From: a virus
Taxonomy: Duplodnaviria > Caudoviricetes
Length of the DNA stretch: 54,025 nucleotides
Direction: 5' to 3' (one strand)
IMG/VR virus record: IMGVR_UViG_3300030049_000021
Span: 1 to 54,025 of that record
Position numbers and translations under genes: made by a program. This document shows, piece by piece, positions 1-54,025 of the stretch (positions within the stretch are counted from its first letter, which is position 1; every line of letters starts with the position of its first letter). The notes beneath the pieces were generated by a model, which searched no databases, had not been told where the DNA came from, and saw only the letters and a program-made list of their open reading frames with translations.

Positions 1-1292
1 TGACCTTCCAAATTGATTACCCTCAGTTCAACGCGGCCACATCGAAGTTGTTGCTCCAAGAGAATGGGCAGCTCGCAGATGTCCTATACGCGAACGGGCC
101 AGCTATTCGGCTAGGTAACCACGTTTGGTACAACGGATCGTTTAATGATCCGCCGTCTAACAGTGGGCTCGGATACAAAGGAACCGTCATCGACTGGCTT
201 GCCGACAAACGCGGATTGTTCTTGGGAGTCACCCCCACCGGTGGCACTCCCAGTCTGACAACCGAATGCACACAACTTTACGACGCATTTGAAGGGCAAT
301 CGATCGGGCAGGTAGACGACGATTCGAATTACTTTTTGCTCCCGGCAGATCCGTTGCACCCGAACGAATCGGTCTATAAATCCGCTTTGGTTAACTCATG
401 GTCAGAGGTCCCGCCAATGTGCGGGTACCCAACCTTTAACCGCAGTGCGGCTACATGGCTACCTACGGCTAGCCTTTGCCAAAGTTCGTGGAGTTGGGTT
501 CAAGTGCCGAGGCGGTTGACCTCAGCAGCCACAAGGGCTGACCTATTTGCGCCGGACGGCGTGACGATGCTAACAAGCCTTTCATCACTCACGATTGACG
601 GATGGTACGTTACCGAATCGAGCCCTATCATCACAAACACGGAGTCACCTAACTTCTGGATTATTACGGTAGCGGCGGGAAACAAGAAGTGGGCCAAAGT
701 CACGCCTTGGCATGGATGGTTCAGCCTATTGACTGTTGGCGCTCCTGCGGAAGTCGATCTTGCGTGCGATTCTAACGGTATTGTCTATCGGTGCCTTTCC
801 GATGGTTCGCAAATCCTACTACTAAGATTCAACTTTGCCGACGTCAACGATATGTTCACCGCGTTCACGCCGACTAGCAGTGCTCCAACTACGTGCAATA
901 ATGCAAGCATAGCTTGCGGTCCCACCAACAAGCTTCTAATCGTTTTTGACGATGGCACAACTACTTGGATTATCCGGTCGACCAACGCGGGGCAAACGTG
1001 GAGCGCACCGATGAGTGTGGCACCCGGGACGTGGCCAGAACCGGCCATTGATGCAATTTCAGCAACTCAGTTTGTCGCTATTTCAGACGGCGCAAACTAC
1101 AACTGTTGGCGCATGACTACTAGCGACGCTTCCTTTTCGAATGTCGGCACGATATGCGCCGGGTCAGGAGCAAAGGTTGGCCTTACGGTTCGCCAGTCCG
1201 TGAAACGAGAACTAATATTCGAAATATCAATCGCTGGCACCGTCCAAAGGTACATATCGTACAATATGGGCGTGAACTGGAACGCGAGCTAA
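1..1292 (+). CDS. C-terminal part of a large tail/baseplate protein continuing from 51915-54025; BNR/Asp-box beta-propeller-like C-terminus
   Basis: Same frame as the open frame at the window end. Asp-box-like motifs RSTNAGQTWS and ISYNMGVNWN. Lies in the tail module. Confidence 0.8.
   Translation, partial: TFQIDYPQFNAATSKLLLQENGQLADVLYANGPAIRLGNHVWYNGSFNDPPSNSGLGYKGTVIDWLADKRGLFLGVTPTGGTPSLTTECTQLYDAFEGQSIGQVDDDSNYFLLPADPLHPNESVYKSALVNSWSEVPPMCGYPTFNRSAATWLPTASLCQSSWSWVQVPRRLTSAATRADLFAPDGVTMLTSLSSLTIDGWYVTESSPIITNTESPNFWIITVAAGNKKWAKVTPWHGWFSLLTVGAPAEVDLACDSNGIVYRCLSDGSQILLLRFNFADVNDMFTAFTPTSSAPTTCNNASIACGPTNKLLIVFDDGTTTWIIRSTNAGQTWSAPMSVAPGTWPEPAIDAISATQFVAISDGANYNCWRMTTSDASFSNVGTICAGSGAKVGLTVRQSVKRELIFEISIAGTVQRYISYNMGVNWNAS
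2..127. repeat. Terminal direct repeat, copy 1 (circular-assembly overlap)
   Basis: 2-127 is identical to 53900-54025 (126 bp). Base 1 (t) mismatches 53899 (c). A reading frame runs through the join. Confidence 0.97.
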
Positions 1293-1296
1293 GACT

Positions 1297-1950
1297 ATGA
1301 GCGCAAATCTAAACCTGCTTACTCCGAACATGCCGTTCGCGTCGAACATTTTTAACGACAATGTAAATTGCGCTCAGCTAAACATACAGGCGCAGCAAGG
1401 GATTGGCGTCGTTAGCGGAATGACTCTATCGACCGGAGGCGGATCGACTCTAAATATAGCCTCTGGGATAGTCCAGAACCCTCGAACGGTTGCATATTCA
1501 GGAGGGACGTTCACCGTTCCAAGCAACGGCACTTGGTACGTAATGTGTAACTGGGTAGCCGGTACGCCAGACCCTTCGACAGGGCTATCGGCTTACACGT
1601 TTTCATTTAGTGTTCAGTCGGGACCAACACCTCCTGGAGGCCAAGTCTGCCTTGGGCAGATCACGATGGCAGCCGGGACGATTACTAACGTCTCGAATGC
1701 AGGCCTTCTTGTCATCCCGCATGTGTCTGGCTCCCAATGGATTGCAGGCCAAAGCAGGATGGTGATAGACGACTCGACCGGGATAACAACGGTGCAAAAT
1801 CTTCAAGGCAACGTCGCGGTTAAGAATGTTCTTCAACCCGGAGACGCCGCCGTGATCGATGCGAACTATCAGGTCTCCATCTTCAAATCATTCACCGTGC
1901 CACCTGGCGCGACTTTCACTAATAACGGACTTTTTAGGGTAACAACATAA
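1297..1950 (+). CDS. Minor tail / tail-fibre-associated protein
   Basis: 217 aa, Gly/Ser/Thr/Asn-rich beta-strand composition, tightly packed in the distal tail operon. Confidence 0.6.
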   Translation: MSANLNLLTPNMPFASNIFNDNVNCAQLNIQAQQGIGVVSGMTLSTGGGSTLNIASGIVQNPRTVAYSGGTFTVPSNGTWYVMCNWVAGTPDPSTGLSAYTFSFSVQSGPTPPGGQVCLGQITMAAGTITNVSNAGLLVIPHVSGSQWIAGQSRMVIDDSTGITTVQNLQGNVAVKNVLQPGDAAVIDANYQVSIFKSFTVPPGATFTNNGLFRVTT

Positions 1951-1951
1951 T

Positions 1952-2317
1952 ATGGCTGGAACACTTCAAGCTAACGGCGGCGATTTACTTGTCAATTCTA
2001 TCAGTGGCAATGGCGTACCGTTCACAAAATCGCTATTGACGCTAACATATGCTGACGCTGACATTACGCTTACATCGGGCCAATATCAGAACCCAACGAT
2101 TAACTGCATAGGAACAAATACTGCTCAAAGGAAGCTAGTTTTGCCCTTGGTAGCTGGCGCTGAGTGGTATGTGGCCAACAATGGCACGGGCCAAAACATT
2201 CAGGCTATCGGCTCGACAGGTACCGGCATCATTGTCCCGACTACTGACGGATGCTTCCTTTGGAGCGACGGTGTGAACATCTATCGAAAGACCCCTAACG
2301 CAACGATTACGACATAA
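1952..2317 (+). CDS. Small putative virion structural protein
   Basis: 121 aa, beta-rich, 1-nt spacing to neighbours. Confidence 0.55.
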   Translation: MAGTLQANGGDLLVNSISGNGVPFTKSLLTLTYADADITLTSGQYQNPTINCIGTNTAQRKLVLPLVAGAEWYVANNGTGQNIQAIGSTGTGIIVPTTDGCFLWSDGVNIYRKTPNATITT

Positions 2318-2318
2318 A

Positions 2319-2903
2319 ATGAAAAAACTACTGCAATCGAAACTTACAATCCCGCTTTGCGGGTTTTTTGCTTTGTTGTGCCTGATCGGAGCCGCATATC
2401 AAGGAAACGGTTGGTATTACAACGCATCGCCAATCACATGCTTTCCCGGGTCTGCTTGCGCAGGGCAGACGGACATCAACGGCTACCTCAAGGTCAACGT
2501 GGCAGCAGGCGGGTCGGCTCCTGTCGGTACGACATGGCTGCAAGACAACAGTTCGGCAACGGCTGCATCTCCAGGCGTGACAACTCATACTTCCAAAGCA
2601 TCTGCGGCAACGCTGGATGGCCTACTTGTCTCCAATTACTCGGGCGGTCTACTGTATTTCCAGGTCTGGAACACCGCAAGCGCACTGACAAGTGGAACAT
2701 CAACCGGTCCCGTCCTCGAATACCCGGTTGGCCTTGGTGTCTCATCTTCTCCAACCATCTTCGCGATAGGCGCGGCATATTGGGGTCCAGGTGGGCTAAC
2801 CGGTACTTTTACAACTGGACTGACTTGGAGCTTATCGAGCACAAGCCAGCTCTACACGTCGGTGGCTACGGGCCTAGCATCGGTTGAGGTCGACTACAAA
2901 TGA
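2319..2903 (+). CDS. Signal-peptide-bearing beta-rich protein
   Basis: N-terminus [26 protein letters not shown] is basic then hydrophobic. ATGA overlap with the next gene. Confidence 0.65.
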
Positions 2904-5248
2904 AAAAGCTATTTACATCTTTGGTTCTCGTTTTCCTTGCTTGCTTGTCGTTTGGGCAGAGCAGCGGGATATCCCTTGGGCTTGGAAATTCTATTGTAAA
3001 AATAATTCCTGGATTGACGCCTAACTTAACATCTGCGGCTGCGGCAAATACATCGGCAATCAATGCAACAATCGCTTCGGGAGGTTCGTGGAGAATCCCT
3101 GTTTCTCCATCACATTCATCTGACATTTATTACGTCAACGGCACGGGTACACCTCTAGCTATTGGATCATTAAGAACCCCATCGACATTAATTGTTGACG
3201 ATGGTGTCTCAATCGTAAACGCTTCTGGATCAAATGGCCCTGTTTTGGTATCTTCGGCATTTAACCGGTCATTCGGCACGTGTTCCGGCACGTCTGGGAC
3301 AAATTCAACACCTATCACGTGGCCCTACGTCGCCGTCAACTTTACAGGCTCAATATCAGGCACCACGCTGACCGTTTCGGCTGTCTCTACCGGCACATTG
3401 GTCGTTGGAATGCCTATTGCTGGATCGGGAGTAACTGCGCCAACTTACATCAATGCGCTCGGAACGGGGGCAGGGGGAACGGGGACATATACTGTGTCTG
3501 TCTCTCAAACGGTTGCATCGGAAGCAATGACAGGTGGAACTGATTACACATCGATTGGTTTTGATCTTACGGGAACTGGTCTATCAACAGGATCAGGCGC
3601 ATCGAATATCCAGCAAGGAGATTATGTTCAAATTACGGGATGGGTAGACAACAGTTCAACTACAACCCCGGATTCCGCCTACTACGGTACCTTCTATGTT
3701 CTGTCGATACCTACGACAACATCCATCATTGTTAGGCTTGTTCGACAACCATCAGCTAGCCCGAGCGTTGCAAACGGTCAATATAGAATCCGTCAAGCTG
3801 ATCAATACACGACCGTAGAAGGCGGACTTTGGAGTTACGGAAGCAACGCTTCTACTGGCTACAATAATCACGCCTTAATTTTCGCGGGCGTTGCTGGACT
3901 GAATATTAAGCACATTCAGATAACAAACTCTGAGAAATTTGCCTTAAATCTTTCGCAGTGCAACGGCGCTTGTGTTGAGGATGTCACGGGCGTTGCGTGT
4001 AACTCGGATCTCGTTAAGGTCTACGGGTCCGTAAACACATACATTCGGCGCGTTTATGGCGTCGGCGGTGATGACAGCGTCTCAATTCACACGATTGAGG
4101 CGTCTCCCTACACCTCGTACAACCTACCAGGCGCGGGGTCCGACTGCGTTAACTGCTGGATAGAGGATTGCGCAGTTCAGAACGGCGCGGGTTTCCGACT
4201 TTACCCCACGCATGGCGCATTCAAAATGCTCAACTGTGGAATGAAACGATGCACCGCAAATGGTGCAATAGGAAACTCTGCGTATAGCGGTAGCTATACG
4301 AGTTCTGAAAATGAAGCCCCTTTTGGTATTGTCACGTCGGGAAGCAGTGCGACCGGAACACCTTATCTCGATGGAATCGTCTTCGAGGATCTTTACGCGC
4401 AGCCGGGAGGACTAAATATATCCCCCATTGTTTATCTAGGGATCAATAATACGTGTAGCATGGGATCGCTGACATTCAGTCGGATTCGGACTGGGTTCAA
4501 GGATCAGTGGTCAGCCGGTGTGAACGCGGGCGAGATAACAATAGCGGGTGGTGGGTCTGGAACTATAAACCAAATGAATTTTAATGAGTGCGAATTCATG
4601 ATGAATGAAGGGTCTCAGTGTGATGCTATTCACTTCGCAACCTCACAACAATACAATCAGATAAACGTTACAAGATGTCTATTCAAGGGCAGTTCGACTA
4701 ATGGTTATGCGTTTAATATGTCATCTATGGTGTCGCAAGCACCAGGTCAAATAAATTTTGTAAATTGCGATTTTGACACCTTAAACGGGTGTGTATATGC
4801 CCCTACGGTCGCGGTTGGCACCCTCTGGTCACTGATGGGATGCAGAGTCTCAAATGTCAATATTGGTTTAACCATTCAAGGCAACTCCCAGGTTAATTTA
4901 ACTGGAAATACTTTCGCTAATATGCACGGGTCCGGAATTATACGAGGATCTGGCAGTTCGCCTACGATTCTCCTATCTAGCGGAGGTGGTAATGTTGGGA
5001 ACACCGCATCGGGAAGCAACGGTCTTTTTGTTATAGGATCTGGATCTCCTACACTAACGTTCACCGGTTGGTGCAGCGATCTGTTGATAGATATCTCGCA
5101 AACAGGCGTCAATCGCGCTAACGGTGCTGTCGTCTGGAACACAAACTCTGCACTTGGAACACTTTTGGTGGCTGGACCGGTGGTAGGGGATTCGACAAAT
5201 ACGACTGGGTCATGGCACCTGCTTTACAATCCATCTGCGATCTATTAA
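2900..5248 (+). CDS. Pectin-lyase-like right-handed beta-helix protein (tailspike/depolymerase-like) with N-terminal Sec-type signal peptide
   Basis: 782 aa. Signal-like [20 protein letters not shown]. Tailspike-start motif [14 protein letters not shown]. Beta-helix motif GGDDSVSI and repeated Asn/Cys ladders. Confidence 0.75.
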
Positions 5249-5300
5249 ATCGGCGCTTATATCAGGTCGCAAAATCCAACGTTGTTCCCATATTAGGGTA

Positions 5301-5789
5301 ATGCTAAACTACATCAAATCACTTTGGCGCTCATTCTCAGTCTTCTTGGAGGATGAGCCGCCAACAATCAGGAGCAACACAAACATCATGGAAACAGTAA
5401 TACCAACCGGTACATCAGGCGAACTCGCTTTGAGTCTCACGTCAACGCCAACGGGCGCTATGCTAAAGAAATTCGCGGGAACGAAGATCTACTCTGAGCC
5501 AATCCCCGACATTCTTGACAGTTACGCTCAAGAAGAGTTACCCGAACCGCAGAAGGTCTCTGTCACCGGGTCAATCGGCATGGAAGGGAACAATTTTGTT
5601 GGCAAACTGGTACTGATTGACGACCTATCCGCGTTCGGTGTGCCCCCGGCGCTCACTGTGCAACTATTCTCGTACAATTGCGGATTCTTTGGCGGCATTC
5701 TAGCCCGCAAAGCGATCGGCGCCGGTGACTCGGAAACAATTGGATCTCAACTTGCTTATGTGCCGCCAGTCACCGAACCGCTAGCGTAA
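5301..5789 (+). CDS. Hypothetical protein, last gene of the late operon (alternative start at 5388)
   Basis: 162-aa ORF followed by a terminator. Confidence 0.6.
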   Translation: MLNYIKSLWRSFSVFLEDEPPTIRSNTNIMETVIPTGTSGELALSLTSTPTGAMLKKFAGTKIYSEPIPDILDSYAQEELPEPQKVSVTGSIGMEGNNFVGKLVLIDDLSAFGVPPALTVQLFSYNCGFFGGILARKAIGAGDSETIGSQLAYVPPVTEPLA

Positions 5790-5812
5790 GTCCGCTACCC
5801 ATAATCGAAAAT

Positions 5813-5848
5813 GCCCCCGGCTCTTAGTGAGTCGGGGGCTCTTTTTTG
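5813..5848. terminator. Rho-independent terminator between convergent operons
   Basis: gcccccggctc-ttagt-gagtcgggggc hairpin followed by tcttttttg and preceded by an A-run. Confidence 0.85.
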
Positions 5849-5860
5849 TGTTTGGAAGGG

Positions 5861-6022
5861 CTAGTCCGATACGTACAAACCCAGGAGAAGGAATAGTCCG
5901 CAACAGGTAAGGCCCGCGATAAGCCAATGGGCATCGTGAAGTATAGGAGCGGCTATCATGCCTCCCAAAAGCGGAACAAGGGAGAGTGCCGCCATTAACC
6001 GGACTACCTTGCGTTTATTCAC
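5861..6022 (-). CDS. Small two-TM membrane protein (53 aa, not in the ORF track)
   Basis: GTG start overlaps the stop of 6019-6390. MNKRKVVRLMAALSLVPLLGGMIAAPILHDAHWLIAGLTCCGLFLLLGLYVSD. Confidence 0.5.
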   Translation of the reverse strand: MNKRKVVRLMAALSLVPLLGGMIAAPILHDAHWLIAGLTCCGLFLLLGLYVSD

Positions 6023-6390
6023 GCCTCATCTCTCAACTCTTCGGGCAACGGAACGTTTGCCGGGTATTCGCGCACGGTGATCCATTCGCCATTTGAGTAG
6101 GCGCTGACCTTTACGCCAGCGCGTCCGTGTCTTCTGGCTTTGAACATAGCTTCTGAGAGCGTAATCGTGGACGCCGGTTTGCCGTTCCATGCCCAGATTT
6201 TGCAGGGAATGCTGGCGTCAGCTTCTGCATCCTCTTTGGAGTAATAAACACGAATGAAAGGCACTGCTCCTAATATTTCCTTCGCCTCTTCGGTAGGTAA
6301 TGCGGTGCCACGGCAAGCCCAATACTCCCTCTTATCGGGCCACAATTCAGCCATAAACGACGGTTCGATTTCTAGTTGCTCTTGGTTCAT
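6019..6390 (-). CDS. Hypothetical protein
   Basis: 123 aa, 4-nt overlaps with neighbours. Confidence 0.65.
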   Translation of the reverse strand: MNQEQLEIEPSFMAELWPDKREYWACRGTALPTEEAKEILGAVPFIRVYYSKEDAEADASIPCKIWAWNGKPASTITLSEAMFKARRHGRAGVKVSAYSNGEWITVREYPANVPLPEELRDEA

Positions 6391-6689
6391 ACGGTCACCT
6401 CTAAATTAGCAATATATTTGTCAATCAGCGCGGATTCGTTCTCCACCCGTGGGTAATTCAGTTCACCTAGGTCGAGCAATGAGCGCATCCAGCCTAGACA
6501 CTCGCGCCTGTTGTCGTCGATCTCCGGGTAGTAGATCGGCTTGCCCTCACCATCGAACCAAGCGATAATCTTAGGCTCGTTCGCGGTCGGGATTTCGCGC
6601 CAGAAAATGGCGGTTCCGTAGTCGTCGGTGTCGTGGGAAAAGTGGGTGGGGTCTTTTCGCCATAGGTTGTTGGCATCTGTGATGGTCAT
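6387..6689 (-). CDS. Hypothetical protein
   Basis: 100 aa, operon packing. Confidence 0.65.
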   Translation of the reverse strand: MTITDANNLWRKDPTHFSHDTDDYGTAIFWREIPTANEPKIIAWFDGEGKPIYYPEIDDNRRECLGWMRSLLDLGELNYPRVENESALIDKYIANLEVTV

Positions 6690-6998
6690 TTATTGCGCCT
6701 TCCTTAACCACGTTTCGGCCATTTCGCGCGGCATACCGAGTTCAGTTGCAATATGACTTTCGAGACGCGCCCCTTTACTATTGGTCCATCCATCAAGAAA
6801 AGCTACTCCGTCGCATGTGAGCATTTGCGCGATATCTAGCCGCATGTAGTGGCCCCAGGGCTTTCCAGTCTCCGCTCCATTGTCAGCGGGGTTGGCGACA
6901 TCATATCCAACGGCTCTTAATCTAGCGGACATCTGATTGAAGGCAGGAAAATTAAAATCTTTGATACCCGTCATAGGCCCGGCCAAATATAGTTTCAT
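6690..6998 (-). CDS. DUF4406 / nucleoside 2-deoxyribosyltransferase-like protein
   Basis: Motifs YLAGPMTG..DFNFPAF, NPA, YMRLDI..L.CD, W..SKGA..E. Confidence 0.85.
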   Translation of the reverse strand: MKLYLAGPMTGIKDFNFPAFNQMSARLRAVGYDVANPADNGAETGKPWGHYMRLDIAQMLTCDGVAFLDGWTNSKGARLESHIATELGMPREMAETWLRKAQ

Positions 6999-7291
6999 CT
7001 CTCAAACTCCTTAACCGGATATGAGCCGGTCTGTCTCAAATTCTCGAACCGCACGTAATCCTCATGCGATAGGTAAAGCGTGCCGTCTTTCCAGAACCCG
7101 GCGACCGGGATTATCGGATTCTTCGGGTCTGGTTTGAGGCGGTCGGCAAGGGCTTTGACATGCTGATCGTTAAGCATCCATCCAGGATTTTCTGCTGAAA
7201 CATACGCGGCAATAATGCTAAACCACAGGCATAAGCACACTATCCAAATTATCCAAATTAACAAAAAACTATTTTTCATGCCAACCCCCAA
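6995..7291 (-). CDS. Hypothetical membrane-anchored protein
   Basis: Hydrophobic N-terminal segment, operon packing. Confidence 0.55.
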   Translation of the reverse strand: MGVGMKNSFLLIWIIWIVCLCLWFSIIAAYVSAENPGWMLNDQHVKALADRLKPDPKNPIIPVAGFWKDGTLYLSHEDYVRFENLRQTGSYPVKEFER

Positions 7292-7566
7292 AGTCTAGTA
7301 AATTGCTCCATAGTGTCCTGCATCTCCCGCAAGGCCTCGGCCTCGCTGCACATAGTCTCTACCCACTCCTGGGCTTTGAGAACGGTGTCGAATGGTAGGC
7401 TGTCTTTGTATATGCCGTCGATACACCACACACCCAGCGGCCTTCTTAAACTGCCGTAAAGCACGTATCCGCTTATTGAGTGTGTCGAATGGTAGAAGGC
7501 GTTATTCGGGTAGATCTGCCAACCGTCGCGGGCGACTGCTGGGCCTCCGATTATCTCTGTGTTCAT
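7276..7566 (-). CDS. Hypothetical protein
   Basis: ATG at 7566 with an upstream GGAGG-type Shine-Dalgarno. Confidence 0.55.
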   Translation of the reverse strand: MNTEIIGGPAVARDGWQIYPNNAFYHSTHSISGYVLYGSLRRPLGVWCIDGIYKDSLPFDTVLKAQEWVETMCSEAEALREMQDTMEQFTRLWGLA

Positions 7567-7624
7567 TCTTTCCCTCCAATCGTGTCGTGATCGACGAAAA
7601 CAACCAAGTCCAGTCGTTTCCCCA

Positions 7625-7888
7625 TCACCCCTCCCAATCCAGCGTCCCATCAGCCCGCTTTGGCGCGGCCTTGCAGACGGCTATGATGTCGTGTAGCTGA
7701 ACGTCGGTAAGCCCGTTCATCGTGAGTTTCGGCACGTGCATCCCGGTTCGCTCGTAAAGATATTTGACAACCTTCGCGCGCTTGGTTTCGATCTGCGGCA
7801 TTTTGAACAGATGCTTGTCGGGAAGCCATAGCCTCCGTGCGTGAGTCTGTGCGTCCGCCTTTAGCTTTCGTTCGTCGGCGCGGGTCAT
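7625..7888 (-). CDS. Hypothetical basic protein
   Basis: 87 aa, ATGA overlap. Confidence 0.6.
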   Translation of the reverse strand: MTRADERKLKADAQTHARRLWLPDKHLFKMPQIETKRAKVVKYLYERTGMHVPKLTMNGLTDVQLHDIIAVCKAAPKRADGTLDWEG

Positions 7889-8094
7889 GGTTTCACCTCA
7901 TGCCGCTCCCTCAGTGGTCGGAACTGATCGAGCATGGAAGCGTCGATGATCCTGAATCGCTCCTTGCCCCGCTTGCCTTTCTGAATGAGGATAGGCAATT
8001 CACCGTTCCACGTAGGCGAGACGGCCCATACCTCGTGCCGTGGGCCTTGTATCTGGTCGCCAGCCTTTAGATGTCTGAATGATGTTTTGGTCAT
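7885..8094 (-). CDS. Hypothetical protein
   Basis: 69 aa, overlaps both neighbours. Confidence 0.55.
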   Translation of the reverse strand: MTKTSFRHLKAGDQIQGPRHEVWAVSPTWNGELPILIQKGKRGKERFRIIDASMLDQFRPLRERHEVKP

Positions 8095-8300
8095 TAAATC
8101 CTCGTCCTCTGCAAATACTCAACCTCTTGCGCCAGGTCGCGTAGCTTGGTGTCGAACTCTCCCAGGTTGAAAAATGGCTCTGAGCTTTCGGGCGTAGCAT
8201 CCCAGCAGCTATCAACCATCTCCTTCACAACCTCCGCGATGACTCTGATATCCATGCCGCTTTGAACGATGCGGCGGCTTTCGGTGTAGGGGTTGAACAT
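8094..8300 (-). CDS. Hypothetical protein
   Basis: 68 aa, TAATG overlaps. Confidence 0.6.
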   Translation of the reverse strand: MFNPYTESRRIVQSGMDIRVIAEVVKEMVDSCWDATPESSEPFFNLGEFDTKLRDLAQEVEYLQRTRI

Positions 8301-8953
8301 TATTTCACCCTCTCGACTTCAACCACCATAACCCAGGGGCCATCAGCGAATTTGCAAACCGGTTTTTTGCCGTTGATTGAGTCCCATAGCGCGGCGAAAA
8401 GCTCTACCGGGCCAGTACGTTTAACTTTGCCCATCTCAAAACCTTTGTCTAATCGCTCGTCTCGGTTCTCGTGCCAGCTTGAGGTGCCGCAAAACTCATA
8501 TCGAAAACCAGGTGCGACACCCTCCGCTATCGCGTCCTCTTCGCTGATCTGATTCACCCGTTCGATACGAACGCCGGTCACCTTTAGAGTGATTCGACTT
8601 GCCCACTGGGGCATGAATATTGAGGGTCGCCACCTACCGGCGTGATCTGGTTTTGTGCCTTCTGACGCGAACCATAGCAGTCCGTTGATGGGGATATTCT
8701 TTGGTGACAGACGATCGTAAATTGACGATGTTGCCCACGTCTCACGAACCCAAAGAAGGTCACCGACTTGGTACGGCAAATTGACCATCTCGTACTTTTG
8801 CTCGGTGATCTTGGCGCACCAACCGTTTTGATGTTCAAACCATGAGATGTGAAGCGGTTGAGGCTTGATAACCCTCCGCGTCTGTGTCTTGGCCCCAGAA
8901 AGTAGGGCGCGCACCATCTCGCCTTTGAATAAAATTGGTTTCATCTTAGGCAA
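8300..8953 (-). CDS. ASCH/PUA-like phage protein
   Basis: Motifs KPILF..EMVRALL.G.KTQTRR, GD.LWVRETW, WRPSIFMP.WASRI.L, I.EEDAIAEG, PWV.V.E. Confidence 0.85.
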   Translation of the reverse strand: MPKMKPILFKGEMVRALLSGAKTQTRRVIKPQPLHISWFEHQNGWCAKITEQKYEMVNLPYQVGDLLWVRETWATSSIYDRLSPKNIPINGLLWFASEGTKPDHAGRWRPSIFMPQWASRITLKVTGVRIERVNQISEEDAIAEGVAPGFRYEFCGTSSWHENRDERLDKGFEMGKVKRTGPVELFAALWDSINGKKPVCKFADGPWVMVVEVERVK

Positions 8954-9227
8954 TCTCCTTTAGGTTTGATGTCTCAAATACATGAAAGAAGTAACCTTCA
9001 ATGAACACCGTCCCGATGAACGTCGGGTTCAGATATGGAATTGGATCACGCGTGCCGAACACCTCGAATCGACGTGGGACGCAATTTCCCAAATCATCGG
9101 GGTCAAGAAACACCCACAATCTAAGGATAATCCCCTGCATCCCGACTGACAAGGGCTTTGCGCCAACCGGGATGTTTAGATAGATCCCCCCACGCTCAAA
9201 CGTCAAATCAAACTTGTAAACAGTCAT
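8946..9227 (-). CDS. Conserved small phage protein (DUF7352-like)
   Basis: Motifs VYKF.L, P.GA..LSVG.Q, LW...DP, FIGTV.....FHVFE. Confidence 0.65.
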   Translation of the reverse strand: MTVYKFDLTFERGGIYLNIPVGAKPLSVGMQGIILRLWVFLDPDDLGNCVPRRFEVFGTRDPIPYLNPTFIGTVFIEGYFFHVFETSNLKEIA

Positions 9228-9448
9228 ACTTTCACCCCGTCAAGCATTTGGATAAGCAACCCAGCGAGCTTTTTCACGTCGGGACTCTCGCTTGCCGTCG
9301 TCTGTCGCAACATGGCTTTCGCGCAAGGTATCCCGCCTACCTGAATGGCTTCGACGATCTTTGAACTAATATTCCATGTCGATTGCGTGGGCTGTGCGTT
9401 AAGCCACTTGCCCAGGAACTCGAAAACTTCTTTTGGTACTTCGTGCAT
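9224..9448 (-). CDS. Hypothetical protein
   Basis: 74 aa with GAGGAAG Shine-Dalgarno. Confidence 0.6.
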   Translation of the reverse strand: MHEVPKEVFEFLGKWLNAQPTQSTWNISSKIVEAIQVGGIPCAKAMLRQTTASESPDVKKLAGLLIQMLDGVKV

Positions 9449-9517
9449 GTTTAATCTTCCTCTCCTAACTCACAAAACAAGGTCGCCCGGTTTCCGCCTC
9501 TACCCGGCGCTTGAAGT

Positions 9518-10663
9518 TCATTCCATCACCAAGGGCGGTTGCCCATCAGCAAACGGGTCGGTCTTTTCCTCGACTAATTCGCCTTCAACCGTTTCAAGAT
9601 TTTCCGTTGGTTCGGGTTCTTCCGTTTTTTGTCCGGTCGGTGAGTCGGGATCGAATGACGTGGCGAACGCTTGGAACGCTGGCAAATCGGCGCATCTCGC
9701 ATCAGTCCCGGCTAGATAGACGAGAGCCCAATCCAAATCCCGATCTTTGCAAATGGCCTTGAATTTCTCATAGTCCGATCTGATTGCACCGTCCGAGAAA
9801 TTCCAGCCCGCATCCTTAACCGCTTGAGTCGCAAGAACGAAAACCTCGTCAGTTCGTTTGGCCGTTGGCAAAGCGTTTGCCGTGCCTTGCGTTAGCGCCT
9901 GAGTCTCTTGAGGCAGTTGCAATGCAAGCCGCCTGGCCTGACCTTCCATCGTGTTCTCCATGAGGGCCTTCACGAAGTCGGGAGGGTTCGCGTCTAGTGT
10001 CAGTCGAGCGGTTACCCATCTAGTAACTTCTTCACCAACGGTTTTGCTCATTTTGTGGATGGTAAGCAGACAATAGGCGTGTTTCAGGCCCATAGAGCGC
10101 AAGGTTTCGACCATGCCGTTCACCTCTTTGTTAAATATCACTCCCTTGCTGGTGAGTTGCCAAAGGGTGATATCTTTAGTGGCAGGCAAAATGACGCGCA
10201 ATGTTGTCGAAAGGTCGCATTGACGATCCTGTAGGTCCGCTCCAAGCCCATCTGGGTCGCAAAGGCACGGAACGATCCCGCGATCCTCGCAGAAAATAAT
10301 CTTCTTGGCTTTCCGTCTGATTTCGACGTACTTGCATAGAAGACCGTCGCATTGGTGGGTCCGCGTCTTGCCGTCGTTCTGAGTGAAATTCTCATCCACG
10401 CTTAGCCGAGTGTCCACGATGACGCTAATCTGATTCACTTCGGTCGATAGATCCCACTCGCCAGGACGATCCTTCCATGGGCGAAGAATTCCGGGGTAGG
10501 CCGCTTTCAGATTTTCCATGGCCGCTTTATCCGGACATGTGAATCTGTATGTGCTTCGTCCCTCAGGGTGGGTTCCGTCACCACTCTTGTTCGGCACTAG
10601 CTCACCGATACGGATGTGTCCGACTCTTGTTTGCGATCTTTGGCGTTCAATTGAAATTGGCAT
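9518..10663 (-). CDS. phiC31 gp3-like (recombination directionality factor family) recombination/replication protein
   Basis: N-terminal MPI....R....G.IRIG, FT.PD, CDG and C.C..C Cys cluster, T.L.V.LP...W.L.SKG. Adjacent to an exonuclease. Confidence 0.7.
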   Translation of the reverse strand: MPISIERQRSQTRVGHIRIGELVPNKSGDGTHPEGRSTYRFTCPDKAAMENLKAAYPGILRPWKDRPGEWDLSTEVNQISVIVDTRLSVDENFTQNDGKTRTHQCDGLLCKYVEIRRKAKKIIFCEDRGIVPCLCDPDGLGADLQDRQCDLSTTLRVILPATKDITLWQLTSKGVIFNKEVNGMVETLRSMGLKHAYCLLTIHKMSKTVGEEVTRWVTARLTLDANPPDFVKALMENTMEGQARRLALQLPQETQALTQGTANALPTAKRTDEVFVLATQAVKDAGWNFSDGAIRSDYEKFKAICKDRDLDWALVYLAGTDARCADLPAFQAFATSFDPDSPTGQKTEEPEPTENLETVEGELVEEKTDPFADGQPPLVME

Positions 10664-10676
10664 GATGATTTTCTCC

Positions 10677-11912
10677 TTAACCGAATGGCGCGGGTCTTAC
10701 CGCTGTCTTGGGCGTCGTTTCCTTCTTGGGTACGCCTAACTGTCGTTGCTGGTGAGCCTTTGGAACGTTGTCCGCGTAGTCAACCCACTGGCAGAGTCCA
10801 CGGAATCCGCGAATAGGCGATTCTGATCTTGGGTAGGTGTAGAGTGCGGCTCCAAGCTGTTTGGCTTTGCTTTCCAGCGTTCCGAACTCTGTTTCGAGTC
10901 CCAGTGCCGATGCGTGGGGGCCGATGTGAAGGGAGGCTATGAAGTCGGACGGCGGCAAGTCGTACTCTTCACCGCTTTCGATAAGCACGATTCTGTCACA
11001 AGCTTCGTATGCCGACACTTGGGCCTGAACCGCCTTATGGTTGATTGCGTTTGAATGCTTAAAATCACACCAGAGGGACACGCTATCTTTGCCCCATGCG
11101 CTCGGCCAGTCATATTTGTAGGTGCTTCTGTCGAGTGAGAAATGAGCGTCAACGGTGCCAGCGTAGCCGGTCTCGCAAACCTCTAAGCACCATCGCTGCA
11201 TGGTCTCAGGGAGTTTGTCAAACTGGGCGCGGGTGAGTCCACAACGTCTTAGCAGGATCTCTTCAAATAGTTCGTGGTCGATCGTAACCGGGATATGAAC
11301 AACCATCGCCTCTTGCCCAACCGTCGTCCATGTCGGGTTGGCTTTCAGAATCCACTCGGACGAGCTGACAGTGTAGGAATAAGCTGCGGCGCAAAGGTCC
11401 TCAAGTTCTTTGATAGTTGGCAGGTAATCCGGATTGTTCTTTGGAACGAATAAATTTAGCTTAATCGCCTCGTGCCTTAACCACTCCATCATGAGGTCCC
11501 GGTCGGGTGCCATTTCAGGGGATGCCCCGTCAATCTTGAGCGCGCACTTGTAAACCCAGTGGTGCCCCAGCGATCCTATGCGGGCCTTGTGGTCGCGGTA
11601 CCGTTCGTGGGCGAGCATTCGAACCTTCCAATCCATGATATGGGCTACCGCTTGCTCCATGCTCATGTGTTTACCTAGCTGACTAGCGCACGATTCCAAG
11701 ATAACCGGGTCGTCGGTTGGTGTACCTGCGGCGATTAGAAAGCCGATGCAGTCCAAAGCCGCTTCTTTGCCAGACCACGGAATAAGATGTTGACCGGGCG
11801 CGTACCCTAGCTTTGTCGTCACACTTTGGAGAGGGATACCGTGGTATCGGTAAGAGCCGCCCGAATCTCTTCGGGCGTAGTAGGGGACTTCGATGGCTGA
11901 GTTTTTAACCAT
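10677..11912 (-). CDS. PD-(D/E)XK exonuclease (Cas4/RecB-like)
   Basis: SVTT motif, A..G...H, GYAGTVD, D.K (CDFK), Q..AY. Confidence 0.75.
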   Translation of the reverse strand: MVKNSAIEVPYYARRDSGGSYRYHGIPLQSVTTKLGYAPGQHLIPWSGKEAALDCIGFLIAAGTPTDDPVILESCASQLGKHMSMEQAVAHIMDWKVRMLAHERYRDHKARIGSLGHHWVYKCALKIDGASPEMAPDRDLMMEWLRHEAIKLNLFVPKNNPDYLPTIKELEDLCAAAYSYTVSSSEWILKANPTWTTVGQEAMVVHIPVTIDHELFEEILLRRCGLTRAQFDKLPETMQRWCLEVCETGYAGTVDAHFSLDRSTYKYDWPSAWGKDSVSLWCDFKHSNAINHKAVQAQVSAYEACDRIVLIESGEEYDLPPSDFIASLHIGPHASALGLETEFGTLESKAKQLGAALYTYPRSESPIRGFRGLCQWVDYADNVPKAHQQRQLGVPKKETTPKTAVRPAPFG

Positions 11913-13447
11913 TACTCTGAATCAACCTCCTTAGACTCCAAGCTTTCGGCCAGCTTCTTTTCAAGGGCTAGTTGCTCGTCGGCGTAGACCACCTCTGGAT
12001 CGGCTATGCGGCCCTCGTGCAGGAAGTAGTCAACCGTTCGGAATCCTTCGACTACTTCACCAGCGGTAACCGCGATCTCCGTAAAGATGTAGGTTTTGGA
12101 CTCTTCCGCGATCTTGCGAATGATCTCCATATTTTTGGGCGTGATCTTCTCGCCGTCGCCAAGAGCGAATATCCGCATCATCGGCTTTTCCATCACGCCA
12201 AAGCTCGTGGCGAACCGGATCTTGGTTTCAGTGTTGTGCTGCCTCAGCGGTAAACCGTCAATCCAAATCGCATACTCTCTCTTTTCAGATTCAGGCTTCG
12301 ACGTGTCGCGGATCTCAAAGCCAGGGAATGCAAATCCCGATGATTGAGCAGACTCGAATAGTAGTTTTTTCTTAGCGTTGCGGGCATCAAGAAGTTGTTT
12401 CTCAAGATCGGCTCGTCTGGTTTCGGCTTCCTGATATTCGGCCAAAGCCGCATCAATACGCTTGTTCTCCCTAACGTTTGCATTCGTGGTGTCAACCGTC
12501 TTGATTCTCTCTTCAATCTCGGCGGTGGATTCAGGAACGAATGAATCAAGGTTCGTTTGAGCGGTTTGCAAGGATTCCTTTGTCTTCTCGTGGATGCCCT
12601 CGCATCTCTCAATGTCGGCGCGTTGCGCATTGAGCTTGTCTTGAGCCGCCTTTAGCTCATCCTGAAGCTTCTTGATAAGGTCTTTGGTTTCGGTCTCGCT
12701 CGTTTCGCGGGTTTTGATAGCCTCAGATTCGGCTTTCTCCTGGGCTGTCCATTTATCCAAGGCTGATTGCAAAGTGACTTGCTCGGCGTTGTGATTCTGG
12801 AGCTTCTGAAGTTCGGCAATCAGCGCGGATGCATCTTCCTCCACTTCGGGCGCGTCAACCTTTTTCATGCCGGCATTGCGCTTCGTGATTCGGTCGACGT
12901 CGGCGTTAGCTACCTTGCGCTTGTCGACTAACTCAGCCTCAAGTGAATCAAGTTCTGTCGTATCGACCCGGAAAGCGTTGCGGATCGCTTGGACTTGCTC
13001 GGCATCTTTCTTTTTTAGGAAGTCTCCGATATCGAACGTGATTGAGCTAACAAGGCTCTTTAGGCGCTCGGCGGGTGGAGGACTGGCAAGCGTGGCCCAG
13101 CCATCTTCCGTGTTCACCTGGATCTTCACTTCGTAATCGATCTCGCCTTCACGTTTGCCTGACTGCACCTTAAAGCACCTGGCAATCACCTTTAAGCGGT
13201 CGAACACCAATTCAGCGCGGGCCTCATTTGCTCCTTGTCGAATCGGCAAATTATCCGTTGGTTTACCAAGAATCGCCATAGCGATACCCTTGATGAGGCT
13301 AGACTTCCCGGCTGCATTGTCACCGCCAAGAGCGATGAAGTATTTGCCGGGTGGGATGTCTTGCAACAGAACGTCTTTGATTCCCTCGAAATTGGTGAGG
13401 GAATACGCGACTAGGGTTAATGGCTTTTTCTCTTGCTGCTCGATCAT
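11912..13447 (-). CDS. SMC/RecF/Rad50-like ATPase with central coiled coil
   Basis: N-terminal NFEGIK, Walker A GDNAAGKSS, long heptad coiled coil, degenerate C-terminal ABC half. Confidence 0.8.
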   Translation of the reverse strand: MIEQQEKKPLTLVAYSLTNFEGIKDVLLQDIPPGKYFIALGGDNAAGKSSLIKGIAMAILGKPTDNLPIRQGANEARAELVFDRLKVIARCFKVQSGKREGEIDYEVKIQVNTEDGWATLASPPPAERLKSLVSSITFDIGDFLKKKDAEQVQAIRNAFRVDTTELDSLEAELVDKRKVANADVDRITKRNAGMKKVDAPEVEEDASALIAELQKLQNHNAEQVTLQSALDKWTAQEKAESEAIKTRETSETETKDLIKKLQDELKAAQDKLNAQRADIERCEGIHEKTKESLQTAQTNLDSFVPESTAEIEERIKTVDTTNANVRENKRIDAALAEYQEAETRRADLEKQLLDARNAKKKLLFESAQSSGFAFPGFEIRDTSKPESEKREYAIWIDGLPLRQHNTETKIRFATSFGVMEKPMMRIFALGDGEKITPKNMEIIRKIAEESKTYIFTEIAVTAGEVVEGFRTVDYFLHEGRIADPEVVYADEQLALEKKLAESLESKEVDSE

Positions 13448-13812
13448 GCTACTTCACTTTCCTTAACTTCCATGCCTGCCCAAACTTCGGCGGCTTCCTC
13501 GGGAGTTAGTTTCACAAACGGGAACGGATCTTTTCGTAGGCCTACGATGTGTTTCAGCGCATACGATCCTTCTGAACCGATCTTATAGGGCATCGATTCT
13601 TGGCGCTCAATGATCTCCTGTTCGGTCAGCGTTGATGCATAGTCTTTGACCATCGTTAGGCCGTTGAATACGGCCTCTGCAATACCAGGTCGGTGATAGC
13701 TGTACGTTGCGTTAGGAAACTCCAAAAACAGGAGTTCCTTTTCAGCGTCGAGCGCGGCGCGGGTGATCTTGCTGGATGAGTTTATGAGTGTGTGATATCT
13801 GAGTGTTTTCAT
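13444..13812 (-). CDS. KTSC-domain-like protein
   Basis: SS.I.....D.E...L..EF....Y.Y pattern followed by S.GSY. Confidence 0.6.
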   Translation of the reverse strand: MKTLRYHTLINSSSKITRAALDAEKELLFLEFPNATYSYHRPGIAEAVFNGLTMVKDYASTLTEQEIIERQESMPYKIGSEGSYALKHIVGLRKDPFPFVKLTPEEAAEVWAGMEVKESEVA

Positions 13813-13906
13813 AGTCCTTCTGGCTCCAAATCGCCTGTGAAAATCGGGTCGGGAAAGCAGGTGCATTCTGCGAGGTCGCAGTAGGGGCAGATGTAAATGT
13901 CGTCGT

Positions 13907-14233
13907 TCACTGCGCCCTCTCAATCCGGTCGTCCCGAATCTGTTCGCGGGTTGGTTGCTCGCCTAGATGCATGGCCGCTACGGTTTTAGCCGCCGCCCTG
14001 TGAGATTCGGACGTCTCCGGGTCTACGCCATCCCATGCCGTATCTAGTGCGAGGGCGAGTCGGTAAATCGTCGCCTCCGCTGATTCGATGGTGTAGCCGA
14101 TATCGGCGCGAAGAATGACTTCGCGAACGTCTTGCTCCACCGATTTGAGTTCTTCCGTTAGCCGCCTCATGTCCTCCCTCGCGGCGATCAAATGACCGAG
14201 GACTTGGAAGGCTAGGTCTAGTTGGCGATTCAT
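13907..14233 (-). CDS. Hypothetical helical protein
   Basis: 108 aa, operon position. Confidence 0.6.
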   Translation of the reverse strand: MNRQLDLAFQVLGHLIAAREDMRRLTEELKSVEQDVREVILRADIGYTIESAEATIYRLALALDTAWDGVDPETSESHRAAAKTVAAMHLGEQPTREQIRDDRIERAQ

Positions 14234-14509
14234 GATCTCACCTGTCGTGGATTCTCAGATCGGGATTTCTGCCAAGTGCGGTAACCCTTGGATCGCTTCA
14301 AATCCGTCTTGGGTCTAACGCCTAATTTGCGTCCGTAAAGGCTCACTTCTGCCCATCCTCTTTGTTCTCGGTTGCGAGAGTAGCGAGGATCTTGTACAGT
14401 TGGTCGGTGCTTTGGGCGCTGAGAATGTCAGCGAGGGTGAATGATGGGCTCCTTTCAGGGCCGTTTGCGATAAGCATATCGTTTGCTCCATGCGCTCCTT
14501 GTTGGGCGC

Positions 14510-14578
14510 ACCACTAATATACACGAAATGTTAGGCGAATGTAAGATAAATGTTAGATGTCGCTGTATACTATTTTCG
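14510..14578. promoter_or_regulatory. Divergent promoter region with three helically phased operator-like repeats
   Basis: aatgttag (14527), aatgtaag (14538), aatgttag (14549) at exactly 11-bp period. TATACT -10 lies 7 nt before the ATG at 14579. Junction of leftward and rightward arms. Confidence 0.65.
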
Positions 14579-14773
14579 ATGGACCAACCACTACACGATC
14601 AACGGAAAAAGCTTTCTTGGGCTGACAAGGTTGAGATTCATAGTCTCTACACAAACCGAACAAAGACAGGGCACACCATGATCAGCCTTGCCGAAAAGTA
14701 CGGCGTCGTGCGCCAGACCATCGCGCTTGCGGTTGACGAAATCGCGAAGACTAAGGAGAAGAAAACCAAATGA
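14579..14773 (+). CDS. Small helix-turn-helix regulator (Cro-like position)
   Basis: KKLS....EI..LY...TMISLAEKYGVVRQTI HTH pattern. Confidence 0.75.
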   Translation: MDQPLHDQRKKLSWADKVEIHSLYTNRTKTGHTMISLAEKYGVVRQTIALAVDEIAKTKEKKTK

Positions 14774-15099
14774 ACAGGCGAGCCGTACCGCTCGAATCAT
14801 TCGTCGAAATGCTTTCCAAATTGGAGCAAGGCGGCGTTGTTGAAGAGATCGAAGATCACCTTCGCAATGTTGTCCGCAAGGTCACTGAGACCAACCAGGC
14901 GGGCAGCGTGACTATCACCCTAAAGGTCATGCCGGGGAACTCTAAGAAGTCCTCTAACCAGATTCGCATTGAAGAGAAAGTAGCGTCATCAGTCCCGAGA
15001 CTGTCGGGCGAATCCATCTTCTTCGCGACCGAAACCGGCGACCTATCTCGCCACAACCCAGAGCAGGGTGCTCTATCATTCGAAAAGGAGATTAGCTAA
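14770..15099 (+). CDS. YfdP-like partner of the DUF2303 protein
   Basis: L..VV..V.ET...GSVTITLKV.P and P......IFFAT..G.L.R..P.Q..L; this protein type typically precedes DUF2303. Confidence 0.75.
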   Translation: MNRRAVPLESFVEMLSKLEQGGVVEEIEDHLRNVVRKVTETNQAGSVTITLKVMPGNSKKSSNQIRIEEKVASSVPRLSGESIFFATETGDLSRHNPEQGALSFEKEIS

Positions 15100-15920
15100 T
15101 GGCTATTGAAGAAAAATCACTCGCAGATGTTCTTGAATTCGTCCGGGGCATGACGGACGGACAAATTAAACAAATCGACGTTGGCGGCGTAGCATTACTG
15201 CATTCCAAGGAGACAATCGAAGTCGAAGATCTGCAAGCGATCGTCGATAAGTATGCTAAGGGGCCACGACGAATCGAAGCCCACATCCAGCTTACCGACG
15301 TTGATAGTTTGACGTCATATCTCGCGCGTTTTGGCGACCCTTTCGGGGTACCCGCTGACGATCCTATCTTGATTGTGGCCGAAATTAAGGCGGCTAGGAT
15401 CGTTGCCAAGATCGACTACCACACGCATGATTCACCTTCATGGTGTGGGCACACGGCAACCCTTATTTCTCAGCGCACGCCAGAATGGGGCGCGTTCTCG
15501 AATGTCAACGGAAAGTTCCAGACGCAAGACGAATTCGCCAGGTTCTTGGAAAAGTATTCATCCTGGATCATTCAACCCGACGCGGCAACGGTTGTTGAAC
15601 TCGTCGAGAATTTGGAGGGGACCACTACGGGCACATGGTCGGCAAAACCTAACCGAACGAACGGGAACTTTAAGTTCTCGCACGAAGAGGAGACGATAAC
15701 GACGGTGACTGTGCCGGTGAAGCTTCTAATCGAAATTAAGCCTTTCTATCACTCCAAGAGTGAGCCGATAGGTGTGAGAATTCAGCACAAGTTCGTCGGC
15801 GGCAAACCTCAGTTTGCGCTCATCATTGACAACATTGAGGAAGTCGAATACGAGGCCCTTCTTCAAACCATCCAAGAGGTAGAGACCGCGACCGGCTTAC
15901 CGGTTCTCGTCGGGCCTTAG
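15099..15920 (+). CDS. DUF2303 (YfdQ-like) protein
   Basis: Motifs S...Y..RF, A.IDYH....P.W..H.A, TPEW......GK...Q.EFA.FLE. Confidence 0.85.
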   Translation: MAIEEKSLADVLEFVRGMTDGQIKQIDVGGVALLHSKETIEVEDLQAIVDKYAKGPRRIEAHIQLTDVDSLTSYLARFGDPFGVPADDPILIVAEIKAARIVAKIDYHTHDSPSWCGHTATLISQRTPEWGAFSNVNGKFQTQDEFARFLEKYSSWIIQPDAATVVELVENLEGTTTGTWSAKPNRTNGNFKFSHEEETITTVTVPVKLLIEIKPFYHSKSEPIGVRIQHKFVGGKPQFALIIDNIEEVEYEALLQTIQEVETATGLPVLVGP

Positions 15921-15967
15921 TCAATATGGGGCCTTGACTGGCCCCTAGCAATTTTAGAGGAAACCCC

Positions 15968-16159
15968 ATGAAAAAACGACCTAACCAACTCCACTGGCCC
16001 GAATCTGGCTACACGCCAGTTGGCCCCTTTCTCGTTGATAATTGGTCTATGCCCTACGTTGTCGGGTTGGCTTTCGCCCTGGGCTTTCTGCTGATTCGTG
16101 AGATAGTGTTCTGGGCGGTACCGGTCATCGACGGTTGGATTCGGGGGGCTGGGTGGTGA
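15968..16159 (+). CDS. Small membrane protein
   Basis: 63 aa, one hydrophobic segment, GAGG Shine-Dalgarno. Confidence 0.55.
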   Translation: MKKRPNQLHWPESGYTPVGPFLVDNWSMPYVVGLAFALGFLLIREIVFWAVPVIDGWIRGAGW

Positions 16160-16509
16160 ATCCAATCTATCGAACATTAACCGGTGGCATTGAATGCACG
16201 ATGGAGGGCGGCAAGCTCTTTGTCCGTGAATTTAACGAAGAGAAATCCCGGTTTAACCGTGGTCCGTGGGTTGAGAATCCTATTTCTAAGGATGAGGCAT
16301 ACGCGAGTTGGCGTAACGCTGCAATCGATATTGAGCGTTTTAGGTTAGGCTGCATGTACCACTGCCTCACGTCGGAAACCAAGTCGGGCTGGCTTATCGA
16401 ATACCGATCCCAAGAGCTACGCAGAAAAATTGACGCGCTTACTGTTGAATACGAGCAGGCGTTAGCGGACGAGATGGTTGATAGGCCAAAGATTGAGGGG
16501 CAACCATGA
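16156..16509 (+). CDS. Hypothetical protein
   Basis: GTGA and ATGA overlaps with neighbours. Confidence 0.6.
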   Translation: MNPIYRTLTGGIECTMEGGKLFVREFNEEKSRFNRGPWVENPISKDEAYASWRNAAIDIERFRLGCMYHCLTSETKSGWLIEYRSQELRRKIDALTVEYEQALADEMVDRPKIEGQP

Positions 16510-17168
16510 GCCAGCCGTCTATTTTCGATGACAATGGCAACACTAGCCTTTGCGACCTGCCACGTGATCATCCTAACTACGATCCGTTCGAGACGATTAC
16601 CTTGGCTGACTTCCTCGCGCCAAAGGAATCCCGAAAGAGAGCAGCCGAAGAGTCGATGCCAGACGCCCAAGGTGCTTACGATGCGTTTGCGAAGGCACCG
16701 GTTAAGAAAGTGAAGATGAAACGCGATAGCGCCCAATTCTCGCGGGCGATTAGCTATCTGCATGGCCTTTTCCCGGATGTGCCGATGACCGCCTGGGAGA
16801 AAACGGAGCACAACGAAACGCTCTACTCTGGGATGCAATTAAAGCGCGATCTGTGGGGGTTTGCCGACGTGCTTGGCCAGCGAGCGGTTAATCTGCACGA
16901 CTCGTTCGGTAATCCTGCTACCGCTTGCCAGAACATAGCTTGCCAGATCACCACGGTCGACCAGATTGCTCCGCACATCAGGAAATACACGGACGCGACC
17001 ACCAAAAGCCTGAACGAAGTGCCCACGCTAACGAAGCTGCGGCATTTCCTCGACTGCGGCAATATCCTAATCATCCTCGGTTACGAGAAAATTGGGGCGC
17101 GGTGGGTTGGGAAGCACACGACGGTTACGCATGAGATGTTGGACAAAGCGATCCAGCGAAAGAGATGA
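16506..17168 (+). CDS. PD-(D/E)XK nuclease, putative Holliday-junction resolvase
   Basis: C-terminal E......KRDLWGFADVL ... ACQITT pattern seen in phage resolvase-like proteins. Confidence 0.55.
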   Translation: MSQPSIFDDNGNTSLCDLPRDHPNYDPFETITLADFLAPKESRKRAAEESMPDAQGAYDAFAKAPVKKVKMKRDSAQFSRAISYLHGLFPDVPMTAWEKTEHNETLYSGMQLKRDLWGFADVLGQRAVNLHDSFGNPATACQNIACQITTVDQIAPHIRKYTDATTKSLNEVPTLTKLRHFLDCGNILIILGYEKIGARWVGKHTTVTHEMLDKAIQRKR

Positions 17169-17797
17169 GCGAAATGATGGACAGAGCAAAACCGAAATTG
17201 GAATACGGATATGAGTTTTTTGAGCCTAGAAACGTTGACGATTTAGCACCAGGAATGAGGGTCCACACGGTTGATGGATGGCAATGCGTGGAAGGGTTCG
17301 GCCATATCTATTGCGTTTGTGCCATGAGGGTCGGCGCTTATTTCAGCCGCCTTCGGGTTGTGCCGGGGTTCGAGTTGGTTACTGATATGGAGGCGAAGGC
17401 GTTGAAGGGGTGGAAGAGTGACTTCCCTGAGTACGGGCTTCAAGGCCTTGAATATGACGGTGTATATACCATCAAAGAGTGGTATGAAGTGGGAGGCACC
17501 TTTGGCGTTTACCGCCCGATCCAGGCAGAGCCACAAGAGGTTGAGATTGTGGCACCGGTCAAGGTTGATTTCTGGACACCTCCTGTGTTCGATGGCTACC
17601 AACTCGCTTGTGATTCACACCACGCGGTAGCTGAGGACGGTCTCTACGCATTGGAACACGATAATCTGATACCCGTCGCGGATTGGAAACCTAACATTTG
17701 GCTTGGTTACCGAATGGCACATGGTCCTCTTTACCGAAAGGTCCAGCCAACCTGCCCAACGTGCTGGGCTGTCATCGATGGGGAGTGTGGGGAATGA
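17165..17797 (+). CDS. Hypothetical protein with C-terminal CxxC
   Basis: 210 aa, ATGA overlaps. Confidence 0.6.
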   Translation: MSEMMDRAKPKLEYGYEFFEPRNVDDLAPGMRVHTVDGWQCVEGFGHIYCVCAMRVGAYFSRLRVVPGFELVTDMEAKALKGWKSDFPEYGLQGLEYDGVYTIKEWYEVGGTFGVYRPIQAEPQEVEIVAPVKVDFWTPPVFDGYQLACDSHHAVAEDGLYALEHDNLIPVADWKPNIWLGYRMAHGPLYRKVQPTCPTCWAVIDGECGE

Positions 17798-18075
17798 GGG
17801 CGACATTCAAATCTAAGCCCTGGAAAGGCAAGAAAGGCGCTGCGAAGCACAAGTCTCGCTATATCTGCAAAAGGCTGCGAATACCAAGGGTAACGGCCCT
17901 TCGTATAGGGAATACCACCCTAATTGGAACGCACAGGCAGACGCGAGAGATTTTTCAGAAACTAATAAATGAAACACCGGTTTCTGCGCTACAACGCTTC
18001 AAGGACGATCCGCACTTCATGGCTTTCGACTCTGGTCCGCGAACGATAGCGATTATTACAGGAGACTCCAAATAA
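17794..18075 (+). CDS. Hypothetical basic protein
   Basis: 93 aa, ATGA overlap. Confidence 0.55.
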   Translation: MRATFKSKPWKGKKGAAKHKSRYICKRLRIPRVTALRIGNTTLIGTHRQTREIFQKLINETPVSALQRFKDDPHFMAFDSGPRTIAIITGDSK

Positions 18076-18086
18076 ACCCAGAAACA

Positions 18087-18497
18087 ATGACTGACGAGGA
18101 ACTGAACAGGGCTTGCGCGGAGGTGATGGGGTGGCGCGAAGCTGAATGCGAACACGTTAGAGGCGAAGGTTACTACTACAACGCACCGTCTTACCCGGCA
18201 TTTAGCGTGGGCGTACTGGGAGTGGCTAAACATACTAATAATTGCGACTACAGGCCATGGAAACCCGCCACGGACGCGAATCAAGCCTTAGAGGTAGCGG
18301 AGTTTGTGCGGGTAAACCTCGACGCTCGGTACTTCTCGGCTTCGCCAAGTGACGTGTACAACACTTTTATCGTCAATTGGGAATTTAATGATGGTGAAGC
18401 CCAGGTTGAGGGACCCGCCAAGTACGACGAATCCTTCTCCCGCGCTCTGGTGGTTGCGAGTCTGATGGCGTGGAAAGCGGTTAAGGGAGGGGGATAG
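18087..18497 (+). CDS. Phage ABA-sandwich / NinX-like protein
   Basis: MTDEELNRA.AE.MGW ... W.PATD...A..V.E ... RA...A.L.A. Confidence 0.65.
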   Translation: MTDEELNRACAEVMGWREAECEHVRGEGYYYNAPSYPAFSVGVLGVAKHTNNCDYRPWKPATDANQALEVAEFVRVNLDARYFSASPSDVYNTFIVNWEFNDGEAQVEGPAKYDESFSRALVVASLMAWKAVKGGG

Positions 18498-19277
18498 ATG
18501 AGCTACCAATGCGTCGTGAATTTCTCCGGCGGCGTGTGCTCGTTTATGGCTGCAATTCGGGCGGTTGAGCGATTCGGGAAAGCGCATGTTGTCCTGCTAT
18601 TTGCCGACACCGGTGAGGAGGATGCTGATCTATACAGGTTCGTTTCAGACTGCGTTAGGCACATCGGATGCGATATTGTCACGGTTAAGAATCCGCTTGG
18701 TATGGACGGCATTATTGACTCACACAGGGCGATTCCAAATAACCGAATGGCATTTTGCACCCAAGAGTTAAAACAAGAAATCTGTGATGCGTGGCTTAGT
18801 GCGAACGCGCCAAATGCGGTTCGTGTATTTGGATTCGATTGGACGGAGGGCGGCAGAATTGCACGTATAGTCGCCAGATTGTCACCAATTCCGGTGTGGA
18901 TGCCAATGGCCGATGCTCCGTATCTCATGAAGAACGTGATGTTGGACCGTGTTCGAGAGTTAGGTATCGAACCACCTCGCCTTTATGGGATGGGCTTTCA
19001 GCATAACAACTGTGGCGGAGGCTGCGTTAAAGCAGGTCAAGCTGCGTGGGCATTGACATTAGAAAAGACCCCCGATGTCTACGCCAAATGGGAGGCCAGG
19101 GAGCAACGGGTCAGCGATCTTCGCGGGAAGCCATGCTCAATCCTTCGCGACAGAAGAGGAGGCGTAACGACCCCGCTTTTATTATCCGAGTTTAGAAATC
19201 GCGTTGAACAGAGATCCTTCGATCAACTAGATTGGGGATCTTGCTCGTGCTTTTCAGGAGGGGAATCAAATGAATAA
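18498..19277 (+). CDS. PAPS-reductase-like (adenine nucleotide alpha-hydrolase) protein
   Basis: PP-loop FSGG..S, LLFADT..ED.DLYRF, C...LK, HNNCGGGCVKAG, C-terminal WG.C.CF. Confidence 0.85.
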   Translation: MSYQCVVNFSGGVCSFMAAIRAVERFGKAHVVLLFADTGEEDADLYRFVSDCVRHIGCDIVTVKNPLGMDGIIDSHRAIPNNRMAFCTQELKQEICDAWLSANAPNAVRVFGFDWTEGGRIARIVARLSPIPVWMPMADAPYLMKNVMLDRVRELGIEPPRLYGMGFQHNNCGGGCVKAGQAAWALTLEKTPDVYAKWEAREQRVSDLRGKPCSILRDRRGGVTTPLLLSEFRNRVEQRSFDQLDWGSCSCFSGGESNE

Positions 19278-19704
19278 CGAACAGGAAATGCGGGCGGCGT
19301 TTGACCGATGGTTTACGGAACTCGGCAAGATCGGAGATCCGTTGCGACGGCCAGGACTTGTGCGAGAGGCGTTCGAATCCGGTGCCGAGTGGCAGAGATG
19401 CCAAATCAAAACCAAGGAGGCGTTCGCGGTGCTAGACCTGATGGACAAGGAGACCTCACTCAACTTCCCCTCGCCTGAGTGGAGTTTGGAGGTGCCGACT
19501 CATGAAGGTTGGTGGTGGAAGCGTCGAGCCCACCTTGTCCTTGATGATGGATCGTTTACTTGGCATAAGCCGACAGCCGTTTTTGTTAGAGAAATGGAAG
19601 GGGAACTGCGCGATACATCGTGGTCTTGCCCCGAAAATTTGAGGGTGAACAATGGCGAACAATGGTGGCCCATCCCGATCACCCCGCCGACAGGAGGTAA
19701 GTAA
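19270..19704 (+). CDS. Hypothetical Trp-rich protein
   Basis: 144 aa with W..E.PT..GW.W and W..PI.PP phage motifs. Confidence 0.6.
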   Translation: MNNEQEMRAAFDRWFTELGKIGDPLRRPGLVREAFESGAEWQRCQIKTKEAFAVLDLMDKETSLNFPSPEWSLEVPTHEGWWWKRRAHLVLDDGSFTWHKPTAVFVREMEGELRDTSWSCPENLRVNNGEQWWPIPITPPTGGK

Positions 19705-19706
19705 AC

Positions 19707-20282
19707 ATGAAGGAGCGCATACCGCTAGCCGAAGGCGTGAAGCTCGCCAATGAGGTCGTAGCGTTGCTCGAAACGTCGTGCGAGCGGCTAGAGGTCGCGG
19801 GAAGTATCCGGCGCCAAAAGGAAACTGTTGGTGACGTCGAGATCGTTTGCATTCCCCGATTCTCGACAGGCGATCCGCAAGGGCTTTTCGGTGACTATGC
19901 GGAGGATGTAAACCGGCAGTTAGAGCGCGTTCAACACCTTTTGGCTGACGGCACATTCGAGCATCGCCTAGACAAGAACGGCCATAAATGCTGCGGCGAA
20001 GGATGTCAGCGATTGCTTTACAAGGGCTTCGCACTGGACATTTTCCCTTGTGTGGGCACTTCGCAATACGGCGTCATCAAACTTATCCGCACGGGCTCCG
20101 GCGACTTTAACAAGCGGTTCGTGTTGCAGTGGTCGCAGGGCGGAACGATCCTCAATGTTGGGTTGCAGATCAAGGACGGCGGTCTTTATGATCGCGGGGT
20201 TTTGATCCCGACGCCAGAAGAGATTGACGTGTTTAATGCGGTCGGGTTGGCTTATCTTGAGCCGCAGGAGAGAGAATCATGA
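19707..20282 (+). CDS. Minimal family X DNA polymerase (pol-beta-like nucleotidyltransferase)
   Basis: AGSIRR.KETVGDVEIV, LDIF, RTGS..FN, EE.DVF...GL.Y..P..R; only 191 aa. Confidence 0.9.
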   Translation: MKERIPLAEGVKLANEVVALLETSCERLEVAGSIRRQKETVGDVEIVCIPRFSTGDPQGLFGDYAEDVNRQLERVQHLLADGTFEHRLDKNGHKCCGEGCQRLLYKGFALDIFPCVGTSQYGVIKLIRTGSGDFNKRFVLQWSQGGTILNVGLQIKDGGLYDRGVLIPTPEEIDVFNAVGLAYLEPQERES

Positions 20283-20569
20283 CCCAGGAGCAAGCGAAGC
20301 GGTTATGTGAGTTGGAGCCTGAACATTTCAAGTGGCGCGGCCAATTGTTGTGGTCTGAGTACGGAATCTTCACTTCTAAATTCGGCGGAGAGATCTATTG
20401 GTGGATGCTCAAGAAAATGCCAGATGTGGTCCTTTGCGCTCCAATTATGGATGGCAACTGGATGTGCGACGACTCGCGGCTCGAACGGTATGGCGCGTCC
20501 AGGGAAACGCCAGAGGAGGCGGTAATCAGCGCCTACATTGAATGGCTGGAATCGAGGCAAGCGCAATGA
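20279..20569 (+). CDS. Hypothetical protein
   Basis: 96 aa, TPEEA...A motif, ATGA overlaps. Confidence 0.6.
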   Translation: MTQEQAKRLCELEPEHFKWRGQLLWSEYGIFTSKFGGEIYWWMLKKMPDVVLCAPIMDGNWMCDDSRLERYGASRETPEEAVISAYIEWLESRQAQ

Positions 20570-20865
20570 CACCTCAAGCGATCCGAAAGTATCGCCTAGC
20601 ATCCGGGCTATCTCAGTCTCAGGCGGCAAAACTTGCTGGCTATCATCAGACCTATTGGTCACACGTCGAACTCGGACGAAAGCCGCCGTCTGAGGCTTTC
20701 CTGACACGCGCCAGGATCGTGTTTGATCTCTACCCGTCGCCGGTTACCGGGATGACACCCTACGCTCAACTTGCGGATCTCCGCAGAGCCGCGCATTTTA
20801 TGGTTGACAATCTCACTGATCAGGATTTACGCTCGGTGTTGGCGATTATGAGGGGGTTGGTGTGA
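20566..20865 (+). CDS. XRE-family HTH regulator
   Basis: IRKYR...GLSQSQAAKLAGYHQTYWSHVELGRKPPS. Confidence 0.85.
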   Translation: MTPQAIRKYRLASGLSQSQAAKLAGYHQTYWSHVELGRKPPSEAFLTRARIVFDLYPSPVTGMTPYAQLADLRRAAHFMVDNLTDQDLRSVLAIMRGLV

Positions 20866-21122
20866 CCCGTCTTCAAGCCCAAATCCTAATCTGTGTCGCC
20901 GCGCTTGGTGATGCGCGGATAGGCGGCATCGATACCTGTTTGCGGTCCATGCGGTGGTTTATCCCGTCGATCGACGGGATCTATTCGCACCTTAACGAAC
21001 TGCGAGACATGGGGTACCTGATCAAAGAGGCAACGGAGATTCCTCTTTACAACAGGAAGCACGTTAGGTGGACCTATCGGCTTACAGACAAGGGGCGAGA
21101 GGCTATCAGGGGGAAGGGATGA
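20862..21122 (+). CDS. Winged-helix (PadR-like) protein
   Basis: S...IY..L..L...GY. and Y.LT..GR.A. Confidence 0.7.
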   Translation: MTRLQAQILICVAALGDARIGGIDTCLRSMRWFIPSIDGIYSHLNELRDMGYLIKEATEIPLYNRKHVRWTYRLTDKGREAIRGKG

Positions 21123-21532
21123 ACAGAACAAACCAATTCACGCAGATCTACGCAAAGGTGCCGACTGTTAGATGCAAGGGTCTTTGCCAGTCCAATTGCT
21201 CGATTATCAGTTGCTCAAACTGGGAGGCATCCAGAGCCCACGAATGTGCGCAACCCAATGATGTCACTGATCCTTACTGGTGCCCTTTCCTTTCGGATGG
21301 CCGTTGCTCTATCTACGAAATTAGGCCGCTTATCTGTAGGCTCTACGGCGCGGCGGTTGGCCTAGAATGTCCACATGGATGCGAGGTCGATGGTGAGCTA
21401 TTGACTAAGAAGGTCGCGGGTGAACTGGTGAACCTTTCGCTATCGGCTGGGCGCGGACAAACGACGCTCAACAGTTTGGAGGCGTTGGAGACGATTGTTG
21501 ATGCGCTTCCAAAAACTCAATATCGCGCCTGA
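21119..21532 (+). CDS. YkgJ-family cysteine-cluster (Fe-S/Zn) protein
   Basis: C...C...C, CPFL.DGRCSIYE.RP.ICRLYG, CPHGC. Confidence 0.85.
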   Translation: MNRTNQFTQIYAKVPTVRCKGLCQSNCSIISCSNWEASRAHECAQPNDVTDPYWCPFLSDGRCSIYEIRPLICRLYGAAVGLECPHGCEVDGELLTKKVAGELVNLSLSAGRGQTTLNSLEALETIVDALPKTQYRA

Positions 21533-21596
21533 TATGGGATTCACTCAAGTGGGCGGGAAAGGTGATATAGTGAAGATCGAAAACGACCGGATGACG

Positions 21597-21762
21597 TATA
21601 ATTAAAGAGCCAGTGGAAGCTGGCCCCGAATGGCACCTCGGGCGACGGACTATTACAGCATGAAATTTCATACCGCAATAAGAACCCTACAGGGGGCGAT
21701 GGGCAGCCGAGTAATAGCGGCTTGGGTGCCAACCTTGCCTACGTCCCTTGTAGGCTTTTTTG
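21597..21762 (+). promoter_or_regulatory. Promoter plus structured attenuator-like leader ending in a terminator, upstream of the replication genes
   Basis: TATAAT at 21597. Hairpins gccag/ctggc and cccga/tcggg. Long stem cctacaggggg.../...tcccttgtagg followed by cttttttg. Loop tggcacc is complementary to ggtgcca at 21725. Confidence 0.6.
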
Positions 21763-21774
21763 TGTGTGAATTTT

Positions 21775-22365
21775 ATGGCTGAAAGAAAAGGCATCCCGAC
21801 CTATTACAAAGGGATTCGTATGCGCTCGCGCCTTGAGACATTGTGGGCGCGTGTATTCGACGCAATGAATCTCAAATGGATTTACGAGCCGACGATAGAG
21901 TTCGCGTCTACCTGCTCGGAAAACTATATTCCTGACTTCCTATTGGTTGACCTCGGCGTACTTGTCGAAGTCAAGCCCACTGTTTCTCACCTTGACGAAC
22001 TGAAGGATCACCCGGAAGTGATGCGGGCCGCTAGATGTTGTGGTTCGATCAATATGCCACTACTAGCCGTGGGGCAATCCTATGTCTACTGGTGGATTGA
22101 CGCCGATGCCGTACTGCTTGGATTTACCTTCCATCCTGATCTTATTGGGGCCGGGACAGGCTACCTCCAACTCATGCCTGGCACTAAAAGGCACGTGACT
22201 TTTGTGATTGCTGGCGATTGGGATGGTTCCCGCAACGTTACTGAATGGGAATGCTCATTCTGGCGAGATCACGATATCCCTATGCCTAATGGTCCGGCGT
22301 TCCCGGACCTTTGGAATCACTGCGTAAACGCCAATCAATGGCAACCTAAGAGGCGCATTCCATGA
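21775..22365 (+). CDS. PD-(D/E)XK restriction-endonuclease-like protein
   Basis: IPT.Y.GI..RSRLE..WA..FD.....W.YEP, YIPDF, VEVKP. Confidence 0.8.
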   Translation: MAERKGIPTYYKGIRMRSRLETLWARVFDAMNLKWIYEPTIEFASTCSENYIPDFLLVDLGVLVEVKPTVSHLDELKDHPEVMRAARCCGSINMPLLAVGQSYVYWWIDADAVLLGFTFHPDLIGAGTGYLQLMPGTKRHVTFVIAGDWDGSRNVTEWECSFWRDHDIPMPNGPAFPDLWNHCVNANQWQPKRRIP

Positions 22366-24209
22366 CTCTTGAAGAGTTCGCTGGCCGCATCGAAGAGGCC
22401 AGGTCTAAGCAGTTCAATGGAGGCCCGTGCTACAAAGGCAGGTGCCCTTCTTGCGCGGCGATGGGGCACGATAAGGACTGTTCTCATTTTGTCGTGTGGG
22501 AAGGTGCCGATGAATGGCTGCATGTCAAGTGCATCAAGGGTTGCTCTGAAGATCAAATTTTAGCGGCGATGGGATTGACCGTGGATGCCCGCAGGGTTAA
22601 GCCGTATGAGCCATCCGTTGGGGCCGAGCAGCTACCCATCCACGTTTACGAATTGATAGGCGGCGGCTACGGTGCCGAGAAGCACCGGAAGGTTAAGGAC
22701 GGCAAGAAATATTGCGTATGGAAGGTGCGATTTAAGGATGGCATCCCTTTACCGAAAGTCGAACACAAGATCGAGCGTGGCCCGAGAAAGGGCGAGACGT
22801 TCGTGGACTATCCAACCCCTGAAATGGCCGGGCTTAACGGTGAACTGGATGTTTTGTACCGGTTTCAAGATGTTCGGCGCGCCATTGACCGAGGCGAAAC
22901 GATCTACATTGGTGAAGGTGAGCCCGCGACGGAGGCCGCTAAGAAAAAAGGGATTTGCCACACATGCCAAAGGGCAGGCGCGGGGCCTAACAAGTGGCTG
23001 CAGGCTTACACCGCTCAACTACGCGGTGCGAAAGAGATTGTCATCGTTGCCGATCGCGATTCGGAAGGCGAGAAGTATTCCATTGAGGTATTCCAGCTTC
23101 TTAGGTCTTCGGGCTTTAACGTGCGCGTCGTTCGCTCGAAAACTGTCCGCGAGCACGACGATTTGAGAGACCATCTTGAGGCGGGGTTCGGGGTGGATGA
23201 ACTTATCCCGGCTCCGGATCTGATGCCCCCGCGTGGGCTTGTCACGGTCCCGGTTGAGACTTACACTGTAGAAGATCCCTCGTTTCTGTTTGGCACTTAT
23301 CTGAGGCGAGCACAAATCAACATCGTGGATGGCGACGGGGGAATAGGAAAAAGCACTTTTGTTTGGGCGCTCGCTGCAGCGGCATCTAACGGCTACGACC
23401 CCCTGGCAAAAGCCGCCATAAAACCATTTAGAACACTCTATTTTGGCAATGAGGATGAAGGCGGCGACGTGCGCTATATCTACGAGAAAATAGGCGGCAA
23501 ACCGGGATTCTTGGAGCATTACAGCAGCCCGTTCAATTTCTCACCGGCAAACCTCGCTTTGCTCAAAGACACCATCATTGACGGTAAGTTCGAGATGGTC
23601 ATTTTTGATGTTCTCGCCTACTTCATGAACGGGCTAGTCAAGGACCTGAACAATGCCGTCGACCTTCAAGGACCGCTTGAAAACCTGCGTAATGTCGCGA
23701 TGCAGACGAGGTGCGGGATTGTCAACCTACGGCATATAGGTAAGTCGAAAGATGGGAAGCCGGTAAGCGATCTAGGTATAGGATCGGTCCAGATAAGAAA
23801 CTCGCATAGATCACAGCTTGTTATGCAATGGCACCCCGACAGAGAGAATCATAAAAAATGCCGCGTTGTGTCTCACGAAAAAGGCTCAGCTCGCGTTGAG
23901 AAAGGCGATCCTTTTGGGTGGTCTTACGAGGGTGGGGAATTCGGCTGGATTGATGTTGAGCCGGACGTGTTCGACGAGCAAAAAGACCCGAACTCGAAAG
24001 GGAAGCGCGAAATGTGCGAGAAATGGCTTCAAACGAACCTCACCGGTATGTGGATGGAGTCAAAGGTGATGTTCGACACTCTCACCGCTTACGGCGTCAG
24101 CAAACGGACAATTGAAACTGCTTGCAAAAAGCTGGACGTGAAATACCGCAAGGACTCTGCGGGAAAATGGTGGAAGACCATCGAACAGAAAGACCCTTTC
24201 CCGGATTAG
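22362..24209 (+). CDS. DNA primase-helicase (Zn finger + TOPRIM + RecA-like AAA_25 helicase)
   Basis: CPSC and C..GC Zn motifs, IYIGEGE, IVADRD..G, DDLRDH, Walker A GDGGIGKS, Walker B MVIFD, RH..K. Confidence 0.9.
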   Translation: MTLEEFAGRIEEARSKQFNGGPCYKGRCPSCAAMGHDKDCSHFVVWEGADEWLHVKCIKGCSEDQILAAMGLTVDARRVKPYEPSVGAEQLPIHVYELIGGGYGAEKHRKVKDGKKYCVWKVRFKDGIPLPKVEHKIERGPRKGETFVDYPTPEMAGLNGELDVLYRFQDVRRAIDRGETIYIGEGEPATEAAKKKGICHTCQRAGAGPNKWLQAYTAQLRGAKEIVIVADRDSEGEKYSIEVFQLLRSSGFNVRVVRSKTVREHDDLRDHLEAGFGVDELIPAPDLMPPRGLVTVPVETYTVEDPSFLFGTYLRRAQINIVDGDGGIGKSTFVWALAAAASNGYDPLAKAAIKPFRTLYFGNEDEGGDVRYIYEKIGGKPGFLEHYSSPFNFSPANLALLKDTIIDGKFEMVIFDVLAYFMNGLVKDLNNAVDLQGPLENLRNVAMQTRCGIVNLRHIGKSKDGKPVSDLGIGSVQIRNSHRSQLVMQWHPDRENHKKCRVVSHEKGSARVEKGDPFGWSYEGGEFGWIDVEPDVFDEQKDPNSKGKREMCEKWLQTNLTGMWMESKVMFDTLTAYGVSKRTIETACKKLDVKYRKDSAGKWWKTIEQKDPFPD

Positions 24210-24212
24210 GGC

Positions 24213-24460
24213 ACCTCCGCAATTCCCGGACCAAAAAGCAACTCCGCAAAACACCTCCGAACTCCGCAAAACGCTCTAAAATTTGCGGAGTTCAGTTCAA
24301 ATCATACCAAAACATTGCGGAGTTCCGCGCGCGCGTGGTTTAGAATCTACTATATAGAGAGACTATACATGCGTATGCGCGTAGTCTCCGGGAAATCATT
24401 GCGGTTTTGCGGAGTTCAGTTCAAATTACTAGGTTTTCGTTTCGGAGTTGATTTGCGGAT
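24213..24460. repeat. Iteron-like repeat cluster (candidate replication origin)
   Basis: Several copies of ctccgcaa followed by inverted ttgcggag copies. 21-bp direct repeat tttgcggagttcagttcaaat at 24282 and 24406. Immediately downstream of the primase-helicase. Confidence 0.65.
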
Positions 24461-25009
24461 AGGGCGTTTTGGTATGCTTCGGGTCCTCTCTTTTAACCAA
24501 AAAGTGTGCATAACCCCTGTATGACCGTGCCGGTCAAGCCAAACCTTCCACCGATTCCAAGCGGAAAATAAGCGAGAGACCGCCTTTTTGGTTTTGGCAT
24601 CCTCTCACTGGTTTCAAACAACCCCCGATTTGCCGTCTGCTTGCCGATTCTAGGCCCGTTACCCCGATTTGGCGTGTTTCCGGGCATAGAGGCGGGTATA
24701 GAGGGCACTAAACGCGAAATTTTCGGAGGGCCGCGCTGCGGGAGTCAATGACCCATCAATGACGGGTAGCCGTTTCCCGTTTAATAACCGGCAAAAAACG
24801 CCCGCGCGCGGAGTGAATTATTGTAAATATTCAGTGAGCGTATCATGAACTGTCGGGGAACTTCGGTGAATGCGGGCGGGATATCATGGATATCTCTTGA
24901 AAAACCGTTGAAATTCACAATAAAACCCGAAGAAAAACGCCGCGCCCGCGCGTGTGCGCGAGTCGAGGGCCCCTTCAGGGCCTTCCGCGCGCGTCCGCCA
25001 ACAAAAGTA

Positions 25010-25471
25010 TTAAGGGCTCGCGACGGCGGATAAGCATGCTTTAGATTTGCTTTTTGACTCGGTGCGTACAATATTTCGGTAGGCTTGAGCGGTCTTTACT
25101 GGTATGCCAAACTCTGCAGCGACTAGGGCTATCTTCTCTGTGCCGTAAAGCATGCTTTTTGTTGGCTCTTCACGGTACCAGCCTTTGATACGTTTGATCC
25201 TCTTTGGTTTATCTGGTGACTTCCTTTTAGCGTCGTTTATAGCGATACTAGCGGTGATCTTATGCTGTTGATTATCGCGATACCATGCGTCAACCCGGGC
25301 CTTTTCGCATCCCTTGCACTCGCCTTTGTACACCCAGTAAGCTGCCCTAGATCGGCGGCGGCCGAACTGATCTAGCATCTTTATGTCACCGCACTTGATA
25401 CACGGTTTTTCGCTCTGTGTGGCTGCAACGGTAATGTCGAACCCCTCGGGAGTAAGTGGATCTCGATTCAT
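25010..25471 (-). CDS. Zinc-finger DNA-binding protein (HNH/EndoVII-type N-terminal CxxC..CxxC, no evident nuclease core)
   Basis: KPCIKCG..K....F ... ECKGC; C-terminal HTH-like VAAEFGIPVKTA. Confidence 0.6.
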   Translation of the reverse strand: MNRDPLTPEGFDITVAATQSEKPCIKCGDIKMLDQFGRRRSRAAYWVYKGECKGCEKARVDAWYRDNQQHKITASIAINDAKRKSPDKPKRIKRIKGWYREEPTKSMLYGTEKIALVAAEFGIPVKTAQAYRNIVRTESKSKSKACLSAVASP

Positions 25472-25791
25472 GCGGCCACTTGGCAGCCGACGGGACCTTG
25501 GCAGACTGGGTAGCCTTCCTCATTGATTCGGCTGATCTCAGCGCGGACGATGTAAACGCAGCCATCGATAATCTCAGCGATGGCGCTGGCTTCGGCGAGG
25601 TTAGCTGTGAGGCTGATTTCCTCCATTGTTGGGTGAGCGAGCAGTGCGTCCTCTTCAATCCAATCTCCCCATTTGGCTAACCAGTTCTCTTGAGCCTGCT
25701 CGATCGAAATAACCTCGGAGTTAATCAGATCACCGAGAGTTCGAATCTCGGTCAATCCTTTTGGGCCTGCGTGGTAGTAAGTCGTGCTCAT
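25468..25791 (-). CDS. Small acidic early protein
   Basis: 107 aa; TATCAT -10 lies 6 nt upstream of the ATG. Confidence 0.7.
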   Translation of the reverse strand: MSTTYYHAGPKGLTEIRTLGDLINSEVISIEQAQENWLAKWGDWIEEDALLAHPTMEEISLTANLAEASAIAEIIDGCVYIVRAEISRINEEGYPVCQGPVGCQVAA

Positions 25792-25846
25792 GGATCTATG
25801 ATACTACAATATTTCAACCCACAACTATTGTTAGAGTTTTATGCAC

Positions 25847-25873
25847 AAAAAAGGCCCCTCGAATAGAGGGGCC
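25847..25873 (-). terminator. Rho-independent terminator
   Basis: ggcccctc-gaata-gaggggcc hairpin with a T-run on the minus strand. Confidence 0.8.
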
Positions 25874-25918
25874 TAGATGGGTTAGTCGGTTGGCTTTTGG
25901 CGGGAGTGGGTAGGGTGG

Positions 25919-26104
25919 CTAGTCGAGTGTATCACCGCCAAGATTCGCCCACATTGTTATACCCGTGATTGACAGATAGCGCTTCCCATTCTCAGAGGCA
26001 TCAAATTCTTGAATTGCATCTCGAGTCGGTTCGATTTTATCGAATTGTTTCTGAGCCCATCGGGCGTCGTTCGCATTTGTTGTTAGTTCGGTTTGAGTGG
26101 GCAT
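25919..26104 (-). CDS. Small hypothetical early protein
   Basis: 61 aa with the shared leader GGGAAGGATGAA(C)ACGAAATG. Confidence 0.7.
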   Translation of the reverse strand: MPTQTELTTNANDARWAQKQFDKIEPTRDAIQEFDASENGKRYLSITGITMWANLGGDTLD

Positions 26105-26153
26105 TTCGTGTTCATCCTTCCCAGATTAACGGCTCTGGGTGGCCGGTGGGTGC

Positions 26154-26357
26154 TTAGTTCTCAGCGTAGTAGGTGCAAAGATTTTCAAGCTCTGAAAACT
26201 CGTCGGCGGTCAAATCGCGAACTTGGCCGTCCGCCTCTTCGACATGGTATCTGATCGTTAGTCCGCTGTCTGCGTCGAGCCCGTTTGATGCGATTGCGAG
26301 ACCTTCAAGTCCGTCGTATGCACTTGTTTCGTCGTCGATTGTGAGTAAGTAGTTCAT
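26154..26357 (-). CDS. Small, highly acidic early protein
   Basis: 67 aa, D/E-rich, leader GGGAAGGATGAAACGAAATG. Confidence 0.75.
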   Translation of the reverse strand: MNYLLTIDDETSAYDGLEGLAIASNGLDADSGLTIRYHVEEADGQVRDLTADEFSELENLCTYYAEN

Positions 26358-26390
26358 TTCGTTTCATCCTTCCCTTGCGGGTATGCATTC

Positions 26391-26419
26391 ATTATGCAGC
26401 CAAACATCATGCTTGGCAA
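26391..26419 (-). promoter_or_regulatory. Sigma70 promoter with overlapping palindromic operator, copy 1
   Basis: Minus strand TTGCCA-17 bp-CATAAT; 28 of 29 bases identical to 27218-27246. Confidence 0.85.
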
Positions 26420-26431
26420 TACTTTCTAAGA

Positions 26432-26659
26432 TTATTTCGACTTTTTATCGTGATCGAACCTGCGATCGTCGGCACCTGGCGCAAGCGGACGGCCACGGGC
26501 TGGAATCACGCGCTTGGCGGGGAAGCCCTCGATGCATATCCGCAGAGATTCTCTGATAATGTCGGTGATCGAAACACCGGAACCCTCCGCCACCTGAGCG
26601 ATTGCGGAGAGCTCGCCCTCAGACCAGTAGATCGTGGTGGATGGGCCGTTTTTTTTCAT
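26432..26659 (-). CDS. Ribbon-helix-helix (CopG/Arc-like) repressor
   Basis: TTIYWSEGELSAIAQVAEGSGVSITDIIRESL is an RHH pattern. Confidence 0.75.
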   Translation of the reverse strand: MKKNGPSTTIYWSEGELSAIAQVAEGSGVSITDIIRESLRICIEGFPAKRVIPARGRPLAPGADDRRFDHDKKSK

Positions 26660-27006
26660 GCCAGCACGCTCTGAAAGAATTCGATAGCGGCAGTCGATCC
26701 AACAGAGCAGCACAGCGTGCTTGGGAGGTGGACGTACACACGGTTGTTACCAGCCGTGAATTCGATTTGCGCTGATACCATTGGTGCGGTTAGATATGTC
26801 CTCGGGTCGAACGGAATAATCTTGGTCGCGTAAAGCGTTGCGGTGATCGTCGCGGGTTCGCTTTGGTCTGGGCGTGGGGCAAGCGCAATACTGTCGGCGC
26901 TCAATTCGAGCCTTACACCCTCAATAGCTGGAAGGCTTTGAGTGAAGATTGATTTGATGCCAGCCAATACAAGGGTGTCGATTTCAGTTGCGGTGAGTGT
27001 TTTCAT
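26656..27006 (-). CDS. Hypothetical early protein
   Basis: 116 aa, leader AAGGACAAAACGAAATG, ATGA overlap with the RHH gene. Confidence 0.7.
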   Translation of the reverse strand: MKTLTATEIDTLVLAGIKSIFTQSLPAIEGVRLELSADSIALAPRPDQSEPATITATLYATKIIPFDPRTYLTAPMVSAQIEFTAGNNRVYVHLPSTLCCSVGSTAAIEFFQSVLA

Positions 27007-27039
27007 TTCGTTTTGTCCTTGTTTTCAGATCGTAGCTGT

Positions 27040-27210
27040 TCAGTTCCATCCTTTCGGTGCGAGTGGGTCTGCTTGTCTTTCAGCTAACGGGCGGTAGTCG
27101 CCAACGAATCCAGCGGCGTCGATTGAGCATCCTGGAATCGTGAATCCAACCTCTTCCGTTGCCTTAACCATCGTTACCAGTTCTTCGTCGATTGCCTTAA
27201 GTGTATTCAT
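27040..27210 (-). CDS. Small leaderless early protein (56 aa, not in the ORF track)
   Basis: ATG 7 nt after the CATAAT -10. MNTLKAIDEELVTMVKATEEVGFTIPGCSIDAAGFVGDYRPLAERQADPLAPKGWN. Confidence 0.65.
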   Translation of the reverse strand: MNTLKAIDEELVTMVKATEEVGFTIPGCSIDAAGFVGDYRPLAERQADPLAPKGWN

Positions 27211-27217
27211 GTCTCAT

Positions 27218-27246
27218 ATTATGCAGCCAAACATCATGTTTGGCAA
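27218..27246 (-). promoter_or_regulatory. Sigma70 promoter with overlapping palindromic operator, copy 2
   Basis: TTGCCA-aacatgatgtttggctg-CATAAT; contains the perfect inverted repeat GCCAAACAT-n-ATGTTTGGC. Confidence 0.85.
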
Positions 27247-27266
27247 CTAAAAGCGAGAAAATATGC

Positions 27267-27299
27267 AAAAAAAGTCCCCGGCTATCAACCAGCCGGGGA
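27267..27299 (-). terminator. Rho-independent terminator
   Basis: tccccggct/agccgggga hairpin with a T7 tail on the minus strand. Confidence 0.8.
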
Positions 27300-27310
27300 A
27301 TGCGTGGGCA

Positions 27311-27526
27311 TCAGTAGAGCGGCAGTTGCCGTATGTGAGCGACCGCCGATTGAATACGATCGTGAAACTCCAGACTGTTCAGGTTCGCGAGCGCGGCGGC
27401 CATGCCGTGTGTGGCGATTCGCGCCGCTTTAGCGATATCATCACGGTTTACGGTCACGATCTCGCTCGGATAAAGCCGATCTCCAAACGAGTCCAGCGCA
27501 TCGGTGTTTTCAAACGGCATTGTCAT
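27311..27526 (-). CDS. Hypothetical protein
   Basis: 71 aa from the ATG at 27526, directly after the upstream stop. Confidence 0.6.
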   Translation of the reverse strand: MTMPFENTDALDSFGDRLYPSEIVTVNRDDIAKAARIATHGMAAALANLNSLEFHDRIQSAVAHIRQLPLY

Positions 27527-27527
27527 G

Positions 27528-27842
27528 TTATTTGACTCCAAAATACTTCTCAATCTCAGCGGTAAACCCGTGCTCATACAGCCATAGCCGGGCGTCGGAC
27601 GGGCTGAGCGCCAACAGTTTCGTACCGGCCACCTGCAAACCCTTTTCGTCGCGACTCGCGTAAGGCGTGAGGCTCCCGCCGACCCCAACGATAAACCAGT
27701 TGCCAAACATGGACCGATAAAGTTCTTCCGTGCGGTGGTGCAGCTCGCTCACCATCTGGCTGCTAGGGGCCTTTGCCGAGGCGATCATCTTTGTACCAGG
27801 TGCGTCCGTGTCGTATACGCTTTGTTCAATTTTTCGCCTCAT
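27528..27842 (-). CDS. Hypothetical protein
   Basis: 104 aa; YDT ... E.LY....G.WF..G.GG....Y ... L....A..W pattern common in small phage proteins. Confidence 0.7.
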   Translation of the reverse strand: MRRKIEQSVYDTDAPGTKMIASAKAPSSQMVSELHHRTEELYRSMFGNWFIVGVGGSLTPYASRDEKGLQVAGTKLLALSPSDARLWLYEHGFTAEIEKYFGVK

Positions 27843-28360
27843 TCGACTCCCGCTAGGCGCTTAATATCGGCCAACGCAACCTCGTTGGACTCATAAAATC
27901 GCACTGGCGAGATCGGATAGCCAGACGCTTTGTAAATCTGCATAGCGGCAAACTCCGTGGACGTCCGCTTTTCGAGCGCGTAGCCCGCTTCACCCGCCAA
28001 ATGTACGGCCCACCCAGCTCGGCAATGAGTCGTACCGCAGGTATGCCAGGTGGACATTTCCAACCCGACGGTTTGGATTGCATCGTAAATGGCCTTGTGA
28101 ATATTCGGGATTGAGGGTATTTCAGGTGGCTCGATAGGCCGAGGTGCCATACCGCTACAACGGCTACAACCGCTACAACCGCTACAATCGCTACAATCGC
28201 TACAACCGCGACAACGGCTACAACCGCGACAACCGCGACAACCAAGGAGACTCGCTAAAGCTCGCCTCGCGGCGTCCTCCGATCCAAAATAAGCGACCGA
28301 TGCGGTGTTACCGTTGGCGTCGGTTATGACACCATCTACAAATTCAAGTTGTGTTTCCAT
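27839..28360 (-). CDS. Cys-repeat protein with conserved C-terminal WH.CGTTHCRAGW domain
   Basis: Ten Cxx repeats, then LEMSTWHTCGTTHCRAGWAV, a domain often fused to repeat solenoids in phages. Extended -10 TGtTATGAT lies 7 nt before the ATG. Confidence 0.8.
   Translation of the reverse strand: METQLEFVDGVITDANGNTASVAYFGSEDAARRALASLLGCRGCRGCSRCRGCSDCSDCSGCSGCSRCSGMAPRPIEPPEIPSIPNIHKAIYDAIQTVGLEMSTWHTCGTTHCRAGWAVHLAGEAGYALEKRTSTEFAAMQIYKASGYPISPVRFYESNEVALADIKRLAGVE
28152..28241. repeat. 9-bp tandem repeat, 10 copies (consensus ccgctacaa)
   Basis: Read directly; encodes the Cxx repeats of 27839-28360. Confidence 0.95.
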
Positions 28361-28434
28361 CTACCCAATCATAACACACCCGACTATAAAAATGTTAAAC
28401 CGTCTATCTATTTTCGGCCAATGGCGAATATAAT

Positions 28435-28842
28435 ATGGGAGTGATGCCACAAACAGATTGCCGATACGAAGATTCATTTGCGGTCGTGAGTCTCACGCCT
28501 GAATGCGCACGAGAGGTTCGCGCACGGCGTAAGATCGCCGCCATTGCAATCATTCCCAAGAGGGTAAGCACAGCGGCCTACTACGAGTCAATGTTAGGCT
28601 TGGAATCTACGCTGGGCGCTTGTAGCAAAATCACGGAGGTGTATTACCAGCGCGGCGTTCAACGCGCTAAACAGCACCGTGAGCATTTGCGGGGTAGACC
28701 TTGGTGCGAGACTGAGATAACAAAGTCGGGTAGATATTGGACATGGGTGACGTACCGTGAGGGCTACGCGCTGGCATCAGGTTCAGCTAGATCACAAGTG
28801 CAAGCCGAAACCGATGCCCTGGAATCTATTCTATGGACTTAA
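28435..28842 (+). CDS. Hypothetical protein
   Basis: 135 aa, TATAAT just upstream (true start may be 28441 or 28444). Confidence 0.55.
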   Translation: MGVMPQTDCRYEDSFAVVSLTPECAREVRARRKIAAIAIIPKRVSTAAYYESMLGLESTLGACSKITEVYYQRGVQRAKQHREHLRGRPWCETEITKSGRYWTWVTYREGYALASGSARSQVQAETDALESILWT

Positions 28843-28972
28843 CGACACATACCTCTGATGCCTTGAATCGACTCTACTGCGAAGCCGTAGCCACTGGCCG
28901 TTGGTCGCTCTGCGAGCGGATCGAATTGGAGTTCGTTCGTCGGTTGCGGGTGGCTGAGATCTTGAGGGAACT

Positions 28973-29182
28973 ATGAACAAGAAACTGGCAGGAACGATAG
29001 GCGAGCAGCGGTTTACCGCGTTGATCACTGACCCGGACTCAGATGGAGATGTTATTTGGCAAATAGAATTTGACGAGATGTATGGCGAGATGGAGCCAAT
29101 CGAAGATTTCCAGGACTCAGCGGCGGCAGAAAAAGATCTTAGATCGGTACTCGAAAGGTTTGGGGCGAAAATCGACGAATAA
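28973..29182 (+). CDS. Small acidic protein
   Basis: 69 aa, GAGG Shine-Dalgarno, followed by a hairpin. Confidence 0.65.
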   Translation: MNKKLAGTIGEQRFTALITDPDSDGDVIWQIEFDEMYGEMEPIEDFQDSAAAEKDLRSVLERFGAKIDE

Positions 29183-29186
29183 GGGC

Positions 29187-29232
29187 CAAAAAACGAAATA
29201 GTCCGCACCCTTGGGGAAGGGGCGGACTATTC
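29187..29232. terminator. Terminator-like hairpin (T-run on the minus strand)
   Basis: aatagtccgc...gcggactatt stem preceded by an A-run. Confidence 0.7.
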
Positions 29233-29308
29233 GCGGTGTCTGCTAATGAGGGTGATGGATTCCCAAACATCTTACACCAACTCCCGGTTTTGTGCTAGTG
29301 TTGGACCG

Positions 29309-29683
29309 ATGAAGAGATTACTTCTCGCCGCGTCCCTCACCATTTTCGCGCCCGTGGCCTACACTCAGTCGTTGCCAACGCTGACAGCTCCAGCTAACGC
29401 AACCCCGGCGATCTACTACGATGCACGACTGAAAGTCCCCGGCGCTGTCCTGATCTCGCGGCTCGACACCCTCAAAAAGCTGTCGCTGGATGTGCAGGCA
29501 ATCTACGGCGCTGAAAGCTCCGACACTCATTACCGATCGACGGTCGGACTTCTGGGCCTCGGGCTCACTCACACGTTCCCATTACTCTCGCACGTAACTG
29601 GGACATTTGGCGTTGCCGTGACAGTCACGAGCGGCCAGCAGCCGAGCGGCGGGGCTATCGCTTGTCTGGGGTGGAAGTTCTAG
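29309..29683 (+). CDS. Small exported outer-membrane beta-barrel-like protein
   Basis: Signal peptide MKRLLLAASLTIFAPVAYT, alternating amphipathic strands (GLGLTH, GTFGVAVTV), C-terminal LGWKF ending in Phe. Confidence 0.6.
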   Translation: MKRLLLAASLTIFAPVAYTQSLPTLTAPANATPAIYYDARLKVPGAVLISRLDTLKKLSLDVQAIYGAESSDTHYRSTVGLLGLGLTHTFPLLSHVTGTFGVAVTVTSGQQPSGGAIACLGWKF

Positions 29684-29706
29684 TTCGGGCCTGTGATATA
29701 ATAACC

Positions 29707-30200
29707 CCGTCCCTTCAGGTCGGTGTTCATCGGGCGGTTGTGAGTGGCCGCCCAGTCCTTCGGCTTGGAACGGAAAGGACTATAACAATTTAACCTTTTC
29801 TAAATTACACCAATAGGTTTAAGGAGAGAAAGGCGGAACCGATCACGTAATAGATGGTGAAATAGGTAATAAGCGTGGCCTCTGAAATAAAGTGGTCTGG
29901 CGGGAAGGAAAGACTCCACATTGTTCGTAAAAACAACAGGCCGGTAGGCGATCCGAAAATGGATCATATGCCGAACCGGCCAACAATTTGAACCGAAAGG
30001 TTCGTTAGAGCTGCTAGGGTCGCTCCCTAGATGATGTTGGAGACACGGGGGAAACAACAAAGAATAGGCGAAAGCTAAAGCCCGACCAATTTTGGCCCGC
30101 GAGTTTTATTCACACGCTTGATGAGCGGGCCGATATCCTTCACGTGGAGCGTGTTTGGCTTAATGGCCGATTTACGAGACTCACGATCCAGCCTTTAACC
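29707..30200 (+). ncRNA. Large, multiply pseudoknotted structured RNA (GOLLD/ROOL-like)
   Basis: No credible ORF. Closing helix aaaggcgga(29829)/tccagccttt(30187). Many hairpins including GAAA tetraloops. Long-range pairs aagcgtg/cacgctt, gaagga/tccttc, cgtaaa/tttacg, gacacg/cgtgtt. Near a tRNA cluster. Confidence 0.7.
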
Positions 30201-30339
30201 CCCACGAATTCGAGGGGTTTAATCCGGGTTAAACTAACCGCATCGTTGATGCTGCTTAGTCGGGAATCCTAGTTACTCGAAACTCACTAGAAAGGTCTTT
30301 TTTTGAGTAGCTTTCTAGTAGCCGTGTTAACCTAACCCC

Positions 30340-30918
30340 ATGCCAACCTACAAAGGTGCCGACACCACCGACCTTCTAACCGCCGACAATATCAGAGGCC
30401 TCGCGTTCATCGGCAAATACTGCGCTGACACCCCATCATTCCCGGACAAGCGATTAACCCACTCTGAGAAGGCGAGCCTCAAAGCCGCTGGTATCCCGTC
30501 GTTTTTTCTCTATGAGCGCGGCAACACCGCCGACTATTTCACCGGCGAGCAGGGTGCAGCCGATGCAGCGGCAACCGTCGCTTATTTCCAAGAGCTAGGC
30601 GTACCTGCGGGAATTCCGTGCTTTGCCTGCTACGACGATGATTTCAGCCCGTCGCAAATCATGGCGTATGCCCTTGCGTTTCACGATGAGATGAAAAGCT
30701 CGGGCTATCTCGCTGGTGCTTACGGTTCCGGACTCGTGCTAGGTGTGCTTCTGGCAGCGGGTATTATTCACTATTCGATGCTATCGAACGCTAAGGGGTG
30801 GCAGGGATACGACGATTTCCTAGGCAAGCAAGATATTCTGCAGCTCACTGGGTCTGCTAATGGGTTAAACTCAGATCCCGACGAGGCGACCAGCCTTGAT
30901 GGGTGGAGTTGGCTTTAG
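30340..30918 (+). CDS. DUF1906 (Rv2525c/GH25-like) glycoside hydrolase, putative endolysin
   Basis: G.D, F.GKY, K.LT..E...L..AG....F.YE, G..DA..........G.P.G.P.FA..D.D, Y..G.YGS. Confidence 0.85.
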   Translation: MPTYKGADTTDLLTADNIRGLAFIGKYCADTPSFPDKRLTHSEKASLKAAGIPSFFLYERGNTADYFTGEQGAADAAATVAYFQELGVPAGIPCFACYDDDFSPSQIMAYALAFHDEMKSSGYLAGAYGSGLVLGVLLAAGIIHYSMLSNAKGWQGYDDFLGKQDILQLTGSANGLNSDPDEATSLDGWSWL

Positions 30919-30947
30919 GGAGCCGAGGTGATAAGATAACCCAAAAC

Positions 30948-31022
30948 GGACGGTTCGCCTAGTGGTATGGCCCTAGAATTTGGATCTAGTACGCGGGTGT
31001 TCGATTCACTCACCGTCTGCCA
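30948..31022 (+). tRNA. tRNA-Gln(TTG)
   Basis: Acceptor ggacggt/accgtct, anticodon arm ctaga-atTTGga-tctag, T-arm gggtg-ttcgatt-cactc, encoded CCA. Confidence 0.85.
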
Positions 31023-31042
31023 ACTTTCGGTATCATTCACGT

Positions 31043-31120
31043 GCGGTCGTGGCTCAGTGGTATACAGCGCTGGTCTCCAAAACCAGTATTTCGCGCGTTC
31101 GAATCGCGCCGACCGTGCCA
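31043..31120 (+). tRNA. tRNA-Trp(CCA)
   Basis: Acceptor gcggtcg/cgaccgt, anticodon arm ctggt-ctCCAaa-accag, TTCGAAT loop, CCA end. Confidence 0.92.
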
Positions 31121-31126
31121 ACCTTT

Positions 31127-31190
31127 AGGGTATAGTCAAGCCCTCATGTTGCAAAACCTGAACCACTCGTATTTATCATCCTCGTACCTC
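31127..31190 (+). pseudogene. Degenerate tRNA-Cys(GCA) remnant
   Basis: gggtat/gtacct acceptor-like pair, tagtcaag D-arm start, catgt-tGCAaa-acctg anticodon-like arm. T-arm and CCA are lost. Confidence 0.45.
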
Positions 31191-31208
31191 AGTTATTGAC
31201 AACTGACG

Positions 31209-31299
31209 GGAAGGGTGGCAGAGTGATTTATTGCCTTAGTCTTGAAAACTAATAGTCGGTATGACCGACACCAGGGTTTGAATCCCTGTCCTTCCTCCA
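31209..31299 (+). tRNA. tRNA-Ser(TGA)
   Basis: Acceptor ggaaggg/tccttcc, ttagt-ctTGAaa-actaa, long variable arm gtcggt/accgac, CCA end. Confidence 0.9.
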
Positions 31300-31311
31300 A
31301 CTTTATTTCTT

Positions 31312-31397
31312 GCTAGGTTGGCCGAGTGGACGATGGCAGATGCCTGTAAAGCAGATCCGTAAAAAGCACGTAGGTTCGAATCCTACACCTAGCACCA
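31312..31397 (+). tRNA. tRNA-Tyr(GTA)
   Basis: Acceptor gctaggt/acctagc, loop ctGTAaa, T-arm gtagg/cctac, CCA end; anticodon stem has two G-A mismatches. Confidence 0.85.
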
Positions 31398-31407
31398 ACT
31401 ACATTTC

Positions 31408-31485
31408 GGGTCACTGGTGCAACTGGTAGACGCAAAAGGCTTAAACCCTTTCCAAGTCTGAGTTCGAATCTCAGGTGACCCACCA
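31408..31485 (+). tRNA. tRNA-Leu(TAA), short variable arm
   Basis: Acceptor gggtcac/gtgaccc, aaagg-ctTAAac-ccttt, T-arm ctgag/ctcag, CCA end. Confidence 0.9.
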
Positions 31486-31490
31486 CATAT

Positions 31491-31568
31491 CCCCTGCTGG
31501 GCAAATTGGTAAAGTCGTCTGATTTAGGATCAGAAGTTATCTCAGTTCAAGTCTGAGGCGGGGGACCA
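31491..31568 (+). tRNA. tRNA-Leu(TAG), short variable arm
   Basis: Acceptor cccctgc/gcggggg, tctga-ttTAGga-tcaga, T-arm ctcag/ctgag, CCA end. Confidence 0.9.
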
Positions 31569-31575
31569 ATTTCAC

Positions 31576-31665
31576 GGATGCGTGTCGGAGCGGCTTATCG
31601 AGCTTGATTGCTAATCAAAAGGGCTGAAACACGTCCCCCGAGTTCGAATCTCGGCGCATCCTCCA
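31576..31665 (+). tRNA. tRNA-Ser(GCT)
   Basis: Acceptor ggatgcg/cgcatcc, loop ttGCTaa, long variable arm, T-arm ccgag/ctcgg, CCA end. Confidence 0.9.
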
Positions 31666-31743
31666 ATCTTTAGGGTAGCCTTCCCCCGTCCATAGCCGCC
31701 ACGGATGGCAAATAATACCGGCATGGGTTAGAATAGGGGCAAC

Positions 31744-32115
31744 ATGCGACACCCGAGAGTAGAGACAGCCGTAGAAGCCAACCAAGAGCGCCACCAATTA
31801 GTAGAGTGGGCTGTTAAGAGCCTCAAGAAGTGGGGGTCGGTCGTTGCGGTTCTAACTGGCCTAGTCACGATCGGCGGCGTCATGATCGATGGCGCGATGA
31901 ACTACAGTGGCAAAGCGGACAAGACCACGGTCGACCTCCTGCGAGAAAAGACCGTAACAAAAGACGACTTTACCGAGTTCAAACTGACTACCGGTAAGCG
32001 GTTCGACAGCATTGACAATAGCTTAAACTCAATCCGCACGTTCCAATCGGACACCCGCGACCATCAAGTAGCGTTCGAAAACTTCCTCAAGGGTCAGATG
32101 TCACGAAATAAGTAA
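31744..32115 (+). CDS. Single-TM coiled-coil protein (holin/lysis-associated candidate)
   Basis: Hydrophobic WGSVVAVLTGLVTIGGVMI followed by a heptad region; near the endolysin. Confidence 0.55.
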   Translation: MRHPRVETAVEANQERHQLVEWAVKSLKKWGSVVAVLTGLVTIGGVMIDGAMNYSGKADKTTVDLLREKTVTKDDFTEFKLTTGKRFDSIDNSLNSIRTFQSDTRDHQVAFENFLKGQMSRNK

Positions 32116-32162
32116 CATGCCATTACCGTATCTACGTGTAAAATCGTGGAAGGCGGTGAATA

Positions 32163-32549
32163 ATGGCGAAAATCAGCGAGATCGTTCAAACGTCCACGCT
32201 GATAAGCATTTTAATCGTTCTCATCCTCTGCTATCGCCGGTTCGCGGAAACTGAGGACATTCAGAAATTGCGCCTAAGAGCCCAGCAGCAAGAAGAGCGC
32301 GGGCGGCAGGCAATCGAAATAGGCCAACGCAAAGAGTGGCGCGGCATCCTAGACCAAATCCAGGCGCTTAAAGACACCGCTCATACCCAGCGGACGCAAC
32401 TCCAAACTCAGGAGCAAGAGCTGCATTACATCAGGCTTGAGGCAGAACTACGCACAAAGCGAGATGAGGGTTATAATAAAATCCTAAGCCTAATGGCTCC
32501 CGTGAAACAAAATGACAAGCGAACAGATAGCCGAACTAGTAAGCATTGA
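32163..32549 (+). CDS. N-terminal TM + coiled-coil protein (holin/spanin-like candidate)
   Basis: LISILIVLILCY followed by Q/E/R-rich heptads. Confidence 0.55.
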   Translation: MAKISEIVQTSTLISILIVLILCYRRFAETEDIQKLRLRAQQQEERGRQAIEIGQRKEWRGILDQIQALKDTAHTQRTQLQTQEQELHYIRLEAELRTKRDEGYNKILSLMAPVKQNDKRTDSRTSKH

Positions 32550-32700
32550 CAATTCAAAGGGTGGCACCCTTACCGAATCGATCGTCAGCCAGATCCTTTC
32601 CACCCTCTACGCCGAACTTGAGCAGTGGCAAGCACTCGTGAACTTTTGGCTGGAATACATCAAGGCTAATACGCCAATCTCGGGTGGCGGCGGTGGCTAG
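32512..32700 (+). CDS. Hypothetical protein
   Basis: 62-aa ORF in the late operon. Confidence 0.5.
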   Translation: MTSEQIAELVSIDNSKGGTLTESIVSQILSTLYAELEQWQALVNFWLEYIKANTPISGGGGG

Positions 32701-33036
32701 GGCACCCAAAGAACCGAATGACTGGCTAGTGCTGCTGAATCGTGGTGCTAGTCATCATCGGCGGGATTGTGATAGGATCGTGGACTAAATGAGAAAACGA
32801 GAATTCCCGATAGTCGGCATTATCATCGTAGTTTTCCTCGTAATCGTTTGGTATGCCCCCCAGGTTTGGGAGATGATGAGTCATTGAAAATTGACACGAT
32901 CCTGTACGTCATCATGGGCGGCGTGGCATATGGTTCGACCGTCCCGTATGTCAATTCGATCATGTGGTGGTGCGGCCTGGCGTCGTCTATGCTGATACCA
33001 TGGAAGGCGAAACGTTCGCCGGGGAAGGGGCAATAA

Positions 33037-33834
33037 GTGGCGCATGACCCCAACCTTTGGACCGAGATGCGGCAGGCTTATGTCAATCTCCGTGTGGCTG
33101 GCGAATCAATGGAGTCAGCCTTCGAAAAGGCTGGTTATAAGTGCTACAACTCTAAAGGGATTCGCTACGATACTCGTTACATACAAAGCCAAGCCCGGAG
33201 TATTGAAGATGTCCCTTGGGTTAAGCAAGAGATTCGGCGTCTGCGGATCAACAATTCCGAGGTTGCGCTTGAACGACTTCATCAGGTAGCAAACACATCC
33301 CCGACCGAGCTGGTAAACAATGTCATCGACTCGTGCCGGTTCTGTTGGGGCATCGACAATAAATACCAGCGCACGGCAAGAGAAATGGCCGATCAGCGCG
33401 AACAATGGGAAAAGAAGCTCAATCGGCTGTTGAATTCGAAAGACGAAAAAGAGCGAGAGCAGGCTTCCGAGATGGGCGAATTTGACGAAAAGGGCGGCAT
33501 AGGATATAACCCTACGAAAGGGCCTAACCCGAAATGCGAGGAATGTTTCGGACGCGGGGTACCGGTCGTTATTCTTGCCGACACTCGCAATCTCAGTGAC
33601 GGCGCGGTTTCACTCTATGCTGGTGTAAAGCAAACTGATAAGGGTATTGAAATGAAACTCCACGATCAGAACGCAGCTCGAATGGCTATGGCTAAACATC
33701 ATGGGCTGCTAGTTGACAAGGTAGAACACAGCGGGAAAATAGATGTCGAACAACTCACCGCAGATCAGCGAGAAGCTGAAATCAGAGCTATCCTCACCTC
33801 AATCGGTGGAGGCGCTGAAGAAAGCGACGCCTGA
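33037..33834 (+). CDS. terS: Terminase small subunit (Zn-binding-insert type)
   Basis: CRFCWG and PNPKCEECFGRG Zn motifs, DTR.LS....LYAGVKQT..G.E.K..DQ, C-terminal KVEHSG; directly upstream of terL. Confidence 0.85.
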   Translation: MAHDPNLWTEMRQAYVNLRVAGESMESAFEKAGYKCYNSKGIRYDTRYIQSQARSIEDVPWVKQEIRRLRINNSEVALERLHQVANTSPTELVNNVIDSCRFCWGIDNKYQRTAREMADQREQWEKKLNRLLNSKDEKEREQASEMGEFDEKGGIGYNPTKGPNPKCEECFGRGVPVVILADTRNLSDGAVSLYAGVKQTDKGIEMKLHDQNAARMAMAKHHGLLVDKVEHSGKIDVEQLTADQREAEIRAILTSIGGGAEESDA

Positions 33835-35467
33835 ACAGTTAGAACGCATCAAGCAATTGATTGGCGTGAAGACTTCACGAAATCGGGTTACCTTCGCTGA
33901 CTTAAAGATCCGAACAAAGAGCAAGCAAATAATCCCTTTCGAGCCAAACTACATCCAACGCCAATATCTTAACAAGTTGTGTCCGCGATGGCGTGAAGGC
34001 GTATTTGCCCTAAAGGGCGTGAGAGACATCATACTCAAAGGTCGGCAACAGGGATTTTCGACGCTTATTCAGGCCATTTTCTTTTGCGAGACGCTAAATG
34101 GAGAGAACACCCAAACGGTTGTTCTAGCTCACGATTTAGAGTCGACGGAACGTATCTTCCAAATGGTACAGATTTTCTATGACAATCTTCCAGATCATAA
34201 GAAGCCGTTCGCCAAATATGCCTCGAAACGCATGTTTTATTGGCCGTCGATAAATTCTTACTACTCCGTGGGAACAGCGGGCGCTAAGACCTATGGGCGT
34301 GGCGGGACCATAAATAATGTCCACTTTTCAGAGGTCGCATTTGCCGAGTGTGCGGATTTGGTCGCATCGGCACTTCTCCAAGCGGTTCCGGTCGATGGAA
34401 ACGTTTTCGAGGAATCAACCGCAAACGGAGTCGGCAATTACTTCAGCGACGAATGGGAACTGTCGCGCAATGGAGAAAGCGCGTTTCGCCGCCACTTTTG
34501 CCCGTGGTTTGAAACTTCTGAATATCGGCTGGCAACCGGCGCGGAGTTCGTATGTACGGACGACGAGCAAAAGAAAGCCGAACAGTTCGGGCTTGATGAT
34601 GAGCAACTAAACTGGTATCGGACCAAGCGCAAGGAGCTAAAGGAAAAAGTGGCCCAGGAGTATCCTCACACTGAGGAGGAGGCATTTCTTTCGTCTGGAC
34701 ATCCCTACTTTGATCGAGACAAACTGACAGAGATCCTGGGGATGTGCAAAGACGCTATCCAGATCGAATCGCCCACTCCTACATCGAGGCTCGGTAAAGC
34801 GTGGACTAAACTAAAAGTCTGGAAAGTTCCAGTCGCTGGCCGGGGCTACATAATCAGCGCCGATACCGCCGAAGGACTGCCGGGAAAGAAAGGTGATGAA
34901 TCCGACTTTGATTCCGCATCGGTTTGGGACGCGGAAACATACGAGCAGGTAGCCCACCTCCATGGAAAATGGGATACCCACGAATACGGACTCATTCTCG
35001 CCGAACTTGGGGTCTGGTACAACACCGCATTGATAGGCGTGGAGCGAAATAATCACGGTCATGCTGTCATAAACTCAATTCTCCATGCAGCCAATTACCC
35101 TCCAATGAAGCCTGGATCATTTGGAGGTCTTTACTTCCACGAGGAATACGACGCGCACGGCAAGTTCTCAGCGAGAAAGCCCGGATGGCCAACAACGCCT
35201 AAGACTAAGTATTTCGCACTTGATGGCCTAGCTTCCACGCTAATCGAAGGTGACTCAATCATCAATTGCAAGGAAACCATCGCCGAAATGATGCGGTATG
35301 TTAAACTCCCAGGTGGGCAAGCTGGCGGCGAGGCCGGATCGCACGATGATAGAGTAATGGACGCGGCAATAGGAGATGTACTTTTGAAACTCGGTCTATG
35401 GAAAAAGACAAGAAATCCCGCTGCTGATGCCGTTGAGTTCTTTAAGCTCATGGGTGCCACTAAGTGA
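33743..35467 (+). CDS. terL: Terminase large subunit
   Basis: IILKGRQQGFST, GRGGT...VHFSEVAF, ESTANGVGN, nuclease SADTAEG, ERNNHG, HDD.V...AI. Confidence 0.95.
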   Translation: MSNNSPQISEKLKSELSSPQSVEALKKATPEQLERIKQLIGVKTSRNRVTFADLKIRTKSKQIIPFEPNYIQRQYLNKLCPRWREGVFALKGVRDIILKGRQQGFSTLIQAIFFCETLNGENTQTVVLAHDLESTERIFQMVQIFYDNLPDHKKPFAKYASKRMFYWPSINSYYSVGTAGAKTYGRGGTINNVHFSEVAFAECADLVASALLQAVPVDGNVFEESTANGVGNYFSDEWELSRNGESAFRRHFCPWFETSEYRLATGAEFVCTDDEQKKAEQFGLDDEQLNWYRTKRKELKEKVAQEYPHTEEEAFLSSGHPYFDRDKLTEILGMCKDAIQIESPTPTSRLGKAWTKLKVWKVPVAGRGYIISADTAEGLPGKKGDESDFDSASVWDAETYEQVAHLHGKWDTHEYGLILAELGVWYNTALIGVERNNHGHAVINSILHAANYPPMKPGSFGGLYFHEEYDAHGKFSARKPGWPTTPKTKYFALDGLASTLIEGDSIINCKETIAEMMRYVKLPGGQAGGEAGSHDDRVMDAAIGDVLLKLGLWKKTRNPAADAVEFFKLMGATK

Positions 35468-37830
35468 AAATCACCAAGACGCCGCTATTCGCCACATTTA
35501 AGCGCATTTTCCAAGACCTAGGCCCAGGCGCAGTTCAAAGGGCAATTCAGGAAGCCGGACCTAAAATACGTGAACAGGCCCGCATAGAAATGGCCCAGGA
35601 GATAGGGCGCGCCATGACTGGAGACTTCAATCTTCAGTCCATGGTTCCCCAGTCATATCCTGCGACACAAGGCAGCCCCCATCCCTTGTATGGTTACGAC
35701 TTCGCCAACTGGTTTGCAACTCCTTATAGCCCGCGAAGACGCCCAGACTCGCTAATCGACGTTCAAACTATCAGGCGCTTTGCGGACACATACGATATCG
35801 CCAGGTCGTGCATAAACCACCTGAAAAGAGAGGTGCAGGCCCAAAAATTTGCTATCGTTGCAAAAGATACAAAAGACACATCCAGGAGAACGAAATCAGA
35901 TATTGAAGACGCCTACACGTTCTTTACCAAAGACGGTGGGCTCGGCGAGAAGAATGAAGGCCGAAGGCATTACGAATTAAAGATGTTCGAGGACGTGTTG
36001 GTTCTAGGGTGCTACGCCAGTTATTACGAACTTAGCCGGTCCAGCGACATCCTAAGGGTTCTCAACATCGATGCGGCTACGATTAGGCCGCGTATGGACT
36101 ACTACGGATGGCCAGGACCAGGCGAGGATTGGTACGAACAATGGATTCAGGGGCTTATGGTGGGCGCGTTCAAACCTGAAGAAATCGAGTATGACGGCAC
36201 GTGGCCAACATCAAATAGCCCATGGTTCAAGAGTCCTATTGAGTGGCTTTTAGGTTCAATTCTCTCGGCACTCAAGGCCGATGAATGGAATCGGGCGTGG
36301 CTGACAGATGGTACGCAGCCTGGACAAACGATAACACTTCCCGAAGGCGAAGCATGGACGCCTCAAGCCTGCAAAGATTACGTCGAATGGCTGACTGCAA
36401 TGATGTCTGGGGATGCAAAAGCCCGTCAAAAGATGGTTTTTCTTCCCAAGGGCGCGCAAACGAAGGATAACAGCCGAAAGGACCAGGATTTTTCAGATTT
36501 CGAACTTTGGCTTGCCAAGAGAACCGGCGCTGTTTATGGAGTATCGCTCGCATCTATCGGATTTGAAGGATCTCAGTACAAGGTAAGCCAAGAAGGCAGT
36601 CAAAATCAGACATCTCAATTCGGCGCGGGCGCTTTGCTCGACCTTCGGAAAGAACACTACGACGGAATTTTAGCCAAACTCGGGTTCAATCATCTTGAAA
36701 TACTTAACGGCGAGACTGCCGAAGAGAAGCCGATAGAAAAGGCCCAGCGCCTATTTATCGCCACAGGAAACGTCGGATGGATGAGCCCAAGCCAGGCGTC
36801 TCAGGAAATGGGCGGCGAAGCGGTCGAGGGCGCTGATGAGATCATGGTGCTAAACACTTTCCAGCCGCTCAGCCAAGCAATGGCACCCCCTCCGGTCGTG
36901 GTTGATCTGCCTATACCGACAGATCCAACCAAACAGGCACCCGGGCAGCAAGCAGCCGCCCATCCTGGAAATTCAAAGACTACGGCGCATAAGGCGGCAG
37001 CCAAGGCCGATATTAAACGGTGGCAAACGAAAGCGGTGAAAAGGATTAAAGACGGCAGAAGCCCGTCATGTACCTTTGAGTCGGAGTATTTGAGCCCATC
37101 AACTATTGACATGCTTACACGTATTCTCGGCGGTTGCGATTCCCTAGAAATGGTGTCCCGGGCATTTAAGTTGGCCGAAGACCAGATCGACTCTGGCGAC
37201 GATGATTCAGACGATCAAGCAAAGAAAAAGGAGAAGCAAAGGCATCTTGTCGTACTGCTTCTTAACACGGTCGATGGTGCTCCAAGTGCCTTTGGGAATG
37301 CGATATCAAATCTTGAAACACAAAATCTGAGCGTGAAGGGCTTTGCGGACCAGGTAATCGAGGGATTGACGCCGTTGCATATCAAGGCGGCGACACTTGG
37401 ACGCGTTCGCGCAACCGGTGGGACTATGCCTGCGTTGCCATCAGACGCTGATATCGCACTAGGAACTCGTGTCGCAGACTCACAAAGGATTTATCTCGAA
37501 AAGATGGCAACTCAGATCCTAGCCGAAGAACTGAGCGACAAGCAGGTTGCAGACCGAATGAAACTCTACGGACAGCGAACGGTAGGGACGGCAAACGAAT
37601 CGTGGAAGGGCAACGTGGCTGATACAACTCTTATCAACTGGATAGACACGGGCGACAAATCGGAATGCGAAGACTGCCACGTACTTGCTGATAATGGCCC
37701 TTATACGACTGACACATTGCCCAGCGTTCCCGGCGACGGAGCAACCGAATGCCAGGTTCAGTGCCGGTGTTATCTCGAAACCGAGGGCGGTGAACGATCC
37801 TTCTATGATCCGGTCGACGAGATGCCGTGA
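35464..37830 (+). CDS. Portal protein fused to a MuF-like head morphogenesis domain
   Basis: Portal motifs (ID..TIRP, Y.Q, SP.E) in the first ~470 aa; C-terminal ECEDC and P.PG...T.C...CRC.L; follows terL. Confidence 0.85.
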   Translation: MKITKTPLFATFKRIFQDLGPGAVQRAIQEAGPKIREQARIEMAQEIGRAMTGDFNLQSMVPQSYPATQGSPHPLYGYDFANWFATPYSPRRRPDSLIDVQTIRRFADTYDIARSCINHLKREVQAQKFAIVAKDTKDTSRRTKSDIEDAYTFFTKDGGLGEKNEGRRHYELKMFEDVLVLGCYASYYELSRSSDILRVLNIDAATIRPRMDYYGWPGPGEDWYEQWIQGLMVGAFKPEEIEYDGTWPTSNSPWFKSPIEWLLGSILSALKADEWNRAWLTDGTQPGQTITLPEGEAWTPQACKDYVEWLTAMMSGDAKARQKMVFLPKGAQTKDNSRKDQDFSDFELWLAKRTGAVYGVSLASIGFEGSQYKVSQEGSQNQTSQFGAGALLDLRKEHYDGILAKLGFNHLEILNGETAEEKPIEKAQRLFIATGNVGWMSPSQASQEMGGEAVEGADEIMVLNTFQPLSQAMAPPPVVVDLPIPTDPTKQAPGQQAAAHPGNSKTTAHKAAAKADIKRWQTKAVKRIKDGRSPSCTFESEYLSPSTIDMLTRILGGCDSLEMVSRAFKLAEDQIDSGDDDSDDQAKKKEKQRHLVVLLLNTVDGAPSAFGNAISNLETQNLSVKGFADQVIEGLTPLHIKAATLGRVRATGGTMPALPSDADIALGTRVADSQRIYLEKMATQILAEELSDKQVADRMKLYGQRTVGTANESWKGNVADTTLINWIDTGDKSECEDCHVLADNGPYTTDTLPSVPGDGATECQVQCRCYLETEGGERSFYDPVDEMP

Positions 37831-37858
37831 AATTAGGTAGTGGTAACATTCACTCACC

Positions 37859-38212
37859 ATGGTAAACCAGTATGTAATCACCTACAAAGACCCGGCAACG
37901 GGGAACGTCGACACAACAACGATTGAGCGACTCGGGCAGCCTCATCCTTCCGAAGTCGGTCAATGGGTTCTGGAAAACGGAATTAAGACAGACGAGTTTT
38001 GGATTCCAGGCGAATATCTCGTTAAGGTTGAACGCGATACCACTCCAGACCCAGTTGCCGAACCGGTGGACGCACCCGTTCCTGCCGAGGTTGGTACGGT
38101 GCCGATTGTTAGCGAAACCCCGCCGGATCCTATTCCAAACACGCAAGCAGCGCAAGTCGTAGACGCGCCGGCAGTGGGAGTCACACCCGAAGATCCGGCC
38201 GCTAATCAGTAG
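37859..38212 (+). CDS. Hypothetical protein with Pro-rich tail
   Basis: 117 aa, own extended -10 (TGgTAACAT). Confidence 0.65.
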   Translation: MVNQYVITYKDPATGNVDTTTIERLGQPHPSEVGQWVLENGIKTDEFWIPGEYLVKVERDTTPDPVAEPVDAPVPAEVGTVPIVSETPPDPIPNTQAAQVVDAPAVGVTPEDPAANQ

Positions 38213-38288
38213 CACGACCTTAGTACGTGATACAATGAAAAGGCCCGCAGTCACGCGGGCCAAACACCAAGAGCATTAGAGGTGCCCA

Positions 38289-38561
38289 ATGGATGAAAAC
38301 AGTTTAACAGATAAGAAGACCTCCGTAGGTTCAGGAATGGCCTATACGACTGATGCGGATGGCTTGGTACATATTCCGAGTTTTTCCTTAGTGCCGTGCA
38401 AACCCGGATCGTGGAACGAAGCTCACGAAATAGATCCCCTTTCGGGCGCTAGAATCCTTCCGACAGAAGATGCATCCGTCGAATCCGAGTGGCAAAAACT
38501 GCACGAAATTGAGGCTAACCGCATGATCGCAAGCGGCGAGGGAAAGGTTCAAAAGTCGTGA
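38289..38561 (+). CDS. Hypothetical protein
   Basis: 90 aa, GAGG Shine-Dalgarno, own promoter TGaTACAAT upstream. Confidence 0.6.
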   Translation: MDENSLTDKKTSVGSGMAYTTDADGLVHIPSFSLVPCKPGSWNEAHEIDPLSGARILPTEDASVESEWQKLHEIEANRMIASGEGKVQKS

Positions 38562-38893
38562 ACATTATTCTGGTTCCCGCTCATCTTGATGCGCTGTCTA
38601 AAATTCTGGATCAACCATGCGCTCAGCTTGGCGTCCGGGTGCCAATCGTCGAGAGTCAGCGGACTTGGTTCGGAGTTCCGGTAGGCCAACCTGAAAGAGC
38701 GTTCGTAGAGTGCTTCCCGGTCCTATTTGAGACACCTGATGGAGATCAAATACCAGCGTTCCAAGTCGGCGGCGCTAAACCTGGCAGATGGATAACAGAA
38801 TGGGCCGACGCAGATGAGCGGTTAGACATGCCGCTTGGATATTGCCAAGGCCAATGGTTCTACAATCCGTTGCTTTGCGGAGAAGAAAGATGA
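38558..38893 (+). CDS. Hypothetical protein
   Basis: 111 aa, GTGA and ATGA overlaps. Confidence 0.6.
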   Translation: MNIILVPAHLDALSKILDQPCAQLGVRVPIVESQRTWFGVPVGQPERAFVECFPVLFETPDGDQIPAFQVGGAKPGRWITEWADADERLDMPLGYCQGQWFYNPLLCGEER

Positions 38894-39078
38894 TTGAGAT
38901 CCCAGACCCGACAAAAGGAACCGACGAGGAAAAGATAGCTTGGCTTTTGCGCGAGCTTAGCCGCGACTATCGCATCCAAATCTACGCAATCCGCGTGGCC
39001 TTTGGACGTTATGCATATCCTGGCATTGATGTTCGTTACCGTGGTCGGGTCGGATTCTTACCTTACGTAAAGTTCTGA
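38890..39078 (+). CDS. Hypothetical protein
   Basis: 62 aa, ATGA overlap. Confidence 0.5.
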   Translation: MIEIPDPTKGTDEEKIAWLLRELSRDYRIQIYAIRVAFGRYAYPGIDVRYRGRVGFLPYVKF

Positions 39079-39150
39079 CATAAAGACTAAGATGCCTTTT
39101 TGAACCTAACTAATTGACTTTCCCGTGTTTTAGGATAGAATGCGGGAACA

Positions 39151-39747
39151 ATGCCGCAGCTTGCAGAGATTTTTAGGGTTTGGAGTGGTAATGCTGCGTC
39201 ACCCGGAAAGACCGTAACCGCAAACGGTAATCTCGTCCAACTTAACGGTTCCGTCAATTCTCCGACGATTCCTGTAGGTTCGCTTGATATGCTCGATATT
39301 AACGCGAACGTGACGAGCCTGCGTGGCGTCTTGCCGACTATTACGTTCGTTTGGTCACGGATAGATCCATTTGGAAACGCCTTTCCGATGGCAACTACCG
39401 GGCTCAGCGCGGCCGGAAAGGCGACACTCGACATTGGCCCAGGTCTTTCGAACGGATTCAGCCCGGGTTCTGTTGGCCAGTTATCGTGGACTTTGGCTGG
39501 TACAGTAATTTCGACAACCGTAGGAACCGGTGCCAACTCTACAACTCAGAATCTGAGTTCAACGACCGGCATACTGGCTGGTGACTCCCTTTTCTTCCAT
39601 ACTGCAAATGTGACGGTGACTGTTGTTAGTGTCACTGATGGCAGTCACCTCGTCGTTAATACAGCGGTCAGTTCAACAAATGGCGAAACTGTGACAGTGC
39701 CAAACACGCCAGCGGCAACCATGACGATCTTCGGAGAAGGCAAATGA
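39151..39747 (+). CDS. Putative head decoration protein sharing a domain with the capsid insertion
   Basis: Beta-rich 198 aa; a 62-aa segment aligns ungapped to the MCP insertion. Confidence 0.65.
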   Translation: MPQLAEIFRVWSGNAASPGKTVTANGNLVQLNGSVNSPTIPVGSLDMLDINANVTSLRGVLPTITFVWSRIDPFGNAFPMATTGLSAAGKATLDIGPGLSNGFSPGSVGQLSWTLAGTVISTTVGTGANSTTQNLSSTTGILAGDSLFFHTANVTVTVVSVTDGSHLVVNTAVSSTNGETVTVPNTPAATMTIFGEGK

Positions 39748-39897
39748 CGACAAACTTGGTAGACCTCGACCCTCAGTTGTATACGGCTGGCGGAAACTCC
39801 GTATCGTTCGATACCGACAAGCTTGACCACCAGCGAGGTTGTGAACGTTCTTAACACGCCATCCGTTACATTCTCCGCAAGCATCCAGGGCCGCTAA
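39744..39897 (+). pseudogene. Deleted/frameshifted paralogue of 39151-39747
   Basis: Starts with an ATGA overlap. The +1 frame ends TSEVVNVLNTPSVTFSASIQGR*, resembling the neighbour's TNGETVTVPNTPAATMTIFGEGK*. Confidence 0.45.
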
Positions 39898-39903
39898 ACG
39901 ATC

Positions 39904-41475
39904 ATGAGAAAAGAAAAGACAACCGGGCTTAACCTATTCTTCCCGATTACGAGGGTTGACGAAGAAACTCGAATAGTAGAAGGTGTGGCATTCGCTAACG
40001 AACAGGTTCAAGGTGACAAGCGCAAACTCCCTGCGTCGGTACTTGAGCGCGCTACACCTGACTACATGAAGTTCGCGGCTGTCCGTGAGATGCACGGCAA
40101 GAATGCAGCAGGCACCGCTCTACCGCTAGACCCGGAGATCGCCCGTCAGTGCGGCGTATTCTGGGAAGACCGAGACGGAAAGCGCGTGGCCGTCTTACGC
40201 TCGTACATTTCTGACGACGCGGCATTAAAGAAAGCACGCGACGGCACCTATAAAGGCTACTCCGTTGGCGTCATGCCTACCTCGGTTCGTGGAAACAATG
40301 TGGAGTCATGCACTTGGTACGAGACCTCACTTGTTGACCGTCCAGCTGACCCAGACGCTCTGCTTTCGATTGCCCGCGCGGATGGCATTCAAGAAGAGGG
40401 AGAATGCGCCATTCTCGACGATTACACCAGCGACGATGATCTGCTTTCTCGAATGTGGGGTGACGGAGATTTTGAGCCTATTCTAAGAGCCGAGGATGAC
40501 GGTCTGGGTGAAATTATCGAACGGCAAAAGACAAAGTGGACAAAAGAAAAGCGTGATGCCCTGCCGGTTAAGAACTTCGCTTGGCCAGAAAAAAGGAAGT
40601 ATCCAATTGAAGATCAAAAGGATGTCGACGACGCGGCGCGCCTAATCGGTCGAGCGCCCGAAGCAATGCGATCGAAGATCAAGTCGCGTATCATGTCTAT
40701 CGCGAAGAGGCTTGACCTCAAGATTCCAGAGTCTTGGTCAACGGATGCAAGCGAGCGAACCGAGACCGATTTTTCGATCATGCGCGGCGCATTTGCCAGC
40801 ATGATGACGAGCATGATGCCTTGGCGTCTCAGGTACATGGCATTTGACACCCTTTCAGATGCTATCGGGATGATTCAAAGCACCACCTATGCTGATCCGT
40901 CTCAGATGGAACACGACGTTAGGACCGCTCTCGACGAATTCGCGGAATTCATCATGCCAATCGTCAAAGACAAGTCCTGGCCAGACGCCGACTGCTTTGA
41001 TGATATGGATAGTGACGAGGATGCCGAGCGCGGAGCGACGCCGACCCTCCTTCGCTTAATCCAAGCGAGTCGCAATCAGACGTTCCTCGAAAGAAGGGCT
41101 ACTGAATCAGAAGCGGTAGCGATTGAGCGACTAGAAAAGATTTCAACTCTCGAAAGAGAATTGAGTACAGCAAATAGTGAACTCCTTACAGTGCAAGGGC
41201 TTGAAAGAGCCGCAAGAGAAGAAGTAGCGAAGCTGTCAAAAGAGCCACAACGTAGACCACCAGTTCGAATTACCGAAGGTATAGAGCGCAAATGGGGATC
41301 TATGTTGCCAGACGACGACGCAGCGGAAATCAAGCGTCTTCAGGACGAACACGCGGGCATTATGTCCCGCAGACTATCCATGACGGCAGGAGAGCGTGAA
41401 AATGCTTCTCACCGGCTAATCGTGCTCGAACAGCAGATAACCCGCCTCGGCGGCAGAGTCTACGCAAACCAATAG
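39904..41475 (+). CDS. Prohead (HK97-type) protease with inserted DUF6582-like domain and coiled-coil scaffold
   Basis: V.G.A, VREMH...AAG, G.YKGYSVG, E.SLVDRPA.P; insert R.ALP...FAWP..RKYPI.D...V..A...IGRA; C-terminal heptads. Confidence 0.85.
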   Translation: MRKEKTTGLNLFFPITRVDEETRIVEGVAFANEQVQGDKRKLPASVLERATPDYMKFAAVREMHGKNAAGTALPLDPEIARQCGVFWEDRDGKRVAVLRSYISDDAALKKARDGTYKGYSVGVMPTSVRGNNVESCTWYETSLVDRPADPDALLSIARADGIQEEGECAILDDYTSDDDLLSRMWGDGDFEPILRAEDDGLGEIIERQKTKWTKEKRDALPVKNFAWPEKRKYPIEDQKDVDDAARLIGRAPEAMRSKIKSRIMSIAKRLDLKIPESWSTDASERTETDFSIMRGAFASMMTSMMPWRLRYMAFDTLSDAIGMIQSTTYADPSQMEHDVRTALDEFAEFIMPIVKDKSWPDADCFDDMDSDEDAERGATPTLLRLIQASRNQTFLERRATESEAVAIERLEKISTLERELSTANSELLTVQGLERAAREEVAKLSKEPQRRPPVRITEGIERKWGSMLPDDDAAEIKRLQDEHAGIMSRRLSMTAGERENASHRLIVLEQQITRLGGRVYANQ

Positions 41476-41488
41476 GAAATTTAAGAAC

Positions 41489-42940
41489 ATGAACTTTTCA
41501 GGAGTAAATTTTGACCCTCGGCTTGGCAGCTTCCGAGCTGCACATCTATCGGAAGGATGGGCAACCGGTGCTTCGCCTTTGCCGATTTCGCGCGGCATTT
41601 ATACGGCAGGAATGACCGACGACATCCAGCGGCGAACGGCCATGATGGAGCGCGGAGAATTCGGAGGTGTCGATCCTTCTCAATTCTTGATGCAACTCCA
41701 GATGGACGTGCTTGCAAATATCAGCCGCGCGCAGACATCGGGCAACATCCCAACGCGGCAAGACCTTGAAGCCCCGGCGACGATGATTATTCCGCTGGAT
41801 ACACCGGTGCGAAATAAGTTGCCGCGTTCAATCGGATCGGGTCTTGCGTCTCAGTGGTTCACCGAGACGAGTCTAGGCGGCGGCTACGGCGTCTCCACAA
41901 CCATACCAAGCGGTACAGCGTCTGCGACACAGACATTTGCAAACACCAATGGTATGCAGCCGGGAATGTCTTTGTTCTTCTCGCTCTCGAACATCTATGC
42001 AATTGTTTCCAGCGTCACGAGTTCAACCGTTGCTGTAATGACGAGTTCGATTACGACCACTACGAACGACGTGGTCACCATGGGACCATACGCAGAGCTT
42101 GGACAGAATCCTCAGCAGGCATTCTTTGCGGAGTCTGGCGCCCCTGCCAACGCCTCGGCGGTTTACCTTGAGATCACGAAGAGCTACAAACTGCTCGGCA
42201 CACTCGGCTCAATTACTGGTTTGGCTATGGCGGCTGGTGCCACCTTCGATAATCAGTTGGCTGAAGAGAAGCGGGCGGCTATCTTTCGAACGATGCTTAC
42301 GGAGGAGTTCGCTCTTATCAACGGTAGCTCGACAAGCGTTCTACCTCCGTTTGGTGACGGCACCAACGCTCTTGGATTTGATGGTTTCATCAACCTCATT
42401 AGCACGGCAAACGGTACGCCGGGTTCGCACATCCAAACAGCGGTGGGAGCCTTAACTCTTGCCCACCTAGATGCGCAGACGACCCGAGTTCACAATGACG
42501 GCGGACGCGATCAGTACATCATCTGCAACGCTCAAGAATCCCAGTCGATGGTTCATCTGGCAACCGGGTCTGGATCGACGAATCGAATCGTCACGCAGAC
42601 CGCTAATATCACACTTGGCGCGACGGCGGCGTTCTACATGCAGCCAGTAAGCGGGCAACTTATCCCGATTCTGACATCGAGGTTCTGCCCAGCGGGAACA
42701 ATTTTGTTCTGCTCTGAGCGAGGTCCAGACGGTATGGTCGCGGCTGACGTTCGCGTTCTGCCTCAAGTTCAGTTACCAGAGCTGGCACCTAACCAACCAA
42801 TTCAAGGCTATACCGCGCAGGAACTTGCGCCTGCAATCGCATCGCCGCAGGTATATCCGTTCATCGTGAGTGTCTACGAAGTTCTTCGAATGAAGAACAA
42901 CTACGTGTTCGCCAAGAGCACTGGCGTGACGGCGGTCTAG
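41489..42940 (+). CDS. Major capsid protein (HK97 fold) with surface insertion domain
   Basis: Follows the protease. R.DLE......P.DTP.RN.LPR..G.G, F.ESG.P, EE..LING, FDG, C-terminal YEVL. Confidence 0.88.
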   Translation: MNFSGVNFDPRLGSFRAAHLSEGWATGASPLPISRGIYTAGMTDDIQRRTAMMERGEFGGVDPSQFLMQLQMDVLANISRAQTSGNIPTRQDLEAPATMIIPLDTPVRNKLPRSIGSGLASQWFTETSLGGGYGVSTTIPSGTASATQTFANTNGMQPGMSLFFSLSNIYAIVSSVTSSTVAVMTSSITTTTNDVVTMGPYAELGQNPQQAFFAESGAPANASAVYLEITKSYKLLGTLGSITGLAMAAGATFDNQLAEEKRAAIFRTMLTEEFALINGSSTSVLPPFGDGTNALGFDGFINLISTANGTPGSHIQTAVGALTLAHLDAQTTRVHNDGGRDQYIICNAQESQSMVHLATGSGSTNRIVTQTANITLGATAAFYMQPVSGQLIPILTSRFCPAGTILFCSERGPDGMVAADVRVLPQVQLPELAPNQPIQGYTAQELAPAIASPQVYPFIVSVYEVLRMKNNYVFAKSTGVTAV

Positions 42941-42995
42941 TCTGAACAACAACCCGCTTGGAGTGATATCTACGCGGGTTGATACGGAGCAAAAC

Positions 42996-43367
42996 ATGGT
43001 TCAAGAAAGACAATTAGTAAATACATTCAAGGCACCTCCAGTCGGATCTCAGGAAACGGCCGCCAACTTCAAAAAGTTCACCGTAGAACGGTCGGACTTC
43101 ATTGAGTTGCCGGGATGCCTCAGTGTTACCGAGATTCGGTTAGACGGGCACATAATCCCGCCATACGAAGACCGGGAAGTTCTTGCAAATACAACGGGAG
43201 CGACGAAGCCTATCAGGGTCCAACTTTACAGCTTGCAGGATTCGATTCATGGGCCGATCCTTATGAGGTCTGAGCAATCAAACGACGGTGCTTGGCAGGC
43301 AGGATCTACCATCTGGGTTTCCGGTACATGGCAAGACGATCAGCCTGCCACGAGCGGCAAGAAGTAA
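42996..43367 (+). CDS. Head-associated hypothetical protein
   Basis: Between the MCP and adaptor genes; GGAG Shine-Dalgarno. Confidence 0.6.
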   Translation: MVQERQLVNTFKAPPVGSQETAANFKKFTVERSDFIELPGCLSVTEIRLDGHIIPPYEDREVLANTTGATKPIRVQLYSLQDSIHGPILMRSEQSNDGAWQAGSTIWVSGTWQDDQPATSGKK

Positions 43368-43376
43368 TACGGCAAC

Positions 43377-44054
43377 ATGGCAGAAAGCGCATACCCCACG
43401 GATAGCCAAATTTCGACATTTGTGACTAACTCTGGGGTTGTTCTGCCATCCGGATACGTTTTCACAAACTACGGAGCGGCGGCGTCCGCGTGGTGGGAGG
43501 AGCAAACCGGCTACCAGCCGTTTTTGCAGACCGCAAGCGCGACTAGGACGTTTAATCCTCCAGGTGATCAACCTAAGAATCGCTCGTGGACTAACCTGCA
43601 GTGGGGCGGCGGCACCATTCTAAACCTCAATGCCGCAATAGCTAATCAGGCCGCCTTTGTGTCTCTCAGCGTTCAAGGCGTTACTGCCGCGTGGACTTTA
43701 GGCACAAATTTTTGGCTTGAGCCAATCAACGCTCCAGCGCAAGGCCAACCTTACACTCGCATTCGATTCTCCTATCCAATATATGGCGCGGCGTACTGCG
43801 TTTCTGTTACCGCTTTATGGGGATGGGGCGCAACAATACCGGAGGATGCTTTCCAAGCCATACTTCGAAAGGGCGCTCAGATGGCGATGGTCGATATTCT
43901 TGAGGGAATCGCCACTGCAACGCTGTCCATCTATCAGGGCGACGAGCGGTTTGTTATTGAACCGCGCATTCTGATGAAGTCGGGTGAGGGATGGGGGCTT
44001 TATGCAGATAGGGCGGCTGAGCGGTACAAATTCCGAAATTGGGGGCTGATTTGA
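43377..44054 (+). CDS. Head-tail adaptor (gp6/gp15-like)
   Basis: Y.T, A....E..TG..F, V.VT..WGW...IP.D...AIL. Confidence 0.75.
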   Translation: MAESAYPTDSQISTFVTNSGVVLPSGYVFTNYGAAASAWWEEQTGYQPFLQTASATRTFNPPGDQPKNRSWTNLQWGGGTILNLNAAIANQAAFVSLSVQGVTAAWTLGTNFWLEPINAPAQGQPYTRIRFSYPIYGAAYCVSVTALWGWGATIPEDAFQAILRKGAQMAMVDILEGIATATLSIYQGDERFVIEPRILMKSGEGWGLYADRAAERYKFRNWGLI

Positions 44055-44416
44055 ACCTTCAGTCAGTGGTTCTGCAGAGATGCCGCGCGGCCAGCACGGG
44101 CAATATGACGAGCACGGGGCAGCAGCTTTTACTTACCACAACGAAGAACCCGGACGGCTCGGATGCGTCAACCTTTACCGCGCAGACGCCGACATTCAAG
44201 TGCAACCTGCAAGAGGTAAGGGGCAACTCTTTGCCGCTTCCGTTCTCAGATATTGATCTAGCGTTCTACAAACTGTTCACGCCTTACACCATCGTGTTTA
44301 AGGCGCGAGATAGGGTCACGGTTGACGGAATAACCTACGAGGTTCAGGACACAGACCTTTACAGATCGCCCGACCAGATTAGTCATGTCTATCTGATATC
44401 GAGAACACAGCTATGA
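44051..44416 (+). CDS. Head closure/stopper protein
   Basis: L..PY......DRV.VDG..YEV pattern; gene position. Confidence 0.7.
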   Translation: MNLQSVVLQRCRAASTGNMTSTGQQLLLTTTKNPDGSDASTFTAQTPTFKCNLQEVRGNSLPLPFSDIDLAFYKLFTPYTIVFKARDRVTVDGITYEVQDTDLYRSPDQISHVYLISRTQL

Positions 44417-44955
44417 TTGATCTCCAAGTTCAGGCAAACTTTCCAAGGCTAGCCGCTTTCTCAAGGAACCTGCAGGATGCGATGATAGTTGGCGTTCAGG
44501 CGGCAGCGGTTGAGGTTGAGCTCATCGCTATTTCGGAAGTGCTACTTTACGAAGCATACGACACTTACGCTCTCATGGAGTCGATTTACGTCAGCGTCTA
44601 CGGCTATTCGACTTACGAGGAAAAGGCGGACATGGCAGCGGACGCCGCATTAAACAACCCAACGAACTGGCCAGATATTCGGCAGACAAAAATATTTAAT
44701 GGTGATGATCCATATTTAGTTTTGGATCCGAAAGTAGAGAGCCAATCGCGGTACGACGCGTGGGTAGCGGTCGCAGCAGCGCACGGGAAATATGTCGAGA
44801 ACGGCTATCTTTCTTGGTACAACAATTGGGTGCCCGCTCGCCCATTCTGGCAGGCCACAGCAGACCGCGCACGGCCAGAAGTGCTTAGAATACTAAGCGA
44901 AGCGTTAAATCAGGCACAATACGGAAGAGCTACGGCGCTTCCGGCAATTCCTTAA
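44413..44955 (+). CDS. HK97 gp10-like neck/tail completion protein
   Basis: DT.AL..SI, YVE.G......PARPF...A. Confidence 0.75.
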   Translation: MIDLQVQANFPRLAAFSRNLQDAMIVGVQAAAVEVELIAISEVLLYEAYDTYALMESIYVSVYGYSTYEEKADMAADAALNNPTNWPDIRQTKIFNGDDPYLVLDPKVESQSRYDAWVAVAAAHGKYVENGYLSWYNNWVPARPFWQATADRARPEVLRILSEALNQAQYGRATALPAIP

Positions 44956-44978
44956 AATTCATGTAACATAGGCGCAAT

Positions 44979-45395
44979 ATGCACATCTCACGAAGATCGG
45001 TTTTAACTTCAGCTTTCCTGGCCTCTCTCGTCGCGCTTATTCCGCAATATTTCCGAAAGGCGTTCACACCTAAGCACCCAGAGATAACGCTTGCGTCGCT
45101 TGACCGCGAGTCCGACTTCGGTCCCGACGACATCCTCCAATCGATTGTCGTATCGAAGCACGACTCAGACGAAATGGTCGAGATTGCGACAGGAAGGCGC
45201 GGAGGACATGCATCGCGCAGAATCGTTGATCCAGCCACTAACAATTCCATACCTCCGACAGTGACAGGGTTCATGAGTTGGAGACATGGCACCCTTGCAA
45301 AGGTCATTGCAAGCGACGGCATTCAAAAGGGACACGTTCTCTTTGTCGTAAAAGGGAAGGATATTTACACGGTAGAAAAGGAAATCACTGTCTAA
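44979..45395 (+). CDS. Twin-arginine-signal protein paralogous to the capsid A-domain
   Basis: MHISRRSVLTSAFLASLVAL; the remainder aligns to the MCP segment encoded at 42452-42712. Confidence 0.75.
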   Translation: MHISRRSVLTSAFLASLVALIPQYFRKAFTPKHPEITLASLDRESDFGPDDILQSIVVSKHDSDEMVEIATGRRGGHASRRIVDPATNNSIPPTVTGFMSWRHGTLAKVIASDGIQKGHVLFVVKGKDIYTVEKEITV

Positions 45396-45836
45396 ATGTA
45401 CGATCAGCAAGCAGTCGATACTTGGGTTTACGGGCAACTTTCAGCCGACTCTACGCTGATAGCCATGCTTCCTTCCGGTGCGTCGAGCATCTATAACCAA
45501 AAGCCACCCGCTGGCGTTTTGCCGCCATACATCATTTTCAATGCGGTCCCGTCTCCTGATACAAAGACCAATGGTAACGTCCGCGTGATATCAACGTGGA
45601 ATGTGTCGGCGCAAATGGTTATAATTGATCCAGACACAGGAAAGCCCGTTGCGGACAGTGCGGCGGCTCTCATTGACCAAGACATGTTTACCGGTGGCGT
45701 TTCTCAAAATGGTTTTTGGATCATTTGTTCACGAACCAAGGCAATTAACCTTGCGCCGGACCAAAGGGACCGTCTGTACCGCTATGTCGGCGGGAACTAC
45801 AAGATTGATCTAAGGCCAATGTCTCAGCCGAGCTAG
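45396..45836 (+). CDS. Tail terminator (gp17/DUF3168-like)
   Basis: VY..L.AD..L..M......IY...PP.....PYIIF. Confidence 0.8.
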   Translation: MYDQQAVDTWVYGQLSADSTLIAMLPSGASSIYNQKPPAGVLPPYIIFNAVPSPDTKTNGNVRVISTWNVSAQMVIIDPDTGKPVADSAAALIDQDMFTGGVSQNGFWIICSRTKAINLAPDQRDRLYRYVGGNYKIDLRPMSQPS

Positions 45837-45850
45837 GAAACGAAAACGAA

Positions 45851-46303
45851 ATGGCAATCACTTATGAAGCCGCAGCTAGTCTGCTTGAGGATGTGGTCGG
45901 GACTGTTAGCTATACGGCTGGTACCGGCGATACGGGAGTTTTATCTACTTACGCAACGTCAATAATTGTCAACCTCGACAAGGTGACTATCAAACGCTCG
46001 ATGGACAATTCCGACCATAGCGGAGGACAGAATCCGGAAAAGATCATGCGTGGGACAAAGTTCGACACGCAGACAGACATTGACCTAAAGTTCTACGTTG
46101 ACGCCAATACGGCTGTTTTTTTGCCAGGTCTTCAGGTTAAGTTTGCCGCAGTCGTCACCATCGGAGAGCACAACGTCGCAGTAACGATTTTCGGAATCAT
46201 CACTGATATCGACAATGAATTCGCTGGTCCTTCAACAATGAAGATCAGCATCAAGCCTTATGCTGTTGGCGGAAACGCCTCATACACAGCGGTCTACACC
46301 TAA
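45851..46303 (+). CDS. Major tail tube protein
   Basis: 150 aa, beta-rich, between the terminator and chaperone genes; strong leader AGGAAACGAAAACGAAATG. Confidence 0.7.
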   Translation: MAITYEAAASLLEDVVGTVSYTAGTGDTGVLSTYATSIIVNLDKVTIKRSMDNSDHSGGQNPEKIMRGTKFDTQTDIDLKFYVDANTAVFLPGLQVKFAAVVTIGEHNVAVTIFGIITDIDNEFAGPSTMKISIKPYAVGGNASYTAVYT

Positions 46304-46308
46304 ACATC

Positions 46309-46749
46309 ATGGCAAGTCTCAGGTCGCAACTCGGAAAAAAACTATCCTACAAAACGGCTGTGGCCGAATACCAGGGAGAAACATATCAGTTCGGAGGGTT
46401 CCCTTCGAGTTCCATGGTTCTGGACCAAGGAATGCCTGACGCTAAGGCCGAAGGCATTTGCAAATTGTGGAATGTCCAATTCTGCCCTGAAGGTGCAGAC
46501 GGGCGGAAGATTAGCCCAGTTCCCGAGACATTTACGCCCGGGAACCTTCCTCAAATCAAAGCTGTTCTGCATTATCTAATCCAGGCAGAAGGCGAAGATC
46601 CGCTTCAGCTAACGGACATTGCCGACATCTTTTCGACTTCCCCGGGACTATTTGCAAATCTCTACGCAGCGGCGATGAATGTTATGACCGCATCCAATGT
46701 CGTGGAAGTGGCAGCGGGAAACTTGCCAGCCGAAGAGACTGCGACCTAG
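46309..46749 (+). CDS. Tail assembly chaperone (gpG-like)
   Basis: Position before the tape measure; slippery G GGA AAC at 46716-46722. Confidence 0.8.
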   Translation: MASLRSQLGKKLSYKTAVAEYQGETYQFGGFPSSSMVLDQGMPDAKAEGICKLWNVQFCPEGADGRKISPVPETFTPGNLPQIKAVLHYLIQAEGEDPLQLTDIADIFSTSPGLFANLYAAAMNVMTASNVVEVAAGNLPAEETAT

Positions 46750-46910
46750 AGGTATGGGTTGTTAAAACCACTGGCAAACCTACTTCAGTTCTTCGGCGTG
46801 AAGGTTGGACTTCCCAAGAAATAGCGGATGCGGTGGGAGCGGGGTATATATTTCAAGCGGAGTTCGAGCAACGCATGGTTGAAATAATAAAAAGGTTGGT
46901 GCCGAGATAA
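46716..46910 (+). CDS. -1 frameshift extension of the tail chaperone (gpGT-like)
   Basis: The -1 frame is open from the slippery site to TAA at 46908-46910 (LASRRDCDLEVWVVKTTGK...IIKRLVPR). Confidence 0.8.
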   Translation, partial: GKLASRRDCDLEVWVVKTTGKPTSVLRREGWTSQEIADAVGAGYIFQAEFEQRMVEIIKRLVPR

Positions 46911-48088
46911 CCCCTGATATCCTCGCGATCCTGATCACGGTTCGAGGTGCGCAGCTGGCTGTATCTGCCGTCAATGGCGTTACCGGTGCCTTAACGAGCG
47001 CGCAAGTTGCCGCTCGGGCGTTAATCCCAATTCTTCGCGCTTTGGCGGTTGCCGTCGTCTTTCTTGGCGCTTCGCTAAAGGCCGCTGGCGAGGACGAGTC
47101 GATGCGCCTTCAGCTTCAGGCGCTAACGCATGACGGCAGTATTGCGATGTCCCAGATACGGGCCATACGTGCTGAATCAGAACGCGGGTTGTTCGACAAG
47201 GAGGAACTTTTTCAAGCCAGAAAGATTTTTGATGAAACCGGCGCTTCGATCAAGGAACTTTTGCCGCTATCAGAAGAGTTGGCCCTGCGATCCAACAAGG
47301 GCCTTGATGCTACGTCTCGGATTTTTGCGTCACTAGAAGGCGGCGGTATCGCACGTCTTGGCGCCGTTCTTCGTTCTGCCGGTCTAACCGTCGATGCTTT
47401 GAGAGGCGCTGGACTTGATGTAACCAAGTCGTATCAGGTCAAGAGTTCCCCCCAGGAAACACTAAGGGTTCTCAAAGAGCTTCTAAGCAAAGATAGTCTT
47501 TCCGATGCGCTAGGCGGATCTCTGAACGCTAGTTCTAAGGGAGCAATCGCGGCATTAAAGGATCTGTTCAGAAGCATAGGTGACGGTCTTCTGCCGGTCA
47601 TCAAGCCCGCACTTTACTTGCTAACAGGACTGCTGAAGACCTTCACATATCTCAATGACATTACCCACGGATGGTTCGGGAACATCCTTCTTGCTGTGGG
47701 CGCGCTCAAGACGATCGGTGTTGTTCTGCCCATCATTGTCGATCTAGTCGACTGGTTTAAGGTTCTCGCATTCTGGGACGCGCTTTTGGTGGCGCTCAAT
47801 AACCCTTGGGCTGCAATCGCAAATGCCATTGGCGCAGTCGTAACTGCCATCAAGGCGCTTGCAAGCGCAGAAAAACTGGCTGCTGCATGGGCCGCAATCC
47901 TTGATGCGCTAGATGGAAACTGGGTCGCGCTTGGCGCGGGCGCTGCCGTAGCCGCTGCTGTAGGAATCGCTTGGCATTTTGGAAATGCTCAGGAGGGCGA
48001 GAAAGACGGTCCTGCCGCTGAGCGTCCACGTAGACGCTCCGACGTTGAGAATTTACTACAACGTCAACGGGCTAAGCAGTGGGCCTAG
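46907..48088 (+). CDS. Tape measure protein (short, about 393 aa, probable ATA start)
   Basis: Ala/Leu-rich helical protein after the chaperones. Frame open from 46883. PDILAILITVRG resembles a tape-measure N-terminus. The track start at 47042 is probably internal. Confidence 0.8.
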   Translation: MTPDILAILITVRGAQLAVSAVNGVTGALTSAQVAARALIPILRALAVAVVFLGASLKAAGEDESMRLQLQALTHDGSIAMSQIRAIRAESERGLFDKEELFQARKIFDETGASIKELLPLSEELALRSNKGLDATSRIFASLEGGGIARLGAVLRSAGLTVDALRGAGLDVTKSYQVKSSPQETLRVLKELLSKDSLSDALGGSLNASSKGAIAALKDLFRSIGDGLLPVIKPALYLLTGLLKTFTYLNDITHGWFGNILLAVGALKTIGVVLPIIVDLVDWFKVLAFWDALLVALNNPWAAIANAIGAVVTAIKALASAEKLAAAWAAILDALDGNWVALGAGAAVAAAVGIAWHFGNAQEGEKDGPAAERPRRRSDVENLLQRQRAKQWA

Positions 48089-48252
48089 AAACTAATGTAG
48101 GGCTCGCCGTAGTCGCCGTTTGTGAGCGCAAGAACAGTTGCGGTAATAATTGCAAGCGCAAGCAGAATAACCACGGTATCGTGGCTGAGACGCCGATGCA
48201 CGTGGTTTCTAGTCGGTATTGGTATCCTAAAGCCCGGTGGTAGCATACGCAT
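48085..48252 (-). CDS. Small antisense single-TM protein (55 aa, possible moron)
   Basis: MRMLPPGFRIPIPTRNHVHRRLSHDTVVILLALAIITATVLALTNGDYGEPYISF; fills the gap after the tape measure. Confidence 0.4.
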   Translation of the reverse strand: MRMLPPGFRIPIPTRNHVHRRLSHDTVVILLALAIITATVLALTNGDYGEPYISF

Positions 48253-48269
48253 CTAGGATATTTTAGCCC

Positions 48270-50885
48270 ATGCCAGATATTACGGTTCTTCTTAATTACC
48301 CTCGAAGTGAAAAGTATCATGCACCGTGGAGTGTCCTAAAGACAGCGCACGGGATGTCGTTCTCATATCCTCAGAACGGAGTGTTCTTCAATACCGACAC
48401 ACTTGCGCCTTTTCTTTGGCAAGAACCAAATAGCGGAATCATCATAATCAAGCCAACATTCTTGACAGCAAAGCGATTTGATCCAGCTTACGTTTCTAAG
48501 ACATGGTTGATTCCGACTAGCCTAAACTATGGTGGAACTGCCGCAGGCGGGAGACTTTTCACTTATTTTGGATCGACAGGCACCGACACCGCCGCGCAAT
48601 CCGAATATGTGATGTCCAGTCCTAAGCTTACGACCATTACAGACACACGCACTGGATTGGCTGTTGACGGCAACCTTCAGAACTTTATCAACCGCGCTAA
48701 CTACTCCGCTCAAAGTATGGTATGGAGCCTTCAAACGCAGGTCCAACTTGCCGCTAACCAGGCATGGTCATTTTTAATCGCTCCTAGCTCCATCCCTCCT
48801 GATTTCGCCGACACGTTCTTTATGATCGCGTTTGGAGGGAAATTCATCCTTGAGATCACCATGGCCGGAATTGCTTACATGTGGGGCGACGTTGACGGCA
48901 ACGGCACCTACGTTCACATTGACACCTACGTGATGAGAGACGGCGGCGTGAACATGAACCAAGCCTTTCAGGTGTCCGTCATCCCGCTTTCTAAGCGATT
49001 CCTTAGTGTTAGTTTCACGCAAGCGACGGCACCAGGAGTTCACGGCAGGGCCTCGACTTATGCCAGCAAACCCGACAGTTTCTTGACCGTACTTCGCGGA
49101 CAAGGCCCTCAGAATCCTGCCGACAACAACCTTGAGCCTCAGTGGGATGCAGGTCTGGCGCAATGGGTGAAATATCCAGCAGCGCCAATAACAATAGGAC
49201 TCGTCAGCAACGATTTTGACTATCATTTCGTCATCGCAACCGGATATTTCCCTGGGTCTGCGACGGCTTACATGGCCAAGGAATATCCGCCTGAAAAGGC
49301 GACGTGGAGCGGGATTAACTATACAATCTCGTCATGTTATTACAACCAATATGAAGCCGTAGGTGGCACACCGACCGCGATAGGTGTCATTCTGGTTGAC
49401 CAAAACGGGACGCCGTATGATCCTGCTTCGGGAAATGCGCTTGTATCCGAAATAAGTCTTTCCCCTTCTTATCCCCTCCAGATCTACACCCCTGAAATTC
49501 ACGCGTATGGCGTTAGCTACCCGCCATACGTTCAAACTCCGGACTGGACGCCTATTGATGTCTCGGAGGACTGGCAACTAATTCGATTCATCCTTTCGAC
49601 CGATCTAAATGCGCAACGCGTCGAGATGAAGTTGCTGCGAGACAATGACTGGCTAAATCTCATGAAAATGGCGGGGCCATGCCGCATTTCGGCACTCAAT
49701 AATAGCGGAGTATCCCAAGTGCTTTGCGACTTCTACGCAGAACGCCAGCAGCCGACCGTAGAGGGTTCAAATCAGCTTATCGTAGACCAGTTTGAAGGTC
49801 TTGACATGTGGGATCGACTGAATAACTCGCCGCTTCTCATCGAGACCGTACTTGAAGGCGACCAAGTGGCAGTTCAGATACAGCAGGCAATTATAGACGC
49901 TGGATTCCTTTCGTCTGAGGTGTTCATAGACTATGCCGCGAGCCCAGAACTAACGTCGATGACGTTCGGACTTTTAACCAATCCGAACGACATTTTGAGG
50001 CCGAATTCAGATACCTCGTGCGGTGACTTCATTCGTAATTGTGCCGAGAAAATAGGAGTCCAATTCTCTCCGCCGATTCGCGTTCGATGGGTTTCAAACG
50101 GGACCGGGGGAATGTGGTGGCGGATCTACCTTGGCCCGATTTACACCGTGAATACCGGCTACGCTCACGGCAATTGCCAGTTGCGATTCTTTCTCGACGA
50201 CTCGCTGGTTTCAACCGACACGTACGGTAGCGATCAGGCTAGGTGGCAAGCTGGCGACTTCATTGTAGTCGGAAATGATGAGTGGACAGTTACCAGACCG
50301 ATATTCAACGCGATCCTGGCGAGCGCGGCCAAGGGAGTGGACGGCAAAGAAGGGTCCGAAGTCCGCTACATACCCGCACCTGCCCGCGTGTTAAACGATC
50401 CGTCGTATATAGGATTCGAAGGAGGGGAGCGGATAAAGCAACTTGCGACCGAGGAGCTTCAGATTTCCCAGACAGCAAATTCAGTCGAGGTGATCGCGCG
50501 GCAATACTATGAGCAGAATTACAATCTGAAACGATTGCGGCACCGCGAATTTCCCGGCGAGTGGCAACCTGAAGTTGACGTTGATATGTTCGTTGCGATT
50601 ATCGGCGTTGCTCCTTTTGATAACTCGACAATGGGATACAGCGCGGGAGATCCGATCAGTTACGGCGCTTATCGAATTGAGCATATAGACACCGAGATAC
50701 GCCATGATTTCACCGTCGAGGGCTCCGCTTCGTCGCGTTGGGAGTGGGAGGGATCATACACTTTGACTTATGTCGGGCCGTACACTGATGCAGGTTTCAC
50801 AATTAACGGAACAGTAACGCCGCTCAAGATGTGGACGTCTGCGGCAAATCTGCCCGATGATTACGACTTGCCAGCGAACTGGTAG
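48270..50885 (+). CDS. Large tail-tip/baseplate hub protein
   Basis: 871 aa directly after the tape measure; C-terminal hub-like pattern (A...Y ... P.VD.D ... YRIE.I). Confidence 0.7.
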   Translation: MPDITVLLNYPRSEKYHAPWSVLKTAHGMSFSYPQNGVFFNTDTLAPFLWQEPNSGIIIIKPTFLTAKRFDPAYVSKTWLIPTSLNYGGTAAGGRLFTYFGSTGTDTAAQSEYVMSSPKLTTITDTRTGLAVDGNLQNFINRANYSAQSMVWSLQTQVQLAANQAWSFLIAPSSIPPDFADTFFMIAFGGKFILEITMAGIAYMWGDVDGNGTYVHIDTYVMRDGGVNMNQAFQVSVIPLSKRFLSVSFTQATAPGVHGRASTYASKPDSFLTVLRGQGPQNPADNNLEPQWDAGLAQWVKYPAAPITIGLVSNDFDYHFVIATGYFPGSATAYMAKEYPPEKATWSGINYTISSCYYNQYEAVGGTPTAIGVILVDQNGTPYDPASGNALVSEISLSPSYPLQIYTPEIHAYGVSYPPYVQTPDWTPIDVSEDWQLIRFILSTDLNAQRVEMKLLRDNDWLNLMKMAGPCRISALNNSGVSQVLCDFYAERQQPTVEGSNQLIVDQFEGLDMWDRLNNSPLLIETVLEGDQVAVQIQQAIIDAGFLSSEVFIDYAASPELTSMTFGLLTNPNDILRPNSDTSCGDFIRNCAEKIGVQFSPPIRVRWVSNGTGGMWWRIYLGPIYTVNTGYAHGNCQLRFFLDDSLVSTDTYGSDQARWQAGDFIVVGNDEWTVTRPIFNAILASAAKGVDGKEGSEVRYIPAPARVLNDPSYIGFEGGERIKQLATEELQISQTANSVEVIARQYYEQNYNLKRLRHREFPGEWQPEVDVDMFVAIIGVAPFDNSTMGYSAGDPISYGAYRIEHIDTEIRHDFTVEGSASSRWEWEGSYTLTYVGPYTDAGFTINGTVTPLKMWTSAANLPDDYDLPANW

Positions 50886-50958
50886 TTCTAACGGGTTCAG
50901 CCTAAACCGTGACGGGTTGTGATAATATCTGCCTACGTTCAAGCAAACGTTTGGAGTT

Positions 50959-51138
50959 ATGAGGGTCGGACTGGTGAGCCTGTTTAGGCGAAACGCGCCG
51001 GTCACGAATTGCGCCACAGTTGAGGCGCGGAGGGAGGCAGTCATCAGCGCGGGAATCATTGATCAGTTGACGGACTCGCCAAAAGAGCGGTTACTAAGAA
51101 TTAGCCTTGAGGTTAGCGATCCACGCAATGCATTCTAA
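50959..51138 (+). CDS. Small hypothetical protein (59 aa, not in the track)
   Basis: GGAG Shine-Dalgarno, upstream TGtGATAAT; shares SLFR.NA with the next ORF. Confidence 0.45.
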   Translation: MRVGLVSLFRRNAPVTNCATVEARREAVISAGIIDQLTDSPKERLLRISLEVSDPRNAF

Positions 51139-51156
51139 TTTAGCAAGGAAACAACA

Positions 51157-51321
51157 ATGATCAAAAAACTACTGAGTCTGTTTAGGGCAAACGCGACCGC
51201 GACCGTTATTGTTCACGAATCGTCGGATGAGGTGAAAATAGAGCGCAACGATGATGGCGCATTATCGGCGAAAGATATATCCACAATCCTCCTATCAAAG
51301 CGAGCCAAAGCATTTAAGTAA
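51157..51321 (+). CDS. Small hypothetical protein (54 aa, not in the track)
   Basis: AAGGA Shine-Dalgarno; stop abuts the ATG at 51322. Confidence 0.55.
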   Translation: MIKKLLSLFRANATATVIVHESSDEVKIERNDDGALSAKDISTILLSKRAKAFK

Positions 51322-51561
51322 ATGAGGTCTACCGATTTTGAATACGCAAAGCAGTCAGAAGGCAAGCTTCGGCATCACCAAAACGTAGCGGGCGAGAGAT
51401 CCCCGTACACCCGGGGGAAGGCGCTTGCACAACTGATAAACGTCGAACAACTTCCGAAGTCGACGTATCTGAATATGGCGTATACGACAGGCACAGCACA
51501 GCCAGTTTTTTTCTTCGTTGCGGGATATTCCCGGGTTGATGGCCCTGACGTGGTGCGCTAA
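51322..51561 (+). CDS. Small tail protein, or exon 1 of the following large tail gene
   Basis: 79 aa ending FFFVAGYSRVDGPDVVR, a phage tail motif; its TAA coincides with the proposed 5' splice site. Confidence 0.7.
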   Translation: MRSTDFEYAKQSEGKLRHHQNVAGERSPYTRGKALAQLINVEQLPKSTYLNMAYTTGTAQPVFFFVAGYSRVDGPDVVR

Positions 51562-51915
51562 TCAAATCACGGGCGGTGCGGGTCCATTTTTAATTGTTTA
51601 ACGTGAAACAATTGCCGGTTGCAGGCGAGCGACCGGCTTGGCCGGGTCAGTGTCTCCGTGACGTGGATCATGCGATTCTCGGCGCAACGCGCTCCGAAAC
51701 GTTTGCCCTCACGAATCGACTCCGGTCGATTGTGAACTATAGCCCTTCATAAACAATATTATCGGAGCCCTGGTTCGTGGGTTCAGATAATATTTATTAT
51801 GACAGGGCGAACTTGTCATTGCCGAGGCCCACCAAACCGGTTGCCGCGAACCGGCTCCTGGTAAGGTACAAACAACTTGGAACGAAGCGACAAGTATGGC
51901 GACATGAGGCATAAG
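51560..51915 (+). ncRNA. Highly structured RNA insert, candidate atypical group I intron
   Basis: At least 7 hairpins, with G-U pairs favouring the + strand. P1-like tgcgct/ggtgcg with terminal U-G. P7-like gtttg/caaac with AAGGUA before the 3' strand. Ends in G; excision restores the frame. Confidence 0.5.

Positions 51916-54025: not shown

Follow-up and report, generated by a model that had tools for sequence, protein, structure and literature searches.

The locus and its coding potential

The window, that is, the whole 54,025-nucleotide stretch of phage DNA analysed here, carries among its head-tail joining genes a small gene whose product, P0001, resembles part of the major capsid protein (MCP) of the same phage. 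The genes and features on which the argument draws are listed below.

41489–42940, + strand: MCP gene (P0002, 483 aa), the probable source family; PF17236 SU10_MCP, E 4e-11
42452–42709, + strand: MCP residues 322–407, the A-domain core matched by the target; BLASTP and own-genome search
44413–44955, + strand: upstream neighbour, Neck1 / tail-completion-like; phrog_5, E 8.1e-8
44979–45395, + strand: target gene P0001, 138 aa, stop codon included; ORF list and translation
44988–45005, + strand: twin-arginine-type motif S4-R5-R6-S7-V8-L9, read from the sequence; fits Z-R-R-x-Phi-Phi throughout
45000–45041, + strand: hydrophobic region V8–I21; Kyte–Doolittle
45042–45083, + strand: basic linker P22–E35 (R26, K27, K32), read from the sequence; without an AxA-type site
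45084–45344, + strand: core I36–F122, probably A-domain-derived; BLASTP against MCP 322–407, shuffle tests, own-genome search
45345–45392, + strand: C-terminal tail V123–V138; no secure MCP counterpart, outside the BLASTP alignment
45396–45836, + strand: downstream neighbour, tail completion (gp17-like); PF11367, E 7.3e-5, 23.3 bits, cut-off 24.5

The reading frame runs from an ATG at 44979 to a stop codon at 45393–45395, exactly where the first-pass annotation had placed it, and encodes 138 aa with the N-terminus MHISRRSVLTSAFLASLVAL. In frame, its codon-usage log-likelihood per codon is +0.169; off-frame readings score −0.36 and −0.41, the antisense ORF 0.005 and the adjoining genes 0.12–0.31. 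A gap of 23 nt separates its start from the stop of the gene at 44413–44955, and its TAA directly abuts the ATG at 45396. Because codon usage is gene-like in this frame only and the frame is tightly packed into a late operon, we are very confident that P0001 is a real gene. The proposed placement between neck and tail-terminator genes also stands, with phrog_5 upstream and PF11367 downstream, the latter just below its cut-off.

A −10 element of its own had been suggested as well, for which we find no basis: a promoter scan of 42900–47100, made with the sigma-70-type consensus only, gave no site near 44979. On the + strand, 43520–47043 contains no terminator-like site. As for the marks of a moron, P0001 lacks a promoter and terminator of its own by the sigma-70-type scan, and it does show presence and absence between syntenic relatives (L003, see below). 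The missing promoter makes it ill-suited to be an exclusion gene expressed in the lysogen. RNA-library contigs cover parts of the MCP gene, 42930–43200, 45416–45640 and 45772–46414, and miss 44979–45395; contigs cannot show absence, so they are silent on the expression of P0001.

Relationship to the major capsid protein

An alignment made by eye had counted about 27 identities in about 88 positions between P0001 and the MCP. BLASTP reproduces it, pairing residues 36–122 of P0001 with MCP 322–407 at 28/92 identities (33.5 bits, E 1e-6). The Smith–Waterman score of the pair is 80, and in these pairwise statistics the similarity exceeds all shuffles: shuffled P0001 scores on average 31.7 against the MCP (sd 4.7, max 60, n = 2000), shuffled MCP reaches at most 58 against P0001 (n = 2000), and a score of 80 is attained by 0/4000 shuffles (2000 per set), with a Gumbel p of ~1e-6. 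A search within the genome recovers the pair in both directions (E 2.3e-4 and E 1.4e-3), and when the window's 185 stop-to-stop frames of 80 aa or more are ranked, the MCP frame comes first with 80, ahead of a runner-up at 47. BLASTP, shuffle tests and the ranking of own-genome frames agree in supporting P0001 as a separately encoded relative of this phage's MCP.

Scored against 121 MCP-family sequences, P0001 is matched best by this very MCP (80; next 62; median 37), and for 15 of the 28 identities the shared state occurs in no more than 8 of the 32 other MCPs compared. The comparison of P0001 with the MCP family by hhalign gives E 0.0074 and a probability of 5% in an unchanged register, and an HMM of 119 MCP homologues, built without the phage's own MCP, gives P0001 6.9 bits and rank 1/1001, the best shuffle reaching 5.7. 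Once the phage's own MCP is left out, P0001 resembles the family weakly in both comparisons.

This weak family-level signal would suit a likeness that arose by chance, P0001 then being an unrelated small secreted or membrane protein, for example a cadherin-like beta domain. A HMMER search of 1.84 billion representatives points the same way, with hits to P0123 (E 2.1e-5) and P0124 (E 1.2e-4), and in BLASTP P0001 reaches 34.3 bits against P0123, a giant protein of Cadherin_3 repeats. The P0123 score, however, is a sum over 6 near-identical repeats in a target that was picked from 1.84 billion. A profile of 18 P0123 repeats gives P0001 4.8 bits and rank 2/1001, with one shuffle above it, and Pfam Cadherin_3 (PF16184) is unmatched by P0001 at E ≤ 10. 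The MCP match, in contrast, arose inside one 54-kb genome, 33 points over every other frame and with p ~1e-6, and we hold a chance likeness to be highly improbable. We rejected the cadherin-like lead (P0123, P0124) as a chance resemblance that the repeats had amplified.

We consider a derivation of P0001 from the MCP, as the sequence comparisons suggest, to be very likely. Of the 28 identities, which fall within 81 aligned residues, only 7 are encoded by identical codons. The codon alignment has 107/243 identical nucleotides, and a local DNA alignment of the target with the MCP gene is no better than shuffles. With DNA-level similarity to the MCP gene gone, the copy would be old, and the few shared codons together with the missing DNA match imply that protein similarity has outlasted synonymous saturation. 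Read in the BLAST register, residues that are invariant or near-invariant in the MCP family are replaced in P0001 at H326, Q330, G338, S353, G362, G377, P386, R398 and F399. By our tally, 17 of the 28 residues common to both proteins are hydrophobic or glycine, and the retained residues look like fold core rather than interfaces. The loss of many MCP invariants argues mildly against a faithful mimicry of capsomer contacts.

Domain layout and structure models

The AlphaFold model of the MCP (pLDDT 70.8) matches 352 PDB chains at E ≤ 0.001 in Foldseek, including SU10, HK97 and encapsulin shells. In this model the matched segment comprises helices 324–336 and 348–360 and strands 340–346, 367–369, 380–384, 391–396 and 404–411, all of which come after the spine helix 253–278. 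The helix-strand-helix-four-strand block forms the core of the HK97-fold A-domain, as had been supposed earlier from its position. The AlphaFold model of P0001, which was seeded with MCP segments, has helices 34–44 and 60–70 and strands 52–59, 81–84, 94–99, 106–112 and 120–125. MAFFT places the tail V123–V138 inconsistently, and pLDDT is <50 for residues 129–138. The same program pairs part of the linker P22–E35 with MCP 311–326, an alternative register that retains the family-invariant T and H.

P0001 thus shows homology to the A-domain segment of the MCP, which is a partial relationship and not family membership. Pfam returns no family for it at E ≤ 1 or at E ≤ 10, PF17236 included, and the HK97 fold is incomplete, without counterparts of the spine helix 253–278 and of the P-domain strands 442–468. 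A search of BFVD gave nothing at E ≤ 0.001 and no stand-alone structural analogue, its top rows being full-length MCPs and a few small uncharacterised proteins (E 0.36–1), and an Atlas search with residues 30–138 gave no usable match. Complex prediction of MCP 223–483 with P0001 34–138 (best score 0.07, mark 0.32, no controls) neither favours nor disfavours binding.

The N-terminus and probable membrane targeting

Two forms of the Tat motif, Z-R-R-x-Phi-Phi and S/T-R-R-x-F-L-K, are given in PMC13673990; with the second, P0001 agrees at S, R, R and L. Mean Kyte–Doolittle hydropathy reaches 2.21 in the 15-mer that begins at residue 7 and 1.56 in the best 19-mer. Judged by its sequence, V8–I21 is as long as the hydrophobic region of a signal peptide and rather short to be a classical transmembrane helix; AlphaFold places a helix at 10–18 with pLDDT <50. 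A Tat-like pattern was defined as [ST]RRx[FLVIM][LIVMF] within residues 1–25 and, after it, a 13-mer whose mean hydropathy is 1.8 or more. Of the 231 window ORFs of 60 aa or more, the target alone shows it, as do 0/1919 ORFs of related loci. The RR pair is kept in 3/3 full-length cluster members, themselves 98–100% identical.

The twin-arginine signal named in the first-pass annotation holds in part: motif and hydrophobic region fit, whereas Tat profiles of Pfam and NCBIfam are unmatched at E ≤ 10 and a cleavage site is missing. The curated Tat-signal profiles concerned are PF10518 and TIGR01409. Tat-signal models in these two collections are very short, and HMMER filters drop most weak matches to them. 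Neither an AxA-like nor a lipobox site follows the hydrophobic region, and P0001 contains no cysteine. According to PMC13673990, RR signals that stay uncleaved and serve as anchors form an established class, the class III Tat substrates. The language-model neighbours of P0001 at 0.79–0.81 include Tat-signal proteins in 3 clusters among 5 rows, a lead only, and these neighbours vanish when residues 1–29 are removed. In hydrophobicity the segment exceeds typical Tat signals. The charges around it are balanced, with RR before and R26, K27 and K32 after, which leaves the topology of P0001 ambiguous. Taken together, P0001 is probably targeted to the membrane, and its dependence on Tat is conceivable though doubtful. 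Should the Tat reading hold, the domain would lie outside the cytoplasm and away from capsid assembly, so the two ideas of export and of a part in capsid assembly, both raised in the first-pass annotation, conflict with each other.

The A-domain copy might instead work in the cytoplasm, free or tethered to the inner membrane, by binding MCP, capsomers or a host capsid sensor. Its nearness to the phage's own MCP rather than to the family consensus suits a co-adaptation with the own capsid, it would be produced alongside the late genes at a time of plentiful MCP, and the balanced flanking charges permit a C-terminus inside the cell. The replaced invariant and near-invariant MCP residues speak against such a mimic, as do the 17 of 28 common residues that are hydrophobic or glycine and hence point to fold core rather than interfaces. 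RR plus hydrophobic region is moreover a signature of export and not of cytoplasmic retention, and no relative has such a gene. We therefore regard a cytoplasmic mimic as unlikely, and the roles proposed for it, a tether or nucleator of assembly, a decoy for capsid-sensing immunity or a poison of related phages' capsids, fare no better. Distinctly unlikely is a membrane-anchored late capsid mimic that would engage capsid proteins or capsid-sensing defences at the membrane, be it as a decoy for capsid-triggered abortive infection, as a dominant-negative poison of co-infecting relatives or as a procapsid dock.

Distribution, relatives and host

The only homologues of P0001 are variants that are 98–100% identical, 4 cluster members from one near-clonal phage population. 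They differ by four amino-acid variants, of which L20I, K32R and L38I are conservative and S40W is the fourth. Nothing beyond P0001 itself was found by tblastn in 50,697 phage records, nor in searches of IMG/VR contigs and of metagenome contigs. A word-indexed search of 5.8 billion proteins gave no homologue beyond these variants at near lengths, and at longer lengths 428 candidates with 0 at E ≤ 10. There is no P0001 family in Pfam, PHROGs, NCBIfam or PADLOC, and PDB sequences contain no homologue (best E 0.16). Against 30 related loci, tblastn of P0001 reached E 0.46 at best, and a gene for an A-domain fragment occurs in 0/28 related loci. In the closest syntenic relative, L003, where synteny holds on both sides, the slot of P0001 is occupied by unrelated ORFs (135 and 59 aa). 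The MCP of the window itself has no match in the phage collection by tblastn at 1e-5; its IMG/VR relatives are found by an alignment-based scan and not by a single-sequence scan.

All of the sequencing runs that contain the stretch (24/24) are peat metagenomes, and no target variants occur in 3 near-identical DNA runs (4/24 runs examined). Related genome loci lie in Armatimonadota MAGs in 8/10 cases, and TatC is present in 5/5 Armatimonadota MAGs bearing related capsid genes. The phage is of siphovirus type and comes from peat, and its hosts are likely Armatimonadota. Searches with Pfam and PHROG of 12 early- and middle-region proteins plus the gene at 39151–39747 revealed no integrase or repressor.

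So narrow a distribution would also be expected of a functionless young gene or relic, a partial capsid duplication that is translated by way of the late operon and whose hydrophobic N-terminus is incidental. In favour of it are the restriction to one near-clonal population with its 4 members at 98–100% identity, the 0 variants in 3 DNA runs, the many MCP constraints lost and a slot that varies among relatives. Yet the frame of 138 codons is open and gene-like in codon usage although synonymous sites are saturated, apparent fold-core residues persist, the RR-plus-hydrophobic pattern is found in 0/1919 background ORFs, and 3/4 amino-acid variants are conservative. On balance, we give a relic little credence.

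A second gene with a capsid domain

Similarly, the gene at 39151–39747 aligns with MCP 110–198 at 33/95 identities (E 5e-9). Its counterparts adjoin related MCPs and are 40–59% identical to the MCP of their own genome in L003, L004, L023 and L024. Like P0001, it is a separate gene with one MCP domain that resembles the MCP of its own genome. It differs in that its domain is the beta-rich insertion and not the A-domain, that it is conserved in several relatives, that it has neither RR nor a hydrophobic N-terminus, and that it is located upstream of the protease/scaffold gene (39904–41475).

The existence of this second separate gene with a capsid domain, together with domain copies adjoining related MCPs and the location of P0001 among head-tail joining genes, would fit a virion structural or assembly protein (decoration, cement or neck-associated) whose hydrophobic helix is buried in an interface and is no signal. 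P0001 is not conserved in L003 or other relatives, however, whereas the structural genes around it are, and soluble virion proteins do not usually have an unbroken hydrophobic stretch of 15 residues straight after RR. A structural role of this kind appears very unlikely.

Probable origin and possible role of P0001

About half of our weight rests on a composite reading in which P0001 is a real gene, originated from the MCP and is targeted to the membrane. It would have begun when part of this phage's MCP gene was duplicated, the copy comprising ~90 residues from the A-domain core of the HK97 fold with its two helices and beta-sheet. Fast divergence would have followed, during which the copy shed most MCP-specific invariant residues and retained mainly core residues. 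The outcome would be a lineage-specific accessory gene, presumably co-transcribed with the late head-tail genes; its accessory status is supported by the unrelated ORFs in the L003 slot and from the lack of an A-domain fragment in the 28 related loci. The RR motif, the 15-residue hydrophobic segment and the basic linker, which appear to stand as a leader before the domain, would bring the N-terminus to the cytoplasmic membrane. Since neither a signal-peptidase site nor a lipobox is present, it may stay there as an uncleaved signal anchor resembling class III Tat substrates, with the capsid-derived globule on the outer (periplasmic) face. Speculatively, P0001 could act as an accessory factor at the level of the envelope, for example against superinfecting phages, and not as a part of the capsid.

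In this composite reading, P0001 would offer a clean example of gene birth within a phage: one sub-domain was copied from the structural protein under the strongest constraint, freed from shell-building and joined to an export-type leader. If the domain is exported, the capsid fold would be reused at the cell envelope; if it faces the cytoplasm, P0001 might mimic the capsid and bear on capsid-sensing immunity or phage competition. A membrane capsid mimic, if true, would stand for a kind of phage accessory protein, derived from structural genes, that is not known to have been described. Together with the gene at 39151–39747, P0001 suggests that peat phages, probably of Armatimonadota, repeatedly swap domains between the MCP and small genes. 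The weight of the case is limited by its occurrence in one near-clonal population, by its lack of homologues and by the want of a known cultured host. A limited full-text search of the literature, which is not proof of absence, found no description of a stand-alone or exported capsid-fragment gene, and a search of the same limited kind found none of a phage Tat substrate like P0001.

Comparison with known systems

Rieske Fe-S proteins are class III Tat substrates with uncleaved N-terminal RR anchors, according to PMC13673990. P0001 resembles this class in its short positive start, the Z-R-R-x-Phi-Phi motif, the hydrophobic region and the absence of AxA and lipobox sites. Unlike these substrates, it is encoded by a phage, lacks a cofactor-binding domain and matches no Tat profile of Pfam or NCBIfam at E ≤ 10.

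HK97 gp15 and lambdoid Cor are small envelope-targeted proteins of moron or superinfection-exclusion type in the structural regions of siphophages. P0001 shares with them its small size, an N-terminal signal (in P0001 a putative one) of membrane or export type and a variable slot in the late structural region. It differs in that there is no sequence relationship, that no promoter or terminator of its own was found and that its body is capsid-derived, a feature that we have not seen described for proteins of this type.

Reuse of the HK97 capsid fold outside the virion is also seen in encapsulins, which are among the structural matches. These are cellular shells that keep the whole fold, whereas P0001, with only one sub-domain, cannot assemble into a shell of HK97 type. 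Second copies of a capsid gene within one phage genome are also exemplified by gp24, the vertex protein of T4, which is paralogous to gp23, the major head protein. An in-genome duplication of a capsid gene lies behind it, as probably behind P0001, and in both cases the second protein is closest to the own MCP. Capsid paralogues such as T4 gp24 are nevertheless full-length HK97-fold subunits built into the capsid, while P0001 consists of ~90 A-domain residues, without P-domain, E-loop and N-arm, behind an export-like N-terminus.

The capsid-related gene and its surroundings

The gene encoding the 138-aa product P0001 combines a gene-like frame with paralogy to the axial (A) domain core of the phage's own major capsid protein (MCP), a rare twin-arginine (RR)-hydrophobic leader and a position in a variable slot. 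The window is a complete IMG/VR virus record of 54,025 bases, and downstream of the MCP gene it encodes head-tail genes, a small major-tail-like gene and a tape-measure-like protein.

9518-10663 (-), 380-aa protein with a Gp3-like recombination-directionality-factor domain (PF18897, E 1e-12)
19707-20282, 191-aa protein with DNA polymerase beta thumb (PF14791) and palm (PF14792, just below its cut-off)
30948-31665, tRNA cluster of seven genes (Gln, Trp, Ser, Tyr, Leu, Leu, Ser), with the packaging and structural module close behind it downstream
35464-37830, portal
39151-39747 (+), second separate gene with an MCP domain, 198-aa product
39904-41475, protease/scaffold-like protein
41489-42940, SU10-type MCP (PF17236, E 4e-11)
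44413-44955, Neck1-like gene (phrog_5, E 8e-8), its stop 23 nt before the target ATG
44979-45395 (+), target gene, ATG to TAA, 138 aa (P0001)
45396-45836, tail-completion-like gene (PF11367, E 7e-5, just below cut-off), its ATG abutting the target stop

No integrase was found among the window proteins scanned. The N-terminus of the 523-aa protein at 39904-41475 matches phrog_21715 (E 5e-24), and the protein matches no protease family; judged by position, it is probably a protease-scaffold fusion. A homologue lies beside the MCP in 29 of 30 related loci compared, in all but locus L024 at a distance of no more than about 1.1 kb upstream; only at locus L022 does the MCP extend past the contig end.

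The target ORF is very probably a real gene. With codon usage trained on 18 confident genes, its log-likelihood is +0.169 per codon in frame, compared with -0.36 and -0.41 in the other two frames, 0.005 for a 130-aa antisense ORF and 0.12-0.31 for nine neighbouring genes, the MCP and 39151-39747 among them. Since the stop-to-stop frame holds just four codons upstream of the ATG and the next methionine is M66, the RR-hydrophobic N-terminus is part of any full-length product. The first-pass annotation had proposed a -10 element of the gene's own, which we do not retain: TAACAT at 44964-44969 lacks a matching -35 element, and a promoter scan of 42900-47100 returned two sites against 3.4 expected, none near the target. 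No terminator-like site was found on the + strand between 43520 and 47043, and we infer co-transcription with the late operon.

Relationship to the major capsid protein

BLASTP aligns P0001 36-122 with MCP 322-407 at 28/92 identities (33.5 bits, E 1e-6), through the same residue pairs that had earlier been matched by eye. The Smith-Waterman score of 80 (z about 10, Gumbel p about 1e-6) was reached by none of 2000 shuffles of each partner, which peaked at 60 and 58, and an own-genome search recovers the pair both ways (E 2.3e-4 and 1.4e-3). When the window's 185 open frames of 80 aa or more are compared with P0001, the MCP comes first and the second-best scores 47. The resemblance is real.

Against the wider MCP family the signal is much weaker than against the own MCP. 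Comparison by hhalign gives E 0.0074 at a probability of 5%, and a family HMM of 119 MCP homologues, the phage's own left out, gives 6.9 bits (rank 1 of 1001, top shuffle 5.7), both in the register of the own-MCP match. Among 121 family sequences the own MCP scores highest (80; next 62, median 37), and 15 of the 28 identities are states shared by no more than 8 of 32 other MCPs, a count inflated by an alignment optimised against the own MCP. Codon-aligned nucleotide identity is 107/243, with the same codon at 7 of the 28 identical residues, and local DNA alignment of target and MCP genes is no better than shuffles. On our reading, the target gene probably arose when part of the lineage's own capsid gene was duplicated, long enough ago for synonymous sites to be saturated, and then diverged fast at the protein level with the fold core kept.

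The copied segment and its divergence

The MCP was modelled with AlphaFold from a 33-sequence alignment (pLDDT 70.8); in this model the spine helix at 253-278 is followed by H324-336, E340-346, H348-360, E367-369, E380-384, E391-396 and E404-411, and then by long strands at 442-468. Foldseek matches this model to 352 PDB chains at E<=0.001, including SU10, HK97 and encapsulin shells. The A domain of the capsid fold holds a five-stranded sheet, according to PMC5701804. MCP 322-407 is, in the model, the two-helix, multi-strand core after the spine helix, so that the earlier positional assignment to the A domain was right.

As P0001 has no diverged homologues, its alignment was seeded with C-terminal MCP segments (window and 26 loci), and its model cannot serve as independent evidence of homology. 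The elements (H34-44, E52-59, H60-70, E81-84, E94-99, E106-112, E120-125) follow the order of the MCP block, at low confidence (mean pLDDT 58.5; about 56-78 over 40-128, below 50 at 1-32 and 129-138). Against the PDB, Foldseek returned nothing at E<=0.001, the first 11 rows being SU10 and Pa223 capsid chains at E 0.09-0.3; in BFVD no match was significant, nor did any small free-standing protein make a convincing analogue.

In the BLAST register P0001 keeps R366, G389, S397, G403, T323 and D328, and replaces the family-invariant or near-invariant H326, Q330, G338, S353, G362, G377, P386, R398 and F399. An alternative MAFFT register of the first helix, setting AFTPKH against ALTLAH, retains the family-invariant T323, H326, R333 and G338, which leaves a margin of about 8 residues on where homology begins. 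By tally, 17 of the 28 residues common to both proteins are hydrophobic or glycine. This conservation looks like that of a fold retained while capsomer contacts were not.

Distribution and a second capsid-related neighbour

The exact P0001 sequence occurs on 38 contigs, and its 90%-identity cluster has four members, of which three are full-length and vary by L20I, K32R, L38I and S40W. A HMMER pass over 1.84 billion representatives otherwise matched two giant repeat proteins, which we reject as homologues: the matches are chance multiplied by repeats, and P0001 has no Cadherin_3 match. All 24 public runs containing the region come from peat metagenomes. The gene itself is restricted to a single, near-clonal population of peat phage. 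Run X19, one low-depth contig set, carries 36 unrelated letters between 45339 and 45305, inside the gene, and two of its contigs break at 45310-45334; an artefact of the assembly graph, or a variant rare in that sample, may explain this.

The closest syntenic relative, locus L003 (MCP 60% identical), was compared for ten other genes spanning the stretch from the protease/scaffold gene (39904) to the large tail gene (48270), and a recognisable homologue of each is present. In place of the target gene, flanked by the Neck1-like and tail-completion genes, it has unrelated ORFs:

10587-10994 of L003, 135 aa, looks beta-rich
10996-11175 of L003, 59 aa

The position is thus variable and accessory, and in one lineage the target gene occupies it. 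A second A-domain fragment was found in none of 28 related loci, each searched with its own MCP within the fetched flanks.

Residues 90-183 of the 39151-39747 product match MCP 110-198 (33/95 identities, E 5e-9), a beta-rich insertion (pLDDT 66-89 in the model); the product has no Pfam, PHROG or PADLOC family match. At four related loci a neighbouring gene copies the insertion domain of its own MCP at 40-59% identity:

L003 4405-4599
L004 5484-5681
L023 4473-4706
L024 12520-12693

The pattern hints that the MCP and a small neighbour have exchanged sequence repeatedly or evolved in concert.

Armatimonadota MAGs hold 8 of 10 related capsid loci in species-representative genomes, so the host probably belongs to that phylum. 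The other two are L023 (a 289,781-base contig in an "uncultured archaeon" MAG) and L027 (a Nitrospira MAG), labels that may stem from misbinned contigs or from a broader set of hosts for these phages.

The N-terminal leader

PMC13673990 gives a general Tat pattern, Z-R-R-x-Phi-Phi, which P0001 S4-R5-R6-S7-V8-L9 matches, and the Berks pattern S/T-R-R-x-F-L-K, matched at S, R, R and L. The uninterrupted hydrophobic run that follows averages a hydropathy of 2.21 over 15 residues and 1.56 over 19, which makes it signal-peptide-sized; a basic stretch (R26, K27, K32) comes next, and P0001 contains neither an AxA-type cleavage site nor a cysteine. The strict pattern, [ST]RRx[FLVIM][LIVMF] with a hydrophobic stretch behind it, occurs in one of 231 window ORFs, the target, and in none of 1919 ORFs of related loci, of which a looser rule of RR plus hydrophobicity catches 11. 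Among the five protein-language-model neighbours listed at 0.79-0.81 are three Tat-signal clusters (Fe-hydrogenase small subunit, TAT_signal, Rieske N-terminal domain), which disappear once residues 1-29 are removed; at such scores they are a lead only. TatC is present in all five Armatimonadota MAGs with related capsid genes.

The Tat signal proposed by the first-pass annotation has motif fit, rarity and hydrophobic run in its favour; against it, none of the Tat-signal profiles, very short models for which HMMER filters discard most weak hits, matched P0001 at E<=10, and typical Tat signals are less hydrophobic than this run. Membrane targeting appears moderately likely from these features and Tat dependence rather doubtful. 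The charges flanking the run are balanced, so that the sequence alone gives no topology. As a Tat signal, the leader would stay uncleaved and act as an anchor, like the class III signals of PMC13673990.

Possible role and relation to known systems

Less likely are the cytoplasmic roles suggested earlier, in which P0001 would tether or nucleate capsids at the membrane, act as a decoy for capsid-sensing immunity or poison the capsids of competing phages; an export signal suits them badly, as does the replacement of residues invariant among MCPs. In the main reading, P0001 would be co-expressed late, targeted to the cytoplasmic membrane and kept there as an uncleaved anchor with its domain outside; an envelope-level accessory role, for example exclusion of other phages, is speculative.

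In a limited full-text literature search, no A-domain fragment standing alone with a leader of its own was described. Full-length capsid paralogues are known, as is reuse of the HK97 fold by cells. Uncleaved RR anchors are likewise known (PMC13673990). The capsid-fragment observation is solid, and we rate the target gene as a combination of known kinds of event, gene duplication and leader acquisition.
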